A DNA stretch of 44,683 nucleotides from Deltaproteobacteria bacterium (lineage in GTDB: Bacteria; Desulfobacterota; Syntrophia; Syntrophales; UBA6807), in the NCBI GenBank assembly GCA_016936905.1, contig JAFGWZ010000123.1, forward strand, positions 1-44,683. Reading direction: 5' to 3'. Each line of letters begins with the position of its first letter. The stretch's first letter is position 1. The translations under genes and the position numbers were made by a program. This document shows, one piece after another, positions 1 to 44,683 of the stretch. The notes beneath the pieces are model-generated. The model was not told where the DNA came from and did not search any database. It saw only the letters and a list, made by a program, of their open reading frames with translations.

Positions 1-369
1 ATATTGTTCGTCGATGATGAAATGTCCATCGTTGAAACGGGGAAACACGTCCTGGAAACGCTCGGGTACGACGTGACGACACTGACGAACAGCTCCGAGG
101 CACTTGAGCTCTTCAGGGGAGAACCGGACAAATTCGATCTGGTCATCACCGACATGACCATGCCCAACATGACGGGAGACAAACTGGCCAAAGAGATGCT
201 CCACATCAGGCCCGACATCCCCATTATAATGTGTACCGGGTACAGCGCATTGATAAATAAAGAACAAGCAGAGGCCATAGGAATTCGCGCCTATATCATG
301 AAACCAATTCTGAAAAGCGAAATCGCCCATGCAATACGAACGGTGCTCAGCCCGAGCGAACTGAGGTAA
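1..369 (+). CDS. C-terminal receiver domain, probably of a hybrid sensor histidine kinase (5'-partial)
   Basis: Frame is open from base 1 (ILFVDDE...), with DLVITDMTMP phosphoacceptor motif and KP motif; runs off the window edge. Confidence 0.8.
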   Translation: MLFVDDEMSIVETGKHVLETLGYDVTTLTNSSEALELFRGEPDKFDLVITDMTMPNMTGDKLAKEMLHIRPDIPIIMCTGYSALINKEQAEAIGIRAYIMKPILKSEIAHAIRTVLSPSELR

Positions 370-420
370 ACGTAGCATTCCCGCGGTTTTGCACAGGTTC
401 GTTGCCGGGCGGCATCTGAT

Positions 421-1242
421 TCAGGGTGCAGCCGGTTTTTTCCCCTTGCAGAGGATTAACGGCGTATAGGTAAACCGTCGTGTGTCGAGGAAAAATGCTC
501 TGAAGTCTGAAGTAAAGGCTTCGTGTCCCCCGGGGTATTCGGAGAAAAGATCGCCCAGCCATTTCTCACAGATTTCAACCTTTTTAAACCAGTTGAAGAT
601 ATCTCCGTCCTTGATGTTGTTTCCGTAAATCAAGTGATGTGCCTGCAGCTCCACTTCAATATCTTCATACCCCGTATCATAGAGGTAGGAATACAGTTTC
701 CGTCCCGCGTATGTATCGAAGTTGAATTCGCGATCCAATCTTTCCATCATCTTGGGCACGATTGCTGCGAGTGACTGCGGTAATTGGTAATGGCTGAGAC
801 AATTATAATCGAGGTCCAGCAAACACAGATGTCCCCCTGGTTTCAGACAGTCACTTACATTTTTAATGATATCGATGCTGCCGATACGGTGATATTCAAG
901 CACAAATCGTATCCATATCAGATCAAACGGGGGAAAGCCGTTCAGGGCTTCCCGCAGGTCATGGAAATAAAAGCTGATACCCGGCGTGCCGGAATAATTA
1001 TCGTTCGCATAGGTAATCCGCTTCTTTGAATAATCGACGCCGATAACACTTCCCCCCGGCTGAACCATTTCATTAAGAATCGATGTCGTCAATCCCGGCC
1101 CGCAGCCGGCATCGAGTATCCGCAATCCCGGTTTGACGCCGCACCACAGCGCTTGCCTTTTGACCGCTTCCCGGTCCGTCTTCGCTTCGAGGCGAATCGC
1201 TTCGTCTTCATTTTCCATTATGTAAACAGCTGATTTTTTCAT
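421..1242 (-). CDS. Class I SAM-dependent methyltransferase
   Basis: ILDAGCGPG motif I, VIGVD motif, LKPGG. Confidence 0.85.
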   Translation of the reverse strand: MKKSAVYIMENEDEAIRLEAKTDREAVKRQALWCGVKPGLRILDAGCGPGLTTSILNEMVQPGGSVIGVDYSKKRITYANDNYSGTPGISFYFHDLREALNGFPPFDLIWIRFVLEYHRIGSIDIIKNVSDCLKPGGHLCLLDLDYNCLSHYQLPQSLAAIVPKMMERLDREFNFDTYAGRKLYSYLYDTGYEDIEVELQAHHLIYGNNIKDGDIFNWFKKVEICEKWLGDLFSEYPGGHEAFTSDFRAFFLDTRRFTYTPLILCKGKKPAAP

Positions 1243-1303
1243 CTGGCCTTCTCATCCGCTGATGACGGTACCGTGGCTCATACCGCTTTCATGAAGCTAA
1301 TAC

Positions 1304-1463
1304 TGATGGTCTCGAAAAGTCGGAGTAATGTGTCATTTCGAACGAATGTGAGAAATCTGTTCAGTATAAAATGTTATATTTACAAGATTTCTCCCGGAGT
1401 TTATCCCGATAAAATCGGGGGAAATGACATGAGAGGCTTTTTTGACTTTTTACGAAGCCGTCA
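1304..1463. mobile_element. MITE-like element: imperfect TIRs enclosing a TGTCATTTCG...GAAATGACA palindrome
   Basis: TGATGGTCTCGAAAAGTC (1304-1321) vs GACTTTTTACGAAGCCGTCA (1444-1463); inner IR 1331-1429; related copies at 14621 and 34390. Confidence 0.7.
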
Positions 1464-2141
1464 ATACTGTTGTAAATAACTTTTTATATACGCGGCCACC
1501 TTTTCTTTTTTTCTGAAAATCCCGAAGTGCCCTTCGCAGAGGATATCCGCCTCGAGACTCAGGAGCTTATCCATGGAGCGTCTCCATGCGGCAATATCCG
1601 AGCGGAAGCTGGGCAGAAAGGGACCGTGGATATCTTGGCCGAACAACACCCGGATGCCTCCCCGATCAATATACAGGGACATCGAGCCGGGCGTATGACC
1701 GGGCGTATGCAGGCAATGCAGTTCCTCTTCACCGTACCGCAGTATCTCGTGATCGCCTTTAAGGCGCCGGTCCACGGGGGTAGGCGGAAACTCCGTGTCA
1801 TACCAGTTTGCGGCGGTCAAAACGGGATCGCCCTGTTCAAGGGCGTCGGCGTCGAGATCGTGGATTACCAGTTCGCAGTTGAATGTATCCCGGAAATACG
1901 GCGCCGATCCGATATGATCGATATGGCAGTGGGTCAGGATGAGCGTTGATATATCATGGGGGTCGAAGCCGGCAGCGATGATATTCTCCACCAGTATGCC
2001 GGTGCTTCCGCCGGCGCCGGCATCAATCATCACCAGGTCGCCGCCTATTTCCACAAGAAATGACGTCGCGTCTGAAGAATGGGAAATATTCGGTCCGCCG
2101 ATCATATACACGCCGTCGGTTATCTCTTCCGACTTTCTCAC
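1461..2141 (-). CDS. MBL-fold metallo-hydrolase
   Basis: THCHIDHIG, HTPGHTPGS, EGH motifs; GTG start at 2141 behind GAGGAGG. Confidence 0.85.
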   Translation of the reverse strand: MRKSEEITDGVYMIGGPNISHSSDATSFLVEIGGDLVMIDAGAGGSTGILVENIIAAGFDPHDISTLILTHCHIDHIGSAPYFRDTFNCELVIHDLDADALEQGDPVLTAANWYDTEFPPTPVDRRLKGDHEILRYGEEELHCLHTPGHTPGSMSLYIDRGGIRVLFGQDIHGPFLPSFRSDIAAWRRSMDKLLSLEADILCEGHFGIFRKKEKVAAYIKSYLQQY

Positions 2142-2154
2142 GTCATTCCTCCTC

Positions 2155-3081
2155 TCAAATGGCAAGTGTGCCGATCAGGTCGTTCACATCCCCTATCTCT
2201 CGCTCCACCAAGTAGCGCTCGATCCCCTCCAGAACATCCAGGGTAGCACGGGGATTTATGAAATTCGCCGTTCCGATCTGCACTGCCGTCGCTCCCGCAA
2301 TGAGAAATTCGAGGGCATCCGAAGCGGTGGTGATTCCCCCGACACCGATAACAGGAACGGATGCCACTCGGGCCACGTCCCACACCATCCTCAGCGCCAC
2401 CGGCTTAATCGCCGGTCCCGACAGGCCACCGGTTATATTCTTCAGATGGGGAACCCTCTTCTCGACGTCGACAGACATCCCCCGGATGGTATTGATTAAC
2501 GACAAGGCATCGGCGCCTGCTCCTTCCACGCTCAGGGCAATCTCCGCTATATCCGTTACATTCGGCGTCAATTTTACGATAACAGGCAGGTCCGTCGCCG
2601 CTTTGACGCATCTCGTCACCTCCGCCGCGTCCCCGGGATGGGCGCCAAAAGCGATGCCTCCCTTTTTCACATTCGGACAGGATATATTTATTTCAAGGGC
2701 ATCCACGCCGGCCACGCCATTTAAGTGCTCGGCAATGCGGACATACTCGTCAAGGGTCTCTCCGAATATATTGGCAATAACGGCAACACTATGCCACCTG
2801 AGGTACGGAAGCTTGTCCGCCACAAATGCCTTGACTCCTATATTCTCAAGACCCACTGCATTCAACATCCCTGCCGGCGTTTCCATGATGCGGGGAGGCT
2901 CATTCCCCGGTCTCGGCTCGAGCGAGAGGCCTTTGACGACAACGGCCCCCAGCCTGTCAAGATCGACATAGGGCTCGAACTCCTCGCCGTAACCGAATGT
3001 TCCCGATGCCGTCATAACGGGATTCTTGATCTCAAGAGAACCGATCTTCACCTTCATTACCGGGTGTATGACATTCTCCAC
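2155..3081 (-). CDS. pyrD: Dihydroorotate dehydrogenase class 1B, catalytic subunit
   Basis: [36 protein letters not shown]; adjacent to pyrK. Confidence 0.95.
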
Positions 3082-3085
3082 GGCT

Positions 3086-3928
3086 TCACCAATCGATCAT
3101 CTTACTATCAAAAACGGGTCCGTCTTTACAGACCCGCCCGTATCGGACAGGCCGGCCATCGCTTTTCATTTTTACCGAACATCCGAGACAGGCGCCGATT
3201 CCACAGGCCATCCGGGCTTCCATCGATACCTGACAGGGAACGGAATAATCGCCGGCCATGAGGGCCACCCTTTTCATCATTTCATAAGGGCCACAGCAGT
3301 AGAGGATCAAATCGGCGGTGTCCATTGTTTTTGAATTGTCCACGAAACAGTCAGTCACCATGCCGCAATATCCCTCTCTCCCGTCATCGGTACTTACCAT
3401 AACGGCGTCACACAGCTGCTCCATTCGCTCCCGCCCGATGAGGCCGTCGGCGGTCCTTGCTCCCATGAAACAGACGAGCCTGGGTTTTTCCTCACCATGA
3501 ACGTTCTTTTTATTATAGTACTGGGCAAGGAAATGAAGAGGCGCAATACCGATGCCCCCGGCAATGAGGGCAACGGTTCGCCGATCATAACGGGTGTCAA
3601 ATCCTTTCCCCAAGGGACCGAGAATCGTCAATTCGTCGCCGGACCCCAGGCTGGAAAGCAACCGCGTTCCATCACCGACAACCTGATAGAGGATCTCCAT
3701 CGTCGACGCTTCCCCCTCACGGTACAGTGAATGAATACTGAACGGCCGTGGGAGAAAGGGAAACTCCCTTCCCCGCACCCGCACCATGACGAACTGCCCC
3801 GGCATGGCCGACTCAAAGCCATGAGGCACCGTCACGGTCATGAGAAACACATCTCTTGTCATCGGGTGATTCGAACGGATGATCCCGACTATGACAGCCC
3901 GGTTTGATTCCATTGCCTTATCACACAT
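3086..3928 (-). CDS. pyrK: Dihydroorotate dehydrogenase electron transfer subunit
   Basis: [29 protein letters not shown]...CKDGPVF [2Fe-2S] motif; start uncertain. Confidence 0.93.
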
Positions 3929-3946
3929 TACGATCGACCTCTGCCG

Positions 3947-4471
3947 CTATCCCTCGTCCTGTGGGTCTTTTGCCAGGTCCTTCCACATGATGAGGGCATC
4001 CTCCTCGGTATCCCGATAATACAGAGGGCGGACCCCTGTGAGGATAAAACCGAATTTCTCATAAAGCCCTATTGCTCCGATATTTGATCTCCGGACCTCG
4101 AGCGTCGCCCAGCGTGCGCCTTTTTTCGATGTCTCGGTTATCATATGCACGATAAGTATCGACGCGATTCCCTTCTTTCGATAATCGGGACGAACCGCTA
4201 TATTGCGCACATGTACTTCATCCCAGACAACGGAGAAATCTATGTATCCAACAATCCGTCCATCGATCGCAGCAACGAGACAAGAGCACAGGGGGGATTG
4301 AATTTCCTCCCTGAAGATATTCTCAGACCATGGTGTCGGAAATGACCGGTTTTCGATTGAAAGAACAGATGGAATGTCGCCAAGGTCCATCCATCTGATC
4401 TTCAAACTACCACCCAGCTCTCCTTTCCGCCGATCTTCCTTCTCTGTCCCTTGCTTCGGAACCACGTTCAA
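3947..4471 (-). CDS. rimI: Ribosomal protein S18 alanine N-acetyltransferase (GNAT)
   Basis: SFPTPWS, NIAV...RKKGIA, LEVRRSN, YY...EDALIM; start uncertain. Confidence 0.9.
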   Translation of the reverse strand: MNVVPKQGTEKEDRRKGELGGSLKIRWMDLGDIPSVLSIENRSFPTPWSENIFREEIQSPLCSCLVAAIDGRIVGYIDFSVVWDEVHVRNIAVRPDYRKKGIASILIVHMITETSKKGARWATLEVRRSNIGAIGLYEKFGFILTGVRPLYYRDTEEDALIMWKDLAKDPQDEG

Positions 4472-4483
4472 AAACCTCTGGTA

Positions 4484-5170
4484 TCACCATACCTGCATGA
4501 TCAGGGTGCCGAGCAGGAAAATACCGGAAAAAAGGGGAATTGCTCCCCGTAATTTCACCGTGGTGAGAGCCACGGCGACTCCCAGCACGGGGATAAAGAA
4601 ATACACGTATGTTAACACTTCCAGAAGTTTTCCCGGCATTCGTGTAAAGAGCGCCTGAAGGGCGGCAGTGCCGACTATCAGAGCGGCACATTGAAGAACC
4701 GCCATACTGACAAAACTCTTCAGAATCCCGAGGAGGTGATGCTTCGATATCCCCGCTGCATTTCCTTGCCGGGCGTCATAAACACTTGCTTCAGACAGAC
4801 GATCATTCGACCGGAACAGATAGATGTCAATCCTCTGGCCGACGATGCCGAGGGGTACAAAGAGCAACACCGACAGGGCGATTAACTCGGGATTTACCTG
4901 CCCGGCAGTGTTTCCCACAAGGATCGAACCTGCTGTCGCGCAAACGGCAACGATCGTGTCATTCGGCGGAACATAAACACCGATGGGCGACCGATCAATC
5001 CACAGGAGTTCGATGAACGCCCCGATAACAAGTCCCGTATATGGGTCGCTCAGAACCAAACCCGTTATGGGTCCCGCAATGATGGGACGGGAAAGCATGA
5101 TCTGCGCAACGATCCTGTCGAGACAGAGAACCGCGCCGACGAGCGACACTATTATAGACTTGATCACCAT
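4484..5170 (-). CDS. PTS mannose/fructose/sorbose-family IIC component
   Basis: LD...QIMLSRPIIAGPITGL...GL.IGA.IELLW, PIG...PP motif; hydrophobic; follows IIB. Confidence 0.85.
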   Translation of the reverse strand: MVIKSIIVSLVGAVLCLDRIVAQIMLSRPIIAGPITGLVLSDPYTGLVIGAFIELLWIDRSPIGVYVPPNDTIVAVCATAGSILVGNTAGQVNPELIALSVLLFVPLGIVGQRIDIYLFRSNDRLSEASVYDARQGNAAGISKHHLLGILKSFVSMAVLQCAALIVGTAALQALFTRMPGKLLEVLTYVYFFIPVLGVAVALTTVKLRGAIPLFSGIFLLGTLIMQVW

Positions 5171-5199
5171 TTGCTGTATTCGTCCCGACCTGGGCTGAA

Positions 5200-5688
5200 C
5201 TAGCTGTCTATTTTTTTCATGACGCTGATAAACTCAACGGGCCGATCTCTCGGAACACTTCTCAATTCTATATGCACACCCTCGCCTGCCAGAAATTCGA
5301 GATCTGCAATATCTTTCCTGTTTAAATATATTGAAGACGAGCAACAGACCCGGTCAGATTCGAAATGGATATTCCCGATGTTTAATTCACCAAAACGAAA
5401 TCCCAACCGGTAAGCTCTGTGAGCATCGGCGATATTCTGAAAGAGTATGATCGCCCTTTTCCCGTCATTGTCGCCGTAATGATAGTCACATGCAAATTCA
5501 TCGACACTGAACACGATGACTTCAATGTCGTATGGAACGGCCATTTTTATAACCGTTTCCCGAAAAATATCACCGGCAACCTCGTCGTCCACAACGACAA
5601 TCCGGGACACCCCGAGGAAGGGAACCCATCCTTCCAATATCTGTCCGTGAACAAGCCTGTTGTCAATACGCACAAATGTTTCATCCAT
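5200..5688 (-). CDS. PTS mannose/sorbose-family IIB component
   Basis: RIDNRLVHGQ phospho-His motif, LNIGN; start placed at MDETF (ORF-track extension to 5820 is unlikely). Confidence 0.9.
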   Translation of the reverse strand: MDETFVRIDNRLVHGQILEGWVPFLGVSRIVVVDDEVAGDIFRETVIKMAVPYDIEVIVFSVDEFACDYHYGDNDGKRAIILFQNIADAHRAYRLGFRFGELNIGNIHFESDRVCCSSSIYLNRKDIADLEFLAGEGVHIELRSVPRDRPVEFISVMKKIDS

Positions 5689-5821
5689 GTTAAGATTCAA
5701 CAAAAGCCAATCTCCCGACGACGTTTCGCTGTCTTTTTCTATTACAGCGCAGGCCCTGTTCTCATTATCGACGGGAATAATCAGGACGGCTCCATGCCGG
5801 TTCGCTTGAACGGCAGACAAT

Positions 5822-5850
5822 AAAAAGGAGCCGAGGTTTCATCGACTCCC
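5822..5850 (-). terminator. Putative intrinsic terminator between PTS IIA and IIB
   Basis: Minus strand GGAGTCGA-loop-TCGGCTCC followed by TTTTT. Confidence 0.55.
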
Positions 5851-5858
5851 TGCACAGA

Positions 5859-6272
5859 CTAGGTATCGTTCGTTTTCCTGTTTAAAATCTCACTTGCCAG
5901 GTAAATATTTTTCTTTCCATATGTCCTTATGAAGTCTGCGAAACCACGCAAATCCCTCTTGTTCTGCTCGTCAGGGATCTTAAGCATCATGGGCAGATTG
6001 ACCCCCGTAACCACCTCTACCTTTTGCTCCTTCAGAAATGAGAGTGATATATTCGACGGTGTTCCTCCGAAAAGATCGGTGAGTATCAGGACACCTTTCC
6101 CCGTTTCAACTTTTTTTATCGCCGCCGTTATTTCTTTTTTCAGATTCTCCACCCCTGTACTGGAATTGACCGATATGGCAAGAACCGATTTCAGTTCTCC
6201 CCGTATCAACTCCGCGGCCTTGATGAGCTCATTTCCGAGATTTCCGTGAGTGATAACCAGAACGCCAACCAT
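5859..6272 (-). CDS. PTS mannose/fructose-family IIA component
   Basis: VITHG phospho-His, LTDLFGGTPSN, VTGVNLPM. Confidence 0.93.
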   Translation of the reverse strand: MVGVLVITHGNLGNELIKAAELIRGELKSVLAISVNSSTGVENLKKEITAAIKKVETGKGVLILTDLFGGTPSNISLSFLKEQKVEVVTGVNLPMMLKIPDEQNKRDLRGFADFIRTYGKKNIYLASEILNRKTNDT

Positions 6273-6302
6273 AAGCGACTCCGTCAGAAGGATTAAGAAT
6301 GA

Positions 6303-6331
6303 AGGCTAATGAAATGGTCGTCAATTGTCAA
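6303..6331 (-). promoter_or_regulatory. Putative sigma70 promoter for the PTS operon
   Basis: TTGACA-N17-TAGCCT on minus strand, about 30 nt upstream of the IIA start. Confidence 0.55.
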
Positions 6332-6352
6332 GAATTTAAATGCATTCACGTT

Positions 6353-6513
6353 TGATAGTCTCGTAAAAAATCCAAATTCAGACGGCTTTGTAAAAAGGCC
6401 GAGATAAATCTCGAGGAATGAGGCATATTTATGGTAATTTGCAGAATGTATCCTCGCGAAAGCGGGGAAGAGATGCAGCGTAACGCAGAGATCGGACTTT
6501 CACGAAGTCGTCA
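6353..6513. mobile_element. MITE-like element with TGA...CGTAAAAA-type TIRs
   Basis: TGATAGTCTCGTAAAAAATCC ... GGACTTTCACGAAGTCGTCA, internal second TIR-like copy GACGGCTTTGTAAAAAG; core resembles the 39121 element. Confidence 0.65.
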
Positions 6514-6599
6514 TCTTTCATCCTTGACATTTTCTGCTCAATTGCCTTACATACATTGCTGTAAACTATCATACGTAATATGGGTGTTGCGTGAATGCG

Positions 6600-7043
6600 A
6601 TGAAACAACGGTGCCCTTTTTGTAACAACGAAATTGTCCGGTATCGAAATCCCATCCCGACAGTCGATATCATTATCGAGAGCGACAGCGACGGGATTAT
6701 CCTGATCAAAAGAAAGAATGAACCGATCGGTTGGGCCCTTCCCGGCGGGTTCGTCGATTATGGCGAATCCCTTGAAGACGCGGCCATACGGGAGGCAAAA
6801 GAAGAAACGTCCCTCGATGTGACACTCATCAGTCAGTTTCATACCTATTCGAATCCCGACAGAGATCCCCGCCACCACACGGTCTCCACGATTTTTATCG
6901 CCCGGGCAACGGGAAAAGCACGGGCAGACGATGATGCCGCAGACATAGGATACTTCACCAGAGATTCGCTCCCCGATCCGATCGTCTTCGATCATCGCCG
7001 GATCCTCGATGACTACTTTACGAATCGTTTCGATGAGAAATAA
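6600..7043 (+). CDS. NUDIX hydrolase (ADP-ribose pyrophosphatase-like)
   Basis: Nudix box [28 protein letters not shown] motif, N-terminal CPFC. Confidence 0.9.
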
Positions 7044-7073
7044 CGTACGGACCGCCAACATAAGTGAGGTGAC

Positions 7074-7252
7074 AGTTGCTGTTTTTTCAGGATTCAAGGA
7101 ATCAAGGGGTCGAGGATTCAAGTGAAATGCCGAGAGAGTGCATATGGTTGATTTTTTTCATAGCTCATATTGAGTATGTATGAATACGTATCTTGAACCC
7201 TGGAATCCTTGAACCCTCGGATCCTCTTTTGCAACTAAATTGGAGAAGAACC
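7074..7252. mobile_element. Octamer-repeat hairpin element (MITE-like), inverted copy of 40108-40259
   Basis: GGATTCAA GGAATCAA GGGGTCGA GGATTCAA arm, complementary TTGAACCC arm, end GCAACTAAATTGGAGAAGAACC; arms are near-exact reverse complements of the 40108 element. Confidence 0.8.
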
Positions 7253-7275
7253 TAAAATTAAAAATGTATTTAAGG

Positions 7276-7303
7276 TTGACAAATGCCATTTTAGCCATAA
7301 GAT
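7276..7303 (+). promoter_or_regulatory. Putative sigma70 promoter
   Basis: TTGACA-N16-TAAGAT upstream of the 7337 gene. Confidence 0.5.
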
Positions 7304-7336
7304 AGTATCACGTGAATAAAAAGAGGAGAGCGCCCA

Positions 7337-7615
7337 TTGTCTGATTTGTATAAATGTAAAAAGAATAACTTTTTTATTGTCGACCCCTGTGACGACAAGA
7401 CCTGTGAATGGTGGCTTAACAACGAGATTTTCTGCAACTGCACGTGGGTCGCCTGTAATTATGGGCCGTTCACCCTTGAAGAAGTGGGGGAAATGATGGG
7501 TGTCACGCGGGAGCGAATACGCCAGATAGAGGCAAAAGCCCTGCGAAAGCTTCAGCACAAGAAGCGGCGAGATCAATTAAGAGATTTCGCAAAATCCGAT
7601 TATGACGAAGAATAG
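7337..7615 (+). CDS. Small protein: Cys-rich N-terminus plus sigma70 region 4.2 helix-turn-helix
   Basis: [29 protein letters not shown] closely matches RpoD region 4.2; six Cys in the first 40 aa; TTG start behind AGGAG. Confidence 0.85.
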
Positions 7616-7662
7616 AGGGTAGCAGGATCGACGGCATCGATTATAAGAGGCAGAAAATAATC

Positions 7663-8427
7663 CTATTTTTTCCGCTTTTTTAACGCTTCCAGAAATGTTT
7701 TCATGTGTTCTTTTCTTTCCGACCGCGAAAAGAGAAGCGCCGTTATCTCAAATTCATGCTCAAGGGCACTGTTCCGATCGAGACGGGGAACAATGTCGGA
7801 TAATCGTTTCACCGCCTCAAGCGCCTTGGCCGACCGCTTCGCAAGTTCTCTGGCAATGGCCTTCGCTTCCTCCATATAATAATCAGGGGAAACAACCTTG
7901 TTAGCGAGACCGATCCGCAATGCCTCCTGCGCACCGATCGGTTCTCCCAGCATGGCAATTTCTTTCGCCTTTGCCAGTCCGACAATCCGCCTGAGGGGAT
8001 CGAGCAGAGGATTCAATCCGAACTTCAGCTCGGGGTGACCGAAAATCGCCGTTTCCGACGCAATAATCATGTCACATACCGTCGCCAGATTAAACCCGCC
8101 TCCGAGGGCAATCCCTCCGACAGCGGCAATCACAGGTTTCTTAAAGCTGTATATCTTTTGCAGGTATGAAATCATGGTGGCGAAGTAATCGTCAATCTCC
8201 CCATCAGGCAGCGCCGCCATTTCCTTTATGTCCATGCCCGCGGAGAAAACATAATCACCACCGGTCAGGATAACCGCTTTCACTGATTCATCAATCTCGA
8301 GAACACGAAAACATTCTTCAAGTTCAAATCTCATCTCCACGGAAAGAGCATTCATTTCCTTCGGACGATTCAACGTCACGACAGCATACCCGTCTTCTCT
8401 TGTTACAAGAATCGTTTTATAGACCAT
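7663..8427 (-). CDS. Enoyl-CoA hydratase/isomerase family protein
   Basis: TLNRPKEMNAL, FSAGMDI, KPVIAAVGGIALGGG, FGHPE. Confidence 0.9.
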   Translation of the reverse strand: MVYKTILVTREDGYAVVTLNRPKEMNALSVEMRFELEECFRVLEIDESVKAVILTGGDYVFSAGMDIKEMAALPDGEIDDYFATMISYLQKIYSFKKPVIAAVGGIALGGGFNLATVCDMIIASETAIFGHPELKFGLNPLLDPLRRIVGLAKAKEIAMLGEPIGAQEALRIGLANKVVSPDYYMEEAKAIARELAKRSAKALEAVKRLSDIVPRLDRNSALEHEFEITALLFSRSERKEHMKTFLEALKKRKK

Positions 8428-8539
8428 AATTCAACCCATTCCTGCCCGGAAACATTATCGAGTATTTCCCCTCTCCACAACGATGGGACTTGAACTCTTC
8501 ACTGTTCCTTTTCTTCATTGCTTCAGATGAGGCAGCGCG

Positions 8540-9423
8540 TCAGTTCTGCCGGTAGAGGTACTGGATGGCCGGCTGCTCAGCCTTAAATTCTTCGAGAATC
8601 GTCTGCACCGTTTCCTGAAACAGATATCTGATAATCCCCGATCTTTTTTTCTTGGGATACACCATCTTCGGCTCACCGTCGATCCCCGATAACACCGCGG
8701 CCAGATGTATGGCGTGTTCCATATTCCCCAGATCGTCGACCAACCCCAGCGCAATGCCTGCCTGCCGGTAAATATCCTTCCATCGGCGATTGCTTCGATC
8801 TCAGCTTCCGGTTTATTCCTATTGAGGGATACGACACCTACAAACTGACTGTAAATGTCGTCGACGACGCCTTGAATCAATCTTTTCTCATCCGACGTCA
8901 TCTCACGGGTCGGCGACCCCGCATCTTTGAATTTGCCACTCTTGATGACGGTCGACTTAATTCCGATCTTATCCAGTAATTCCCGGACCTGGGGGAACTG
9001 GGCAATAACGCCGATACTACCCGTAATCGTTCCAGGATTGGCAACGATCTTATCGGCTGCGCTGGCAATATAATACCCGCCCGATGCCGCCAACGACCCC
9101 ATGGAAACAACTACTTTCTTGTTCTTCTTTACTTCCAGGACCTTGTCATATATTTCCTGGGCGGGCACCACTGACCCTCCCGGCGAATCGATCCTTATGA
9201 CAATCGCTTTGATATCGTCGTCCTGATCGTACTGTTCAAGCTGTTCGTTGATTTCCTTCGACTCGTCGATAACGCCCTTGATGATGACAACGCCAACCTT
9301 TTCATCCGATGAAATGACTTGCTTTTCACCGGTAAGCGACGCTACGAAATAGGTAACGACAAAAAAAACCACTCCTATAACCAGAACAAGCAGGAGCCCA
9401 TAAATAATCGGGTGTCTTCTCAT
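8540..9423 (-). pseudogene. sppA: Signal peptide peptidase SppA (36K type) with apparent 1-nt frameshift near 8752 (pseudogene or sequencing error)
   Basis: IDSPGG, SMGSLAASGGYY, TGSIGV, ADGRIFTGRQAL in one frame; the expected continuation LGLVDDLG is in another frame (ORF 8540-8743). Confidence 0.8.
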
Positions 9424-9441
9424 TGAGCGGAATCGTTCCTC

Positions 9442-11214
9442 TTACACATCCACTATTTTGAGACCGGCGAGGGCTTTTCCGAGACTGGATGAGACCTTTT
9501 CCTTGTTATTCACGTAGCTTTTGAGGGATGATTCTTCAGAGGTCGTCTCATAATCCTTGATGCTCAATCCCAGTTTTCGATTCTTCGCGTCGATATTTTT
9601 GACAACCGCAGTAACGGCATCACCAATAGAATATACTTCCTTAGCTGATTTAACCCGCTTCTGGCTCAATTCTGATACATGTACGAGGCCTTCGATACCT
9701 TCCTCAACCTCGACGAAGACCCCGAAATCGGTAACATTGGTAACGTTCCCCGTTATAGCCGAACCGATGGCGTATTTAACGCTCAGTTCCTCCCACGGGT
9801 CGTTTTCAAGCTGCTTGATGCCAAGAGAAAATTTTTCATTCTCAACATCAACGTTCAAGACAACCGCCTCGATCTCATCACCTTTCCTGTAAAGTTCAGA
9901 TGGATGTTTAATCCGTTTTCTCCAAGAGATGTCCGATACGTGAACCAGCCCATCAATCTCCTCGTTTATACCGACGAATATTCCGAAATCGGTAATATTC
10001 CGAATCTTCCCTTTCACAATCATCCCTGAAGGATACTCTGCTTTCAACGCATCCCAGGGGTTCGGCATTGCCTGTTTCAACCCGAGAGATATACGTTTGT
10101 TCTCCGAATCTACTTCCAAGACCATCACAGAAACGGTATCTCCGACTGATACGATCTTGGAAGGGTGTTTCATTTTCTTAGTCCAGAACATCTCCGATAT
10201 GTGGACGAGGCCTTCCACGCCCGGTTCCAGCTCAACAAAGATTCCATAATCCATGATGTTGACAACTTTGCCCTCAACAATGGAACCGATGACATATTTA
10301 TTTGTAATGGTATTCCAGGGATTATCGAACATCTGTTTGAGTCCCAGAGATACCCGTTCATTCTCCCTGTCGAATGATAATACTTTGACCCGTACTTCAT
10401 CTCCTCTCGAAAAAGACTCTGACGGATGTTTGATCCGGCCCCACGACACATCGGTCACATGGAGCAGGCCATCGATCCCCCCGAGGTCTATAAACAGACC
10501 GTAATCGGTTATATTCTTTACAACACCGTCGAGGACCTTGCCTTCTTCCATGCTTTCGAGGGTCTTTTTCTTCTCCTCCGTCCGCTCCACTTCCAATACG
10601 GACTTTCGCGAAAGAACAACGTTGTTCCGCTTTCTGTCATATTTCAAGACATGAAATTCAAGCGTCTGGCCCACATACTTGTCGTAATCTCTTACAGGCC
10701 GGACATCTACCTGGGAGCCCGGCAGGAATGCCGTTATACCGATGTCGACAGAAAAACCGCCCTTGACACGGTCTATTATGATCCCCTGAACGGCAACCCG
10801 GGCATCACAAGCATCTTTAATATCATTCCAGACCTTCGATTTTACAGCCTTGAATCGGGAAAGGATCAGGCTGTCTTCTTTCTTTCTGTCGACAACGACC
10901 TCAATTTCATCGCCTTCCGCCACGGTCATATTGCCGTCCTTGTCGACCAATTCCTCCACTCTGACCTGTCCTTCAGTCTTATAGCCAACATCGACCATCA
11001 CAACATCTGGATTTATCTGCACCACTCTGCCTGTCAAAATCTCGCCGTACGGCACGTCCTGCAGGCTCTGCTCATAAAGATCGCCAAAGCTCATGGCTTC
11101 TTCCATCTGGGAAACCTCATCCTGACTTTCTACGACGACCTGTTGTTGTGATCCACTCTCGATGGTATTGGTTTCATCTTGCTTTTCTACATTTACGTTT
11201 TCTTCGTTAACCAT
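9442..11214 (-). CDS. rpsA: 30S ribosomal protein S1
   Basis: Repeated S1 domains (DVGYKTEG, AFLPGSQVD, DGLLHVTD, EGLVHISE); start at MVNEE behind a G-rich SD. Confidence 0.97.
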   Translation of the reverse strand: MVNEENVNVEKQDETNTIESGSQQQVVVESQDEVSQMEEAMSFGDLYEQSLQDVPYGEILTGRVVQINPDVVMVDVGYKTEGQVRVEELVDKDGNMTVAEGDEIEVVVDRKKEDSLILSRFKAVKSKVWNDIKDACDARVAVQGIIIDRVKGGFSVDIGITAFLPGSQVDVRPVRDYDKYVGQTLEFHVLKYDRKRNNVVLSRKSVLEVERTEEKKKTLESMEEGKVLDGVVKNITDYGLFIDLGGIDGLLHVTDVSWGRIKHPSESFSRGDEVRVKVLSFDRENERVSLGLKQMFDNPWNTITNKYVIGSIVEGKVVNIMDYGIFVELEPGVEGLVHISEMFWTKKMKHPSKIVSVGDTVSVMVLEVDSENKRISLGLKQAMPNPWDALKAEYPSGMIVKGKIRNITDFGIFVGINEEIDGLVHVSDISWRKRIKHPSELYRKGDEIEAVVLNVDVENEKFSLGIKQLENDPWEELSVKYAIGSAITGNVTNVTDFGVFVEVEEGIEGLVHVSELSQKRVKSAKEVYSIGDAVTAVVKNIDAKNRKLGLSIKDYETTSEESSLKSYVNNKEKVSSSLGKALAGLKIVDV

Positions 11215-11327
11215 TAAACGACTACCCCCTGACATTGTAATAACTGTTCTCGAATAGGGCAGGAGTAACACAGAGATAATAAAATATCAAGCTAATTCCA
11301 GAAGAATACTCCCTTCAACTCCAGTCA

Positions 11328-12011
11328 TTATAAACCGTTACCGGAGCGTTCACTGATAATCCGCTTCATCGCGGAGACAACACCGGTAATGTCGAGAGCC
11401 GTGCTGTCGATAATGATGGCATCTTCAGCTGCCATGAGAGGGGCGACAGACCGCCCCGAATCCTGCTGGTCCCGGGCCGACAGGCTTCTCTGTATCTCCG
11501 TGAATTCAACGTTTTCCCCTCTCTCGATGAGTTCTCTGTACCGGCGTCTGGCCCGCTCGTTGACGTCGGCAATGAGATAGAATTTAATATCCGCGTGAGG
11601 GAAAATAACTGTTCCCATATCACGTCCCTCGGCTACGACACCACCTGTCCTGCCGATTTCCTGCTGCAGCGAAAGGAGCCTCTCTCGGACAACGGGAACA
11701 GCCGATATCTGCGAAGCAAAGAAGCCCATTTCCTCTGTCCGTATTTTATCCGTCACATCGTCGCCATCGACTATGATCCTGACATTCGTGCCAACGGGTT
11801 TCACCTTTATGGTAATCTTCCCGCACAATCGTGAGAGGCCTTCCACGTCATTTGACATGATAGCTTCCTGGCGGGCACGGTAGGCAACCCCGCGGTACAG
11901 TGCTCCCGTATCAAGGTAAACATAGGAGATTTCCTCAGCCAGTGTCTTGCCGACCGTACTTTTTCCTGCTCCTGCCGGGCCATCGATAGTTATAACAAGG
12001 TTTCGGTTCAT
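11328..12011 (-). CDS. cmk: Cytidylate kinase
   Basis: ITIDGPAGAGKST, LDTGALYR, EGRDMGTVIFP; upstream of rpsA. Confidence 0.96.
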   Translation of the reverse strand: MNRNLVITIDGPAGAGKSTVGKTLAEEISYVYLDTGALYRGVAYRARQEAIMSNDVEGLSRLCGKITIKVKPVGTNVRIIVDGDDVTDKIRTEEMGFFASQISAVPVVRERLLSLQQEIGRTGGVVAEGRDMGTVIFPHADIKFYLIADVNERARRRYRELIERGENVEFTEIQRSLSARDQQDSGRSVAPLMAAEDAIIIDSTALDITGVVSAMKRIISERSGNGL

Positions 12012-12571
12012 TCTGTTTTTTTCTCATCCTGCTGGCGACGCATTTCAATGATTCGACTGTAGTACGGACCGTTTTCTCTCCATAACCAGCAGCTGTTCAG
12101 GAGCAGCGATAAATCGACCTCGGGGACCCTGACGGTATGCCCCTCCCTGTTTCTACTGTAATAAGCCCATTGCCCCTGGATCGCCGCTGAACCCATGCTG
12201 ATAATAAGGTTTGCCATATGAAGACAGCCGTTTGTCCCGCCGATCAACGTCCTGATCTTTTGCGTGAACCCCCGTTTTATCCGCAGGCCGACAAGCTTCT
12301 CAACCAGATTCTCAACTTCCCGACAGATGTCGTTCGGAACGGCCGCCATATCAGCTTCCGCGCCGGTAATTTCTATTTCCGGCAGGGATATGTTCATCCT
12401 GATGATAATATGATGAATCGCGCCAGGATCGATATGCCGCTTCGCCGAATAAAAATACGACGGGAAGAACCGGTCATCCTTCAATATCCCTTCAATCATG
12501 AGCCTGTTGTCACCGACCTCATAGGTGTTCACCGTAATATTTCTTGTGTGGATCAGCTCTTGTTTCTCCAC
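12008..12571 (-). CDS. DUF2889-like protein
   Basis: IHTR...IEG.LKD...IHH...C...LVGL.I..GF...GG..GC.H pattern; GTG start behind AAGGAG; stop overlaps cmk start. Confidence 0.7.
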   Translation of the reverse strand: MEKQELIHTRNITVNTYEVGDNRLMIEGILKDDRFFPSYFYSAKRHIDPGAIHHIIIRMNISLPEIEITGAEADMAAVPNDICREVENLVEKLVGLRIKRGFTQKIRTLIGGTNGCLHMANLIISMGSAAIQGQWAYYSRNREGHTVRVPEVDLSLLLNSCWLWRENGPYYSRIIEMRRQQDEKKTE

Positions 12572-12877
12572 GGCCGTCTCCTTCCAACGATATGCGGAAT
12601 GTATAGCACAGGGTCTATGCCTTAACAACAGTATTTTACGGGCGAATTACCGCCAGAAACGGCACCCTCCGGCCATCCCGCCATGATATGCTGATACAAC
12701 GTCACGGTGAAGACGATCACAAGAAACGGGACCATTCATCACTGTAAGACCCGTAACGACGGGGCAAGGTGACAGGTGTTGTAACGAGGATATCTGTCGC
12801 TTTATGAAACACGTCTTGATTATGGAAGGCAAAAACGGTAGGATAGCTGAATGAACGCATAAGGAGACTCCCGGAAC

Positions 12878-14317
12878 GTGCTGTTTCACCTCACATTAAG
12901 GGCGAAATGGGTCATTGTCACGATCACCATTGTTGCATTCTCCATGGCAATTGGCGCATCCTGCGCTCACGGGTCGTTCACCATACAGGATGAAGAAAAG
13001 CTGGGGCGGGAGTTCTATGAACAATTGAAATCCAAGGATATTCTGATCCACAATCCCCAGGTCTCCGACTACATCGATAAAATCGGGCGGCAGGTACTGG
13101 AACATGCCGACGATTCACCGTTTTCGTTTACCTTTTCGGTCATTGATAATTCAGGGATCAACGCCTTTGCCACTCCGGGAGGATACATCTATGTTTATGA
13201 TGGACTCATCAAGCTGGCGGAAAACGAATCACAGCTTGCAGGCGTCATAGCGCATGAAATCGCCCATGCCACGTCACGGCATATCGCTGAAGCAATTGAG
13301 AAATCCAAAAAAGTAAACATGGCGGCGCTCCTGGGAATTCTGGCCGGAGCCTTTCTGGGCGGCGGCGGGGAGGGAGCGGCAGCCATAACCAGCTTCTCAA
13401 TGGCTGCGGCGACGACGCTTAACCTGAAATACACCCGGGACAATGAGGAGGAGGCCGACCGCAAAGGCATGCGGTATCTCACCGCATCTGGCTATGACGG
13501 GAAGGCCATGCTTGACTTTCTGAAGATCATGAGAAGGTTTGAATATTTTTCGAATTCCATACCGTCCTATTTTCTCACCCATCCCGGTACGTCCGATCGT
13601 ATCAGATATCTCGACGGTCTGCTCCAGATGACATACACTCAAGGAGGAAAAAGCACTCTCATCGGCGGTCTGAACCGAATAAAGACCATCCTCGTTCTCG
13701 AACAGGATAATCTCAGTGAGAGCCTGAAATTCTTTCACAACGCCCTTTCTGAACATCCCGACAATCCGGATTTTACCTACGGCCTCGCCGTCGTTCAGGG
13801 AAAGCTGGGACAGACCGATGAAGCGCTGAAAAACTTCTTGAAGGCGCTCAGTCAATCGCCGGACGACGGAAGAATCCTTCGAGACCTCGGCATTTTCTAC
13901 TTCAACCAGGGAAAGGCACCCGATGCCTTGGAACCCCTGAAAAAAGCATATTATTTCAACCAAAACGACGCCACAACGATTCTGTACCTCGGCAGAACAT
14001 ATGAGGCCACGGGGAGCAATTTCGAGGCCCTTGAACTGTATGAAAAGTTTCAACGTGATAATCCGGACGACACCGCGATCTATTACAGCCTCGCCATGAT
14101 ATATGGGAAAACCGCTAATCCCGGAGAATCACACTATAACTTCGGAATCTACTTCAAGAAGATGAATAAAGACAAAAGCGCTCTCTTCCACTTCAAGGCG
14201 GCGCAAGACTACTTCCCCCCCTATTCTGATAAAGGACGATTTATTCAAAATGAAATCGACGAGCTCGAAAGTCCGCCCTCCCCTCACCGCAAACCTCCTC
14301 CTTCCCCCCTATCCTGA
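12878..14317 (+). CDS. M48 metalloprotease with C-terminal TPRs (BepA/YfgC-like)
   Basis: Signal peptide, INAFATPGG, HEIAH, E.EAD, YFLTHP, TPR helices. Confidence 0.9.
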   Translation: MLFHLTLRAKWVIVTITIVAFSMAIGASCAHGSFTIQDEEKLGREFYEQLKSKDILIHNPQVSDYIDKIGRQVLEHADDSPFSFTFSVIDNSGINAFATPGGYIYVYDGLIKLAENESQLAGVIAHEIAHATSRHIAEAIEKSKKVNMAALLGILAGAFLGGGGEGAAAITSFSMAAATTLNLKYTRDNEEEADRKGMRYLTASGYDGKAMLDFLKIMRRFEYFSNSIPSYFLTHPGTSDRIRYLDGLLQMTYTQGGKSTLIGGLNRIKTILVLEQDNLSESLKFFHNALSEHPDNPDFTYGLAVVQGKLGQTDEALKNFLKALSQSPDDGRILRDLGIFYFNQGKAPDALEPLKKAYYFNQNDATTILYLGRTYEATGSNFEALELYEKFQRDNPDDTAIYYSLAMIYGKTANPGESHYNFGIYFKKMNKDKSALFHFKAAQDYFPPYSDKGRFIQNEIDELESPPSPHRKPPPSPLS

Positions 14318-14595
14318 AAGGACGAACCGAACACTGCATGGAACGGCAAACACCTCAGGGATCGTGAATTCTGGTAACCATTACGCAGGGAACATTCCGG
14401 AATGAAAACGCTAACAGGTGGACTATCCTGCTATTTTTGCTTTTCATCTCATCGACCGGCACCATACGAGGCAACAAACAGTATATAGTTGACATGACAA
14501 ACCTTTTTCTGGTATCGAAAGGAACGTATCAGCAGTAATCAGAGATGACGGCATATGTGATGGATGGTGCCCTATTCCGTCCCATTGCATCTGAC

Positions 14596-14727
14596 GAAAG
14601 TTTTGCACAATGTCGATTGGTGTCATTTCGACCGAAGGGGAGAAATCTTGAATATCTAGATATCATTAAGATTTCTCGTCGCCATTGCTCCTCGAAATGA
14701 CATAAAACAAAGATATGCAAAGCTATC
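14596..14727. repeat. TGTCATTTCG...CGAAATGACA palindrome (14621-14702) inside an imperfect outer inverted repeat
   Basis: Inner AGAAATCTT/AAGATTTCT stem; outer GAAAGTTTTGCACA / TATGCAAAGCTATC. Confidence 0.7.
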
Positions 14728-14790
14728 CTGACAACGGATTCATAGTATCCACAAAATTGACTCCTGCTCGATTGGGAATGAGACAACGGT

Positions 14791-16119
14791 ATGAGGAATA
14801 AAAAAGCTACGGGATTCACCATTGCTGCCGCGTGGATTGCAGTCTGCCTTCTTACGGGATCATTTTCCTCTGCGTCCGCAGTGACCCCATGGACGGAACA
14901 GCAGAAGCAGTCGTTAATCCCCGAGGCGTTGATTAACCTGTCATCGAACTATGCTGTTGTTGTCGACAAACAGATGCAGCGGCTTTACGCATTTCGGCAG
15001 AACCACGAGGGCATGGAAAAGGTTTTTGAAGCGCCGTGCTCTACCGGAAAAAACAGCGGTCCGAAGATGATCTCCGGAGACGGCAAGACGCCGGAAGGAA
15101 TTCTATTCGCGACGAGAATATACAGAGACAAAGACCTTTCATCAACCTATGGATGCCTTGCGTTTCATCTTAACTATCCGAACATCATGGACCGTCTTGA
15201 AGGAAAAGACGGAAACAATATATGGATCCATGGAACGGATAAAAAACTCCGCGCATTTCAGACAAACGGGTGCGTCGCACTGACGAATCAAAATATCCAG
15301 GATCTCTCGACGTTTATAAAGCTGGACAAAACTCCGATAATTATAAAAAATTCTATTACATGGGTTCAGGAAGCAACGCTCCATCCCATAAAAAGCGAAC
15401 TCGAATCGATGATGAACTTATGGTGGGAGGCATTGAGGAGCGGTGATCTTCAGCAGATGAACATCTTCTATGATTCTGAAAAATCAATGGACCGCCTCAG
15501 TCTCGAAGCGCTTTCGGACAAAATAGCCTCATGGAAACGCATGGACATACCTGTCTCGTGCTTTGCTGAAAACATTTCCATCCTGCGCGACGATCGGTAT
15601 ACCGTCATTACATTCGACCAGGTGATCGCGTATAAGGACCAATCCTGGAAGTGCGGCAGCCGCAAACTTTTTCTGAAGAAAAACAGTGACCGATGGAGCA
15701 TAAAAGGTGAGAGGGTCCCTCCCGAGAGCACGGGCGCACAGTTCGCCGCCCGGATCAACGAAATCGGCGATGCAATCGCATCCAGAATAGATATTGAAAA
15801 TATGATCGTACAGTGGGTAAAAAGCTGGCAATCGGGTGACATGAAAAAGTACAGATCACATTACGCGCCTGATTTCAAGGGATACGGGATGAACCTGACC
15901 CAATGGTTGCACTATAAGGCCGGCCTGACCGCCGTAAACAAGAATATCCGTATTACCATCGAAAACCTGAAGGTAATCCCGGGGACAGCAACGGCAGTCG
16001 CTATTTTCAGCCAGCGATATGAGTCGACGGGTCACAGCGATCTTGGAACAAAAAAGCTGAGGCTCAAGATGATCAATAATCGATGGAAGATCGTCAGAGA
16101 ATCTTGGAAAGCATTATAA
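14791..16119 (+). CDS. L,D-transpeptidase/carboxypeptidase (YkuD domain) with two NTF2-like C-terminal domains; Csd6/Pgp2-like
   Basis: Signal peptide, STGK..GPK...GD.KTPEG, LNYPN, IWIHG...TNGC catalytic His/Cys; repeated W..SW.SGD...Y and K.L...W.I..E modules. Confidence 0.85.
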   Translation: MRNKKATGFTIAAAWIAVCLLTGSFSSASAVTPWTEQQKQSLIPEALINLSSNYAVVVDKQMQRLYAFRQNHEGMEKVFEAPCSTGKNSGPKMISGDGKTPEGILFATRIYRDKDLSSTYGCLAFHLNYPNIMDRLEGKDGNNIWIHGTDKKLRAFQTNGCVALTNQNIQDLSTFIKLDKTPIIIKNSITWVQEATLHPIKSELESMMNLWWEALRSGDLQQMNIFYDSEKSMDRLSLEALSDKIASWKRMDIPVSCFAENISILRDDRYTVITFDQVIAYKDQSWKCGSRKLFLKKNSDRWSIKGERVPPESTGAQFAARINEIGDAIASRIDIENMIVQWVKSWQSGDMKKYRSHYAPDFKGYGMNLTQWLHYKAGLTAVNKNIRITIENLKVIPGTATAVAIFSQRYESTGHSDLGTKKLRLKMINNRWKIVRESWKAL

Positions 16120-16125
16120 AATAGC

Positions 16126-16866
16126 ATGGCAGCCAACGATACGCACATGAATGCCGATAAGAAATCACACAAATGGACCATTCTCGTAATCGGAGACCAC
16201 AAGCAACTGGGAACCTATGAGATCAGGAAGAGCACATTTACCGCAGCCGTTGCGGCCGTTATCGGGATAATACTCATCGCCATAGTGTTTATCTGGTTTC
16301 TGAGTACCTCGGATCTGCGCATACAGAATGACCTGCGGGAACGGCTTGCCGCCAGCGAACAATCAATTGATTCGGTAAAGCAGGAAAATGCAGATTTATC
16401 GAAGAGGATCAGGGAAATGGAAGATGCCCTTGCTGCAACCTTTAAAGAAGGGACGGGTGATAAAGGTGAGTCTCCCGTCACCTCACCGGATCACTTTAAC
16501 AAAATGGCGGTGGAAAACTTCGAGATCAATTTAGATAAGCCCTCGGACTCGCTTCATTTCAAGTTCCTGCTCCGCAACACCGCCTCATATAACAATCCTA
16601 TCTCCGGTAATATTTTTGTCATCCTCAAGCCGGAGTACCTGGACGCTTCAACGTGGAGCTGTTATCCGAAAGCGGAATTGACCGGTGGAAAACCGCAGAA
16701 CAGTGCCAGTGGAGAATTGTTCACCATCGCCCGCTTCAAAACAATCCGGGGATCATTCACCACAGTGCCGCAACGGATGGAGCAATTCTTCATTTCCGTG
16801 TGGGTTTTCTCCGATGATGGCAAACTCATTATGACAAAAGATTTCTTCATACGAAAGGAACTGTAA
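16126..16866 (+). CDS. Hypothetical bitopic membrane protein with coiled coil
   Basis: TM helix (VAAVIGIILIAIVFIWFL), heptad-rich segment, beta-rich C-terminus; 6-nt gaps to both neighbours. Confidence 0.75.
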   Translation: MAANDTHMNADKKSHKWTILVIGDHKQLGTYEIRKSTFTAAVAAVIGIILIAIVFIWFLSTSDLRIQNDLRERLAASEQSIDSVKQENADLSKRIREMEDALAATFKEGTGDKGESPVTSPDHFNKMAVENFEINLDKPSDSLHFKFLLRNTASYNNPISGNIFVILKPEYLDASTWSCYPKAELTGGKPQNSASGELFTIARFKTIRGSFTTVPQRMEQFFISVWVFSDDGKLIMTKDFFIRKEL

Positions 16867-16872
16867 AAAAAT

Positions 16873-18705
16873 ATGAATCACAGCCGCCATGGCAGGGAAG
16901 GAACAACCATCAGCTTCTGCTCATATATCGTTATCATTCTGACACTGTTGCTCTCTATGACGGCGGCAGTGACGCCTGCATTCGGGAAATCCACCCATGA
17001 AACGTTTTTCGCCGGCACCGACTATGAACTGAATGTATACAGAATTCAGGGAAAGACGGCAGGTAAAACTATCCTTATCATCGGAGGGATTCAGGGAGAC
17101 GAACCGGGAGGGTTTCTGTCCGCAGATTTATACGCAGACATGCGGCTGGAAAAAGGAAACCTCATCGTTGTGCCCCGGGCCAACTTCTATTCCATTCTCC
17201 TCAACCAACGCCAGGTCAATGAAGACATGAACCGCAAGTTCTCGAAGACATCGCAACGAAACTTCGAGACGCATGTTGTCACCATTCTCAAGGGGCTCAT
17301 TGAGGAAAGCGACTGCCTTCTGAACCTTCATGACGGATCGGGATTCTATTCGGAAACATGGCAGAACGACATGAGAAACCCCATGAGGTTCGGACAGTCC
17401 ATCATCGCTGACTGCGAAGAGTACAATGATCCGAAGACTGGCTCGGTGATTAACCTTGGGGACATGGCACGAAAAGTAATCGAAGAAATCAACAAGAATA
17501 TCCAGAGCCCTCAATTTTTTTTCAAATTCAACAACCATAAAACCAATGATGCAACAACCCTTCATCCGGAACAGCGGAAGTCGGCTACCTATTACGCCCT
17601 TTTCACCTGCGGAATTCCCGCCTTCGGAATCGAATCAAGCAAGACGCTCCCCCTCGATAAAAGAATTCTCCATCACAAACTGGCCGTCAACTCGTTCATG
17701 AAGATGTTTGATATCCAGCCTGAGATTCCCGGGATCACCATGGAAAAACCGACCATGAAATATGTCGTCGCCCAGGTCAATGATCAAACCCCGATTGTCA
17801 TCGCCGATGGAGAGACATTGGATATTGTCAAGGGTGACACCATCAAAATAACGAACATCGAGGGGAATTACCAGAGAGGCTACACAGTAGACATAGAAGG
17901 ATACGGATCCATCAACGATCTCCATAAACCATTCTCCATCATGGAAGAGACTCGTGTTGTCGTCCGAAAGGATCACAGCATCTGCGGGAACATCGCCATC
18001 TCCCTCCAAGGCAGAGGAAAGTCACCCCATGCCATAACGAAAACTCCCCGCGTCGTTTACTTCAAATGCAGAATTAATCGAAAAGACGTCTATTTCCCCA
18101 ATGGCACCCATGTTGACATCCTGAAGGGGGACCAGATCGAACTTGTTGACGTCAGCACGTTCCCCGAGTCATGCCCGGGACTGTCCGTCAATCTCAAGGG
18201 ATTTGTTCCCGATGGACCCGTTAATGAAGGCGAGGACCGTGGCCACATCGTCAATACCGACAGAGACCTCTGGACGCGCTACTCACTCTATAACAAAGGA
18301 CGGATCTACCAGGCCGTCGTCATGAAAGACGAAAAGCAGGTCATCGGGCGGCTGTTCTTCGACATTGCCGATCCCTCTTTCCAGTACATCGTTTTTCAGA
18401 TAAACAGCGGCGTCAAGCGATGCTTCTTCCCGAACGATACGATCACTATCAGTCAGGATGATTCGATAAAACTGATAGACATAAAGACCAATGTGCCGCA
18501 GAATTTTAACGTCACCACCTGGCTGAATGGAAGTGACTTCAAGCTTCCCCTTCAGGTGGGAAGTTCCATTGATGGGAAAACGGTCCACGATAACGGCAGT
18601 CCATGCGAAATATTCGTTACGAGGGGAGAGATGAAAATCGGGCGGATCGCGCTCGATATATCGGGCAGGCAATTGGCCCGGTCAAGCCGATGCAACGGTC
18701 AGTGA
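16873..18705 (+). CDS. M14/M99-family peptidoglycan carboxypeptidase, Csd4/Pgp1-like
   Basis: GGIQGDEPGG (QxxE), DMNRKF, LNLHDGSGFY, NPMRFGQSII.D, AFGIESSK; N-terminal hydrophobic segment; C-terminal beta-rich domains. Confidence 0.85.
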   Translation: MNHSRHGREGTTISFCSYIVIILTLLLSMTAAVTPAFGKSTHETFFAGTDYELNVYRIQGKTAGKTILIIGGIQGDEPGGFLSADLYADMRLEKGNLIVVPRANFYSILLNQRQVNEDMNRKFSKTSQRNFETHVVTILKGLIEESDCLLNLHDGSGFYSETWQNDMRNPMRFGQSIIADCEEYNDPKTGSVINLGDMARKVIEEINKNIQSPQFFFKFNNHKTNDATTLHPEQRKSATYYALFTCGIPAFGIESSKTLPLDKRILHHKLAVNSFMKMFDIQPEIPGITMEKPTMKYVVAQVNDQTPIVIADGETLDIVKGDTIKITNIEGNYQRGYTVDIEGYGSINDLHKPFSIMEETRVVVRKDHSICGNIAISLQGRGKSPHAITKTPRVVYFKCRINRKDVYFPNGTHVDILKGDQIELVDVSTFPESCPGLSVNLKGFVPDGPVNEGEDRGHIVNTDRDLWTRYSLYNKGRIYQAVVMKDEKQVIGRLFFDIADPSFQYIVFQINSGVKRCFFPNDTITISQDDSIKLIDIKTNVPQNFNVTTWLNGSDFKLPLQVGSSIDGKTVHDNGSPCEIFVTRGEMKIGRIALDISGRQLARSSRCNGQ

Positions 18706-18737
18706 CGTGCACAACGCGACAGCGGGGATTGTATCTG

Positions 18738-19163
18738 TTGAAAAAAAGCGGAAAGAACATTTCAATCATCAACAAAGACTGCCACATGGAAGGCATATTT
18801 GATGTCAAAGGGCATCTTATCGTGGCGGGCACCCTCACGGGAAGGCTGAACGCCGAGACAGTCATAACAGAAGCAGGAAGCGTAATAAGGGCCGATATTA
18901 CGGCAACATTTATGACCATTGCGGGGGAATTCCACGGCGAGATCACCACAAGAGAAACCCTTACGCTCCTGAAGACATCGGACGTCAGAGCATGCATACG
19001 GTGCGGCAAGCTCGTTATCCAGGAAGGGTGCACCATTAATGGAAAAATCTGCCCCCTCCCCCCCCGCTTACAATCGGATCACGATCATCAGACCGGCCTC
19101 TTACCGAACGTCCCCGAACAAGAACAACCAGATGAAAGCACCGACAGTGTTTCACCCAGTTGA
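18738..19163 (+). CDS. Bactofilin (polymer-forming cytoskeletal protein, CcmA-like)
   Basis: SII...MEG.....G.L.V.G...G...I.G...G.I...L.IQEG..ING beta-helix pattern; TTG start inferred. Confidence 0.85.
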   Translation: MKKSGKNISIINKDCHMEGIFDVKGHLIVAGTLTGRLNAETVITEAGSVIRADITATFMTIAGEFHGEITTRETLTLLKTSDVRACIRCGKLVIQEGCTINGKICPLPPRLQSDHDHQTGLLPNVPEQEQPDESTDSVSPS

Positions 19164-19180
19164 GGGAGGCCACGCCCGGC

Positions 19181-20173
19181 ATGAATGACAAACGACGGAA
19201 ACTTGCGACAATCGGGGGAGGAAGCGGACAGTTCTCCCTCCTGTTCGGTTTGAGGGATATCGACTTCATCGATATTACGGCCATCGTTTCGATGGTCGAC
19301 AGCGGCGGGAGTACCGGCAGGCTGCGTGACGAACTGGGCATCCTGCCGCCCGGCGACCTCCTTAAGTGTGTCCTCGCCCTGTCGCCGCACCGCGATATGG
19401 TGAGGGCTATCCTGTTGAAACGATTCAGCGGTGACGGACGTCTGCAGGGGCACAACGCGGGAAATATGCTCCTCACCATGCTGGCGGAATATACGGGCGA
19501 TTTTTCTGCCGGTGTCAGGGCGCTCGCTGAAATTCTGGATGCCCGTGGTACCATACTGCCCGTCACGGTGGACAAAGCGACGCTCGTTGCGGAGCTGACC
19601 GACGGGAACCGCGTCTACGGTCAGAGCGCGATCGACATACCCCGTGACACACAGCGGGAACGGATCAGGGATATCTATCTCGTTCCCCACCATCATGACT
19701 CCATATCGGTTTATCCTCCTGTTATTGAAGCCATCACCTGCGCCGACTACATCGTCATCGGTCCCGGCGACCTGTACACGAGCATCGTCCCCAACCTCAT
19801 CGTTCCCGGCGTAAAAGAGGCATTCCGGCAAACAAAGGCAGCGGTGCTGTACGTCGTCAATATCATGACAAAGTTCGGAGAAACCCACAATTTCAGTGGA
19901 TTCGATTTCGTCAAAAAGGTTGAAGAATACATAGGAAGAAACGTCGACGGGGTGATCTACAACACCACCAGGCCGAATCAGAAGATACTCAAACAATACC
20001 GTCAGCAAAGGGCAGAGTTCGTCGAAATTGAAGATTATGGCGAGGTATGGGGAAGTCGAACCGTCTATGCAAGGGACCTGATGAGCACAGCCGGCGGTAT
20101 TGTACGTCACGACTCGAAAAAACTGGCGTCCCTCATTTCCAGAATTGTCTCCTCTCGTATGTCTGCTCCATGA
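19181..20173 (+). CDS. yvcK: YvcK/GlmR (UPF0052) UDP-GlcNAc-binding family protein
   Basis: IGGGSG, VSMVDSGGSTGRLRDELGILPPGD, GH.AGN, IGPGDLYTSIVPNL, RHDS. Confidence 0.92.
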   Translation: MNDKRRKLATIGGGSGQFSLLFGLRDIDFIDITAIVSMVDSGGSTGRLRDELGILPPGDLLKCVLALSPHRDMVRAILLKRFSGDGRLQGHNAGNMLLTMLAEYTGDFSAGVRALAEILDARGTILPVTVDKATLVAELTDGNRVYGQSAIDIPRDTQRERIRDIYLVPHHHDSISVYPPVIEAITCADYIVIGPGDLYTSIVPNLIVPGVKEAFRQTKAAVLYVVNIMTKFGETHNFSGFDFVKKVEEYIGRNVDGVIYNTTRPNQKILKQYRQQRAEFVEIEDYGEVWGSRTVYARDLMSTAGGIVRHDSKKLASLISRIVSSRMSAP

Positions 20174-20218
20174 TCTTCGTCCCCTGACGCAGTAATAACC
20201 GGCGGCAGACGGGGAATT

Positions 20219-20266
20219 GAAGCTCCCCGCAACAAGTTGCGGGGAATGCGCTCGCTGTTCAGTTCA
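20219..20266. repeat. REP-like hairpin between convergent genes
   Basis: TCCCCGCAAC-AA-GTTGCGGGGA 10-bp inverted repeat (20224-20245). Confidence 0.55.
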
Positions 20267-21253
20267 TCCCGTTTCATCATCAATGTTCGATCGACAATGA
20301 AAGCCTGCATCGCCTGGCAGAACGGAAACGCGCGGCGACGGATGCCGTTCAGCCGGCAGTTTCCGCGCCACTATGAATATCCAGAGCTGAGAAACAAGCA
20401 TACCGAAGAGCATCAACCCGCACCCCGACATCTGCCGGGGGGACATGGTCTCTCCCAGCAGGGCCCAGCCGCCGAGGGCGGCAAATACCGATTCGAGGCT
20501 GAGAATAATAGCGGCATGGGCGGGATGAGCCCGTCGCTGGCCTATGACCTGGAGGGTATACGCGATGCCCACAGACATAACTCCTCCGTAGAGGAGGGGA
20601 ACGGCGGCCCGCAAAATACCATCCCTCGTAACGGGCTCATACAGAACTGCAACGATCAGGCTGAGGAGTGAACAGGCACCGTATTGAATAAACGCCAGCC
20701 GGAATGAATTCATCTTCGGCGAGAGCCAGCCGATGATCAGGACATGAGCGGCAAAGAAAACAGCACAGAAAAGGACAAGCACATCACCGAAAGCAATGGT
20801 AAACTGCTGAGAAATGCTTAGGAAATAGAGGCCTGCCGAGGCAAGGACCGCTCCGACCCATGTCCCTGCCGTTGTCCGCTGTCCCCAAAAGAGCGCGAGC
20901 AGCGGCACGATGATGACATACAGGCCGGTAATGAATCCTGCTTTGCCCGCCGTCGTATAAACGAGGCCCACCTGCTGGAGCGATGCGCCTGCGAACAGCA
21001 TCAGCCCGGCGGTAGCACTGCCGATAAGAAGGGTGACCCTTCCAACCTTTTCGCCTGTCCGGGGTTTATGATTTCTTTCATTTTTTCCGACAATGAGGGG
21101 GAGCAGTACGCCACAGCCGAGGGCAAAACGAATCCCGTTAAAAAGAAAGGGGCCGATATAATCCATACCGACCCGCTGGGCAACGAAGGCGAATCCCCAT
21201 ATGATTGCTGTGGTAAGCAAAATCGTATCCGATTTGAATGTCTCGGTGTTCAT
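20264..21253 (-). CDS. DMT/EamA family transporter
   Basis: IWGFAFVAQ, GKAGFITGLY, AAIILSLESVFAAL.G..LLGE; start MNTE behind GGAGG. Confidence 0.9.
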   Translation of the reverse strand: MNTETFKSDTILLTTAIIWGFAFVAQRVGMDYIGPFLFNGIRFALGCGVLLPLIVGKNERNHKPRTGEKVGRVTLLIGSATAGLMLFAGASLQQVGLVYTTAGKAGFITGLYVIIVPLLALFWGQRTTAGTWVGAVLASAGLYFLSISQQFTIAFGDVLVLFCAVFFAAHVLIIGWLSPKMNSFRLAFIQYGACSLLSLIVAVLYEPVTRDGILRAAVPLLYGGVMSVGIAYTLQVIGQRRAHPAHAAIILSLESVFAALGGWALLGETMSPRQMSGCGLMLFGMLVSQLWIFIVARKLPAERHPSPRVSVLPGDAGFHCRSNIDDETG

Positions 21254-21269
21254 TAACCTCCACATAAAA

Positions 21270-21410
21270 GGCCTTGGGCTAAGGGCTCAAGGCTAAAGGA
21301 AAAAACAAACAAATTCAGACAACGGGAAAGACTCGTTTGGAGTCTCTTTAACCCTTCGCCTATTTACGTTTTACGATATCCGATATCCGTTTTACGTTTT
21401 ACGATTTACG
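21270..21410. repeat. Heptamer tandem arrays (GGCTNAR family and WTWTMCG family)
   Basis: GGCCTTG GGCTAAG GGCTCAA GGCTAAA; ATTTACG TTTTACG ATATCCG ATATCCG TTTTACG TTTTACG ATTTACG. Confidence 0.8.
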
Positions 21411-21434
21411 CTTACCCATTTCCCCTTCCCCGGC

Positions 21435-23573
21435 CTACTGCGTATCCTCCGATACGGCACCTGCCGCGGGAAGATAGAACCGCTGAGCGTAATCCTTGAC
21501 CATGCGATCTGCGTTGAAGCGCCATCCCAGGCTCTGTATCGCATGTTTCATCATCCTGACCCAATGATGGGGGGTTCCACTTTCGTTTCTGTCATAATAA
21601 AGAGGTATGATTTCTTTTTCGAGCGCTTCATAGAGATAGTCTCCGTCCCGTTGGTACTGGATCGTTTCTTCGTTATGCATTCCTCCATGGCCGATGGCAA
21701 ATCCATTTCGCCCGTCATATGCTTCGTTCCACCAGCCATCAAGAACCGACAGGTTCAACCCGCCGTTGAGAACAACCTTCTGGCCGCTTGTCCCGCACGC
21801 TTCGAGAGGCCGCCGGGGATTGTTCAGCCAGACATCAACGCCTTGAACAAGATGGCGGCCCACATTGTAATCGTAATCCTCGACAAAAACGATTCTGTTC
21901 CGGCAGGCGGGATCATGGCTGTACCGGACGATTCGCTGCAGCAACTGTTTGCCTGAATCGTCCCGGGGATGCGCCTTGCCCGCGAAAACGATCTGAATCG
22001 GCCGGCGCGAATCTCCGATGAGCCTGGCAAGGCGGTCGGGCTGAGACAAAATAAGATCCCCCCGTTTGTACGTTGCAAACCGCCTGGCACAGCCGATGGT
22101 CAGGATATCAGGATCAAGGATCTGGTCGATCTGCTTGAGAATCTCCTTTTGTCCCAAGCGCTGTGCCTGTCGCTGCAACCTGCGACGGACGAAACGGATG
22201 AGACGCATCTTCAGGCTCTGGTGGGTTTCCCACAATTCTCCATCATCGATATCTTTGATTTTTTCCCATACCTCGGTGTGAACCATCCGCGTCGCCCAAT
22301 CCTGGCCGAGGCGGGTCTCAAACAACTGATTCATCTGGGGGGAGAGCCACGATAACACATGCACCCCGTTGGTGATATGCCCGATGGGAACTTCCAACTC
22401 GGGCCGTTCCGGCCAGAGGGGATGCCACATCAAACGGCTCACCCCGCCGTGTATCGACGAGACACCATTCGCCCGGCATGCGTTCTTCAGGGCTAAAACG
22501 GTCATACAGAAGGGCTCCGTTGTATCTCCGGGATTGACCCGCCCCAGTGCCATGAACTCGTCATGGTTCAGTCCAAGTTTTTCCCTCATGATGCCGAGAT
22601 GCTCTTCCATAAGATCCCCCGGAAAGCGGTCGTGGCCCGCGGCTACCGGAGTGTGCGTCGTGAAAACGGTGTACAGTGAAACCCGTCGCCGCGCTCTGTG
22701 GAAGGGAATCTGGTCATACGCCATAACTCTTCGGATCTCTTCAAGTATCGCAAACGCGCTGTGCCCTTCGTTCAGGTGAAGGACTCCCGGGTAAATATTC
22801 AGCGCCTGGAGGATTCGGGCGCCGCCGATGCCGAGAAGCAGTTCCTGCCGGATACGCAGCCGCTCATCGCCCCCATAGAGCCGGGATGTCAAACAACGAT
22901 CGTCCGCCGTGTTTCCCTCTATATTGGAATCGAGAAGCATCAGGCGAATTCTGCCCACCTGCACCTCCCATACCCTGGCCAGCAACGACCCGCTTCGAGC
23001 ATCGATCTGGATAATCAACGGCTCACCGCCGGCATCTTTCACAGGAGATGCCGGTGAGAGGGCGATATCAAGGGCGGCGTAGTCCTCCTCCTGCCAGCCG
23101 TCGCCGTTGAGGCGCTGCTTGAAATAACCCTGATCGTAAAGGAGCCCGATCCCGATCAGCGGGATACCCAGATCGGACGCACTCTTGAGATGATCGCCGG
23201 CGAGAATTCCCAGACCGCCTGAATAGATGGGCAGTGATTCATGAAGGCCGAACTCTGCTGAAAAATAGACAACGGGCCTGCTGCGGAGGTTGCCGCAGTG
23301 TATGTTCCCCCACGTTTTCTCCTTATTCAGGTATTCGTTCAGCCGCCGGAAGGCATAATTGATTCGACTGTGGAGCACGAGCTCGGCTGCCCTTTGTTCC
23401 AGTTTTTCCGGTGTGACCCGAGACAGAAAGGCTATCGGATTATGGTCAACTTCCCGCCACACCTGCGGATCGAGGTCGGTAAATATGCTGATAACCTCAG
23501 GATGCCACGTCCACCAGAGATTGCGGGCCAATACGCTGAGCCGTTCATGAAGACTGCTGATCTCATCTTTCAT
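21435..23573 (-). CDS. glgP: Alpha-glucan (glycogen) phosphorylase
   Basis: YFSAEFG...YSGGLGILAGD, HLNEGH, ARRFATYKR, EACGTSGQK PLP site. Confidence 0.95.
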   Translation of the reverse strand: MKDEISSLHERLSVLARNLWWTWHPEVISIFTDLDPQVWREVDHNPIAFLSRVTPEKLEQRAAELVLHSRINYAFRRLNEYLNKEKTWGNIHCGNLRSRPVVYFSAEFGLHESLPIYSGGLGILAGDHLKSASDLGIPLIGIGLLYDQGYFKQRLNGDGWQEEDYAALDIALSPASPVKDAGGEPLIIQIDARSGSLLARVWEVQVGRIRLMLLDSNIEGNTADDRCLTSRLYGGDERLRIRQELLLGIGGARILQALNIYPGVLHLNEGHSAFAILEEIRRVMAYDQIPFHRARRRVSLYTVFTTHTPVAAGHDRFPGDLMEEHLGIMREKLGLNHDEFMALGRVNPGDTTEPFCMTVLALKNACRANGVSSIHGGVSRLMWHPLWPERPELEVPIGHITNGVHVLSWLSPQMNQLFETRLGQDWATRMVHTEVWEKIKDIDDGELWETHQSLKMRLIRFVRRRLQRQAQRLGQKEILKQIDQILDPDILTIGCARRFATYKRGDLILSQPDRLARLIGDSRRPIQIVFAGKAHPRDDSGKQLLQRIVRYSHDPACRNRIVFVEDYDYNVGRHLVQGVDVWLNNPRRPLEACGTSGQKVVLNGGLNLSVLDGWWNEAYDGRNGFAIGHGGMHNEETIQYQRDGDYLYEALEKEIIPLYYDRNESGTPHHWVRMMKHAIQSLGWRFNADRMVKDYAQRFYLPAAGAVSEDTQ

Positions 23574-23878
23574 ATGCACCCCCTTTGGGCCCGTTATGCA
23601 CGAGCGCTCCATGTCCGAAAGTTATAGCAGTTACTATGGAATATTCAAGTAAAAACAAATCATTCTGCCTTTTACCTCAGAAAATATTTTATGTGTCCAG
23701 TGCTGACCATCACACTTTTCGATGGCGATCCGTTGATTTTATATTGAGTTGAACAGACAAAATATACTACAAGTTACTTGTCGAACATGACAAAGAAACC
23801 GGGGTGCTGTGATCGAATAGCAACGGTCACCGCCAACGAATGGATAGTGCATACAATCGTCGAAAAGAGGTACGAGAG

Positions 23879-25531
23879 ATGTCGCTTCATGTTTTAGCAG
23901 GCAAGCCGGCCCCTCCTTCCATGCTCATCAACGTTCCGCAGGTTGTGAGCAGCTATTATCGTTTACACCCGGACATAGCGGATCCCGCTCAGTCAGTTGC
24001 ATTCGGAACCTCGGGGCACCGCGGTTCCTCGCTGAGAAAGAGTTTTAATGAGACCCATATTGTCGCCACGACACAGGCGATATGCGATTACAGGAAGGAA
24101 CGGGGCATTACCGGCCCCCTGTTCATAGGGAAAGATACCCATGCCCTCTCAGAACCGAGTCATGCAACGGCGCTTGAGGTACTCGCCGCCAATGGCGTCG
24201 TTGTTATGGTTCAGAAAGATTCGGGGTACACCCCGACCCCGGTCATTTCGCATGCCATTCTTACCCACAACAGGGGAAAAACAACGGGCCTCGCCGACGG
24301 GATCGTCATTACTCCCTCTCACAATCCTCCCGACGACGGCGGCTTTAAATACAATCCTCCTCACGGGGGTCCCGCCGACGTGAATGTAACGGAATGGATC
24401 GAGGGCAGAGCCAACGACCTTATAAGGCACGACAACAAAGAGGTAAAACGTATGCCCTACGAACGGGCCATACAAATGGAAACCTGTCACGAAATGGACT
24501 ACATACTCCCCTATGTCAACGACCTCACTACCATCATCGACATGGATGCCATTCGGTCGAGCGGTATAAAGATCGGCGTCGACCCCCTGGGCGGCGCTTC
24601 GGCGCCATACTGGCACCCCATTGCCGAAGTGCACAACCTCGATATTCACGTTGTCAATCCCGTTGTCGACCCAACATTCGGGTTCATGACCGTCGACAAA
24701 GACGGAAAGATCAGGATGGATTGTTCCTCCCCCTATGCCATGGCGGGGCTGATCAGATTGAAGGATTCGTACAACATCGCTTTCGGGAATGACCCGGACG
24801 CCGATCGACACGGCATCGTCACCGGAAGCGCAGGCCTGATGAACCCCAACGCCTACCTCGCCGCGGCCATTTATTACCTGTTTCAGCACCGGCCGGGCTG
24901 GAGCGATCGTGCGGTCATCGGGAAAACCCTCGTGAGCAGCGGCATGATCGACCGTGTGGCTCAGCGGTTGAACCGTGGAGTTTCCGAAGTCCCGGTAGGA
25001 TTCAAATGGTTTGTCGAAGGCCTGCTCGACGGATCGTACGGATTCGGCTGCGAAGAGAGCGCCGGGGCCTCATTCCTTCGAAAGGATGGAACGGTCTGGA
25101 CAACCGACAAAGACGGGATCATCATGAATCTCCTGGCGGCTGAAATGACCGCGGTCATGGGGCGTGATCCCGGCGAACTCTATGACGAATTAACAGAGCA
25201 GCTTGGAACGCCCTTTTACGAAAGGCTCGACGTGCCGGCGACACCGGACCGGAAAGCACTGTTGAAAAAACTCACGGCAGGCAATATCCATGCGTCAACG
25301 CTGGCAGGTGAACCCATACTGGCCGTCCAGACGGAGGCGCCGGGGAATAATGCATCCATCGGCGGTGTGAAGATCGTATCGCAGAACGGATGGTTCGCCG
25401 CCAGGCCGTCGGGAACTGAAGATATCTATAAAATCTATACGGAAAGCTTTAAAAGCAGGGAACACCTGTCCCGAATACGGGAAGAAGCGATCGCCATTGT
25501 TGACGAAGTATTCAAATCTCACGGTTTATGA
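23879..25531 (+). CDS. pgm: Phosphoglucomutase (alpha-D-glucose phosphate-specific)
   Basis: [37 protein letters not shown]. Confidence 0.95.
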
Positions 25532-25542
25532 CATACAAAGCG

Positions 25543-25737
25543 AAGGGTGTAGGGCGTAGGGTGTAGGGGGATTTTGTGAATTGAATAGGTCAAGACATGG
25601 GTAACACGTTTTTCGGTTTCCGTTTTCCGTTTTTCGGTTTTCGGTTTCCGGTTTCCCCATTTTCTATTTTCCAATTCCCGTTTTCCGATATACGTTTTCT
25701 GTTATCCGAATCCCCATTTCCCAATTCCCATTTCCCA
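25543..25737. repeat. Heptamer arrays: (TAGGGNG)x4, then about 18 pyrimidine-rich units
   Basis: AAGGGTG TAGGGCG TAGGGTG TAGGGGG; TTTTCGG TTTCCGT TTTCCGT ... CATTTCC (25607-25737). Confidence 0.85.
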
Positions 25738-25880
25738 AGGATGCGACTGCGGCAACCGTCGATTATACGTAAAGGCGACTTTATTCTTGACACGAACACC
25801 ACTTTTTTATACTCATCATGCGTTTATACTTTATTTCCTCATAAATGTGTTTTCAAATACAATAAAAAGGAGTGTGGAAG

Positions 25881-27032
25881 ATGAAGATCATAAAGTACTG
25901 TGCGCTGATTGGTGTCGTGATGGCCGTTCTCCTGCCGATGAACACAATGGCGGCAAAGCCCGTTGTTATCGGCCTTCAGGGGCCGATCACCGGTTCATGG
26001 GCCTATGAAGGCCAGATGGCAAAGCAATCCTGTGAAATAGCCGCCGCATTGATCAACCAGAAAGGGGGTATTCTGGGAGGAAGAATGGTGGAAGTAAGGG
26101 TCGTCGATGATGCGGGTGAACCGAAAACGGGCGCCCTGGCGGCACAACGGCTGGTAACGCAGAAAGATGTTGTCGCTTCCATCTCTACCTACGGATCGTC
26201 CATCTGCGAACCGGCCTCCACAATTTACGAAAAGTTCAAAAAGGTAAATATCGGTTACGGCGTCACCGCCGTCCGCCTTACCCAGCGGGGATATAAATAT
26301 TTCTTCCGTACCTGCGGACGCGACGATTCACAGGGGCAGTTTTTCGCCGATTCCGTCCCGGCAAAATTCAATGCCACGAGAATCGCCATCATGCACGATA
26401 ACACGGCCTTTGGAAAAGGACTGGCGGAAGATACAAAGCGGGCCTTGCAGCCCATGATCGATTCCGGCAAGGTGAAACTGGTCTACGATGACGCCGTCAC
26501 CCCCGGAGAAAAGGACTTCCGTGTTCCCCTTACCAAACTCCGTGAAACAAAACCGGAAGTCTGGTACTTCACCGGATACTATGCGGAAGCGGCCCTGCTG
26601 GTTAACCAGGCCCGTGAAATCGGCATCACGTGCCCCTTTGTGGGAGGGAACGCCGCCATTAACGATGAATTCGTCAAGATTGCCGGTCTGAAGATCGCCC
26701 AGGGGTGCTACATGACAAACGAACCACTCCCCGCCGACCTTCCCTATGAAAAAGCAAAGGAATTCCTCAAGGCCTACAAAGACAAATATGGTGAAATCCC
26801 CTCAAGTCCGTGGCCTATCTATGCCGCCGATGCGCTGAATATCATCGCCTATGCCGTTGATAAGACTGGTTCGACGAACTCCGACGTCCTCGCCGATTAC
26901 CTGCGGAACAAAGTTGACGGCGCCCCTGGCATCACCGGGCCGATCGGTTTCACCGAACAGGGAGACCGCGAGGGTGTCCCGTTCTATCTGTACGTCGTTG
27001 ACGAACAGGGCAATATCGTCGTTTCCAAATAA
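25881..27032 (+). CDS. livK: Branched-chain amino acid ABC transporter substrate-binding protein
   Basis: Signal peptide, IG..GPITG, INQKGGILG, DDAGEP, FFRTCGRDD.QG; first gene of liv-type operon. Confidence 0.88.
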   Translation: MKIIKYCALIGVVMAVLLPMNTMAAKPVVIGLQGPITGSWAYEGQMAKQSCEIAAALINQKGGILGGRMVEVRVVDDAGEPKTGALAAQRLVTQKDVVASISTYGSSICEPASTIYEKFKKVNIGYGVTAVRLTQRGYKYFFRTCGRDDSQGQFFADSVPAKFNATRIAIMHDNTAFGKGLAEDTKRALQPMIDSGKVKLVYDDAVTPGEKDFRVPLTKLRETKPEVWYFTGYYAEAALLVNQAREIGITCPFVGGNAAINDEFVKIAGLKIAQGCYMTNEPLPADLPYEKAKEFLKAYKDKYGEIPSSPWPIYAADALNIIAYAVDKTGSTNSDVLADYLRNKVDGAPGITGPIGFTEQGDREGVPFYLYVVDEQGNIVVSK

Positions 27033-27061
27033 CAGGAATACGACCAATGTAATATGTTCAT

Positions 27062-27093
27062 TGAAGGGATTCGGGTACGCCCGAATCCCTTCA
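27062..27093. terminator. Stem-loop after livK (attenuator or mRNA-stabilising hairpin)
   Basis: TGAAGGGATTCGGG-TACG-CCCGAATCCCTTCA, perfect 14-bp stem. Confidence 0.65.
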
Positions 27094-27177
27094 TTAATCG
27101 ATTACTCATACGGATCAGGCATGAACGCATCGATTCGCCGCGTCACTGCGTATAAGGTAATGTTGAGATAAGAGTCC

Positions 27178-28089
27178 ATGGAAGTTTTTCTCGAACAATT
27201 AATTAACGGTCTGACGATCGGTTCTTTTTACGCGCTCATCGCGCTCGGGTATTCCATGGTCTACGGAATCCTCAAGCTCATTAATTTCGCCCACGGAGAT
27301 TTCTTTACCCTGGGGTCGTACGTGGGATATACATTCCTTGTTTTCGGATCATCATTCATCACGGCCCACTTCGGGCTGTGGGGCGGCCTCATGGCCGCCA
27401 TGATCATCGCCGCCGTCTGTGTCGCCGTTGTCGGCGTCGTCGTCGAGCGTGCTGCGTATCGGCCGATCTATCCGGCAGGCCGCCTCCCCGCCGTCGTTTC
27501 GGCGCTGGGAGCATCCATCTTCATTCAAAACGCCATCATGGTTATCTGGGGCCCTCGGTACCAGGCATATCCCGCCTCTCTTATCCCCAATATTCATATC
27601 CAACTGGGGGGACTCCACATAACCGTGCTGCAGATCGTTATTCTGACCATGTCCTTCATGCTCCTCGGCATCCTTTACTGGATCATTCAGAAAACAACCT
27701 TCGGGGCCGCCATAAGGGCGACGGCCCTTGATAAAGATACGGCATCCCTCATGGGAATCGATTTTAATAAGGTAATATTCTTTATTTTTACCCTCGGCCC
27801 GGCCCTCGGCGCCATTACGGGCGTCATGGTCGGCATGTACTACCGGCAGATCAGTTTCACCATGGGCTGGAACTACGGCCTGAAGGCATTCACGGCAACG
27901 ATCCTGGGCGGCATCGGAAACCTCCCCGGGGCGATGTTCGGCGGATTGATCCTGGGAGTCCTGGAAATGCTGGGAGCGGCCTACATCTCGGCGGCGTGGA
28001 AAGACGTGTTTGTCTTTCTGATTCTCATCATGGTCCTGATCTTCCGTCCCACGGGGCTCTTCGGAGAAAAAGTAGCGGAAAAAGTGTAA
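27178..28089 (+). CDS. livH: Branched-chain amino acid ABC transporter permease
   Basis: QLINGL..GS.YALIALGYSMVYG...LINFAHG; KAF.A.ILGGIG. Confidence 0.92.
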   Translation: MEVFLEQLINGLTIGSFYALIALGYSMVYGILKLINFAHGDFFTLGSYVGYTFLVFGSSFITAHFGLWGGLMAAMIIAAVCVAVVGVVVERAAYRPIYPAGRLPAVVSALGASIFIQNAIMVIWGPRYQAYPASLIPNIHIQLGGLHITVLQIVILTMSFMLLGILYWIIQKTTFGAAIRATALDKDTASLMGIDFNKVIFFIFTLGPALGAITGVMVGMYYRQISFTMGWNYGLKAFTATILGGIGNLPGAMFGGLILGVLEMLGAAYISAAWKDVFVFLILIMVLIFRPTGLFGEKVAEKV

Positions 28090-29090
28090 TGATTCAAGAA
28101 GCCAAACGCATGGGAAGGGAGGGGTTCTTCGGTTCCCAAAGCCTTTTTTTTGCAACCTTGACCCTGTTCATCATGTACCCCTTCGTGGTGAGCGATTATT
28201 ATATCGACGTCGCTTTTTTCTTCGGCATTTATGCGCTCCTTGGCCTCAGTCTCAATATTGTTCTGGGAGAAGTCGGATTATTTGACCTGGGACACGCCGG
28301 TTTTTATGCCATCGGAGCATACACCACAGCGATTCTCAATACAAAATTCGGTATTCCGGTTCTCATCCTCCTGCCCATCAGCGCAGCAGCAGCCGCCCTT
28401 TTTGCCTATGTGGTATGCTCGCCGATCATTCATCTTCGAGGTGACTATCTCTGCATCGTAACGATAGGGATGGGAGAAATAGTCAGAATAGCCCTCATCA
28501 ATAATCCCTTTGATCTTACGGGAGGACCAAATGGAGTGTACGGCATCGATTTCCCCTCTTTCGGTGGTCCCTTCGTCATCGATTCGTCCATCGAATACTA
28601 TTTTCTCATCTGGATCGTCGTCGCGCTGAGCATATACGGTCTCATACGACTGCAGAAATCCCACATAGGACGGGCATGGAACTATATCAGAGAGGATGAG
28701 GTGGCGGCAGGGGCCAGCGGTATCGATGTGCGGTACTATAAACTCCTGGCATTCGTTCTCGGCGCCGCCCTGGCGGGCGTTGCCGGAAATATCTACGCCA
28801 GCAAGCTCATGTGCGTTTCCCCCGAAAGTTTTACCTTCTGGGAATCCTGCCTCATGTTCTGTATCGTTCTCATCGGCGGCATGGGATCGATTCCCGGTGT
28901 CCTCATCGGTGCGGCCTTTATCAGCCTCTTTCCCGAGATATTCAGGCCGTTCGCCATGTACCGGATGTTGATCTTCGGCACGGTCATGATCCTTCTGATG
29001 ATGTTCAGGCCCGGAGGCGCGTGGCCCCGGAAGCGCGGCGCCGCCGAGCATCCCCCACTCCATCCTGGAAAGGAAGGCATCGATGGCTGA
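28089..29090 (+). CDS. livM: Branched-chain amino acid ABC transporter permease
   Basis: LNIVLG..GL.DLG..GFYAIGAY, LRGDYL.IVT, IREDE; ATG overlaps livH stop. Confidence 0.92.
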   Translation: MIQEAKRMGREGFFGSQSLFFATLTLFIMYPFVVSDYYIDVAFFFGIYALLGLSLNIVLGEVGLFDLGHAGFYAIGAYTTAILNTKFGIPVLILLPISAAAAALFAYVVCSPIIHLRGDYLCIVTIGMGEIVRIALINNPFDLTGGPNGVYGIDFPSFGGPFVIDSSIEYYFLIWIVVALSIYGLIRLQKSHIGRAWNYIREDEVAAGASGIDVRYYKLLAFVLGAALAGVAGNIYASKLMCVSPESFTFWESCLMFCIVLIGGMGSIPGVLIGAAFISLFPEIFRPFAMYRMLIFGTVMILLMMFRPGGAWPRKRGAAEHPPLHPGKEGIDG

Positions 29091-29895
29091 TTCCGCTCTC
29101 CGAAGCTCACATCCCGTGGTCCTCGAAACACAGAACCTGACGAAGATGTTCGGAGGGCTGACCGCGGTCAACGCATTCGATGCCCAGGTCCACAGAGGAG
29201 AGATATGCAGCATCATCGGACCAAACGGCGCCGGGAAAACAACGGTGTTCAACGCCGTGACAGGAATTTACACCCCTGAGAAAGGCCGTATTGTTTTTAA
29301 CGGAAACGACATCACCGGCCATAAACCGCACCATATCGTTGCCGCCGGCATTGCCCGCACATTCCAGAATATCCGTCTTTTCCCCACGATGACCTGCATG
29401 GAAAACATCATGGCGGGGCATCACTGCAGGATTTCATCGGGGCTGTGGGGCACACTCTTCAGATCGTCCGGGCAGAAACGGGAGGAAGAGGAAACAAGAA
29501 GCATTGCGGAATCGAGAATCAGACAGGTTCGGCTCTGGGACTATCGCCATGAGCTGGCAAGAAACATCGCTTACGGAAGCCAGAGGATGGTTGAAATTGC
29601 ACGGGCGCTCGCGACGGATCCAACACTCCTGGTGCTTGACGAACCGAGCAGCGGCCTGAATCCCAGAGAGACGGAAGAACTGATGGAATTTCTCACCGGA
29701 TTGATCAAAGAGGAAGATATAACAATCCTGCTGATCGAACATGATATGAACGTGGTTATGGGTATTTCCGACTGGGTCATCGTCATGGACGAAGGCAGGA
29801 AAATCGCCGAAGGCGGACCGGATCAGATATACCATAACCCTCGAGTCATCGAAGCCTATCTCGGCAGTGATGACAGGCAGGCACACCAGGAATAA
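29083..29895 (+). CDS. livG: Branched-chain amino acid ABC transporter ATPase
   Basis: GPNGAGKTT, IARTFQNIRLF, LDEP, LLIEHDM, VIEAYLG. Confidence 0.92.
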   Translation: MADSALRSSHPVVLETQNLTKMFGGLTAVNAFDAQVHRGEICSIIGPNGAGKTTVFNAVTGIYTPEKGRIVFNGNDITGHKPHHIVAAGIARTFQNIRLFPTMTCMENIMAGHHCRISSGLWGTLFRSSGQKREEEETRSIAESRIRQVRLWDYRHELARNIAYGSQRMVEIARALATDPTLLVLDEPSSGLNPRETEELMEFLTGLIKEEDITILLIEHDMNVVMGISDWVIVMDEGRKIAEGGPDQIYHNPRVIEAYLGSDDRQAHQE

Positions 29896-29900
29896 CGACC

Positions 29901-30644
29901 ATGGCTCCACTTCTCGTTGTTGAAAATCTTCATGTCTCATACGGCGCGGTCGAAGCACTCAAGGGAATCTCCCTCTACCTTGATGAAGGCGAAATAGCCT
30001 GCGTCCTCGGTGCCAACGGGGCCGGCAAATCAACGCTTCTCAAAGCAATTTCAGGTCTTATACCGATCACAAAGGGAAAGGTCTTTTTCAAAAGAGACGA
30101 ATTGAATCACGTGCCGTCATACGAAATCGTAGAGAAAGGCATCTCCCAGTCGCCGGAAGGAAGAAAAGTCTTCTCAACCCTTACGGTAGAAGAAAATCTC
30201 AACCTTGGAGGGTACTCCCGACGACGCTACAAGAATGAAATAAACGAAGCAAAAGAACGGGTCTTTGTCCTGTTCCCCATCCTCAGCAAGAGACGGCGAC
30301 AGCTCGCCGGAACGCTTTCCGGCGGCGAGCAGCAGATGCTGGCGATCGGGCGGGCCTTGATGAGTTCGCCGCAGTTACTGCTCCTTGATGAACCGTCCCT
30401 CGGGCTGGCCCCTATACTGGTTAATCAGATATTCGACATAATACGGGAAATCAACCAGCAGGGAACGACCATACTGCTTGTTGAACAGAATGCCCATAAG
30501 GCCCTTGGAATCGCCCGAAATGGGTATGTCCTTGAGAACGGTGCCCTGTCAACCAGCGGATCCGCGGAAGAACTGACATCAAATCAGAAAATTCAAGAGG
30601 CATATCTCGGGGGCACTGCGCTCAAGAATTACAGAAAACCATAA
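29901..30644 (+). CDS. livF: Branched-chain amino acid ABC transporter ATPase
   Basis: GANGAGKST, LSGGEQQMLAIGRAL, LDEPSLGLAP, VEQN. Confidence 0.93.
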   Translation: MAPLLVVENLHVSYGAVEALKGISLYLDEGEIACVLGANGAGKSTLLKAISGLIPITKGKVFFKRDELNHVPSYEIVEKGISQSPEGRKVFSTLTVEENLNLGGYSRRRYKNEINEAKERVFVLFPILSKRRRQLAGTLSGGEQQMLAIGRALMSSPQLLLLDEPSLGLAPILVNQIFDIIREINQQGTTILLVEQNAHKALGIARNGYVLENGALSTSGSAEELTSNQKIQEAYLGGTALKNYRKP

Positions 30645-30819
30645 GTCAAACACTACGGAATCTTTCTCTGTTTTTTATAAGGGGATCATACCCTGGTTAT
30701 CCCCTTCTTCATCACAGGCTGATTATTTTGACAAAACAGTTATTCACTGATAATGAATTGTTTTTCATACTATATGACGGTCAATGACAACAGGACATAC
30801 CGCCAAAGGCTGGTTTCAC

Positions 30820-31809
30820 ATGCTCGATAACCATAAGCGGAACATTAATTATCTAAGGGTATCGGTGACTGATCGCTGTAACCTCCGGTGCGTCTACTGT
30901 ATGCCGAAAGAAGGACTGTCTCAACTGGGACACAGGGACATTCTGAGTTACGAAGAAATTTTGAGGGTCGTTGAAGTTGCCATTAAAACAGGAATTGCGA
31001 AGGTCAGGGTAACCGGTGGAGAACCCCTGGTGCGGAGGGGTATCGTCGAGTTCATGGCACTGCTTAAAGATATGGAGGGCCTCCGGGATATTTCCATGAC
31101 AACGAATGGAATACTTCTCGAAAAATACGCGAAGGACCTCTACGAGAGCGGCATTAAAAGGATTAATGTAAGCCTTGACTCGCTGGATTCCGAAAAATAC
31201 CGAAAAATCACAAGACAGGGCGAGTTATCCCGGGTCCTTCAGGGAATCGCAAAAGCGGAACACATCGGATTTTCTCCCATTAAAATCAACGTGGTCGCCA
31301 TAGATGGATTCAATGATGATGAAATAGTGGACTTCGCCAAGCTTACCATGACGAAACCCTACCAGGTGCGATTCATCGAGTATATGCCCATAGGGCCGGC
31401 GTCCCTGGAAAACGGATTCCGGTCTCTTTCCAATGATGTTATTATGGACAGGATCAACCACGTTATCCCCATCGAGCCACTGGGAGAAAACGGAGGAACC
31501 GACGGACCTGCCCGGCTGTACAAAATGAGGGGGGCCGTGGGAACAATCGGTTTCATCAGCGCCATAAGTCACCAGTTCTGCCAATCGTGCAATCGGCTCC
31601 GACTCACGGCCGACGGTAAGCTCCGGGCATGCCTGCTCATCGATAATGAAGTAGACGTTAGATCACCGTTGCGTAATGGCTGCACCGATTTAGAACTGGA
31701 AGAAATCATTAAATATGTTATCATAAACAAGCCTCTGCACGGCGGCATCAGGTGTCATAAGAACCAGCGGAAAAACTGTACGCGTACAATGTCGTCAATA
31801 GGAGGATAG
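30820..31809 (+). CDS. moaA: GTP 3',8-cyclase (molybdenum cofactor biosynthesis)
   Basis: YLRVSVTDRCNLRCVYCMP, FCQSCNRLRLTADGKLRACL, C-terminal MSSIGG. Confidence 0.96.
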   Translation: MLDNHKRNINYLRVSVTDRCNLRCVYCMPKEGLSQLGHRDILSYEEILRVVEVAIKTGIAKVRVTGGEPLVRRGIVEFMALLKDMEGLRDISMTTNGILLEKYAKDLYESGIKRINVSLDSLDSEKYRKITRQGELSRVLQGIAKAEHIGFSPIKINVVAIDGFNDDEIVDFAKLTMTKPYQVRFIEYMPIGPASLENGFRSLSNDVIMDRINHVIPIEPLGENGGTDGPARLYKMRGAVGTIGFISAISHQFCQSCNRLRLTADGKLRACLLIDNEVDVRSPLRNGCTDLELEEIIKYVIINKPLHGGIRCHKNQRKNCTRTMSSIGG

Positions 31810-31969
31810 GCAGGATACTGATGACGGCAACTATCGCAGCACCACGGGTGCCGCTGTAATGCAATGTCATTAAATATTAAAAAACGGTATCCTCCGCAGA
31901 AAAGATTTCATGAAGACAGATCACATGAGTCTTCTTATGAGCATCAGGCCCTGAACTCTCAGACAACGA

Positions 31970-32746
31970 GTGTCACAGGATCGTGCCATGATCTTCGATG
32001 AAAAAACGGTACAGGCGTATGATGAATGGCTGAGGTCTCCGGCGGGTTATTATATCGCGGGGAGAAAACAGAAGCTGATTCTGGATCTCCTTGCGCTGCG
32101 TGAGGGAGAAACTGTCCTTGATGTTGGATGCGGGACCGGACAGTTTCTCATGGTGTTCAGGCGTCACGGCTGTGAAGTCGCCGGAATCGATCCGTCTCAG
32201 GCCATGATCGATGTAGCTCGGAAGAAACTCGGCCACCGGGCAGACCTCTATCGTGGGGACCTTCATGACCTGCCCTTTTCCGACAATGACTTTGATGTCG
32301 TCTCCATTATTACCTCCCTCGAGTTCTGTGAGGACCCGGAAAAGGTTATCGCGGAAGCATTTCGTGTTGCCCGCAATCGAATCGTTATCGTCTTTATCAA
32401 CAGATACTCGCCGGCAATGGGACATCGGAAAGAAGATCCGATTGTTCGTCATGCCCTCCGTACATTCGGAATCTGGGAAATGAAACGTCTTGTTACCACG
32501 GCATTCACGTCAATGCATGTCCTATGGGGAAGTGTCATATTTCTTCCCTTTTGGTGCTACCCTTCGTTTTCGGTGGTCGAAGAACGGATCCCGATCCCCA
32601 GGAACCCTCTGGGTTTCTTTGGCGCATGTCTGTTCCCCGTTGTTTACACCCATCACACCATACAGCATCCTTTAAAAAGTTCTCTGGCCGTCGATGTTCG
32701 CAATGGCCGTCATGTGCCGGGAACCGCCCGGGAGATGAAACGATGA
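31970..32746 (+). CDS. Class I SAM-dependent methyltransferase
   Basis: VLDVGCGTG, LPFSDNDFD; start may be 31988. Confidence 0.85.
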   Translation: MSQDRAMIFDEKTVQAYDEWLRSPAGYYIAGRKQKLILDLLALREGETVLDVGCGTGQFLMVFRRHGCEVAGIDPSQAMIDVARKKLGHRADLYRGDLHDLPFSDNDFDVVSIITSLEFCEDPEKVIAEAFRVARNRIVIVFINRYSPAMGHRKEDPIVRHALRTFGIWEMKRLVTTAFTSMHVLWGSVIFLPFWCYPSFSVVEERIPIPRNPLGFFGACLFPVVYTHHTIQHPLKSSLAVDVRNGRHVPGTAREMKR

Positions 32747-33756
32747 TTCGAGAAGCCATGTTATATGAAACGATGGGAACGAAGAAGGTCCGTTGCAACC
32801 TCTGCGCTCACCGATGTACGATCGGACCGTCGAAAAGGGGAATCTGCGGCGTCCGCGAAAACCGTGACGGCACATTGTACACTCTTGCCTATGGCACCAT
32901 CATCGCTCAGAACGTCGATCCCATCGAGAAAAAGCCGCTTTTTCACGTCTATCCCGGTTCAAAATCCTTCTCCATCGCTACGGTGGGATGCAATTTCAGG
33001 TGCACCTTCTGCCAGAATAACGAAATTTCTCAGATGCCCCGAGAATCGGGCAGAATCATGGGCTCCCCCGCTTTACCTGAGGATGTCGTCAGCCGCGCCC
33101 TCACGTCTGGATCAAAGACCATCGCCTATACCTACACGGAACCAACCATATTTTTTGAGTACGCCCTTGATATCGGGAAATCCGCTCATGCGAAAGGAAT
33201 CAGGAATGTCTTCGTTACGAACGGATACATGAGCGCCGAAGCCCTTAATGTAATTTCACCGTTCCTCGACGCCGCAAATGTAGACCTGAAATCCTTCAGT
33301 GACGACTTTTACAAAAAATACTGCGGGGCGCGGTTACAGCCTGTTCTCGACAGCCTGAAACGAATGAAAGAGCAGGGAATCTGGCTCGAGATAACGACGC
33401 TCATTATTCCATCCCTCAATGACAGCGATGAAGAACTCAAAGACATTGCCCGATTTATCGCTTCTCTCGGGTCGGATACTCCCTGGCACATAAGCCGGTT
33501 CCATCCGCACTACGAGATGACCCACCTGCCGTCAACGCCGGTAAAAACACTCCACAAGGCGGCCCGGTTCGGCGCAGAGGCGGGGTTGAAATATGTTTAC
33601 ACGGGAAACGTACCGGGAGACCGACAGGAGAGCACCTTTTGTTCCAACTGTGGAAACAAACTCATCGACCGATATGGATTTCATATTAATGAGCTGAATC
33701 TTGATGGATCTAAATGCCCTCGATGCGGGACACCTCTTCATGGTATCCTCGGCTGA
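32743..33756 (+). CDS. amrS: AmmeMemoRadiSam system radical SAM enzyme
   Basis: CNLCAHRC...GICGVREN, DPIEKKPLFH, GCNFRCTFCQN, YTYTEPT, HISRFHP, C-terminal CxxC pairs; ATG overlaps upstream TGA. Confidence 0.9.
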   Translation: MIREAMLYETMGTKKVRCNLCAHRCTIGPSKRGICGVRENRDGTLYTLAYGTIIAQNVDPIEKKPLFHVYPGSKSFSIATVGCNFRCTFCQNNEISQMPRESGRIMGSPALPEDVVSRALTSGSKTIAYTYTEPTIFFEYALDIGKSAHAKGIRNVFVTNGYMSAEALNVISPFLDAANVDLKSFSDDFYKKYCGARLQPVLDSLKRMKEQGIWLEITTLIIPSLNDSDEELKDIARFIASLGSDTPWHISRFHPHYEMTHLPSTPVKTLHKAARFGAEAGLKYVYTGNVPGDRQESTFCSNCGNKLIDRYGFHINELNLDGSKCPRCGTPLHGILG

Positions 33757-33808
33757 ACAGGTAGAACGAGATAATAAATAACGATTATATGGATAGGAAA
33801 AGGATGTA

Positions 33809-34360
33809 ATGGCAAACGTCTTCATTTTTACCGTCAACGACGAACCCGCCGGGAGACGGTTCAGCATGACTATACAGAACGGGTATGATATGGGGCAGCT
33901 CCTGTCCCACATACAGGATGAATCACACAGAGATGCTCTAGAGCAAATGTATGCCGGCGGAAAATGCTACCTCTGGGGAGAGGCGGAGGAAAGCGGAAAA
34001 ACGCGATCCGAATGGGAAATCATGTGTGAAGGAGACCTCGCACTCGGTTATAGTGAAAACGCTATTATATCCGTATCACGCGTCATGTATAAAATGGACG
34101 ACCCTGCACTGGCAGATCATCTGTGGGGAAAAGATGATGGCACGTCTTTCCGTCTTATTTTTTTTATGACTATGCCGCATCTCTGCAACGTTGAGATCGT
34201 ACCCAGGATGCTTACCTATCTCGATCCGCCCTATGACAACCTGTCACGCGTCGGACCCGATAAGCTGAGAAACATACTTACTCACTATATATCTCTGGAA
34301 GACTTTGCCCGGCTTCTTTTCGGGGAGGATTTCCCCACCAGCCTCCGTCACTCGTTGTAG
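33809..34360 (+). CDS. Hypothetical protein
   Basis: 183-aa ORF with AAGGA SD that fills the gap on the coding strand; no motif recognised. Confidence 0.65.
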   Translation: MANVFIFTVNDEPAGRRFSMTIQNGYDMGQLLSHIQDESHRDALEQMYAGGKCYLWGEAEESGKTRSEWEIMCEGDLALGYSENAIISVSRVMYKMDDPALADHLWGKDDGTSFRLIFFMTMPHLCNVEIVPRMLTYLDPPYDNLSRVGPDKLRNILTHYISLEDFARLLFGEDFPTSLRHSL

Positions 34361-34389
34361 CCTGCAGCCGTTCCCTTGTACCTTCCCTC

Positions 34390-34514
34390 TGTCATTTCGA
34401 ACGCATGTGAGAAATCTTGTGTTTATGAAGAAGCCACGCAGAACTAAGATTTCTCAGTCGCTTCACTCCTTCAAAATGACACTTTCTACCTCATGGTGTT
34501 TGCGAGACCATCAA
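34390..34514. repeat. TGTCATTTCG...AAATGACA palindrome with one downstream TIR-like end
   Basis: Same core as 1331 and 14621; TTTGCGAGACCATCAA (34499-34514) is the near reverse complement of the 1304 end. Confidence 0.7.
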
Positions 34515-34596
34515 ATGTGACCCTGATTTATTTTTCTTGACTTAGAATGAACATCAATCGTAATTTACATGCACAGAAAAAAGCACAGGAATTGAA

Positions 34597-35073
34597 ATGA
34601 ACAGGCGCGGAAAAGTAATGGTGGTGGATGATGAAGCGACTATTCGTGAAGTATTATCGAGCTATCTGGAAAAAATGAATTATTCCGTTGAGACGGCCGA
34701 GGACGGTGAGGATGCCCTTAAAAAATTTAGAAAAGGGGACTTCGACCTTATCATTTCTGACCTGTCGATGCCAAAAATTGATGGCCTGGAACTGCTGAAA
34801 AGGATCCGGGTCATTGATAAAGATGTTATCTTTCTCATGATTACCGGATATCCTTCGATTGAGACAGCGGTAGACGCCATAAAGAAGGGCGCGTATGACT
34901 ATCTTACCAAACCCTTTCACATGGAAGATATTAAATTGAGGATAGAAAGGGCCTTAGAAAAGCGCTTACTAAAAGAACGCCTGAAAACTGTCCAGGGACT
35001 GGCATGGGCTCTCGTGTTTTCAATTCCCCTGTGGCTGATTCTGGGAATTATCCTTGCGGCTCTCCTCCGGTAA
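34597..35073 (+). CDS. Response regulator receiver protein with C-terminal transmembrane helix
   Basis: VVDDE, DLIISDLSMP, GAYDYLTKPF; tail LAWALVFSIPLWLILGIILAALLR. Confidence 0.85.
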   Translation: MNRRGKVMVVDDEATIREVLSSYLEKMNYSVETAEDGEDALKKFRKGDFDLIISDLSMPKIDGLELLKRIRVIDKDVIFLMITGYPSIETAVDAIKKGAYDYLTKPFHMEDIKLRIERALEKRLLKERLKTVQGLAWALVFSIPLWLILGIILAALLR

Positions 35074-35198
35074 TCACCAGGGTATCCCGCATCAGCAGCA
35101 AATGAAGGGCCCTGCAATGTAATATCAGACCGTTAACAAGAATCAGTCATTGTGTGAACAGATAATTTTTCCAAAAGGGGAAAAGAGGGGGGGGATTT

Positions 35199-35966
35199 AT
35201 GAAGCTGAGAAGGAGCTTGATACTTGCTGGTATCTTTCTGTTGTTCGCCGGGACCTTTGCTGCTGCAGAAGACTCGGATTATCTGTCAAAGAAAAATGCC
35301 GTGGGGGTAAGGATCGGGTATCATCTGTACGATAGTAACGACACCATCGATTACTGGCAGATGGACAAATCGGATTTTTCAAGTGCCATCGGAGAGATTA
35401 CCTATGAACGATCATTGTCAAAACGTTTCGGTATAGATTTTTCCGTGGGTTTTTTCGAGACCGATGATAACTTTGACAGTTGTAAGCGAATCTCCGGTAG
35501 CGGCTATTATATAGATGTATATCCTCAGTCCAACACAAAAGTGCGCAATATCTTTTTTTCGCCGACCCTCAAAGTATACTTGTCGCTCAGTGACTCCGTG
35601 CTCTTATATGCAGGAGCGGGGCCTGACTATTGCTACTCGGAGGCAGAGTTTCAATGGAGGCTCGATGTCAACGATGGAACGACAACGTACGACCTGACCA
35701 TTAACGAAACCGATAACAGACATTCCTTCGGGGCTCACGGACTTGTGGGAATTGAATACTACTTTTATAAAGACCCGAAAAGCCACGGTGCGTTTGATGC
35801 ACCTGTCAGTTTATTTTTCGAATACAAATATGCCACCATCAACGTGGGTGATTTCGATGAAAAAGTGGTCGATAATATTCACGCCAACTCAGGCGTGAGT
35901 ATTGGCAAGCATGATTGGAATGTGGGCGGCCACTATGTGTATGTCGGATTGCGCTGGCATTTCTAA
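35199..35966 (+). CDS. Outer-membrane beta-barrel protein
   Basis: Signal peptide, alternating amphipathic strands, YAGAG, C-terminal GLRWHF beta-signal. Confidence 0.8.
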   Translation: MKLRRSLILAGIFLLFAGTFAAAEDSDYLSKKNAVGVRIGYHLYDSNDTIDYWQMDKSDFSSAIGEITYERSLSKRFGIDFSVGFFETDDNFDSCKRISGSGYYIDVYPQSNTKVRNIFFSPTLKVYLSLSDSVLLYAGAGPDYCYSEAEFQWRLDVNDGTTTYDLTINETDNRHSFGAHGLVGIEYYFYKDPKSHGAFDAPVSLFFEYKYATINVGDFDEKVVDNIHANSGVSIGKHDWNVGGHYVYVGLRWHF

Positions 35967-36350
35967 CGTTTCCGGTCCCCGCGGCTGTCCTCATTCATTG
36001 CGACAGGGCATGGTGCCCTGACATTCCTGCAACACGCCGCAGGTAGCGGCATACGGATCAGAAATGAGTCAGGAAGTGTTATGTTTAAAGAGATTCCGTG
36101 ATAACTACTTACTAAAAACATCGCCAGGCAGGATAATTGTGAATTGCTATTACAGGATATCGCCGCCAATCGCAACATATATCCGTGAACATGAACTATT
36201 AAGAGGATGTGTCAGGATAACGCTGACCCCGATCATAACAACCATCAAATATCCGAAACTTGCGGGATTATCTATGCTCGGAGTGTTGCTGATCCTGTCG
36301 TATCAGCGGCGCCGAAAGGTTCAAGGGGACGGGTAACCAACGACGGTATA

Positions 36351-36434
36351 AGTGATTAGTGGTAAGTGGCGAGTGGTTATTAGTGACCACTAATCACTAT
36401 TCACTACCCCCTACACCCTATCCCCTACCCCCTA
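36351..36434. repeat. Heptamer arrays: AGTGRNN arm with complementary NNNCACT arm, then (ANNCCCT)x4
   Basis: AGTGATTAGTGGT (36351-36363) is exactly complementary to ACCACTAATCACT (36386-36398); ACCCCCT ACACCCT ATCCCCT ACCCCCT. Confidence 0.8.
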
Positions 36435-36464
36435 TATTGATGTCTGTAACTCCCTGCAAACATC

Positions 36465-36526
36465 AGATTCCCGCTTTCGCGGGAATGACATATCGGAAAG
36501 TTCATGCCTTTTTCCAAAGTCGTCAA
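36465..36526. repeat. dRS3-like ATTCCC-N8-GGGAAT palindrome plus MITE-like end
   Basis: ATTCCC GCTTTCGC GGGAAT GACA at 36467-36490; CTTTTTCCAAAGTCGTCAA resembles the TIRs ending at 1463 and 6513. Confidence 0.65.
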
Positions 36527-36707
36527 TTTTCTTGATATACCAATTCCCACTTCACATCCCGAATCATCTTTTATTTTCAAATTAAATATGTTAATTTTCT
36601 TTATTGAAAATTGCACATCGTGGTCTTTTTCGGAAGCGTCACGGGGCATGACAGTCTTTTCATAATAAGAGACCACTGACCAGTCACCATAATAAGGAGA
36701 GCCAACT

Positions 36708-39005
36708 ATGACCTCGAAGCGATTCATAACATCTTTTGTCGTATTTATTCTTGCAATAGCCCTTGTGGCCTGCGGAAGCTCCGACTCAAAAAAAGCAAAA
36801 TTCTATGAGAAAGGGATGGAACTCTACGCGAAGGGTGAGTACGGTAAGGCCGCGATAAACTTCGGCAACGCCGCGAAAATTGATCCTCAGTTTGCAGACG
36901 CTTACGCCATGATGGGCCAGTCACTCATGAAGCGAATGCAATTTAAACAGGCTTTCGGCGCCCTGACAAAAGCAGTTGAGCTGAAAGCGGACCTCTGGGA
37001 TGCGCACGTAGCACTGGGTAATATCTACCTCGCCGGCCGTAAAAAAGATATGGCTTGGGAAAAAGTAAATCTGGTCCTGAGTAAAAATCCAAACCACCAC
37101 GAAGCCTTGCTCTTAAAAGCAAATTGCCTTACCTCCGAAGGCAGATACGCCGAGGCACACCAAATTATCACCTCGCTTATCGATAAAGATCCCGACAACA
37201 ACAACCTCTATCTCATACTGGCCACGATTCTGTTACGAGAGAAGAACCTGATAGGCGCGGAGAAAGCCCTGACAACACTTCTTCTAAAAGACGAGACGAA
37301 TATACGGGGACATCTGCTGCTGGCGCAGATACTCGAGCATGAAAACCGCCTTCCCGAGGCCGAAAATGAATTAAAAATACTTGTCAGCCAGCAACCGGAT
37401 AAAGATGAACCGAAGATCCTGCTGGCTCAATTTTACAACCGGACGAATAAAAAAAGTGACGCAGAAAAAATCCTCACCGATATGATCAACGCAAAGCCCC
37501 GGGAAATGCGACTACATCTCAACCTTGCCCGGTTTTATTTCGACAACAAACAATATGAACAGATGGTCGCGACATTACAGACCGTGATCAAGGATTTCCC
37601 CGGTCAATACGCGCCATACGATATACTTGCCCGGTATGAACTGGGGCAAAATAACAAAGACAAGGCTATCGAACTTCTTGAACAATACATGGCAAGCGCG
37701 AAATCAGGACCGGATATACTGAAAGCAAAGACGATGCTGGCGGGAATTCGATTTTACGAACGTAACTTCGACGAATCAATGAAACTGGTGAACGAAGTGC
37801 TGGCAGAAAATCCCAACGACGCAACGGGCCATACACTGAAAGGTGATCTTTTGGTTGCCCAAAAAGACTATGTCGGAGCAATTGCCGAATATCGTACGGT
37901 TATCAAGGATGAGCCGGAAAACACTTCCGTGCTTCTCGGCCTGGCCCGGACGCACCTTCTCAATAAGGAGCCGGAGATCGCCAAAGATACTTATAGAAGC
38001 ATCCTCACCATAAATCCGAACACCGGCCCAGCCCTGCTCGCACTCGGCAATATGGCCCTTGATGAGAAAGATCTTGACACGGCCGACCGATATTTTTCAC
38101 GCCTCCTGACAGTCGCGCCTGAGTCCCCCGTCCCTTATTACAAAAAGGGAATAGTAAAACAGCTTGAACAGAAAGGAGAGGAAGCGACGGTTCTCTTCGA
38201 AAAAGCTCTGGAAGCAAACATTGATTATACGCCGGCGCTCGTTCGGAGTCTTGATCCCCTGTTACAGGAAAAGAATGTGGATGAGGCAATCCAGCGTGTT
38301 GAGCGGCAACTCAAAAAAAGTCCTGAAAATCCTTCTTATTACATAGTTCTTGGAAAACTTTATGCCGTTAAAAAAGACTATGCAACGGCGGAAAAGAACT
38401 TTGAAAAAGCATACGAAATCAATCCGAACAGTCAACAGGCGCTGTTCAATCTTGCCCGGCTAGAACACTTAAAGGGGTCGCCTGACGAAGCCCTGGCAAA
38501 CTATGAGAAAATGAGAAAGCTGAATCCCGATGATACTCGGATTCCCCTTCTTATGGCCATGACGATGGAACAGAAGGGCGAACCGAAAGAGGCGGCGGCG
38601 ATTTATGAAGAAATTCTCGGTAAAACCCCCGATTCTCCCCTGGCGGCAAACAACCTTGCGTTCTACTACGCCGAATATGAACCGACAAAAGAAAATCTTG
38701 AAAAAGCCGAGAAAATAATGGCGCCGCTCCTGGAAAAATTTAAAAATGAACCGGCCATCGTGGATACCGGCGCCTGGGTCTTCTACCGAAAGGGCGATTA
38801 TAAAAAGGCGGCTGATCTCATGACAAATATACAAGATAAAATTAAAAAAGTTCCTGCCATTAACTATCATGTGGGAATGATTCATCTCGGACTGGGAGAT
38901 AAACCCACAGCGCAAGAACATCTCAAACGTGCTGTGGAAAGCGGTGAAAAATTCCCCGGCTACGAAGATGCACAGAAGGCCCTGTCGCGAGTGAGTGGAA
39001 AGTGA
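36708..39005 (+). CDS. TPR-repeat lipoprotein (PrsT-like, EPS/PEP-CTERM-associated)
   Basis: Lipobox LVAC, many TPRs, AANNLA...DT.AWV.YRKG tail; upstream of polysaccharide export genes. Confidence 0.85.
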   Translation: MTSKRFITSFVVFILAIALVACGSSDSKKAKFYEKGMELYAKGEYGKAAINFGNAAKIDPQFADAYAMMGQSLMKRMQFKQAFGALTKAVELKADLWDAHVALGNIYLAGRKKDMAWEKVNLVLSKNPNHHEALLLKANCLTSEGRYAEAHQIITSLIDKDPDNNNLYLILATILLREKNLIGAEKALTTLLLKDETNIRGHLLLAQILEHENRLPEAENELKILVSQQPDKDEPKILLAQFYNRTNKKSDAEKILTDMINAKPREMRLHLNLARFYFDNKQYEQMVATLQTVIKDFPGQYAPYDILARYELGQNNKDKAIELLEQYMASAKSGPDILKAKTMLAGIRFYERNFDESMKLVNEVLAENPNDATGHTLKGDLLVAQKDYVGAIAEYRTVIKDEPENTSVLLGLARTHLLNKEPEIAKDTYRSILTINPNTGPALLALGNMALDEKDLDTADRYFSRLLTVAPESPVPYYKKGIVKQLEQKGEEATVLFEKALEANIDYTPALVRSLDPLLQEKNVDEAIQRVERQLKKSPENPSYYIVLGKLYAVKKDYATAEKNFEKAYEINPNSQQALFNLARLEHLKGSPDEALANYEKMRKLNPDDTRIPLLMAMTMEQKGEPKEAAAIYEEILGKTPDSPLAANNLAFYYAEYEPTKENLEKAEKIMAPLLEKFKNEPAIVDTGAWVFYRKGDYKKAADLMTNIQDKIKKVPAINYHVGMIHLGLGDKPTAQEHLKRAVESGEKFPGYEDAQKALSRVSGK

Positions 39006-39120
39006 CAAGTGGTAACGGGCTGTTGCCCAAACGAAAATTCATTTAAGCGGTCTTCATAGACCCAGTGAAAATGAAATTGGGCAATAACCCCGTGACATAC
39101 CGTTAAAAAAGTCATTACAT

Positions 39121-39244
39121 GAGGCTGTTCAAAAATGTCCAGATGCAAGGCGCCCGAAATCCCGAGTAGTGAGGCGTACTTATGGTACGTCGCAGCGACG
39201 ATGGATGAGGGAAACGCAGCAGATGGGCGTTTTTCAACAGCCTC
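39121..39244. mobile_element. MITE-like element with GAGGCTGTTCAAAAA / TTTTTCAACAGCCTC TIRs
   Basis: 15-nt TIR with one mismatch; 124 bp; no transposase. Confidence 0.8.
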
Positions 39245-39293
39245 GTAAGTAGTGACATGTTAACCGAGTGATGCCGGCGAGGAGTTCGATCTT

Positions 39294-39857
39294 ATGAAAC
39301 GATATAGTTTGTGTGTCCTTTTGGTTATATTGATTATCTGTTCTGGTGGGGCGGTGAATGCCTTCGCCGGGGAAAACAGATATACCATCGGTCCCGGCGA
39401 CGTCATAGAGATATCCGTATGGAAAGATGAAAGCCTGACCAAGCAGATTGTCGTGCCGCCGGACGGCGTCATTGCGTTTCCCCTGATCGGAGATATTGAT
39501 GTGACTGAATTAACGGTACCACAGTTGAGAGAAATCGTATCGAAAAAAGTGAAGGATTTCGTGACCGACGCCACAGCCACGGCTATGCTCATCAGCGCCA
39601 ACAGCATGAATGCCTATGTAGTTGGGAAAGTAAATAAGCCGGGGCAATTCTCCATCACAATGGATACGAATGTCATGCAGATTCTTGGCATGGCGGGTGA
39701 CTTGACCGCGTTCGCGTCGCCGGATGACATTATCATCCTCCGTGAGGAAAAAGGAAAGGCAATCACGATCCCCTTCGATTATGATGAAGTGAAAAAAGGG
39801 GAAAATCTGTCACAAAACATCAAACTTAAACGAGGAGATGTTGTCGTGGTGCCGTAG
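39294..39857 (+). CDS. Polysaccharide biosynthesis/export protein (short Wza/OPX-like: PES + SLBB)
   Basis: YTIGPGDVIEISVW, V.PDG.I.FPLIG, VVGKVNKPG, L.RGDVVVVP. Confidence 0.92.
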   Translation: MKRYSLCVLLVILIICSGGAVNAFAGENRYTIGPGDVIEISVWKDESLTKQIVVPPDGVIAFPLIGDIDVTELTVPQLREIVSKKVKDFVTDATATAMLISANSMNAYVVGKVNKPGQFSITMDTNVMQILGMAGDLTAFASPDDIIILREEKGKAITIPFDYDEVKKGENLSQNIKLKRGDVVVVP

Positions 39858-39875
39858 GCACCAATCATGATCGCT

Positions 39876-39910
39876 GAAACTCGAAATACTAAAAAAGAAA
39901 TACGAAACAA
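39876..39910 (+). repeat. Purine-rich heptamer arm upstream of the four-helix-bundle gene
   Basis: GAAACTC GAAATAC TAAAAAA GAAATAC GAAACAA; complementary to 40273-40307. Confidence 0.75.
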
Positions 39911-39916
39911 TTTCAA

Positions 39917-40108
39917 ATGACCAAAATCCTGAATTCCACACAATATGACCTCGAAGACCGAACTTTCAATTTTGCAAGGGATGTCAGGCGTTTTGTTCAG
40001 AACTTACAAAAAACAATGTCTAACATTGAAGATGGAAAACAACTGACAAGATCGTCAGGTTCAGTCGGTGCAAACTACATCGAGGCGAATGAAGCGTTAA
40101 GTAAGAAG
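39917..40108 (+). pseudogene. Four-helix-bundle (23S rRNA intervening-sequence protein family) gene, 3'-truncated
   Basis: YDLEDRTFNFA...KQLTRSSGSVGANYIEANEALSKK; similarity stops where the 40108 element begins. Confidence 0.85.
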
Positions 40109-40259
40109 GTTCTTCTCCCATTTAGTTGCAAAAGGGGATCCGAGGGTTCAAGGATTCCAGGGTTCAAGTGTTTGTATTTTGATCGGCATTTCACTTGAAT
40201 CCTCGACCCCTTGATTCCTTGAATCCTGGGAAAAACAGCAACTTTTTCGGAGATGACCC
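40108..40259. mobile_element. Octamer-repeat hairpin MITE-like element
   Basis: Ends GGTTCTTCTCCCATTTAGTTGC and (revcomp) GGGTCATCTCCGAAAAAGTTGC; internal inverted octamer arms; second copy at 7074-7252. Confidence 0.8.
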
Positions 40260-40272
40260 AGCAAGAGAGACT

Positions 40273-40307
40273 TTGTTTCGAGTTTCGATATTCGTATTTC
40301 GTATTTA
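40273..40307 (+). repeat. Pyrimidine-rich heptamer arm closing the four-helix-bundle cassette
   Basis: TTGTTTC GAGTTTC GATATTC GTATTTC GTATTTA. Confidence 0.75.
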
Positions 40308-40328
40308 TAGAAAAAGGGGGGTTCACCA

Positions 40329-41483
40329 ATGCGTATCAGATACCTTCAGTGTTTGTTGCTTTTTGCCCTGATGTTTCTTTTCATTGGACCTTCGTATGCT
40401 GCCGAATTCACTGTTAATCCCTCTCTAAGTCTCCGAGGAGAATATAACGATAATATAGATTTCTCCAGAACGAACAAGAGGGACGATTACATCGGAACGA
40501 TCAGTCCCGGCCTGGAGCTCGGCTATGGTACCGATCGTATTAATGTCAAGGCGCGCGCCGGTGTCGATTTTCTCCGCTATCATGAGTATACCGATCAAAA
40601 TACGGAACGGCAGAATTACACCGTAGACGCTTCTTATCGGGCATTCGAGCGGTTCACGGTCAATGCAAACGGATCATATACAAAAGATACCACCCTCGAT
40701 TCCGAACTCCAGGAAACGGGCATCGTGGAGCGACGTTCGGAGAGGGAAAGCTACAGCGCCGGTGGTGGCATTTCCTACCGGATAAGCGAAGTATCTGATT
40801 TATCAATCAATTACACATTCTCAGAAACGGATTATGACCTGGACACATATACCGACTCGGAGGGGCACGGCGTATCCTTATCCTATGGTTACACATTCAA
40901 TAATCGTCTGGACACACTATCGATCAGGCCGTATTGGAATAACACCGATTCAGAAGACGATAAAATCGACACATACGGCCTTTCACTCGGCCTGAACCAT
41001 CAATTTACCCCGACTTTCAGCACAGGTATCAACGCAGGCGCCCGATATACGGAAACAGAGAACAACGCTGGTGTAACAGACGATAACTGGGGGTGGACAG
41101 CCGACGTCAGTGTAACAAAAACCTGGCAAACCGCGTCGGCAAGCCTGAGTTATAGCCATGATTTGAGCTATACCGCCGAGGGAGAAAATGTTGACGTCGA
41201 CAGATTTTCGCTGGACTCGCATATAATGATGACACAAAAGTTTGGTGTTCGGCTTTCCGGATCACTGTATTTTACAAAATCCACCGGCCGTATTACACAG
41301 GACAGAGATGTTCGATACTATCATATCAGTCCCTCTTTCTTCTATAACATCACCCAACATCATTACCTGGAGCTTGCGTACAGTTATGCCAATGAATTCG
41401 ATAAGAAACTCACCGACGATCGTGAACTGGATCGAAACATGGTATGGCTCACGCTGAACTTCAATTTCCCCCGGACGTGGTAG
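40329..41483 (+). CDS. Outer-membrane beta-barrel protein of an EPS export locus
   Basis: Signal peptide, PSLSL..EYNDNI, ISPGL, many Tyr/Ser/Thr-rich strands; lies between OPX and co-polymerase genes. Confidence 0.85.
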   Translation: MRIRYLQCLLLFALMFLFIGPSYAAEFTVNPSLSLRGEYNDNIDFSRTNKRDDYIGTISPGLELGYGTDRINVKARAGVDFLRYHEYTDQNTERQNYTVDASYRAFERFTVNANGSYTKDTTLDSELQETGIVERRSERESYSAGGGISYRISEVSDLSINYTFSETDYDLDTYTDSEGHGVSLSYGYTFNNRLDTLSIRPYWNNTDSEDDKIDTYGLSLGLNHQFTPTFSTGINAGARYTETENNAGVTDDNWGWTADVSVTKTWQTASASLSYSHDLSYTAEGENVDVDRFSLDSHIMMTQKFGVRLSGSLYFTKSTGRITQDRDVRYYHISPSFFYNITQHHYLELAYSYANEFDKKLTDDRELDRNMVWLTLNFNFPRTW

Positions 41484-41522
41484 TTGAAAAAAGTGAAAGA
41501 ACAGTCATAAATTCATTATTTA

Positions 41523-41538
41523 TGGCACCAATATTGCT
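41523..41538 (+). promoter_or_regulatory. Sigma54 (-24/-12) promoter
   Basis: TGGCAC-CAATA-TTGCT, GG-N10-GC spacing, preceded by an AT-rich stretch. Confidence 0.7.
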
Positions 41539-41662
41539 TTACATAAATGGTTCTAGTGTGGCCATAGCGGCCACACTATTGACAGCAAAGGAGAGATTAC
41601 ATCTTTTACAACTAATTCAGAATGGGGACACAGGAAATCGTATACGGGCAAACGGAAACCTC

Positions 41663-41743
41663 ATTCCTTGAGCCTTGAGCCGATTTGACATTGTGTTAAC
41701 AGGCCCTTCGGCCCGTAACACTTGCCACGAACCACTTAACACT
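41663..41743 (+). repeat. Pyrimidine-rich heptamer arms upstream of the co-polymerase gene
   Basis: ATTCCTT GAGCCTT GAGCC; TAACACT TGCCACG AACCACT TAACACT. Confidence 0.65.
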
Positions 41744-41792
41744 TTAGTGTTCGACATACGAAGCATCTCGGAAAGGGAGCCATCAATCAGCC

Positions 41793-43529
41793 ATGATCAA
41801 CGTCCAGTATATTAAAGGTTTAATCAGACGACGTATTGCCGTCTTTCTACTTGTCTCGATACCGGTTTTAATAATTGCAACGGCCATAGCTTTCCTGTTA
41901 CCGCCGATTTACGTCTCAAAATCCACCATTCTTGTCGAATCACAGCAGATTCCAGAAGAGTATGTAAAGTCAACCGTGACGGGATATGTGGAAGAACGGC
42001 TGCAGACCATAACTCAGCGCATTCTCAGCCGGCCGAATCTGATAAAAATCATCAATGAATTCAATTTGTATTCAAAAATGAGAGAGCAATACGCCAGTGA
42101 AATAGTACTCGAAAAAATGCGGAAAGATATTAAACTCGAAACAATCCAGGCCGGCGAAAAAAGAGGAAGAGGCTCAACCACCATCGCGTTTACATTATCA
42201 TACGAAGGGGAAGACCCGGGAACGGTCCAAAAGGTGGCCAACGTCCTGGCCTCTCTGTACCTTGAGGAAAATCTGAAGAAACGGGAAGCTCAGGCAACGA
42301 GAACCACTCAATTCCTTGAACAGGAGTTGAATCACCTCAAAGAACAGATCGATGAATACGGAACAAAAATCACCAAATTCAAACAGGCCCATATAGGTGA
42401 ACTGCCCGAATACAACCAGATAAACCTTCAGGCATTGAATCAACTCCGCCGCGACCACGAACAGAATTCTGTGCAGATTCGATCACTTCAGGAAAGAAAG
42501 GTTTATTTGGAAGGACAGCTCGCCTCACTGAAATCTGTACCTACAATATCAACGACAGATGGCGAAACGGCTGTGACATCAAGTCCTGAAGAACGCCTCT
42601 CCGCGCTACGGCTGCAATTGATCACTCTTCGATCGAGCTTATCTGAGAAACATCCCGATGTCATCAAGCTGGCTCGAGAGATTGCGGAACTTGAAACACA
42701 GGTTGAGGACACAAAAGGTACATCGACAAAAGTCAGGCGAATGAATGAACTGAGACAAAAGCTCTTGACTATGAAAGCGCAACTCGGCACTCAACATCCT
42801 GATGTGATCAAGCTTTCCAAAGAAATCGACGCGCTTTCCGATGAAATTGATCAGTCCCGCAATGGATCATCGAGATCCTCTCTGGTACTGGATAATCCTC
42901 AAGATCCTAATGTACGAATGATGAAGACACAATTAGAGACGATCGATATTGAAATGGGAAATCTTCTGGAAGCACAGAAGAAAATTAAAAATAGCATGGG
43001 ATCATACCAGCAGAAGATTGAAAAGGCGCCACTCATTGAAAAAGAGTACAGCAATTTGTTGGCCGATTACGAAAACGCAAAACTTAAGTACAATGAAATT
43101 ATGAGTAAACTGCTTGAAGCACAAGTGGCAAGAGGAATGGAAGAAACACAGCACGGTGAGCGGTTTACCATCATAGAACCTGCAATCAGACCGGAAGCTC
43201 CGGAAAAACCCGATCGAAAGAAGTTCCTTCTCATGGGATTATTCCTCGCGTGCGGTCTCGGCGGAGGACTTGCATATGTTAGGGAAACGATGGATCACTC
43301 GATCAAGGCAGCATATGAGCTGAATGGAATGGCCCACATACCTCTTTTATCATCGATACCGCTTATTGAAACGGATGAAGAGGTGGCACGTCGAAAGAAG
43401 AAACGACTCATGGCAACGTCGTTATGTGCTGGTGGACTCTGCATAGCCATCATTGCCATCCATTTCTTGTATATGCCCCTTGACATTCTGTGGCTGAAAA
43501 TCCAGAAACACCTGATGATCACCTTTTAA
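41793..43529 (+). CDS. Polysaccharide co-polymerase / chain-length determinant (Wzc/GumC-like, kinase encoded separately)
   Basis: N-terminal TM, LPPIYVSKSTILVE, long coiled coils with HPDV, FTIIEPAIRPEAPEKP before TM2, extra C-terminal TM. Confidence 0.9.
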   Translation: MINVQYIKGLIRRRIAVFLLVSIPVLIIATAIAFLLPPIYVSKSTILVESQQIPEEYVKSTVTGYVEERLQTITQRILSRPNLIKIINEFNLYSKMREQYASEIVLEKMRKDIKLETIQAGEKRGRGSTTIAFTLSYEGEDPGTVQKVANVLASLYLEENLKKREAQATRTTQFLEQELNHLKEQIDEYGTKITKFKQAHIGELPEYNQINLQALNQLRRDHEQNSVQIRSLQERKVYLEGQLASLKSVPTISTTDGETAVTSSPEERLSALRLQLITLRSSLSEKHPDVIKLAREIAELETQVEDTKGTSTKVRRMNELRQKLLTMKAQLGTQHPDVIKLSKEIDALSDEIDQSRNGSSRSSLVLDNPQDPNVRMMKTQLETIDIEMGNLLEAQKKIKNSMGSYQQKIEKAPLIEKEYSNLLADYENAKLKYNEIMSKLLEAQVARGMEETQHGERFTIIEPAIRPEAPEKPDRKKFLLMGLFLACGLGGGLAYVRETMDHSIKAAYELNGMAHIPLLSSIPLIETDEEVARRKKKRLMATSLCAGGLCIAIIAIHFLYMPLDILWLKIQKHLMITF

Positions 43530-43535
43530 GCGTTG

Positions 43536-43711
43536 GAAATCGACGATGGAAAGTGGACAACAGAAAATGGCACTCGGACATTTGAAAAAATACATCGAAT
43601 ACAAAAAAACCGCCACACGGAATTCTGAATGAGCAATTGCACAAACCGGGAACCGAGGGCTGGCATTGGGAGCCTGATTCCTTGTTCCTTTCACCTTTCA
43701 CCTTGAACCTT
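43536..43711 (+). repeat. Purine-rich and pyrimidine-rich heptamer arms between co-polymerase and kinase genes
   Basis: GAAATCG ACGATGG AAAGTGG ACAACAG AAAATGG; GAGCCTG ATTCCTT GTTCCTT TCACCTT TCACCTT GAACCTT. Confidence 0.7.
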
Positions 43712-43728
43712 TGGAGAGGGATAACATA

Positions 43729-44562
43729 ATGAGTAAACTACGAAAAGCACTGGATAAAGCGAAACAATCCCGTCAGCGGGATGATTGGGAACATTCTGAG
43801 ATGGTTCACACAACATCTCCATCTGAACAGACGATCACGATGCCTGAAAGACGGAGAGACGATACAGCTTTCGAAAAGGTTAATCCTTCATATCATCAGA
43901 CAAAAGTGTATCCCATTAATTTTCAAAATCTCGAAGAAAAACGCATTATCTCAATATGCCACGGAAATGTTGTCGCCGATCGAATAAAGATTCTTCGAAC
44001 ACAGGTCCTTCACTCTCTGCGGGAAACCGGCGGCAATACACTCCTCATTGCCAGTTCCAATTCCGGAGAAGGGAGAACGGTAATGGCCATCAATCTCTCT
44101 ATCGCACTCTCACAGCAGATAGACGGCACGGTCCTTCTTGTTGATTCCGACCTCAGAAAGCCAGCCATACACACTCTTCTGGGACTTGATGTCGAGAAAG
44201 GCCTTTCCGATTATCTTCGCGGCAAGGCGGAGATTGCAGAACTCCTTATCAATCCCGGGATTCCCCGACTTGTCATCCTGCCGGGCGGTAAACCACTCAC
44301 CAATTCCTCGGAACTTCTGGGATCCCCGAGAATGAAATTTTTAGTAAAAGAGCTGAAGGAGCGTTATGCAGACCGAATCATTGTTTTCGACAGCTCGCCT
44401 CTTCTCACAAGTGCCGACTCCCTGGTTCTTTCACGCTTTATTGACGGTATTCTGATTGTCGTCGAGGCGGAGAAGACGAGCAAGGAAGACCTGAAAAACA
44501 CGATGGAACTGTTGAAGGAACGTCCCGTTGTGGGAACCGTTTTTAACAAAGCACGAGGGTAA
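43729..44562 (+). CDS. CpsD/CapB-family BY-kinase homologue (degenerate Walker A)
   Basis: MSKLRKALDKA N-terminus, ILRTQV, SSNSGEGRT, LLVDSDLRKP, IVFDSSP. Confidence 0.9.
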   Translation: MSKLRKALDKAKQSRQRDDWEHSEMVHTTSPSEQTITMPERRRDDTAFEKVNPSYHQTKVYPINFQNLEEKRIISICHGNVVADRIKILRTQVLHSLRETGGNTLLIASSNSGEGRTVMAINLSIALSQQIDGTVLLVDSDLRKPAIHTLLGLDVEKGLSDYLRGKAEIAELLINPGIPRLVILPGGKPLTNSSELLGSPRMKFLVKELKERYADRIIVFDSSPLLTSADSLVLSRFIDGILIVVEAEKTSKEDLKNTMELLKERPVVGTVFNKARG

Positions 44563-44575
44563 ACGAACATCCTCC

Positions 44576-44683
44576 GGGAACAAGGGTTCAAGGGGTCGAG
44601 GGTTCAAGGGGGCAAGGATGCAAGGAGTCAAGGGGTCGAGGATCCAAGGGTTCTAGGGGTCAAGGATTCAAGGGGGCAAGGAT
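44576..44683 (+). repeat. Octamer tandem array GGNNNCAA (13 full units, runs off the window)
   Basis: GGGAACAA GGGTTCAA GGGGTCGA GGGTTCAA GGGGGCAA GGATGCAA GGAGTCAA ... Confidence 0.9.

Follow-up and report, generated by a model that had tools for sequence, protein, structure and literature searches.

A conserved module of Csd6-like and Csd4-like enzymes, a bitopic membrane protein and a short bactofilin in an uncultured Syntrophales bacterium

Bd1075 of Bdellovibrio bacteriovorus, Csd6 of Helicobacter pylori and Pgp2 of Campylobacter jejuni are LD-carboxypeptidases that make cells curved or helical. Bd1075 is targeted by a Tyr and a Trp of its NTF2 pocket. The peptidase M99 enzymes Csd4 (H. 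pylori) and Pgp1 (C. jejuni) are DL-carboxypeptidases that convert tripeptides to dipeptides and, to our knowledge, cell shape is the sole role in which Csd4-type enzymes have been studied. In H. pylori, the genes corresponding to those considered here are scattered.

Two bitopic or membrane-spanning proteins offer the closest parallels to the membrane component of the present locus. Csd5 of H. pylori binds the bactofilin CcmA in the cytoplasm, and both Csd4 and peptidoglycan in the periplasm (PMC9507126, PMC4220969). LmdC of Hyphomonas neptunium and Rhodospirillum rubrum is a bitopic M23 endopeptidase that is recruited by BacA via a cytoplasmic beta-hairpin; the survey that accompanied its description covered M23-bactofilin adjacency only, and its main text does not contain the word ‘carboxypeptidase’ (PMC10945521). 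No paper describing the four-gene module presented below was found in the literature.

The window, a 44,683-nt stretch of DNA from an uncultured Syntrophales bacterium, contains five co-oriented genes on the + strand at 14791-20173 in the ORF listing. These encode, in order, a Csd6-like protein (Csd6L), a bitopic membrane protein with a coiled coil (TMcc), a Csd4-like protein (Csd4L), a short bactofilin and a YvcK/GlmR-family (CofD-like) protein, and they are separated by gaps of 6, 6, 32 and 17 nt, the third of which becomes an overlap if the bactofilin starts at ATG 18690 or GTG 18702. The arrangement reported in the initial annotation is therefore real, and every family that it had named was recovered in HMM searches of Pfam and NCBIfam. 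The first four genes are a conserved module, and yvcK lies outside the conserved set. RNA library contigs cover 17617-17836 and 18725-18888, which, as DNA carry-over is possible, is a weak hint of expression. Upstream, a MITE-like repeat of ~130 nt with an internal palindrome (14596-14724) ends 66 nt 5' of the Csd6L gene and is outside the module proper. It is present in at least 20 near-full-length copies in the same genome, at 79-98% identity, and appears in the metagenome runs as very deep contigs with loose ends.

Csd6L (14791-16119; 442 aa) is a secreted protein with a signal peptide, a YkuD domain (Pfam, 67 bits, residues 54-185) and two NTF2-like domains. Like Bd1075, Csd6 and Pgp2, it has a His/Cys dyad in the YkuD domain (H147, G148, C161), followed by a Cds6_C NTF2-like domain that scores above the Pfam cut-off (69 bits, residues 335-437), and A163 at position C+2 replaces the Arg of LD-transpeptidases. 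The catalytic motif is found in 35 of 38 Csd6-like ORFs from related loci, where C+2 is occupied by Ala (21), Val (8) or Thr (6) and never by Arg. Comparison with the PDB places Bd1075 (7O21, E 1e-44) ahead of Csd6 (4XZZ, E 8e-22) and Pgp2 (6XJ6, E 7e-18). Thus, the earlier description of a Csd6/Pgp2-type enzyme is right as to the LD-carboxypeptidase type, but the closest relative is the Bdellovibrio protein. As in Bd1075, the N-terminus is short and lacks the dimerisation domain of Csd6 and Pgp2, and the extended NTF2 end keeps a Tyr and a Trp equivalent to Y274 and W303. Unlike the single NTF2-like domain of all three enzymes, that of Csd6L is a tandem pair, as had been proposed: Pfam detects the second copy only, residues 203-304 align with 334-434 in BLASTP (E 3e-6), and a shorter relative with one NTF2 domain (L022) matches both halves. 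At the gene level, a further difference from these enzymes is that the operon of Csd6L also encodes TMcc, the Csd4-type protein and the bactofilin.

Amidases of the YafK/DpaA type likewise have an Ala at C+2, so that sequence alone leaves the substrate of Csd6L unsettled, and the top NCBIfam match is LdtF_DpaA_YafK, at 39 bits far under the 365-bit cut-off. Csd6L could accordingly be an amidase of this type that detaches wall-bound proteins, in a module serving general wall maturation or recycling unrelated to shape. Trimming would then be cell-wide, limiting for instance 3-3 cross-links or lipoprotein attachment, whilst the bactofilin and TMcc would serve, for example, division or polar organisation; TMcc does have sub-threshold matches to coiled-coil families of the DivIC and ZapG type. 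Such a role seems rather unlikely, given that the Cds6_C domain is above its cut-off, that the best solved relatives of Csd6L are three shape-determining LD-carboxypeptidases, and that its gene is tightly and widely linked with those of a bactofilin and a Csd4-type enzyme, a type studied for its role in shape alone. Moreover, none of the DivIC and ZapG matches reaches a cut-off, and matches of this kind are to be expected of any coiled coil.

Csd4L (16873-18705; 610 aa) is a secreted M99-type protein with a Peptidase_M99 domain at residues 61-281 (Pfam, 137 bits) and a match to Csd4 in the PDB at E 2e-29. Q74, E77 and H153 of the QxxE..H metal motif are kept along with R113, R121 and E254, all invariant across seven orthologues, so that Csd4L shares with Csd4 and Pgp1 both the motif and the equivalents of Arg86, Arg94 and Glu222. 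An AF2 model (pLDDT 76.8) was compared with known structures, those of the Csd4/Pgp1 type being PDB 4WCK and 4Q6M. Csd4 ranks first in Foldseek (E 1.7e-24; runner-up 3e-10) and in VIA-align (Z 29.0, residues 52-499 against chain residues 19-438; runner-up Z 19.6), and in the model residues 52-499 cover the whole of Csd4 with all three of its domains. The Pfam models of the M99 middle and C-terminal domains gave no significant match (Peptidase_M99_C, E 0.067). In contrast to Csd4, Csd4L has ~100 further C-terminal residues (~500-600) that form an additional beta-domain. This is a weak duplicate of the first beta-domain (288-360 against 496-566, hhalign probability 86%). The M99 Csd4-type assignment therefore stands, with catalytic and metal-binding residues intact, but it had left the extra domain unmentioned. 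Related genomes also contain 307-aa forms without the middle and C-terminal domains, a further difference from Csd4 and Pgp1.

The bactofilin (18738-19163; 141 aa; Pfam Bactofilin, 69 bits) lies in a frame that is open from 18603 and ends at 19163. Its start is uncertain, the candidates being ATG 18690, GTG 18702 and TTG 18729 or 18738; in orthologues, which are 108-120 aa long, the first residue is the one equivalent to TTG 18738. They also stop ~30 residues earlier, the last ~30 residues being a tail found in this genome only. The second bactofilin of the genome has an MFSK-like N-terminus, which is missing from the short bactofilins of the module.

Conservation was assessed in Thermodesulfobacteriota, at 20 loci that include a TMcc relative and a 6 kb flank; these come from related genomes and are not independent samples. 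A bactofilin gene lies downstream of TMcc in 19 of them, the contig ending in the remaining one; a Csd6-like gene lies upstream in 18, and a Csd4-like gene between TMcc and bactofilin in 15. Among 28 further TMcc loci, covered for 1.5 kb on each side, a partner gene adjoins TMcc in 24: the order Csd6L-TMcc-Csd4L is seen in 15, a bactofilin is within reach in nine, and four have no partner. These four loci tell against a single four-part machine, as does one genome (G015) in which a TMcc-bactofilin pair and a Csd6L-Csd4L pair are ~500 kb apart. Of 401 genomes sampled from the phylum, 56 have a member of the TMcc family, and all carriers found are uncultured MAGs. A dedicated module of Csd6-like protein, membrane protein, Csd4-like protein and bactofilin outside Campylobacterota, as first suggested, is thus borne out by the conserved synteny of the first four genes, of which yvcK is no part.

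TMcc (16126-16866; 246 aa) matches no Pfam or NCBIfam family above cut-off, and its own family, of 1277 cluster representatives, is without a Pfam name. It consists of a cytoplasmic tail (residues 1-37), a TM helix (~38-59), a coiled-coil stalk to ~106, a linker and a beta-sandwich of seven strands (127-243). The tail bears the motif W-T-I-L-V-I-G-D...K, conserved among 131 family members at W 82%, T 66%, G 66%, G 84% and K 67%. In the AF2 model (overall pLDDT 65) the beta-domain reaches ~75-80, whereas tail residues 1-30 are unfolded (pLDDT 39-47) and show no hairpin. The beta-sandwich matches only generic Ig/FN3-like accessory domains. The same domain is fused to Csd6-like enzymes in three genomes (L066, L069 and L074; iE 6e-23 to 2e-19), and a Myxococcota YkuD+Cds6_C cluster aligns with it structurally (TM 0.51). 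LysM or SPOR wall-binding domains occur in two of 18 sampled TMcc relatives.

In its predicted architecture TMcc is reminiscent of Csd5, with a short cytoplasmic N-tail, one TM helix and a non-enzymatic periplasmic head, and the role proposed for it here would match. Its gene, moreover, is adjacent to a Csd4-type gene in a module with a bactofilin. No sequence relation to Csd5 was found, and in place of an SH3 domain the head is a seven-strand Ig-like sandwich on a coiled-coil stalk. TMcc is like LmdC in having a bactofilin gene as neighbour and in its layout, a TM helix joining a periplasmic coiled coil to a cytoplasmic tail of ~37 residues whose conserved motif is strand-turn-strand-like; it differs in that the head is a non-catalytic beta-sandwich rather than an M23 domain, the hydrolases of the module being separate carboxypeptidase-type proteins. 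With the motif in register, the N-terminal part of TMcc aligns with the hairpin, TM and coiled-coil region of M23 proteins of the phylum at an hhalign probability of 94.8% (E 5e-8), a value that TM and coiled-coil composition can inflate; comparison with the hairpin-only profile is weak (25%, E 8e-4). A bactofilin gene is beside these M23 proteins in none of 30 loci, and their orthology to LmdC is thus not established. TMcc therefore resembles Csd5 or LmdC in its putative role, and is a member of neither family.

The proposal that the protein encoded at 16126 is a membrane scaffold fits these data, TMcc being the most constant partner of the bactofilin in the module, and it is probably an adaptor that connects the bactofilin in the cytoplasm with the trimming enzymes in the periplasm. 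Alternatively, it may be a peptidase regulator or inhibitor, or a wall-binding spacer, that makes no contact with the bactofilin, gene order reflecting co-expression only. The unfolded tail of the AF2 model would suit such a protein, and Csd7 of H. pylori, a hydrolase-stabilising membrane protein, sets a precedent (PMC9507126). This is nevertheless unlikely. TMcc stays beside bactofilin where Csd4L is missing, directly preceding it in four of the 20 loci (L042, L048, L049 and L052) and adjoining it in four of the further set (L055, L075, L080 and L082). In addition, the strong conservation of the tail motif calls for a partner in the cytoplasm, and among the module's products only the bactofilin is located there.

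It is reasonably probable that the genes at 14791-19163 specify a four-part machine that trims stem peptides where a cytoskeletal polymer dictates, thereby altering cell shape. After export, Csd6L would remove the terminal D-Ala from tetrapeptides, the LD-carboxypeptidase reaction of Bd1075, Csd6 and Pgp2, its NTF2 domains perhaps binding the wall and aiding its positioning. Csd4L, also exported, would remove meso-DAP from the resulting tripeptides in the DL-carboxypeptidase reaction of Csd4 and Pgp1. The short bactofilin is expected to form a polymer in the cytoplasm, onto which the conserved tail of TMcc would dock. We infer that, across the inner membrane, the TMcc stalk and beta-sandwich may hold or guide both enzymes, or bind the adjoining wall. 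Fewer cross-linkable peptides locally could then shift wall growth on one side or in one zone, and the shape change may be one of curvature, twist or local constriction.

The fifth gene stands apart from this scheme. The open frame of yvcK extends from 19160 to 20173, and its likely start is the ATG at 19181, which follows GAGGGAGG. Its product is a true member of the YvcK family, as annotated, with 290.6 bits to TIGR01826 against a curated cut-off of 196, and 264 bits to Pfam CofD. The full-length TIGR01826 match is shared with Bacillus subtilis YvcK/GlmR. In contrast to B. subtilis, a rapZ-like gene is not beside yvcK here and sits on another contig (C24), and its position after a bactofilin gene is peculiar to this lineage. 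A second sample yielded a 737-nt contig that spans the bactofilin/yvcK junction (18555-19291) with zero mismatches, and a 151-nt contig from another study spans 19131-19281 with seven differences (runs X2 and X4). These independent contigs rule out an assembly artefact.

The five genes might be read as one unit, with YvcK/GlmR as a sensor of UDP-GlcNAc that ties localised trimming to precursor supply. A genuine yvcK gene 17 nt 3' of the bactofilin gene, on the same strand and with its own Shine-Dalgarno sequence, is consistent with this, as is the confirmation of the junction in two samples and, from another study, in a related strain. Against it, yvcK is adjacent to the module in none of the 20 related loci, two congeners included (6 kb flank), and was not seen beside it in the 28 further loci with their short flanks. 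In two congeners and one family member (G001, G002 and G004) it is on other contigs, and in G002 a yvcK-EamA-GlgP-PGM block is preceded by a different gene. In blastn with the same three genomes, the match to their module block stops at 19066-19079, within the bactofilin 3' end, and the match to their yvcK block starts at 19180; close to the junction, the GC content rises in a step from 0.47 to 0.53. The break in similarity at 19080-19180 marks the adjacency as a lineage-specific rearrangement, which also swapped the end of the bactofilin gene. A single five-gene unit is thus very unlikely, and the link to precursor sensing made in the initial annotation is unsupported. Instead, a recent rearrangement brought yvcK to its position after the operon, with which it is probably co-transcribed in this lineage, but the gene has no working role in the module.

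Beyond yvcK, a GC-rich REP-like hairpin repeat (20215-20266) occupies the gap between the convergent yvcK and EamA genes and may be a terminator of transcription. It has 57 more matches in the same genome, often paired 75-85 nt apart, and its contigs reach a depth of 9232, with many unlike loose ends.

Five open reading frames lie head to tail on the forward strand between 14791 and 20173. The initial annotation had described them as five co-oriented genes with small gaps, and both the ORFs and the family calls are borne out by Pfam and NCBIfam HMMs. The first (14791-16119, 442 residues) encodes a Csd6-like predicted LD-carboxypeptidase, Csd6L, with a YkuD domain at residues 54-185 and a Cds6_C NTF2-like domain at 335-437. 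The second (16126-16866, 246 residues) encodes TMcc, a bitopic coiled-coil membrane protein that matches no family above any cut-off. The third (16873-18705, 610 residues) encodes a Csd4-like predicted DL-carboxypeptidase, Csd4L, with a Peptidase_M99 domain at residues 61-281. The frame of the fourth, a bactofilin gene, is open from 18603 and ends at 19163; the first residue of the orthologues matches a TTG at 18738, leaving a 32-nt gap after the Csd4L gene. The fifth, yvcK, ends at 20173 and has a likely ATG start at 19181, which is preceded by GAGGGAGG and lies 17 nt after the bactofilin stop codon. YvcK scores 264 bits against CofD and 290.6 bits against TIGR01826 (cut-off 196), spanning profile positions 2-309 of 310 and thus the full length of the family.

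Judged from gene order across genomes, the conserved unit is one of four genes, Csd6L-TMcc-Csd4L-bactofilin (14791-19163, hereafter the module), and not five. A search for Csd4L in 41 related genomes gave a match in 11, the window's own genome included, and a full-length protein in seven: the window's genome (G000), two congeners (G001, G002), a member of the same family (G004), and G028, G010 and G033. The six others all carry Csd6L, TMcc, Csd4L and bactofilin genes in identical order. When named genome records were scanned with the TMcc alignment, a set of 20 TMcc loci emerged; all are from MAGs, labelled Syntrophales or Syntrophaceae, Desulfobacterales, Desulfobacterium, Ca. Desulfaltia or Thermodesulfobacteriota, and six are places already met in the related-genome search. 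Within 6 kb on each side, bactofilin lies downstream of TMcc in 19/20 (the contig ends in the other) and Csd6L upstream in 18/20; Csd4L sits between TMcc and bactofilin in 15/20, and bactofilin follows TMcc directly in four. The genes flanking the module vary between loci. Of 28 more TMcc loci, seen with flanks limited to 1.5 kb, 15 have the order Csd6L-TMcc-Csd4L, nine have a bactofilin in reach and four have no partner in view. The TMcc family is found in 56 of 401 genomes sampled evenly across the phylum. As the genomes are kin, these locus counts describe conservation and are not independent trials. The synteny across Desulfobacterota upholds the earlier proposal of a dedicated Csd6-like/Csd4-like/bactofilin module outside Campylobacterota.

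Some of these loci carry interrupted genes. The Csd6-like gene is split into two ORFs in two genomes, at different points (L019/L038 and L020/L041), and the Csd4-like gene is split in two at three loci (L043, L046 and L056). Frameshifts, gene decay or errors of assembly may account for these splits.

The adjacency of yvcK to the module is this window's own addition. It is seen in none of the 20 TMcc loci with 6 kb flanks, and no yvcK occurs in the 10 loci examined in the related-genome search. Homologues of yvcK are present in G001, G002 and G004, on contigs other than that of the module. A block yvcK-EamA-GlgP-PGM in G002 is collinear with window positions 19181-25531 and has another gene upstream, and a block cmk-DUF2889-M48/TPR-module is collinear with 11328-19080 and is then followed by a sigma-54 response regulator gene. 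DNA similarity to the module block of the relatives ends at 19066-19079 and that to their yvcK block begins at 19180, which places the breakpoint at 19080-19180. GC content steps near the junction, at about 18000: it is about 0.47 over 14-18 kb and about 0.53 over 18-30 kb. An assembly chimera was considered and rejected, since metagenome contigs bridge the junction: one from run X2, a second sample, covers 18555-19291 with no mismatch, and one from run X4, another study, covers 19131-19281 with seven differences. The contigs listed for run X1, probably the source sample, cover little of 14884-20187, a gap that is given no weight.

Because the junction is real in X2 and X4, yvcK is probably co-transcribed with the module in the window's lineage. 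A true five-gene unit including YvcK is nevertheless very unlikely, with adjacency in 0/20 loci. The arrangement is best explained, from these alignments, as a rearrangement that has made yvcK a recent neighbour. A functional tie between yvcK and the module finds no support in the comparative evidence, and the suggestion that YvcK links the module to precursor sensing is best dropped. In Bacillus, the gene order is rapZ-yvcK-whiA. The window's genome has a RapZ/YvcJ-like gene beside an M23 peptidase gene (L086, contig C24, 583-1377), far from yvcK, so this arrangement is not kept.

The first enzyme of the module most resembles a protein of Bdellovibrio. The YkuD domain of Csd6L scores 67 bits against PF03734 (cut-off 23.4), and a sequence search of solved structures gave 7O21 (E 1e-44), followed by 4XZZ, Csd6 of H. 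pylori (8e-22), and 6XJ6, Pgp2 of C. jejuni (7e-18). The paper on Bd1075 confirms that 7O21 is this protein, with H141, A142 and C156 as catalytic residues and two NTF2-pocket residues, Y274 and W303, required for convex-face targeting (PMC8938487). Csd6L H147 and C161 align with H141 and C156; more fully, H147, G148, C161 and A163 are the equivalents of the Bd1075 catalytic and pocket positions (by alignment, chain numbering +5). The Tyr of a QRYES motif and the Trp of a C-terminal ESW correspond, again by alignment, to Y274 and W303.

The pocket residue two positions after the catalytic Cys is given in the same paper as Ala in Csd6 and Pgp2, Val in Bd1075 and Arg in LD-transpeptidases (PMC8938487). 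In Csd6L it is Ala (A163) and not the transpeptidase Arg; the motif is found in 35 of 38 Csd6-like ORFs of related loci, 21 of them with Ala at this position, eight with Val, six with Thr and none with Arg, although a non-Arg residue is common to YafK-like amidases and so does not exclude them. A DpaA-like role of the module, or a role in maturation that is independent of shape, is unlikely; the match to Bd1075, which includes both residues of its targeting pocket, and the company of bactofilin at 19 of the 20 loci with 6 kb flanks would rather fit a role in morphogenesis.

The domain layout of Csd6L differs from those of its solved relatives. The Cds6_C domain (residues 335-437) scores 69 bits against PF24125 (cut-off 27), and a second, diverged NTF2-like copy is revealed by internal alignment of residues 203-304 with 334-434 (E 3e-6), in agreement with the tandem NTF2-like domains first noted behind YkuD in this protein. 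Bd1075, Csd6 and Pgp2, in contrast, all lack a second NTF2-like domain. Only about 25 residues separate the predicted signal peptide of Csd6L from YkuD, and the alignment with Bd1075 begins at residue 28. The N-terminal dimerisation domain present in Csd6 and Pgp2 is absent from both Bd1075 and Csd6L, which assigns Csd6L to the Bd1075 type. Csd6L is classed as an LD-carboxypeptidase of this type, with a predicted activity on tetrapeptides that yields tripeptides. At one locus (L024, contig C2 of G025, 7723-10455, minus strand), the Csd6-like region forms the C-terminal half of a 910-residue ORF, in which the N-terminal ~490 residues match no Pfam family.

Csd4L is the sole M99 protein of its genome (137 bits against PF17033, cut-off 27) and matches H. 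pylori Csd4 over the catalytic domain with E 2e-29. The structural paper on Csd4 defines a metal motif, QxxE...H, which comprises Q46, E49 and H128 and is ‘strictly conserved in Csd4 homologues’; it also names R86, R94 and, as general base, E222 (PMC4220969). Csd4L Q74, E77, H153, R113, R121 and E254 align with these residues and are invariant in seven orthologues. An AlphaFold2 model of Csd4L (pLDDT 76.8) retrieved Csd4 first in a Foldseek search, with E 1.7e-24 over 483 columns, the next entry being at 3e-10. VIA-align placed residues 52-499 of the model on 19-438 of the Csd4 chain with Z 29.0, the next entry reaching 19.6 over the catalytic domain only; the rmsd of 12 Å arises because the domains are oriented differently. 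Csd4L thus matches the three-domain architecture of Csd4 (CPase, middle and Ig-like) with one extra domain behind it. As the match spans residues 52-499, the extra beta-domain is assigned to 500-600; profile self-comparison shows it to be a weak repeat of the first (288-360 against 496-566, probability 86%). Sequence and model together identify Csd4L as a predicted DL-carboxypeptidase of the Csd4/Pgp1 type, which would cut tripeptides to dipeptides. Lipoprotein anchoring is suggested by a Cys near the end of the signal peptide in some orthologues, but the window's copy has a Gly there.

A 307-residue Csd4L without the C-terminal beta-domains occurs in short Csd6L-Csd4L pairs with no adjoining TMcc or bactofilin gene (L022 in G015 and L023 in G036). 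G015 also has a TMcc-bactofilin pair (L055), separated from the first pair by about 500 kb of the same chromosome. Such separate pairs suggest that the module may consist of two separable halves.

The bactofilin of the module matches PF04519 with 69 bits (cut-off 27.9) over profile positions 1-97 of 98. Module bactofilins are short, at 108-120 residues, and begin MKxxxKN-ISIIN with the core directly after; that of the window has a 30-residue tail, encoded by about 100 nt at the junction, which none of the others has. A second bactofilin of the same genome (L002, contig C42, 1366-1833; 155 residues) starts with MVSFFKK; its gene immediately follows one of the rodA/ftsW type and precedes genes for the ATP synthase b-subunit (atpF). 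The short N-terminus of the module protein, unlike that of the second copy, would fit a need for a membrane partner.

TMcc has no Pfam or NCBIfam match above cut-off, its coiled-coil and DivIC-type matches all being sub-threshold. Its identification as DUF6776 (PF20567), an ESM Atlas lead with score 0.87, was rejected: TMcc does not match that Pfam model at E <= 0.1, and a genome-wide search found nothing on the window. The protein comprises a basic cytoplasmic tail (residues 1-37), a hydrophobic helix (~38-59), a long helix to ~106, a low-confidence linker and, in the AlphaFold2 model, a putative seven-strand beta-sandwich at 127-243. The model has pLDDT 65 overall and ~75-80 in the C-terminal domain. 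Against the PDB, Foldseek returned no specific family and only generic Ig/FN3-like accessory domains of glycosidases (E ~1e-3, TM 0.22-0.32). A word-indexed homologue search found just six close relatives, and a full HMMER search was needed for the rest: a 13-sequence profile run against 1.84 billion cluster representatives gave 1277 proteins at E <= 1e-3 and 822 at E <= 1e-10. Among 18 sampled relatives, 16 have no Pfam family, one has LysM and one SPOR. In three genomes the sandwich also forms the C-terminal end of a Csd6-like enzyme (L066, L069 and L074; iE 6e-23 to 2e-19), and it can be aligned structurally with a YkuD+Cds6_C protein cluster from Myxococcota.

The tail of TMcc is conserved. 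Over 131 members it carries a basic run, W (82%), T (66%), three hydrophobic residues, G (66%), D (52%) and G (84%), ending in an alternating stretch to K (67%) directly before the transmembrane helix. Bactofilin is the sole cytoplasmic product of the module, and TMcc is its most constant neighbour there, the adjacency being kept where Csd4L is missing. TMcc would be placed as a transmembrane adaptor between cytoplasmic bactofilin and the periplasmic trimming enzymes.

Two known proteins offer a precedent. Csd5 binds CcmA on the cytoplasmic side of the membrane and Csd4 on the periplasmic side (PMC9507126, PMC4220969), and LmdC is a bitopic M23 peptidase that binds BacA through its cytoplasmic beta-hairpin (KD ~15 µM; PMC10945521). 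TMcc differs from both in its head. Csd5 has a periplasmic SH3 domain behind one transmembrane helix, whereas TMcc matches no SH3 family in Pfam and its modelled head would be a seven-strand sandwich of ~120 residues; LmdC has a C-terminal M23 (LytM) domain, whereas TMcc has no PF01551 match. The four M23 genes of the window's genome all lie away from TMcc. LmdC combines its hairpin with a transmembrane helix and a coiled coil, a build shared by the M23 proteins compared with TMcc. With hhalign, the N-terminus of TMcc matched 30 such peptidases of the phylum with a probability of 94.8% (E 5e-8, 93 columns; 25% for the tail alone) and with WTILVIGD in register with YTLLLIPE, a likeness to LmdC that rests on M23 proteins of the phylum and not on authentic LmdC sequences. 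These hairpin-bearing peptidases were rejected as LmdC proper, as none of their 30 loci has a bactofilin neighbour within 1.5 kb.

On balance, the module is probably a bactofilin-organised line for trimming stem peptides, with TMcc as a transmembrane adaptor like Csd5 or LmdC. That TMcc is a regulator without contact to bactofilin is distinctly unlikely, given that the two genes stay together even where Csd4L is missing. Against the adaptor reading, the tail is unfolded in the AlphaFold2 model, with no hairpin, and the M23 peptidases compared have no bactofilin neighbours; a complex prediction of bactofilin core 1-112 with TMcc tail 1-38 gave no answer (score 0.00, without controls), which speaks neither for nor against contact. 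A broader and more tentative proposal, which we would not yet favour, is that TMcc represents a large unnamed class of bactofilin-to-periplasm adaptors, with exchangeable heads and with a docking motif shared with LmdC-type peptidases; the proposed cytoplasmic motif is a W/F/Y-T-hydrophobic strand, a turn and a basic strand. If so, a single shared handle would let bactofilins place wall enzymes of very different kinds; in Desulfobacterota it would couple a whole tetra-to-tri-to-dipeptide trimming line, encoded in one operon, to the cytoskeleton. The module would then be the first genetically compact system in which to test how a cytoplasmic polymer steers peptide trimming in the periplasm to one cell face.

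The trimming enzymes, bactofilin and membrane linkers of Helicobacter and Campylobacter were discovered singly, and how a cytoplasmic bactofilin steers periplasmic trimming is still debated. That many Desulfobacterota keep both kinds of enzyme in one operon with a bactofilin and a candidate linker is comparative evidence for one machine. The Bd1075 authors state that no mechanism is known for sending a protein to one side wall (PMC8938487). The module appears to belong with the bactofilin-hydrolase morphogenetic modules, a theme so far of M23 endopeptidases that would here extend to carboxypeptidases. The published survey of bactofilin neighbours (226 species) was confined to M23 peptidases, and ‘carboxypeptidase’ is absent from its main text. 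In the full-text literature, with subscription journals and supplements outside its scope, abstracts and passages on bactofilin with Csd4 and Csd6, LD-carboxypeptidase or peptidase neighbourhoods yielded no description of the operon, and searches for bactofilin with Desulfobacterota, or Csd4 with Csd6 and Deltaproteobacteria, yielded nothing. TMcc, a candidate for a new adaptor family, is a concrete putative linker described in no database.

The surroundings of the module are ordinary chromosome, in a 2.5-Mb MAG of 301 contigs that is 87% complete. The module is preceded by cmk, a DUF2889 gene and the gene of an M48-TPR protease, and downstream of yvcK lie genes for an EamA transporter, a glucan phosphorylase, a phosphoglucomutase and a branched-chain amino acid ABC transporter. 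An Rfam scan of 14000-20600 gave no match at E <= 0.1. Promoter and terminator counts for 14200-20500 equal those of shuffled sequence (10 against 6.8±2.8 and 7 against 7.3±2.7), so that scan is uninformative. A MITE-like repeat of ~130 nt with an internal palindrome (14596-14724) ends 66 nt before the start codon of the Csd6L gene and has at least 20 near-full-length copies in the genome (79-98% identity), several of which sit at the ends of contigs. A REP-like GC-rich hairpin repeat, CCCCGCAAC..GTTGCGGGG (20215-20266), separates yvcK from the convergent EamA gene, with 57 other matches in the genome, often paired 75-85 nt apart, and very high contig depth in the metagenome runs. TPR proteins recur upstream of the module: the M48-TPR protease in the window's genus, others in G010 and G033 (L020, L021) and, in G004, a divergent 946-residue SPOR-TPR protein (L018, contig C99, 704-3544, minus strand).

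What the first reader, a model, noticed from the sequence alone, without database searches (positions are those of the whole stretch)
36351..44683. Polarised heptamer/octamer arms in nearly every spacer of the EPS locus, linked to a four-helix-bundle (IVP-like) gene: candidate cassette or RNA-processing system
Seen: most spacers carry degenerate 7-8 nt tandem arrays of several distinct families. Purine-rich arrays start at or just after stop codons (38994, 39876, 43536, 44576; also 25543). Pyrimidine-rich arrays lie upstream of the next start (36386-36434, 40273, 41663-41743, 43670; also 25607). One matched pair encloses a four-helix-bundle gene. Known: this protein family is named from 23S rRNA intervening sequences, which are excised from long stems, and is structurally related to the DGR accessory protein Avd. 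Inference: arm-ORF-arm units are intergenic cassettes whose arms pair in the transcript. They could be processed or spliced, bind the four-helix-bundle protein, or act as recombination sites that shuffle operon genes. Spacers holding two unrelated arm families would be scars of such events.
Basis: partly seen in the sequence, partly recalled or inferred. Interest (0 to 1): 0.85.

Follow-up and report, generated by a model that had tools for sequence, protein, structure and literature searches.

The report
Heptamer-armed four-helix-bundle gene cassettes
The short 7-base repeat arrays between these polysaccharide genes are real and ordered, and one pair forms the matching arms of a small hairpin-bounded gene cassette, resembling the intervening sequences of ribosomal RNA, that recurs across several bacterial phyla.

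Summary
Five of six spacers in 36351-44683 show significant 7- or 8-base periodicity. Genome-wide, period-7 arrays are about five times commoner than in a shuffle (244 vs 51 rows) and 204 of 252 are intergenic. Where a spacer holds both kinds, purine-rich arrays precede pyrimidine-rich ones 23:2. That polarity is already published for Xanthomonas and Nostoc heptamer repeats, with no function assigned (PMC4692102).

The link to the four-helix-bundle (PF05635/TIGR02436) gene is one-directional. Only 3 such genes sit among about 250 arrays here. But these genes are almost always bracketed by complementary tandem-heptamer arms: 47 of 59 Desulfobacterota loci against 4 of 99 neighbouring ORFs, and 8 of 10 cyanobacterial or Bacteroidota plasmid loci. 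Arm sequences differ between loci yet stay complementary, and they travel with the gene. The cassette is present or absent at the same EPS spacer among congeners.

The window's copy is broken by a nested octamer-armed mini-cassette.

Best reading: these are intervening-sequence-like cassettes outside rRNA, whose arms form an RNA stem, probably cut by RNase III. This is inferred by analogy, not shown. Operon shuffling is not supported. The origin of the solo arrays is unresolved.

The parts
36349..36377 (.). Purine-rich heptamer array directly after the stop of ORF 36064-36336. It is the left arm of an 'empty' pair.
   Evidence: TRF period 7, score 30. Purine 0.66. Complementary to the first units of 36388-36434 with an 11-nt gap, inverted score 22. 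Sequence read.
36388..36434 (.). Pyrimidine-rich heptamer arrays of two unit families. The second is C-rich and is a G-quadruplex-type motif on the minus strand.
   Evidence: TRF rows 36388-36406 and 36404-36434. Purine 0.26, GC skew -1.0. Best lag-7 window 0.79, P=0.000.
38990..39025 (+). Weak purine-rich period-7 stretch overlapping the stop codon of the TPR gene (36708-39005).
   Evidence: Lag-7 identity 0.52 against 0.26-0.30 at lags 6, 8 and 9; purine 0.69. Below TRF score 30.
39872..39916 (+). R arm (degenerate heptamers) of the four-helix-bundle cassette. It fills the gap between the Poly_export stop and the cassette start codon.
   Evidence: Lag-7 identity 0.50, purine 0.64. Aligns with the left arm of the intact cassette in L004. 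Pairs with 40268-40306 in the MFE and centroid folds.
39917..40198 (+). Truncated four-helix-bundle (PF05635/TIGR02436) gene. Homology stops near 40114, and the rest of the open frame reads into the inserted element.
   Evidence: Pfam PF05635 23.6 bits, below the cut-off of 33.8, covering profile 7-58 of 106. TIGR02436 32 bits, above the cut-off of 24. 62% identity over 81 aligned residues to the intact gene of L004. Alignment.
40113..40245 (-). Nested octamer-armed mini-cassette (hairpin) that replaces the 3' half of the gene. Its arms are 40140-40175 and 40194-40227.
   Evidence: 72% identical over 181 aligned columns, in reverse orientation, to window 7074-7253. It carries the junction motif that includes the start codon of intact octamer-armed four-helix-bundle genes in other genomes (L046, L051, L063, L122). 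It forms the inner stem in the fold.
40268..40306 (+). Y arm of the cassette, complementary to 39872-39916. It ends about 20 nt before the beta-barrel gene start (40329).
   Evidence: TRF 40291-40306, period 7. Lag-7 identity 0.56. The same array, 7.3 copies, stands before the orthologous gene in L002 and L004.
41655..41745 (+). Pyrimidine-leaning degenerate heptamers before the Wzz-like gene (41793).
   Evidence: TRF 41666-41681. Spacer lag-7 P=0.000.
43530..43575 (+). Weak purine-rich period-7 stretch just after the Wzz-like stop.
   Evidence: Lag-7 identity 0.44 against 0.16-0.33 at neighbouring lags; purine 0.67.
43665..43715 (+). Pyrimidine-rich heptamer array abutting the ribosome-binding site of the P-loop gene.
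   Evidence: TRF 43687-43712, score 38. Lag-7 identity 0.59, purine 0.33.
44581..44683 (+). G-rich octamer array (12.6 copies) that runs off the contig end. It is probably the R arm of another octamer-family cassette.
   Evidence: TRF period 8/16/24, scores 83-111. Matches the arms at C274:2206-2325. Public contigs also stop inside it.
25540..25738 (+). Spacer outside the finding with one G-rich R array followed by several unrelated Y arrays.
   Evidence: TRF rows. Purine 0.76 then 0.24. Lag-7 window 0.89, P=0.000.
7062..7250 (+). Second copy of the octamer-armed mini-cassette. Both arms and the start-codon junction are kept, but no gene.

Best explanation
The window belongs to a Syntrophales genome whose spacers are full of tandem heptamer arrays. 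These arrays are of the kind already described, unexplained, in Xanthomonas, Nostoc and Geobacter. On either strand, purine-rich arrays come first and pyrimidine-rich arrays second.

One pair, 39872-39916 and 40268-40306, forms the two arms of a cassette. The cassette is: R arm, a four-helix-bundle (PF05635/TIGR02436) ORF whose start abuts the arm, then the complementary Y arm starting at the stop codon. This is the general architecture of these genes. It matches the 23S rRNA intervening sequence (IVS), so these are IVS-like cassettes sitting in operon spacers.

Proposed mechanism:
1. The cassette is transcribed by read-through from the host operon.
2. The two arms pair into a long stem that encloses the ORF and its ribosome-binding region.
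3. RNase III cuts the stem, as it does for rRNA IVSs. This releases the small mRNA and separates the flanking host messages.
4. Tandem repetition of the arms lets the stem form in several registers and survive gain or loss of units.

The cassette, arms included, moves between sites and genomes by an unknown route. It then decays by internal deletion or nested insertion, as in this window. At least some gene-less arm pairs are such remains.

Shown here: the architecture, its specificity, arm co-variation, presence/absence between relatives and the decay series.

Inferred: RNA pairing in vivo, RNase III cleavage, and a relic origin for solo arrays.
For: Architecture and specificity:
- Flank complementarity exceeds the 95th percentile of 3422 mismatched pairs in 47 of 59 PF05635 loci from Desulfobacterota genomes. 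Arrays stand on both flanks in 47 of 59, mostly of period 7 or 14.
- Other ORFs in the same loci reach this in 4 of 99 cases (Fisher P=4e-24). All called genes of this genome reach it in 10 of 1815 cases.
- 8 of 10 fetched plasmid loci of Nostoc, Anabaena, Geminocystis, Stanieria and Riemerella show it too.
- The R arm is upstream in 39 of 47 loci.

Arms differ between loci but match within each locus. Protein-similar pairs in unrelated flanks share arm families in 11 of 77 cases, against 8 of 1626 for dissimilar proteins.

The gene is co-oriented with both neighbours in 37 loci and antisense between co-oriented neighbours in 3.

Folds put the arms in the outer stem. L004:640-1140 gives -112.2 kcal/mol, z -3.76. 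Window 39860-40325 gives -131.7 kcal/mol, z -3.79. No shuffle out of 100 folds as well in either case.

Sense-strand RNA duplexes are more stable than antisense ones in 42 of 57 loci. G.U-type mismatches outnumber A.C-type 69 to 45.

At the Poly_export/beta-barrel spacer the cassette is present in G000, in L004 and G028 (one sequence by eye), and in G047. It is absent in G248 and L001 (one sequence by eye; G248 is of the same genus), G064, G249, L013 and L005.

A decay series exists for the octamer family.

Published anchor: the C. burnetii IVS has 2-3 tandem heptamers before the S23p start and a 28-bp terminal stem, and RNase III cuts within that stem (PMC4990558, passages).

RNase III (PF14622) is found in 19 of 21 relatives, including both genomes of the same genus.
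Against: - No RNA evidence exists. No run on record as RNA holds the stretch, and the one metatranscriptome laid gave only scraps on dispersed repeats.
- RNase III was not found in this genome itself with PF14622 or PF00636. The genome is 87% complete.
- 12 of 59 loci lack complementary arms. One locus (L053) has the order reversed, and L061 and a Pseudanabaena plasmid have direct rather than inverted arrays.
- Most arrays in this genome are solo or paired with an unrelated family. Only 11 of 143 neighbouring array pairs are complementary, and a stem model does not explain the rest.
- Array density did not track the presence of four-helix-bundle genes in sampled genomes. G079 has 8 such genes but 0.8 strong arrays per 100 kb, although long contigs under-sample repeats.
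- The G.U excess is modest (P=0.03) and could come from transcription-linked C-to-T bias.
- The 59 loci include orthologous sets, so they are not independent.
Confidence: 0.55

Rival explanations
1. The arrays are autonomous simple-sequence repeats. Polymerase slippage makes them, and they are kept as regulatory or structural signals: G-quadruplex or i-motif, binding sites for an unidentified global regulator, or unstructured translation leaders. Four-helix-bundle cassettes are merely one tenant of spacers that already carry them.
For: The same polarity and convergent pairs are reported for about 180 GGGAATC repeats per Xanthomonas genome, with G-quadruplexes formed in vitro (PMC4692102, passages). 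Paired tandem 7-9 nt sites in G. metallireducens were read as global-regulator sites (PMC2700814, passages). A preprint reports effects of heptamer repeats on recF and recO expression in Nostoc and postulates an unknown binding partner (10.1101/2022.06.06.494920, passages). Here about 250 arrays stand against 3 four-helix-bundle genes. 25540-25568 and 44581-44683 are quadruplex-type motifs.
Against: Many unit families here have no G runs. Arms at the filled EPS site differ from the arrays at empty orthologous sites, so the arms came with the cassette and not from the target. Arms co-travel with the gene into unrelated contexts. Orthologous spacers change unit family freely, which argues against sequence-specific sites.
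Confidence: 0.3
2. The arms act at the DNA level, as terminal inverted repeats or cruciform or hairpin sites used by a recombinase or transposase. That enzyme moves the cassette in the manner of a MITE or an integron cassette. RNA pairing would then be incidental.
For: Presence/absence is patchy within three genera at one site. The same protein subfamily with the same arms appears in unrelated contexts. The octamer family has gene-less mini copies (two in the window, two on C274) and one nested insertion. In G. metallireducens, IS elements sit at a fixed distance from comparable paired sites (PMC2700814).
Against: No transposase or integrase is consistently adjacent in the loci read. I saw no target-site duplication or conserved outer boundary. 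The cassette is strongly co-oriented with host genes (37:3) and the sense-strand duplex is favoured, both of which point to the transcript.
Confidence: 0.25
3. The four-helix-bundle protein binds its own repeated arms, as RNA or DNA, for autoregulation or for mobility. This would parallel Avd, which binds the reverse transcriptase and RNA in diversity-generating retroelements. Solo arrays would be further binding sites.
For: PF05635 is described as resembling Avd (PMC10053308, passage). Arm family correlates with protein subfamily. An unidentified heptamer-binding partner is postulated in Nostoc.
Against: The correlation is what co-inheritance alone would give. The gene is often broken while the arms persist (window; C274). 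[quoted passage not shown] No reverse transcriptase (PF00078) was found in this 87%-complete genome.
Confidence: 0.2
4. The arms are recombination sites that shuffle whole operon genes, and mixed-family spacers are the scars of such events.
For: Some spacers hold unrelated R and Y families (25540-25738). A few non-four-helix-bundle genes have complementary flanks, such as C18:7183-7674.
Against: Gene order of the EPS locus is conserved from Syntrophales to Geobacteraceae. Only 10 of 1815 genes have complementary flanks. In the C18 case the order is Y-gene-R, which is simply two neighbouring spacers obeying the general rule.
Confidence: 0.03

Closest known systems
23S rRNA intervening sequences carrying an S23p/PF05635 ORF (Coxiella burnetii IVS, PMC4990558, passages read; Leptospira and Salmonella IVSs as cited in that paper)
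   Same: A small PF05635-family ORF lies inside terminal inverted repeats that form a long stem. Tandem heptamers, variable in copy number, stand directly before the start codon. The ORF is often decaying while the RNA element persists.
   Different: The location is an operon spacer of a polysaccharide locus (and many other operons), not a 23S rRNA helix. The arms are long tandem arrays on both sides, with different units at each locus. RNase III cleavage is shown for the rRNA element only.
Polarised intergenic heptameric repeats of Xanthomonas (GGGAATC) and Nostoc (GGGGA(T/C)T), PMC4692102 (passages read); cyanobacterial STRR repeats (recalled, not read)
   Same: The unit is 7 nt and 89-93% are intergenic. 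The G-rich strand is the coding strand just after stops and the non-coding strand just before starts. Convergent plus/minus pairs occur. Copy number varies between relatives at conserved positions. The function is unknown.
   Different: Those reports treat one unit family per genome and do not mention four-helix-bundle genes in the passages I read. Here there are many unit families per genome and a demonstrated cassette.
Paired tandem 7-9 nt 'global regulator binding sites' of Geobacter metallireducens (PMC2700814, passages read)
   Same: The phylum is the same. Pairs of tandem octa- or heptanucleotide arrays stand on opposite strands at variable distance, drawn with the pyrimidine-rich strand reading outward, which is the same R-then-Y order.
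   Different: They were interpreted as IHF/HU-type protein sites. The alignments are in supplementary files I could not see, so I do not know whether any pair encloses a four-helix-bundle gene.
TAACTGA direct repeats of Beggiatoaceae, Cyanobacteria and Bacteroidetes (PMC4679880, abstract read)
   Same: They are intergenic heptamer arrays just upstream of start codons, with a taxon range overlapping that of multi-copy PF05635 genes.
   Different: There is a single conserved unit, almost always direct (169 direct sets, one indirect). A translational role is proposed, and no cassette.
Avd accessory protein of diversity-generating retroelements
   Same: The four-helix-bundle fold family is shared (PMC10053308, passage). 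The closest solved relative of the intact L004 protein is PDB 2rld, E 9.4e-12.
   Different: No reverse transcriptase, template repeat or variable repeat is associated. PF00078 was not found in this genome.

Membership tests
IVS-type element (PF05635 ORF inside an RNase III-processed stem) | ORF of the PF05635/TIGR02436 four-helix-bundle family | tested here: met
   The window fragment scores 32 bits on TIGR02436 (cut-off 24) and 23.6 bits on PF05635 (below the cut-off of 33.8). The intact orthologue in L004 scores 66.5 bits on TIGR02436. C34 scores 119.7 bits on PF05635.
IVS-type element (PF05635 ORF inside an RNase III-processed stem) | Terminal inverted repeats that pair into a long stem enclosing the ORF | tested here: met
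   In the MFE and centroid folds the arms pair as the outer stem, z -3.76 and -3.79. Complementarity is found in 47 of 59 loci against 4 of 99 controls.
IVS-type element (PF05635 ORF inside an RNase III-processed stem) | Tandem heptamers immediately upstream of the start codon | tested here: met
   Compare the GACAGAT repeats in PMC4990558.
IVS-type element (PF05635 ORF inside an RNase III-processed stem) | Insertion in a helix of 23S (or 16S) rRNA | tested here: not met
   The cassette lies between the Poly_export and beta-barrel genes. There is no Rfam hit in the window.
IVS-type element (PF05635 ORF inside an RNase III-processed stem) | Excision from the transcript by RNase III | not testable with these tools
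   No RNA holder was found. The RNase III gene (rnc) was not found in G000 (87% complete) but is present in 19 of 21 relatives.
Polarised intergenic heptameric SSRs (Xanthomonas/Nostoc type) | Tandem 7-nt units over-represented and mostly intergenic | tested here: met
   244 rows against 51 in the shuffle; 204 of 252 arrays intergenic.
Polarised intergenic heptameric SSRs (Xanthomonas/Nostoc type) | The purine/G-rich strand is the coding strand after stops and the non-coding strand before starts, with convergent pairs | tested here: met
   R arrays lie nearer the left gene 60:21 and Y arrays nearer the right gene 68:35. The order is RY 23, YR 2.
Polarised intergenic heptameric SSRs (Xanthomonas/Nostoc type) | G-quadruplex-forming unit (runs of three or more G) | tested here: inconclusive
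   This holds for some arrays (25540-25568, 44581-44683, minus strand of 36404-34). It does not hold for the cassette arms or several abundant families.
Diversity-generating retroelement (Avd plus RT) | Adjacent reverse transcriptase with template and variable repeats | tested here: not met
   PF00078 gave no match in G000. None was seen next to the cassettes read. Template and variable repeats were not searched.
MITE (for the octamer-armed mini copies) | Several gene-less copies with terminal inverted repeats and target-site duplications | tested here: inconclusive
   There are four gene-less or remnant copies in G000, at 7062-7250, 40113-40245 and two on C274. Inverted arms are present. I recognised no target-site duplication.

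The most novel reading that the evidence does not exclude
The intergenic heptamer repeats known for decades in cyanobacteria (STRR-type), Xanthomonas, Geobacter and others would be largely the arms and decayed remains of one widespread, unrecognised class of mobile hairpin cassettes encoding Avd-like four-helix-bundle proteins. The 23S rRNA intervening sequence would be only the special case that landed in rRNA. The protein would recognise or handle its own repeated arms. The purine-then-pyrimidine polarity of all these repeats would be inherited from the cassette, whose purine-rich arm doubles as its ribosome-binding leader.
Probability: 0.3. Interest if true: 0.85.

Novelty: new variant of a known kind. 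Interest (0 to 1): 0.72.

Why it matters
Two old puzzles have been treated separately. One is what the polarised intergenic heptamer repeats of many bacteria are. The other is what the intervening-sequence protein family (PF05635/TIGR02436) does, given that it is multi-copy in many genomes.

The finding, once generalised, ties them together. The gene is almost always enclosed by complementary heptamer arrays, in at least three phyla. The arrays share the polarity of the solo repeats.

That makes both questions testable with ordinary tools: RNase III mapping, arm-binding assays and a census of complete genomes.

It also has practical uses:
- It flags a recurrent cause of contig breaks in metagenome bins.
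- It flags mis-annotated 'hypothetical' spacers.
- It identifies elements that can sit inside operons, including EPS, CRISPR-cas and ribonucleotide reductase operons.

In four full-text searches I found no paper linking PF05635 genes outside rRNA to heptamer arms. Subscription journals and supplementary files were not searchable.

Tried and rejected
- Rfam, at gathering thresholds over the whole window and at E<=1 over 36000-44683, gave no match.

- Sequencing runs: no RNA holder is listed. The metatranscriptome of the same study held next to none of the sampled words. When laid, it gave only short pieces on dispersed repeats and one 195-nt piece in the TPR gene. DNA contigs of two samples break at 39135-39181, at 40165/40199 and at 44610. 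A single-contig joint from 39927 to 40272 has only 23 letters on its shorter side, so I disregard it.

- Genome-level association between array density and four-helix-bundle genes is inconclusive. I sampled 7 genomes with and 7 without the gene (40-60 kb each), then family-level samples. Period-21 hits in coding DNA, AT- or GC-rich artefacts, and the bias of long contigs against repeats all confound it.

- The G.U versus A.C mismatch test is only weakly informative.

- I suspected by eye that the last codons of the broken gene survive after the octamer insert. The alignment did not confirm this, so I dropped it.

- My gene caller is crude: codon log-odds with greedy selection, 2274 genes. It missed short genes, including the C34 four-helix-bundle gene.

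- The period-8 arrays are one cassette family, not a genome-wide class.

- The operon-shuffling idea is rejected on synteny.

- Supplementary files of PMC4692102 (repeat and neighbour-gene lists) and PMC2700814 (alignments of paired sites) could bear directly on whether those published pairs enclose four-helix-bundle genes. They were closed.

Full report
WHAT THE WINDOW IS.
The window is the whole of contig C6 of a 2.52-Mb, 301-contig genome bin that is 87% complete. Relatives of its Wzz-like protein carry record titles naming Syntrophales/Syntrophaceae, and more distantly Geobacteraceae.

The stretch 36.7-44.6 kb encodes, all on the + strand:
- a TPR protein (36708-39005);
- a Poly_export/SLBB protein (39294-39857);
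- a fragment of a four-helix-bundle gene (39917-40198);
- a BBP2_2-type beta-barrel (40329-41483);
- a Wzz-like protein (41793-43529);
- a P-loop protein (43711-44562).

From memory this looks like the PEP-CTERM-type EPS export set. I did not test that.

THE OBSERVATION.
Tandem Repeats Finder and a lag-identity test confirm period-7 arrays in the spacers 36337-36707, 39858-40328, 41484-41792 and 43530-43710. They confirm a period-8 array at 44581-44683. The spacer 39006-39293 is not periodic beyond its first 30 nt and is occupied by other dispersed repeats.

The phenomenon is genome-wide:
- Period 7 and its multiples are strongly over-represented against a dinucleotide shuffle: 244 vs 51, 88 vs 7, 45 vs 1 and 12 vs 1 rows. 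Period 8 is not (73 vs 55).
- 204 of 252 merged arrays lie in the 15% of the genome outside my gene calls.

THE POLARITY.
Purine-rich arrays lie nearer the gene on the left (60 vs 21). Pyrimidine-rich arrays lie nearer the gene on the right (68 vs 35). Where a spacer has both, the order is R then Y in 23 cases and Y then R in 2.

This rule is unchanged by reverse complementation. So 'purine-rich after stops, pyrimidine-rich before starts' and 'R left, Y right' are the same statement for all four gene arrangements. There is no preference of either type for the transcribed strand: R 27, Y 30 in co-directional + spacers.

Exactly this behaviour was published for GGGAATC repeats in Xanthomonas and GGGGA(T/C)T repeats in Nostoc (PMC4692102, passages):
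- 89-93% are intergenic.
- The G-rich strand is the coding strand within 0-50 bp after stops.
- It is the non-coding strand within 0-50 bp before starts.
- There are 70-75 convergent plus/minus pairs per genome.
- The function was left open.

Paired tandem 7-9-nt sites on opposite strands were also catalogued in Geobacter metallireducens as putative global-regulator sites (PMC2700814, passages). The arrays themselves are therefore a new instance of a known, unexplained kind.

THE CASSETTE IN THE WINDOW.
Between the Poly_export stop and the beta-barrel start lie three features. First comes a purine-rich degenerate heptamer arm (39872-39916). Then comes the four-helix-bundle ORF. Last is the complementary pyrimidine-rich arm (40268-40306).

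In the relative L004 the same arms enclose an intact 121-codon gene: TIGR02436 66.5 bits, nearest solved structure 2rld.

In the window, homology to that gene stops near 40114. The 3' half is replaced by a 133-nt hairpin made of octamer arrays (40113-40245). This hairpin is a reverse-oriented copy of window 7062-7250. It carries the junction that, in other genomes, holds the start codon of intact octamer-armed four-helix-bundle genes. The window therefore holds a cassette broken by a nested, gene-less mini-cassette of a second family.

The octamer array that ends the contig (44581-44683) is of this second family.

GENERALISATION.
This genome has only three PF05635 hits, so most arrays have no such gene. 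The converse is striking.

I took the best-scoring PF05635 locus from each of 58 Desulfobacterota genomes, plus this genome's own C34 copy. The searches covered 101 genomes of the order, of which 45 had the gene, and 151 of the phylum, of which 82 had it. Results:
- The 120 nt upstream and the reverse complement of the 120 nt downstream align better than the 95th percentile of 3422 mismatched pairs in 47 of 59 loci.
- 47 of 59 have a tandem array on both flanks, mostly of period 7 or 14, with a few of 8, 9 or 15.
- Other ORFs in the same loci reach the threshold in 4 of 99 cases. All called genes of this genome reach it in 10 of 1815.

The loci include several orthologous sets, so the counts overstate independence.

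Ten of 21 plasmid records with a tblastn match were fetched. Eight show the same arrangement, from Nostoc, Anabaena, Geminocystis, Stanieria and Riemerella. Calothrix does not. Pseudanabaena has direct arrays.

Units differ from locus to locus, even within one genome, yet the two arms of each locus match.

Related proteins in unrelated genomic contexts share arm families in 11 of 77 pairs, against 8 of 1626 for unrelated proteins. So the arms travel with the gene.

The gene is co-oriented with both neighbours in 37 loci and antisense between co-oriented neighbours in 3. The median gap to the upstream ORF is 49 nt, meaning the arm fills it.

PRESENCE AND ABSENCE.
At the Poly_export/beta-barrel spacer the cassette is present in this genome, in L004 and G028 (which look like one sequence), and in G047.

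It is absent in these relatives:
- G248 and L001, which look like one sequence; G248 is of the same genus. The spacer holds other degenerate R-then-Y heptamers.
- G064, G249 and L013, which have a short pyrimidine-rich array of another family.
- L005.

Both states thus occur within each of three genera. The arms at the filled site are not the arrays of the empty site.

Gene order of the locus is otherwise conserved out to Geobacteraceae. This speaks against operon shuffling.

HOW IT PROBABLY WORKS.
Minimum-free-energy and centroid folds of the intact L004 unit and of the window's unit both place the arms in a long outer stem around the ORF. The z-scores are -3.76 and -3.79, and no shuffle out of 100 folds as well.

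Sense-strand arm duplexes are more stable than antisense ones in 42 of 57 loci. G.U-type mismatches exceed A.C-type 69 to 45. This is suggestive but explicable by mutation bias.

The closest experimental model is the rRNA intervening sequence. In C. burnetii the S23p ORF is preceded by two or three tandem GACAGAT units that vary between strains. The termini form a 28-bp stem, and RNase III cuts in the middle of it (PMC4990558, passages).

RNase III is encoded in 19 of 21 relatives. It was not found in this incomplete bin.

I therefore propose the following, by analogy:
- The arms form an RNase III substrate in the operon transcript.
- The purine-rich arm doubles as the ribosome-binding leader of the small ORF. 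This would also explain why the polarity is R then Y.
- Tandem repetition makes the stem tolerant of slippage.

None of the RNA steps is shown. No RNA data could be found.

WHAT REMAINS OPEN.
Only 11 of 143 neighbouring array pairs in this genome are complementary. Many spacers combine unrelated families, as at 25540-25738.

The octamer family gives a clear decay series from full gene to internally deleted gene to arms only. Some solo arrays are therefore relics.

I could not show this for the heptamer families. Sampling of array density in genomes with and without the gene was inconclusive.

The rival view is that arrays are autonomous repeats with regulatory or structural roles and that cassettes are just tenants. 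For the solo arrays it remains viable.

How cassettes move is unknown. No recombinase is consistently adjacent, and I saw no target duplications.

NOVELTY.
Already known:
- heptamer repeats and their polarity;
- the rRNA IVS with its S23p ORF, stem and heptamers;
- the Avd resemblance of the protein.

I did not find in print that PF05635 genes outside rRNA are systematically enclosed by complementary tandem-heptamer arms across phyla. That link would tie the two literatures together. They cover open-access full text and bioRxiv only, and supplements were closed. I rate it a new variant of a known kind.

Noticed in passing
window 39100-39245: A roughly 145-nt hairpin-forming dispersed repeat with more than 60 BLAST matches across the genome's contigs. 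One copy lies directly beside the array-less four-helix-bundle gene on C274 (5-80). No Rfam match.
   Followed up: partly
window 39008-39090: Two further short dispersed repeat modules (query positions about 5-50 and 45-83 of the BLAST query), each with many copies on other contigs.
   Followed up: no
window 44581-44683, 39135-39181 and 40165-40199: The contig ends inside an octamer array. Public contigs of two samples break at the dispersed repeat, at the octamer hairpin and at 44610. These repeats are a cause of assembly fragmentation in this bin.
   Followed up: partly
window 36455-36485: A short inverted repeat of the form 'attcccgc...gcgggaat'. By eye it also appears downstream of cassettes in L037 and L119, so it may be another REP-like family.
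   Followed up: no
L136 (Anabaena sp. 90 plasmid), L139 (Pseudanabaena plasmid), L137 (Nostoc edaphicum plasmid): Four-helix-bundle cassettes sit between cas6 and cas4 in two cyanobacterial CRISPR-cas operons. Another sits antisense between the two ribonucleotide reductase subunit genes.
   Followed up: no
L053, L061, L139: These are exceptions to the rule. L053 has the pyrimidine-rich array upstream and the purine-rich one downstream. L061 and the Pseudanabaena locus have arrays in direct rather than inverted orientation.
   Followed up: no
L009 4515-4617 and L011 19059-19133 (Geobacteraceae EPS loci): Near-perfect heptamer arrays (14.7 copies, score 206; 10.7 copies, score 150) stand in the orthologous EPS loci of distant relatives.
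   Followed up: no
G000 C18:7073-7833: A 164-codon gene (Nudix-box-like by eye, not searched) is flanked by complementary arrays in the order Y-gene-R. This is the opposite of the cassette order and fits two adjacent spacers sharing one unit family.
   Followed up: partly
L094-L096 (genome G121, GC 0.70): 12 strong heptamer arrays in 60 kb, mostly of one GC-rich unit family and its complement. They recall the GGACCGG-type heptanucleotide elements reported in G. metallireducens.
   Followed up: no
G079:C79 (L121), G232:C1, G160:C6, G146:C6, G150:C10, G173:C75: Two four-helix-bundle genes often lie within a few kb of each other, or directly adjacent. This could generate mixed-family arm pairs by deletion.
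   Followed up: no
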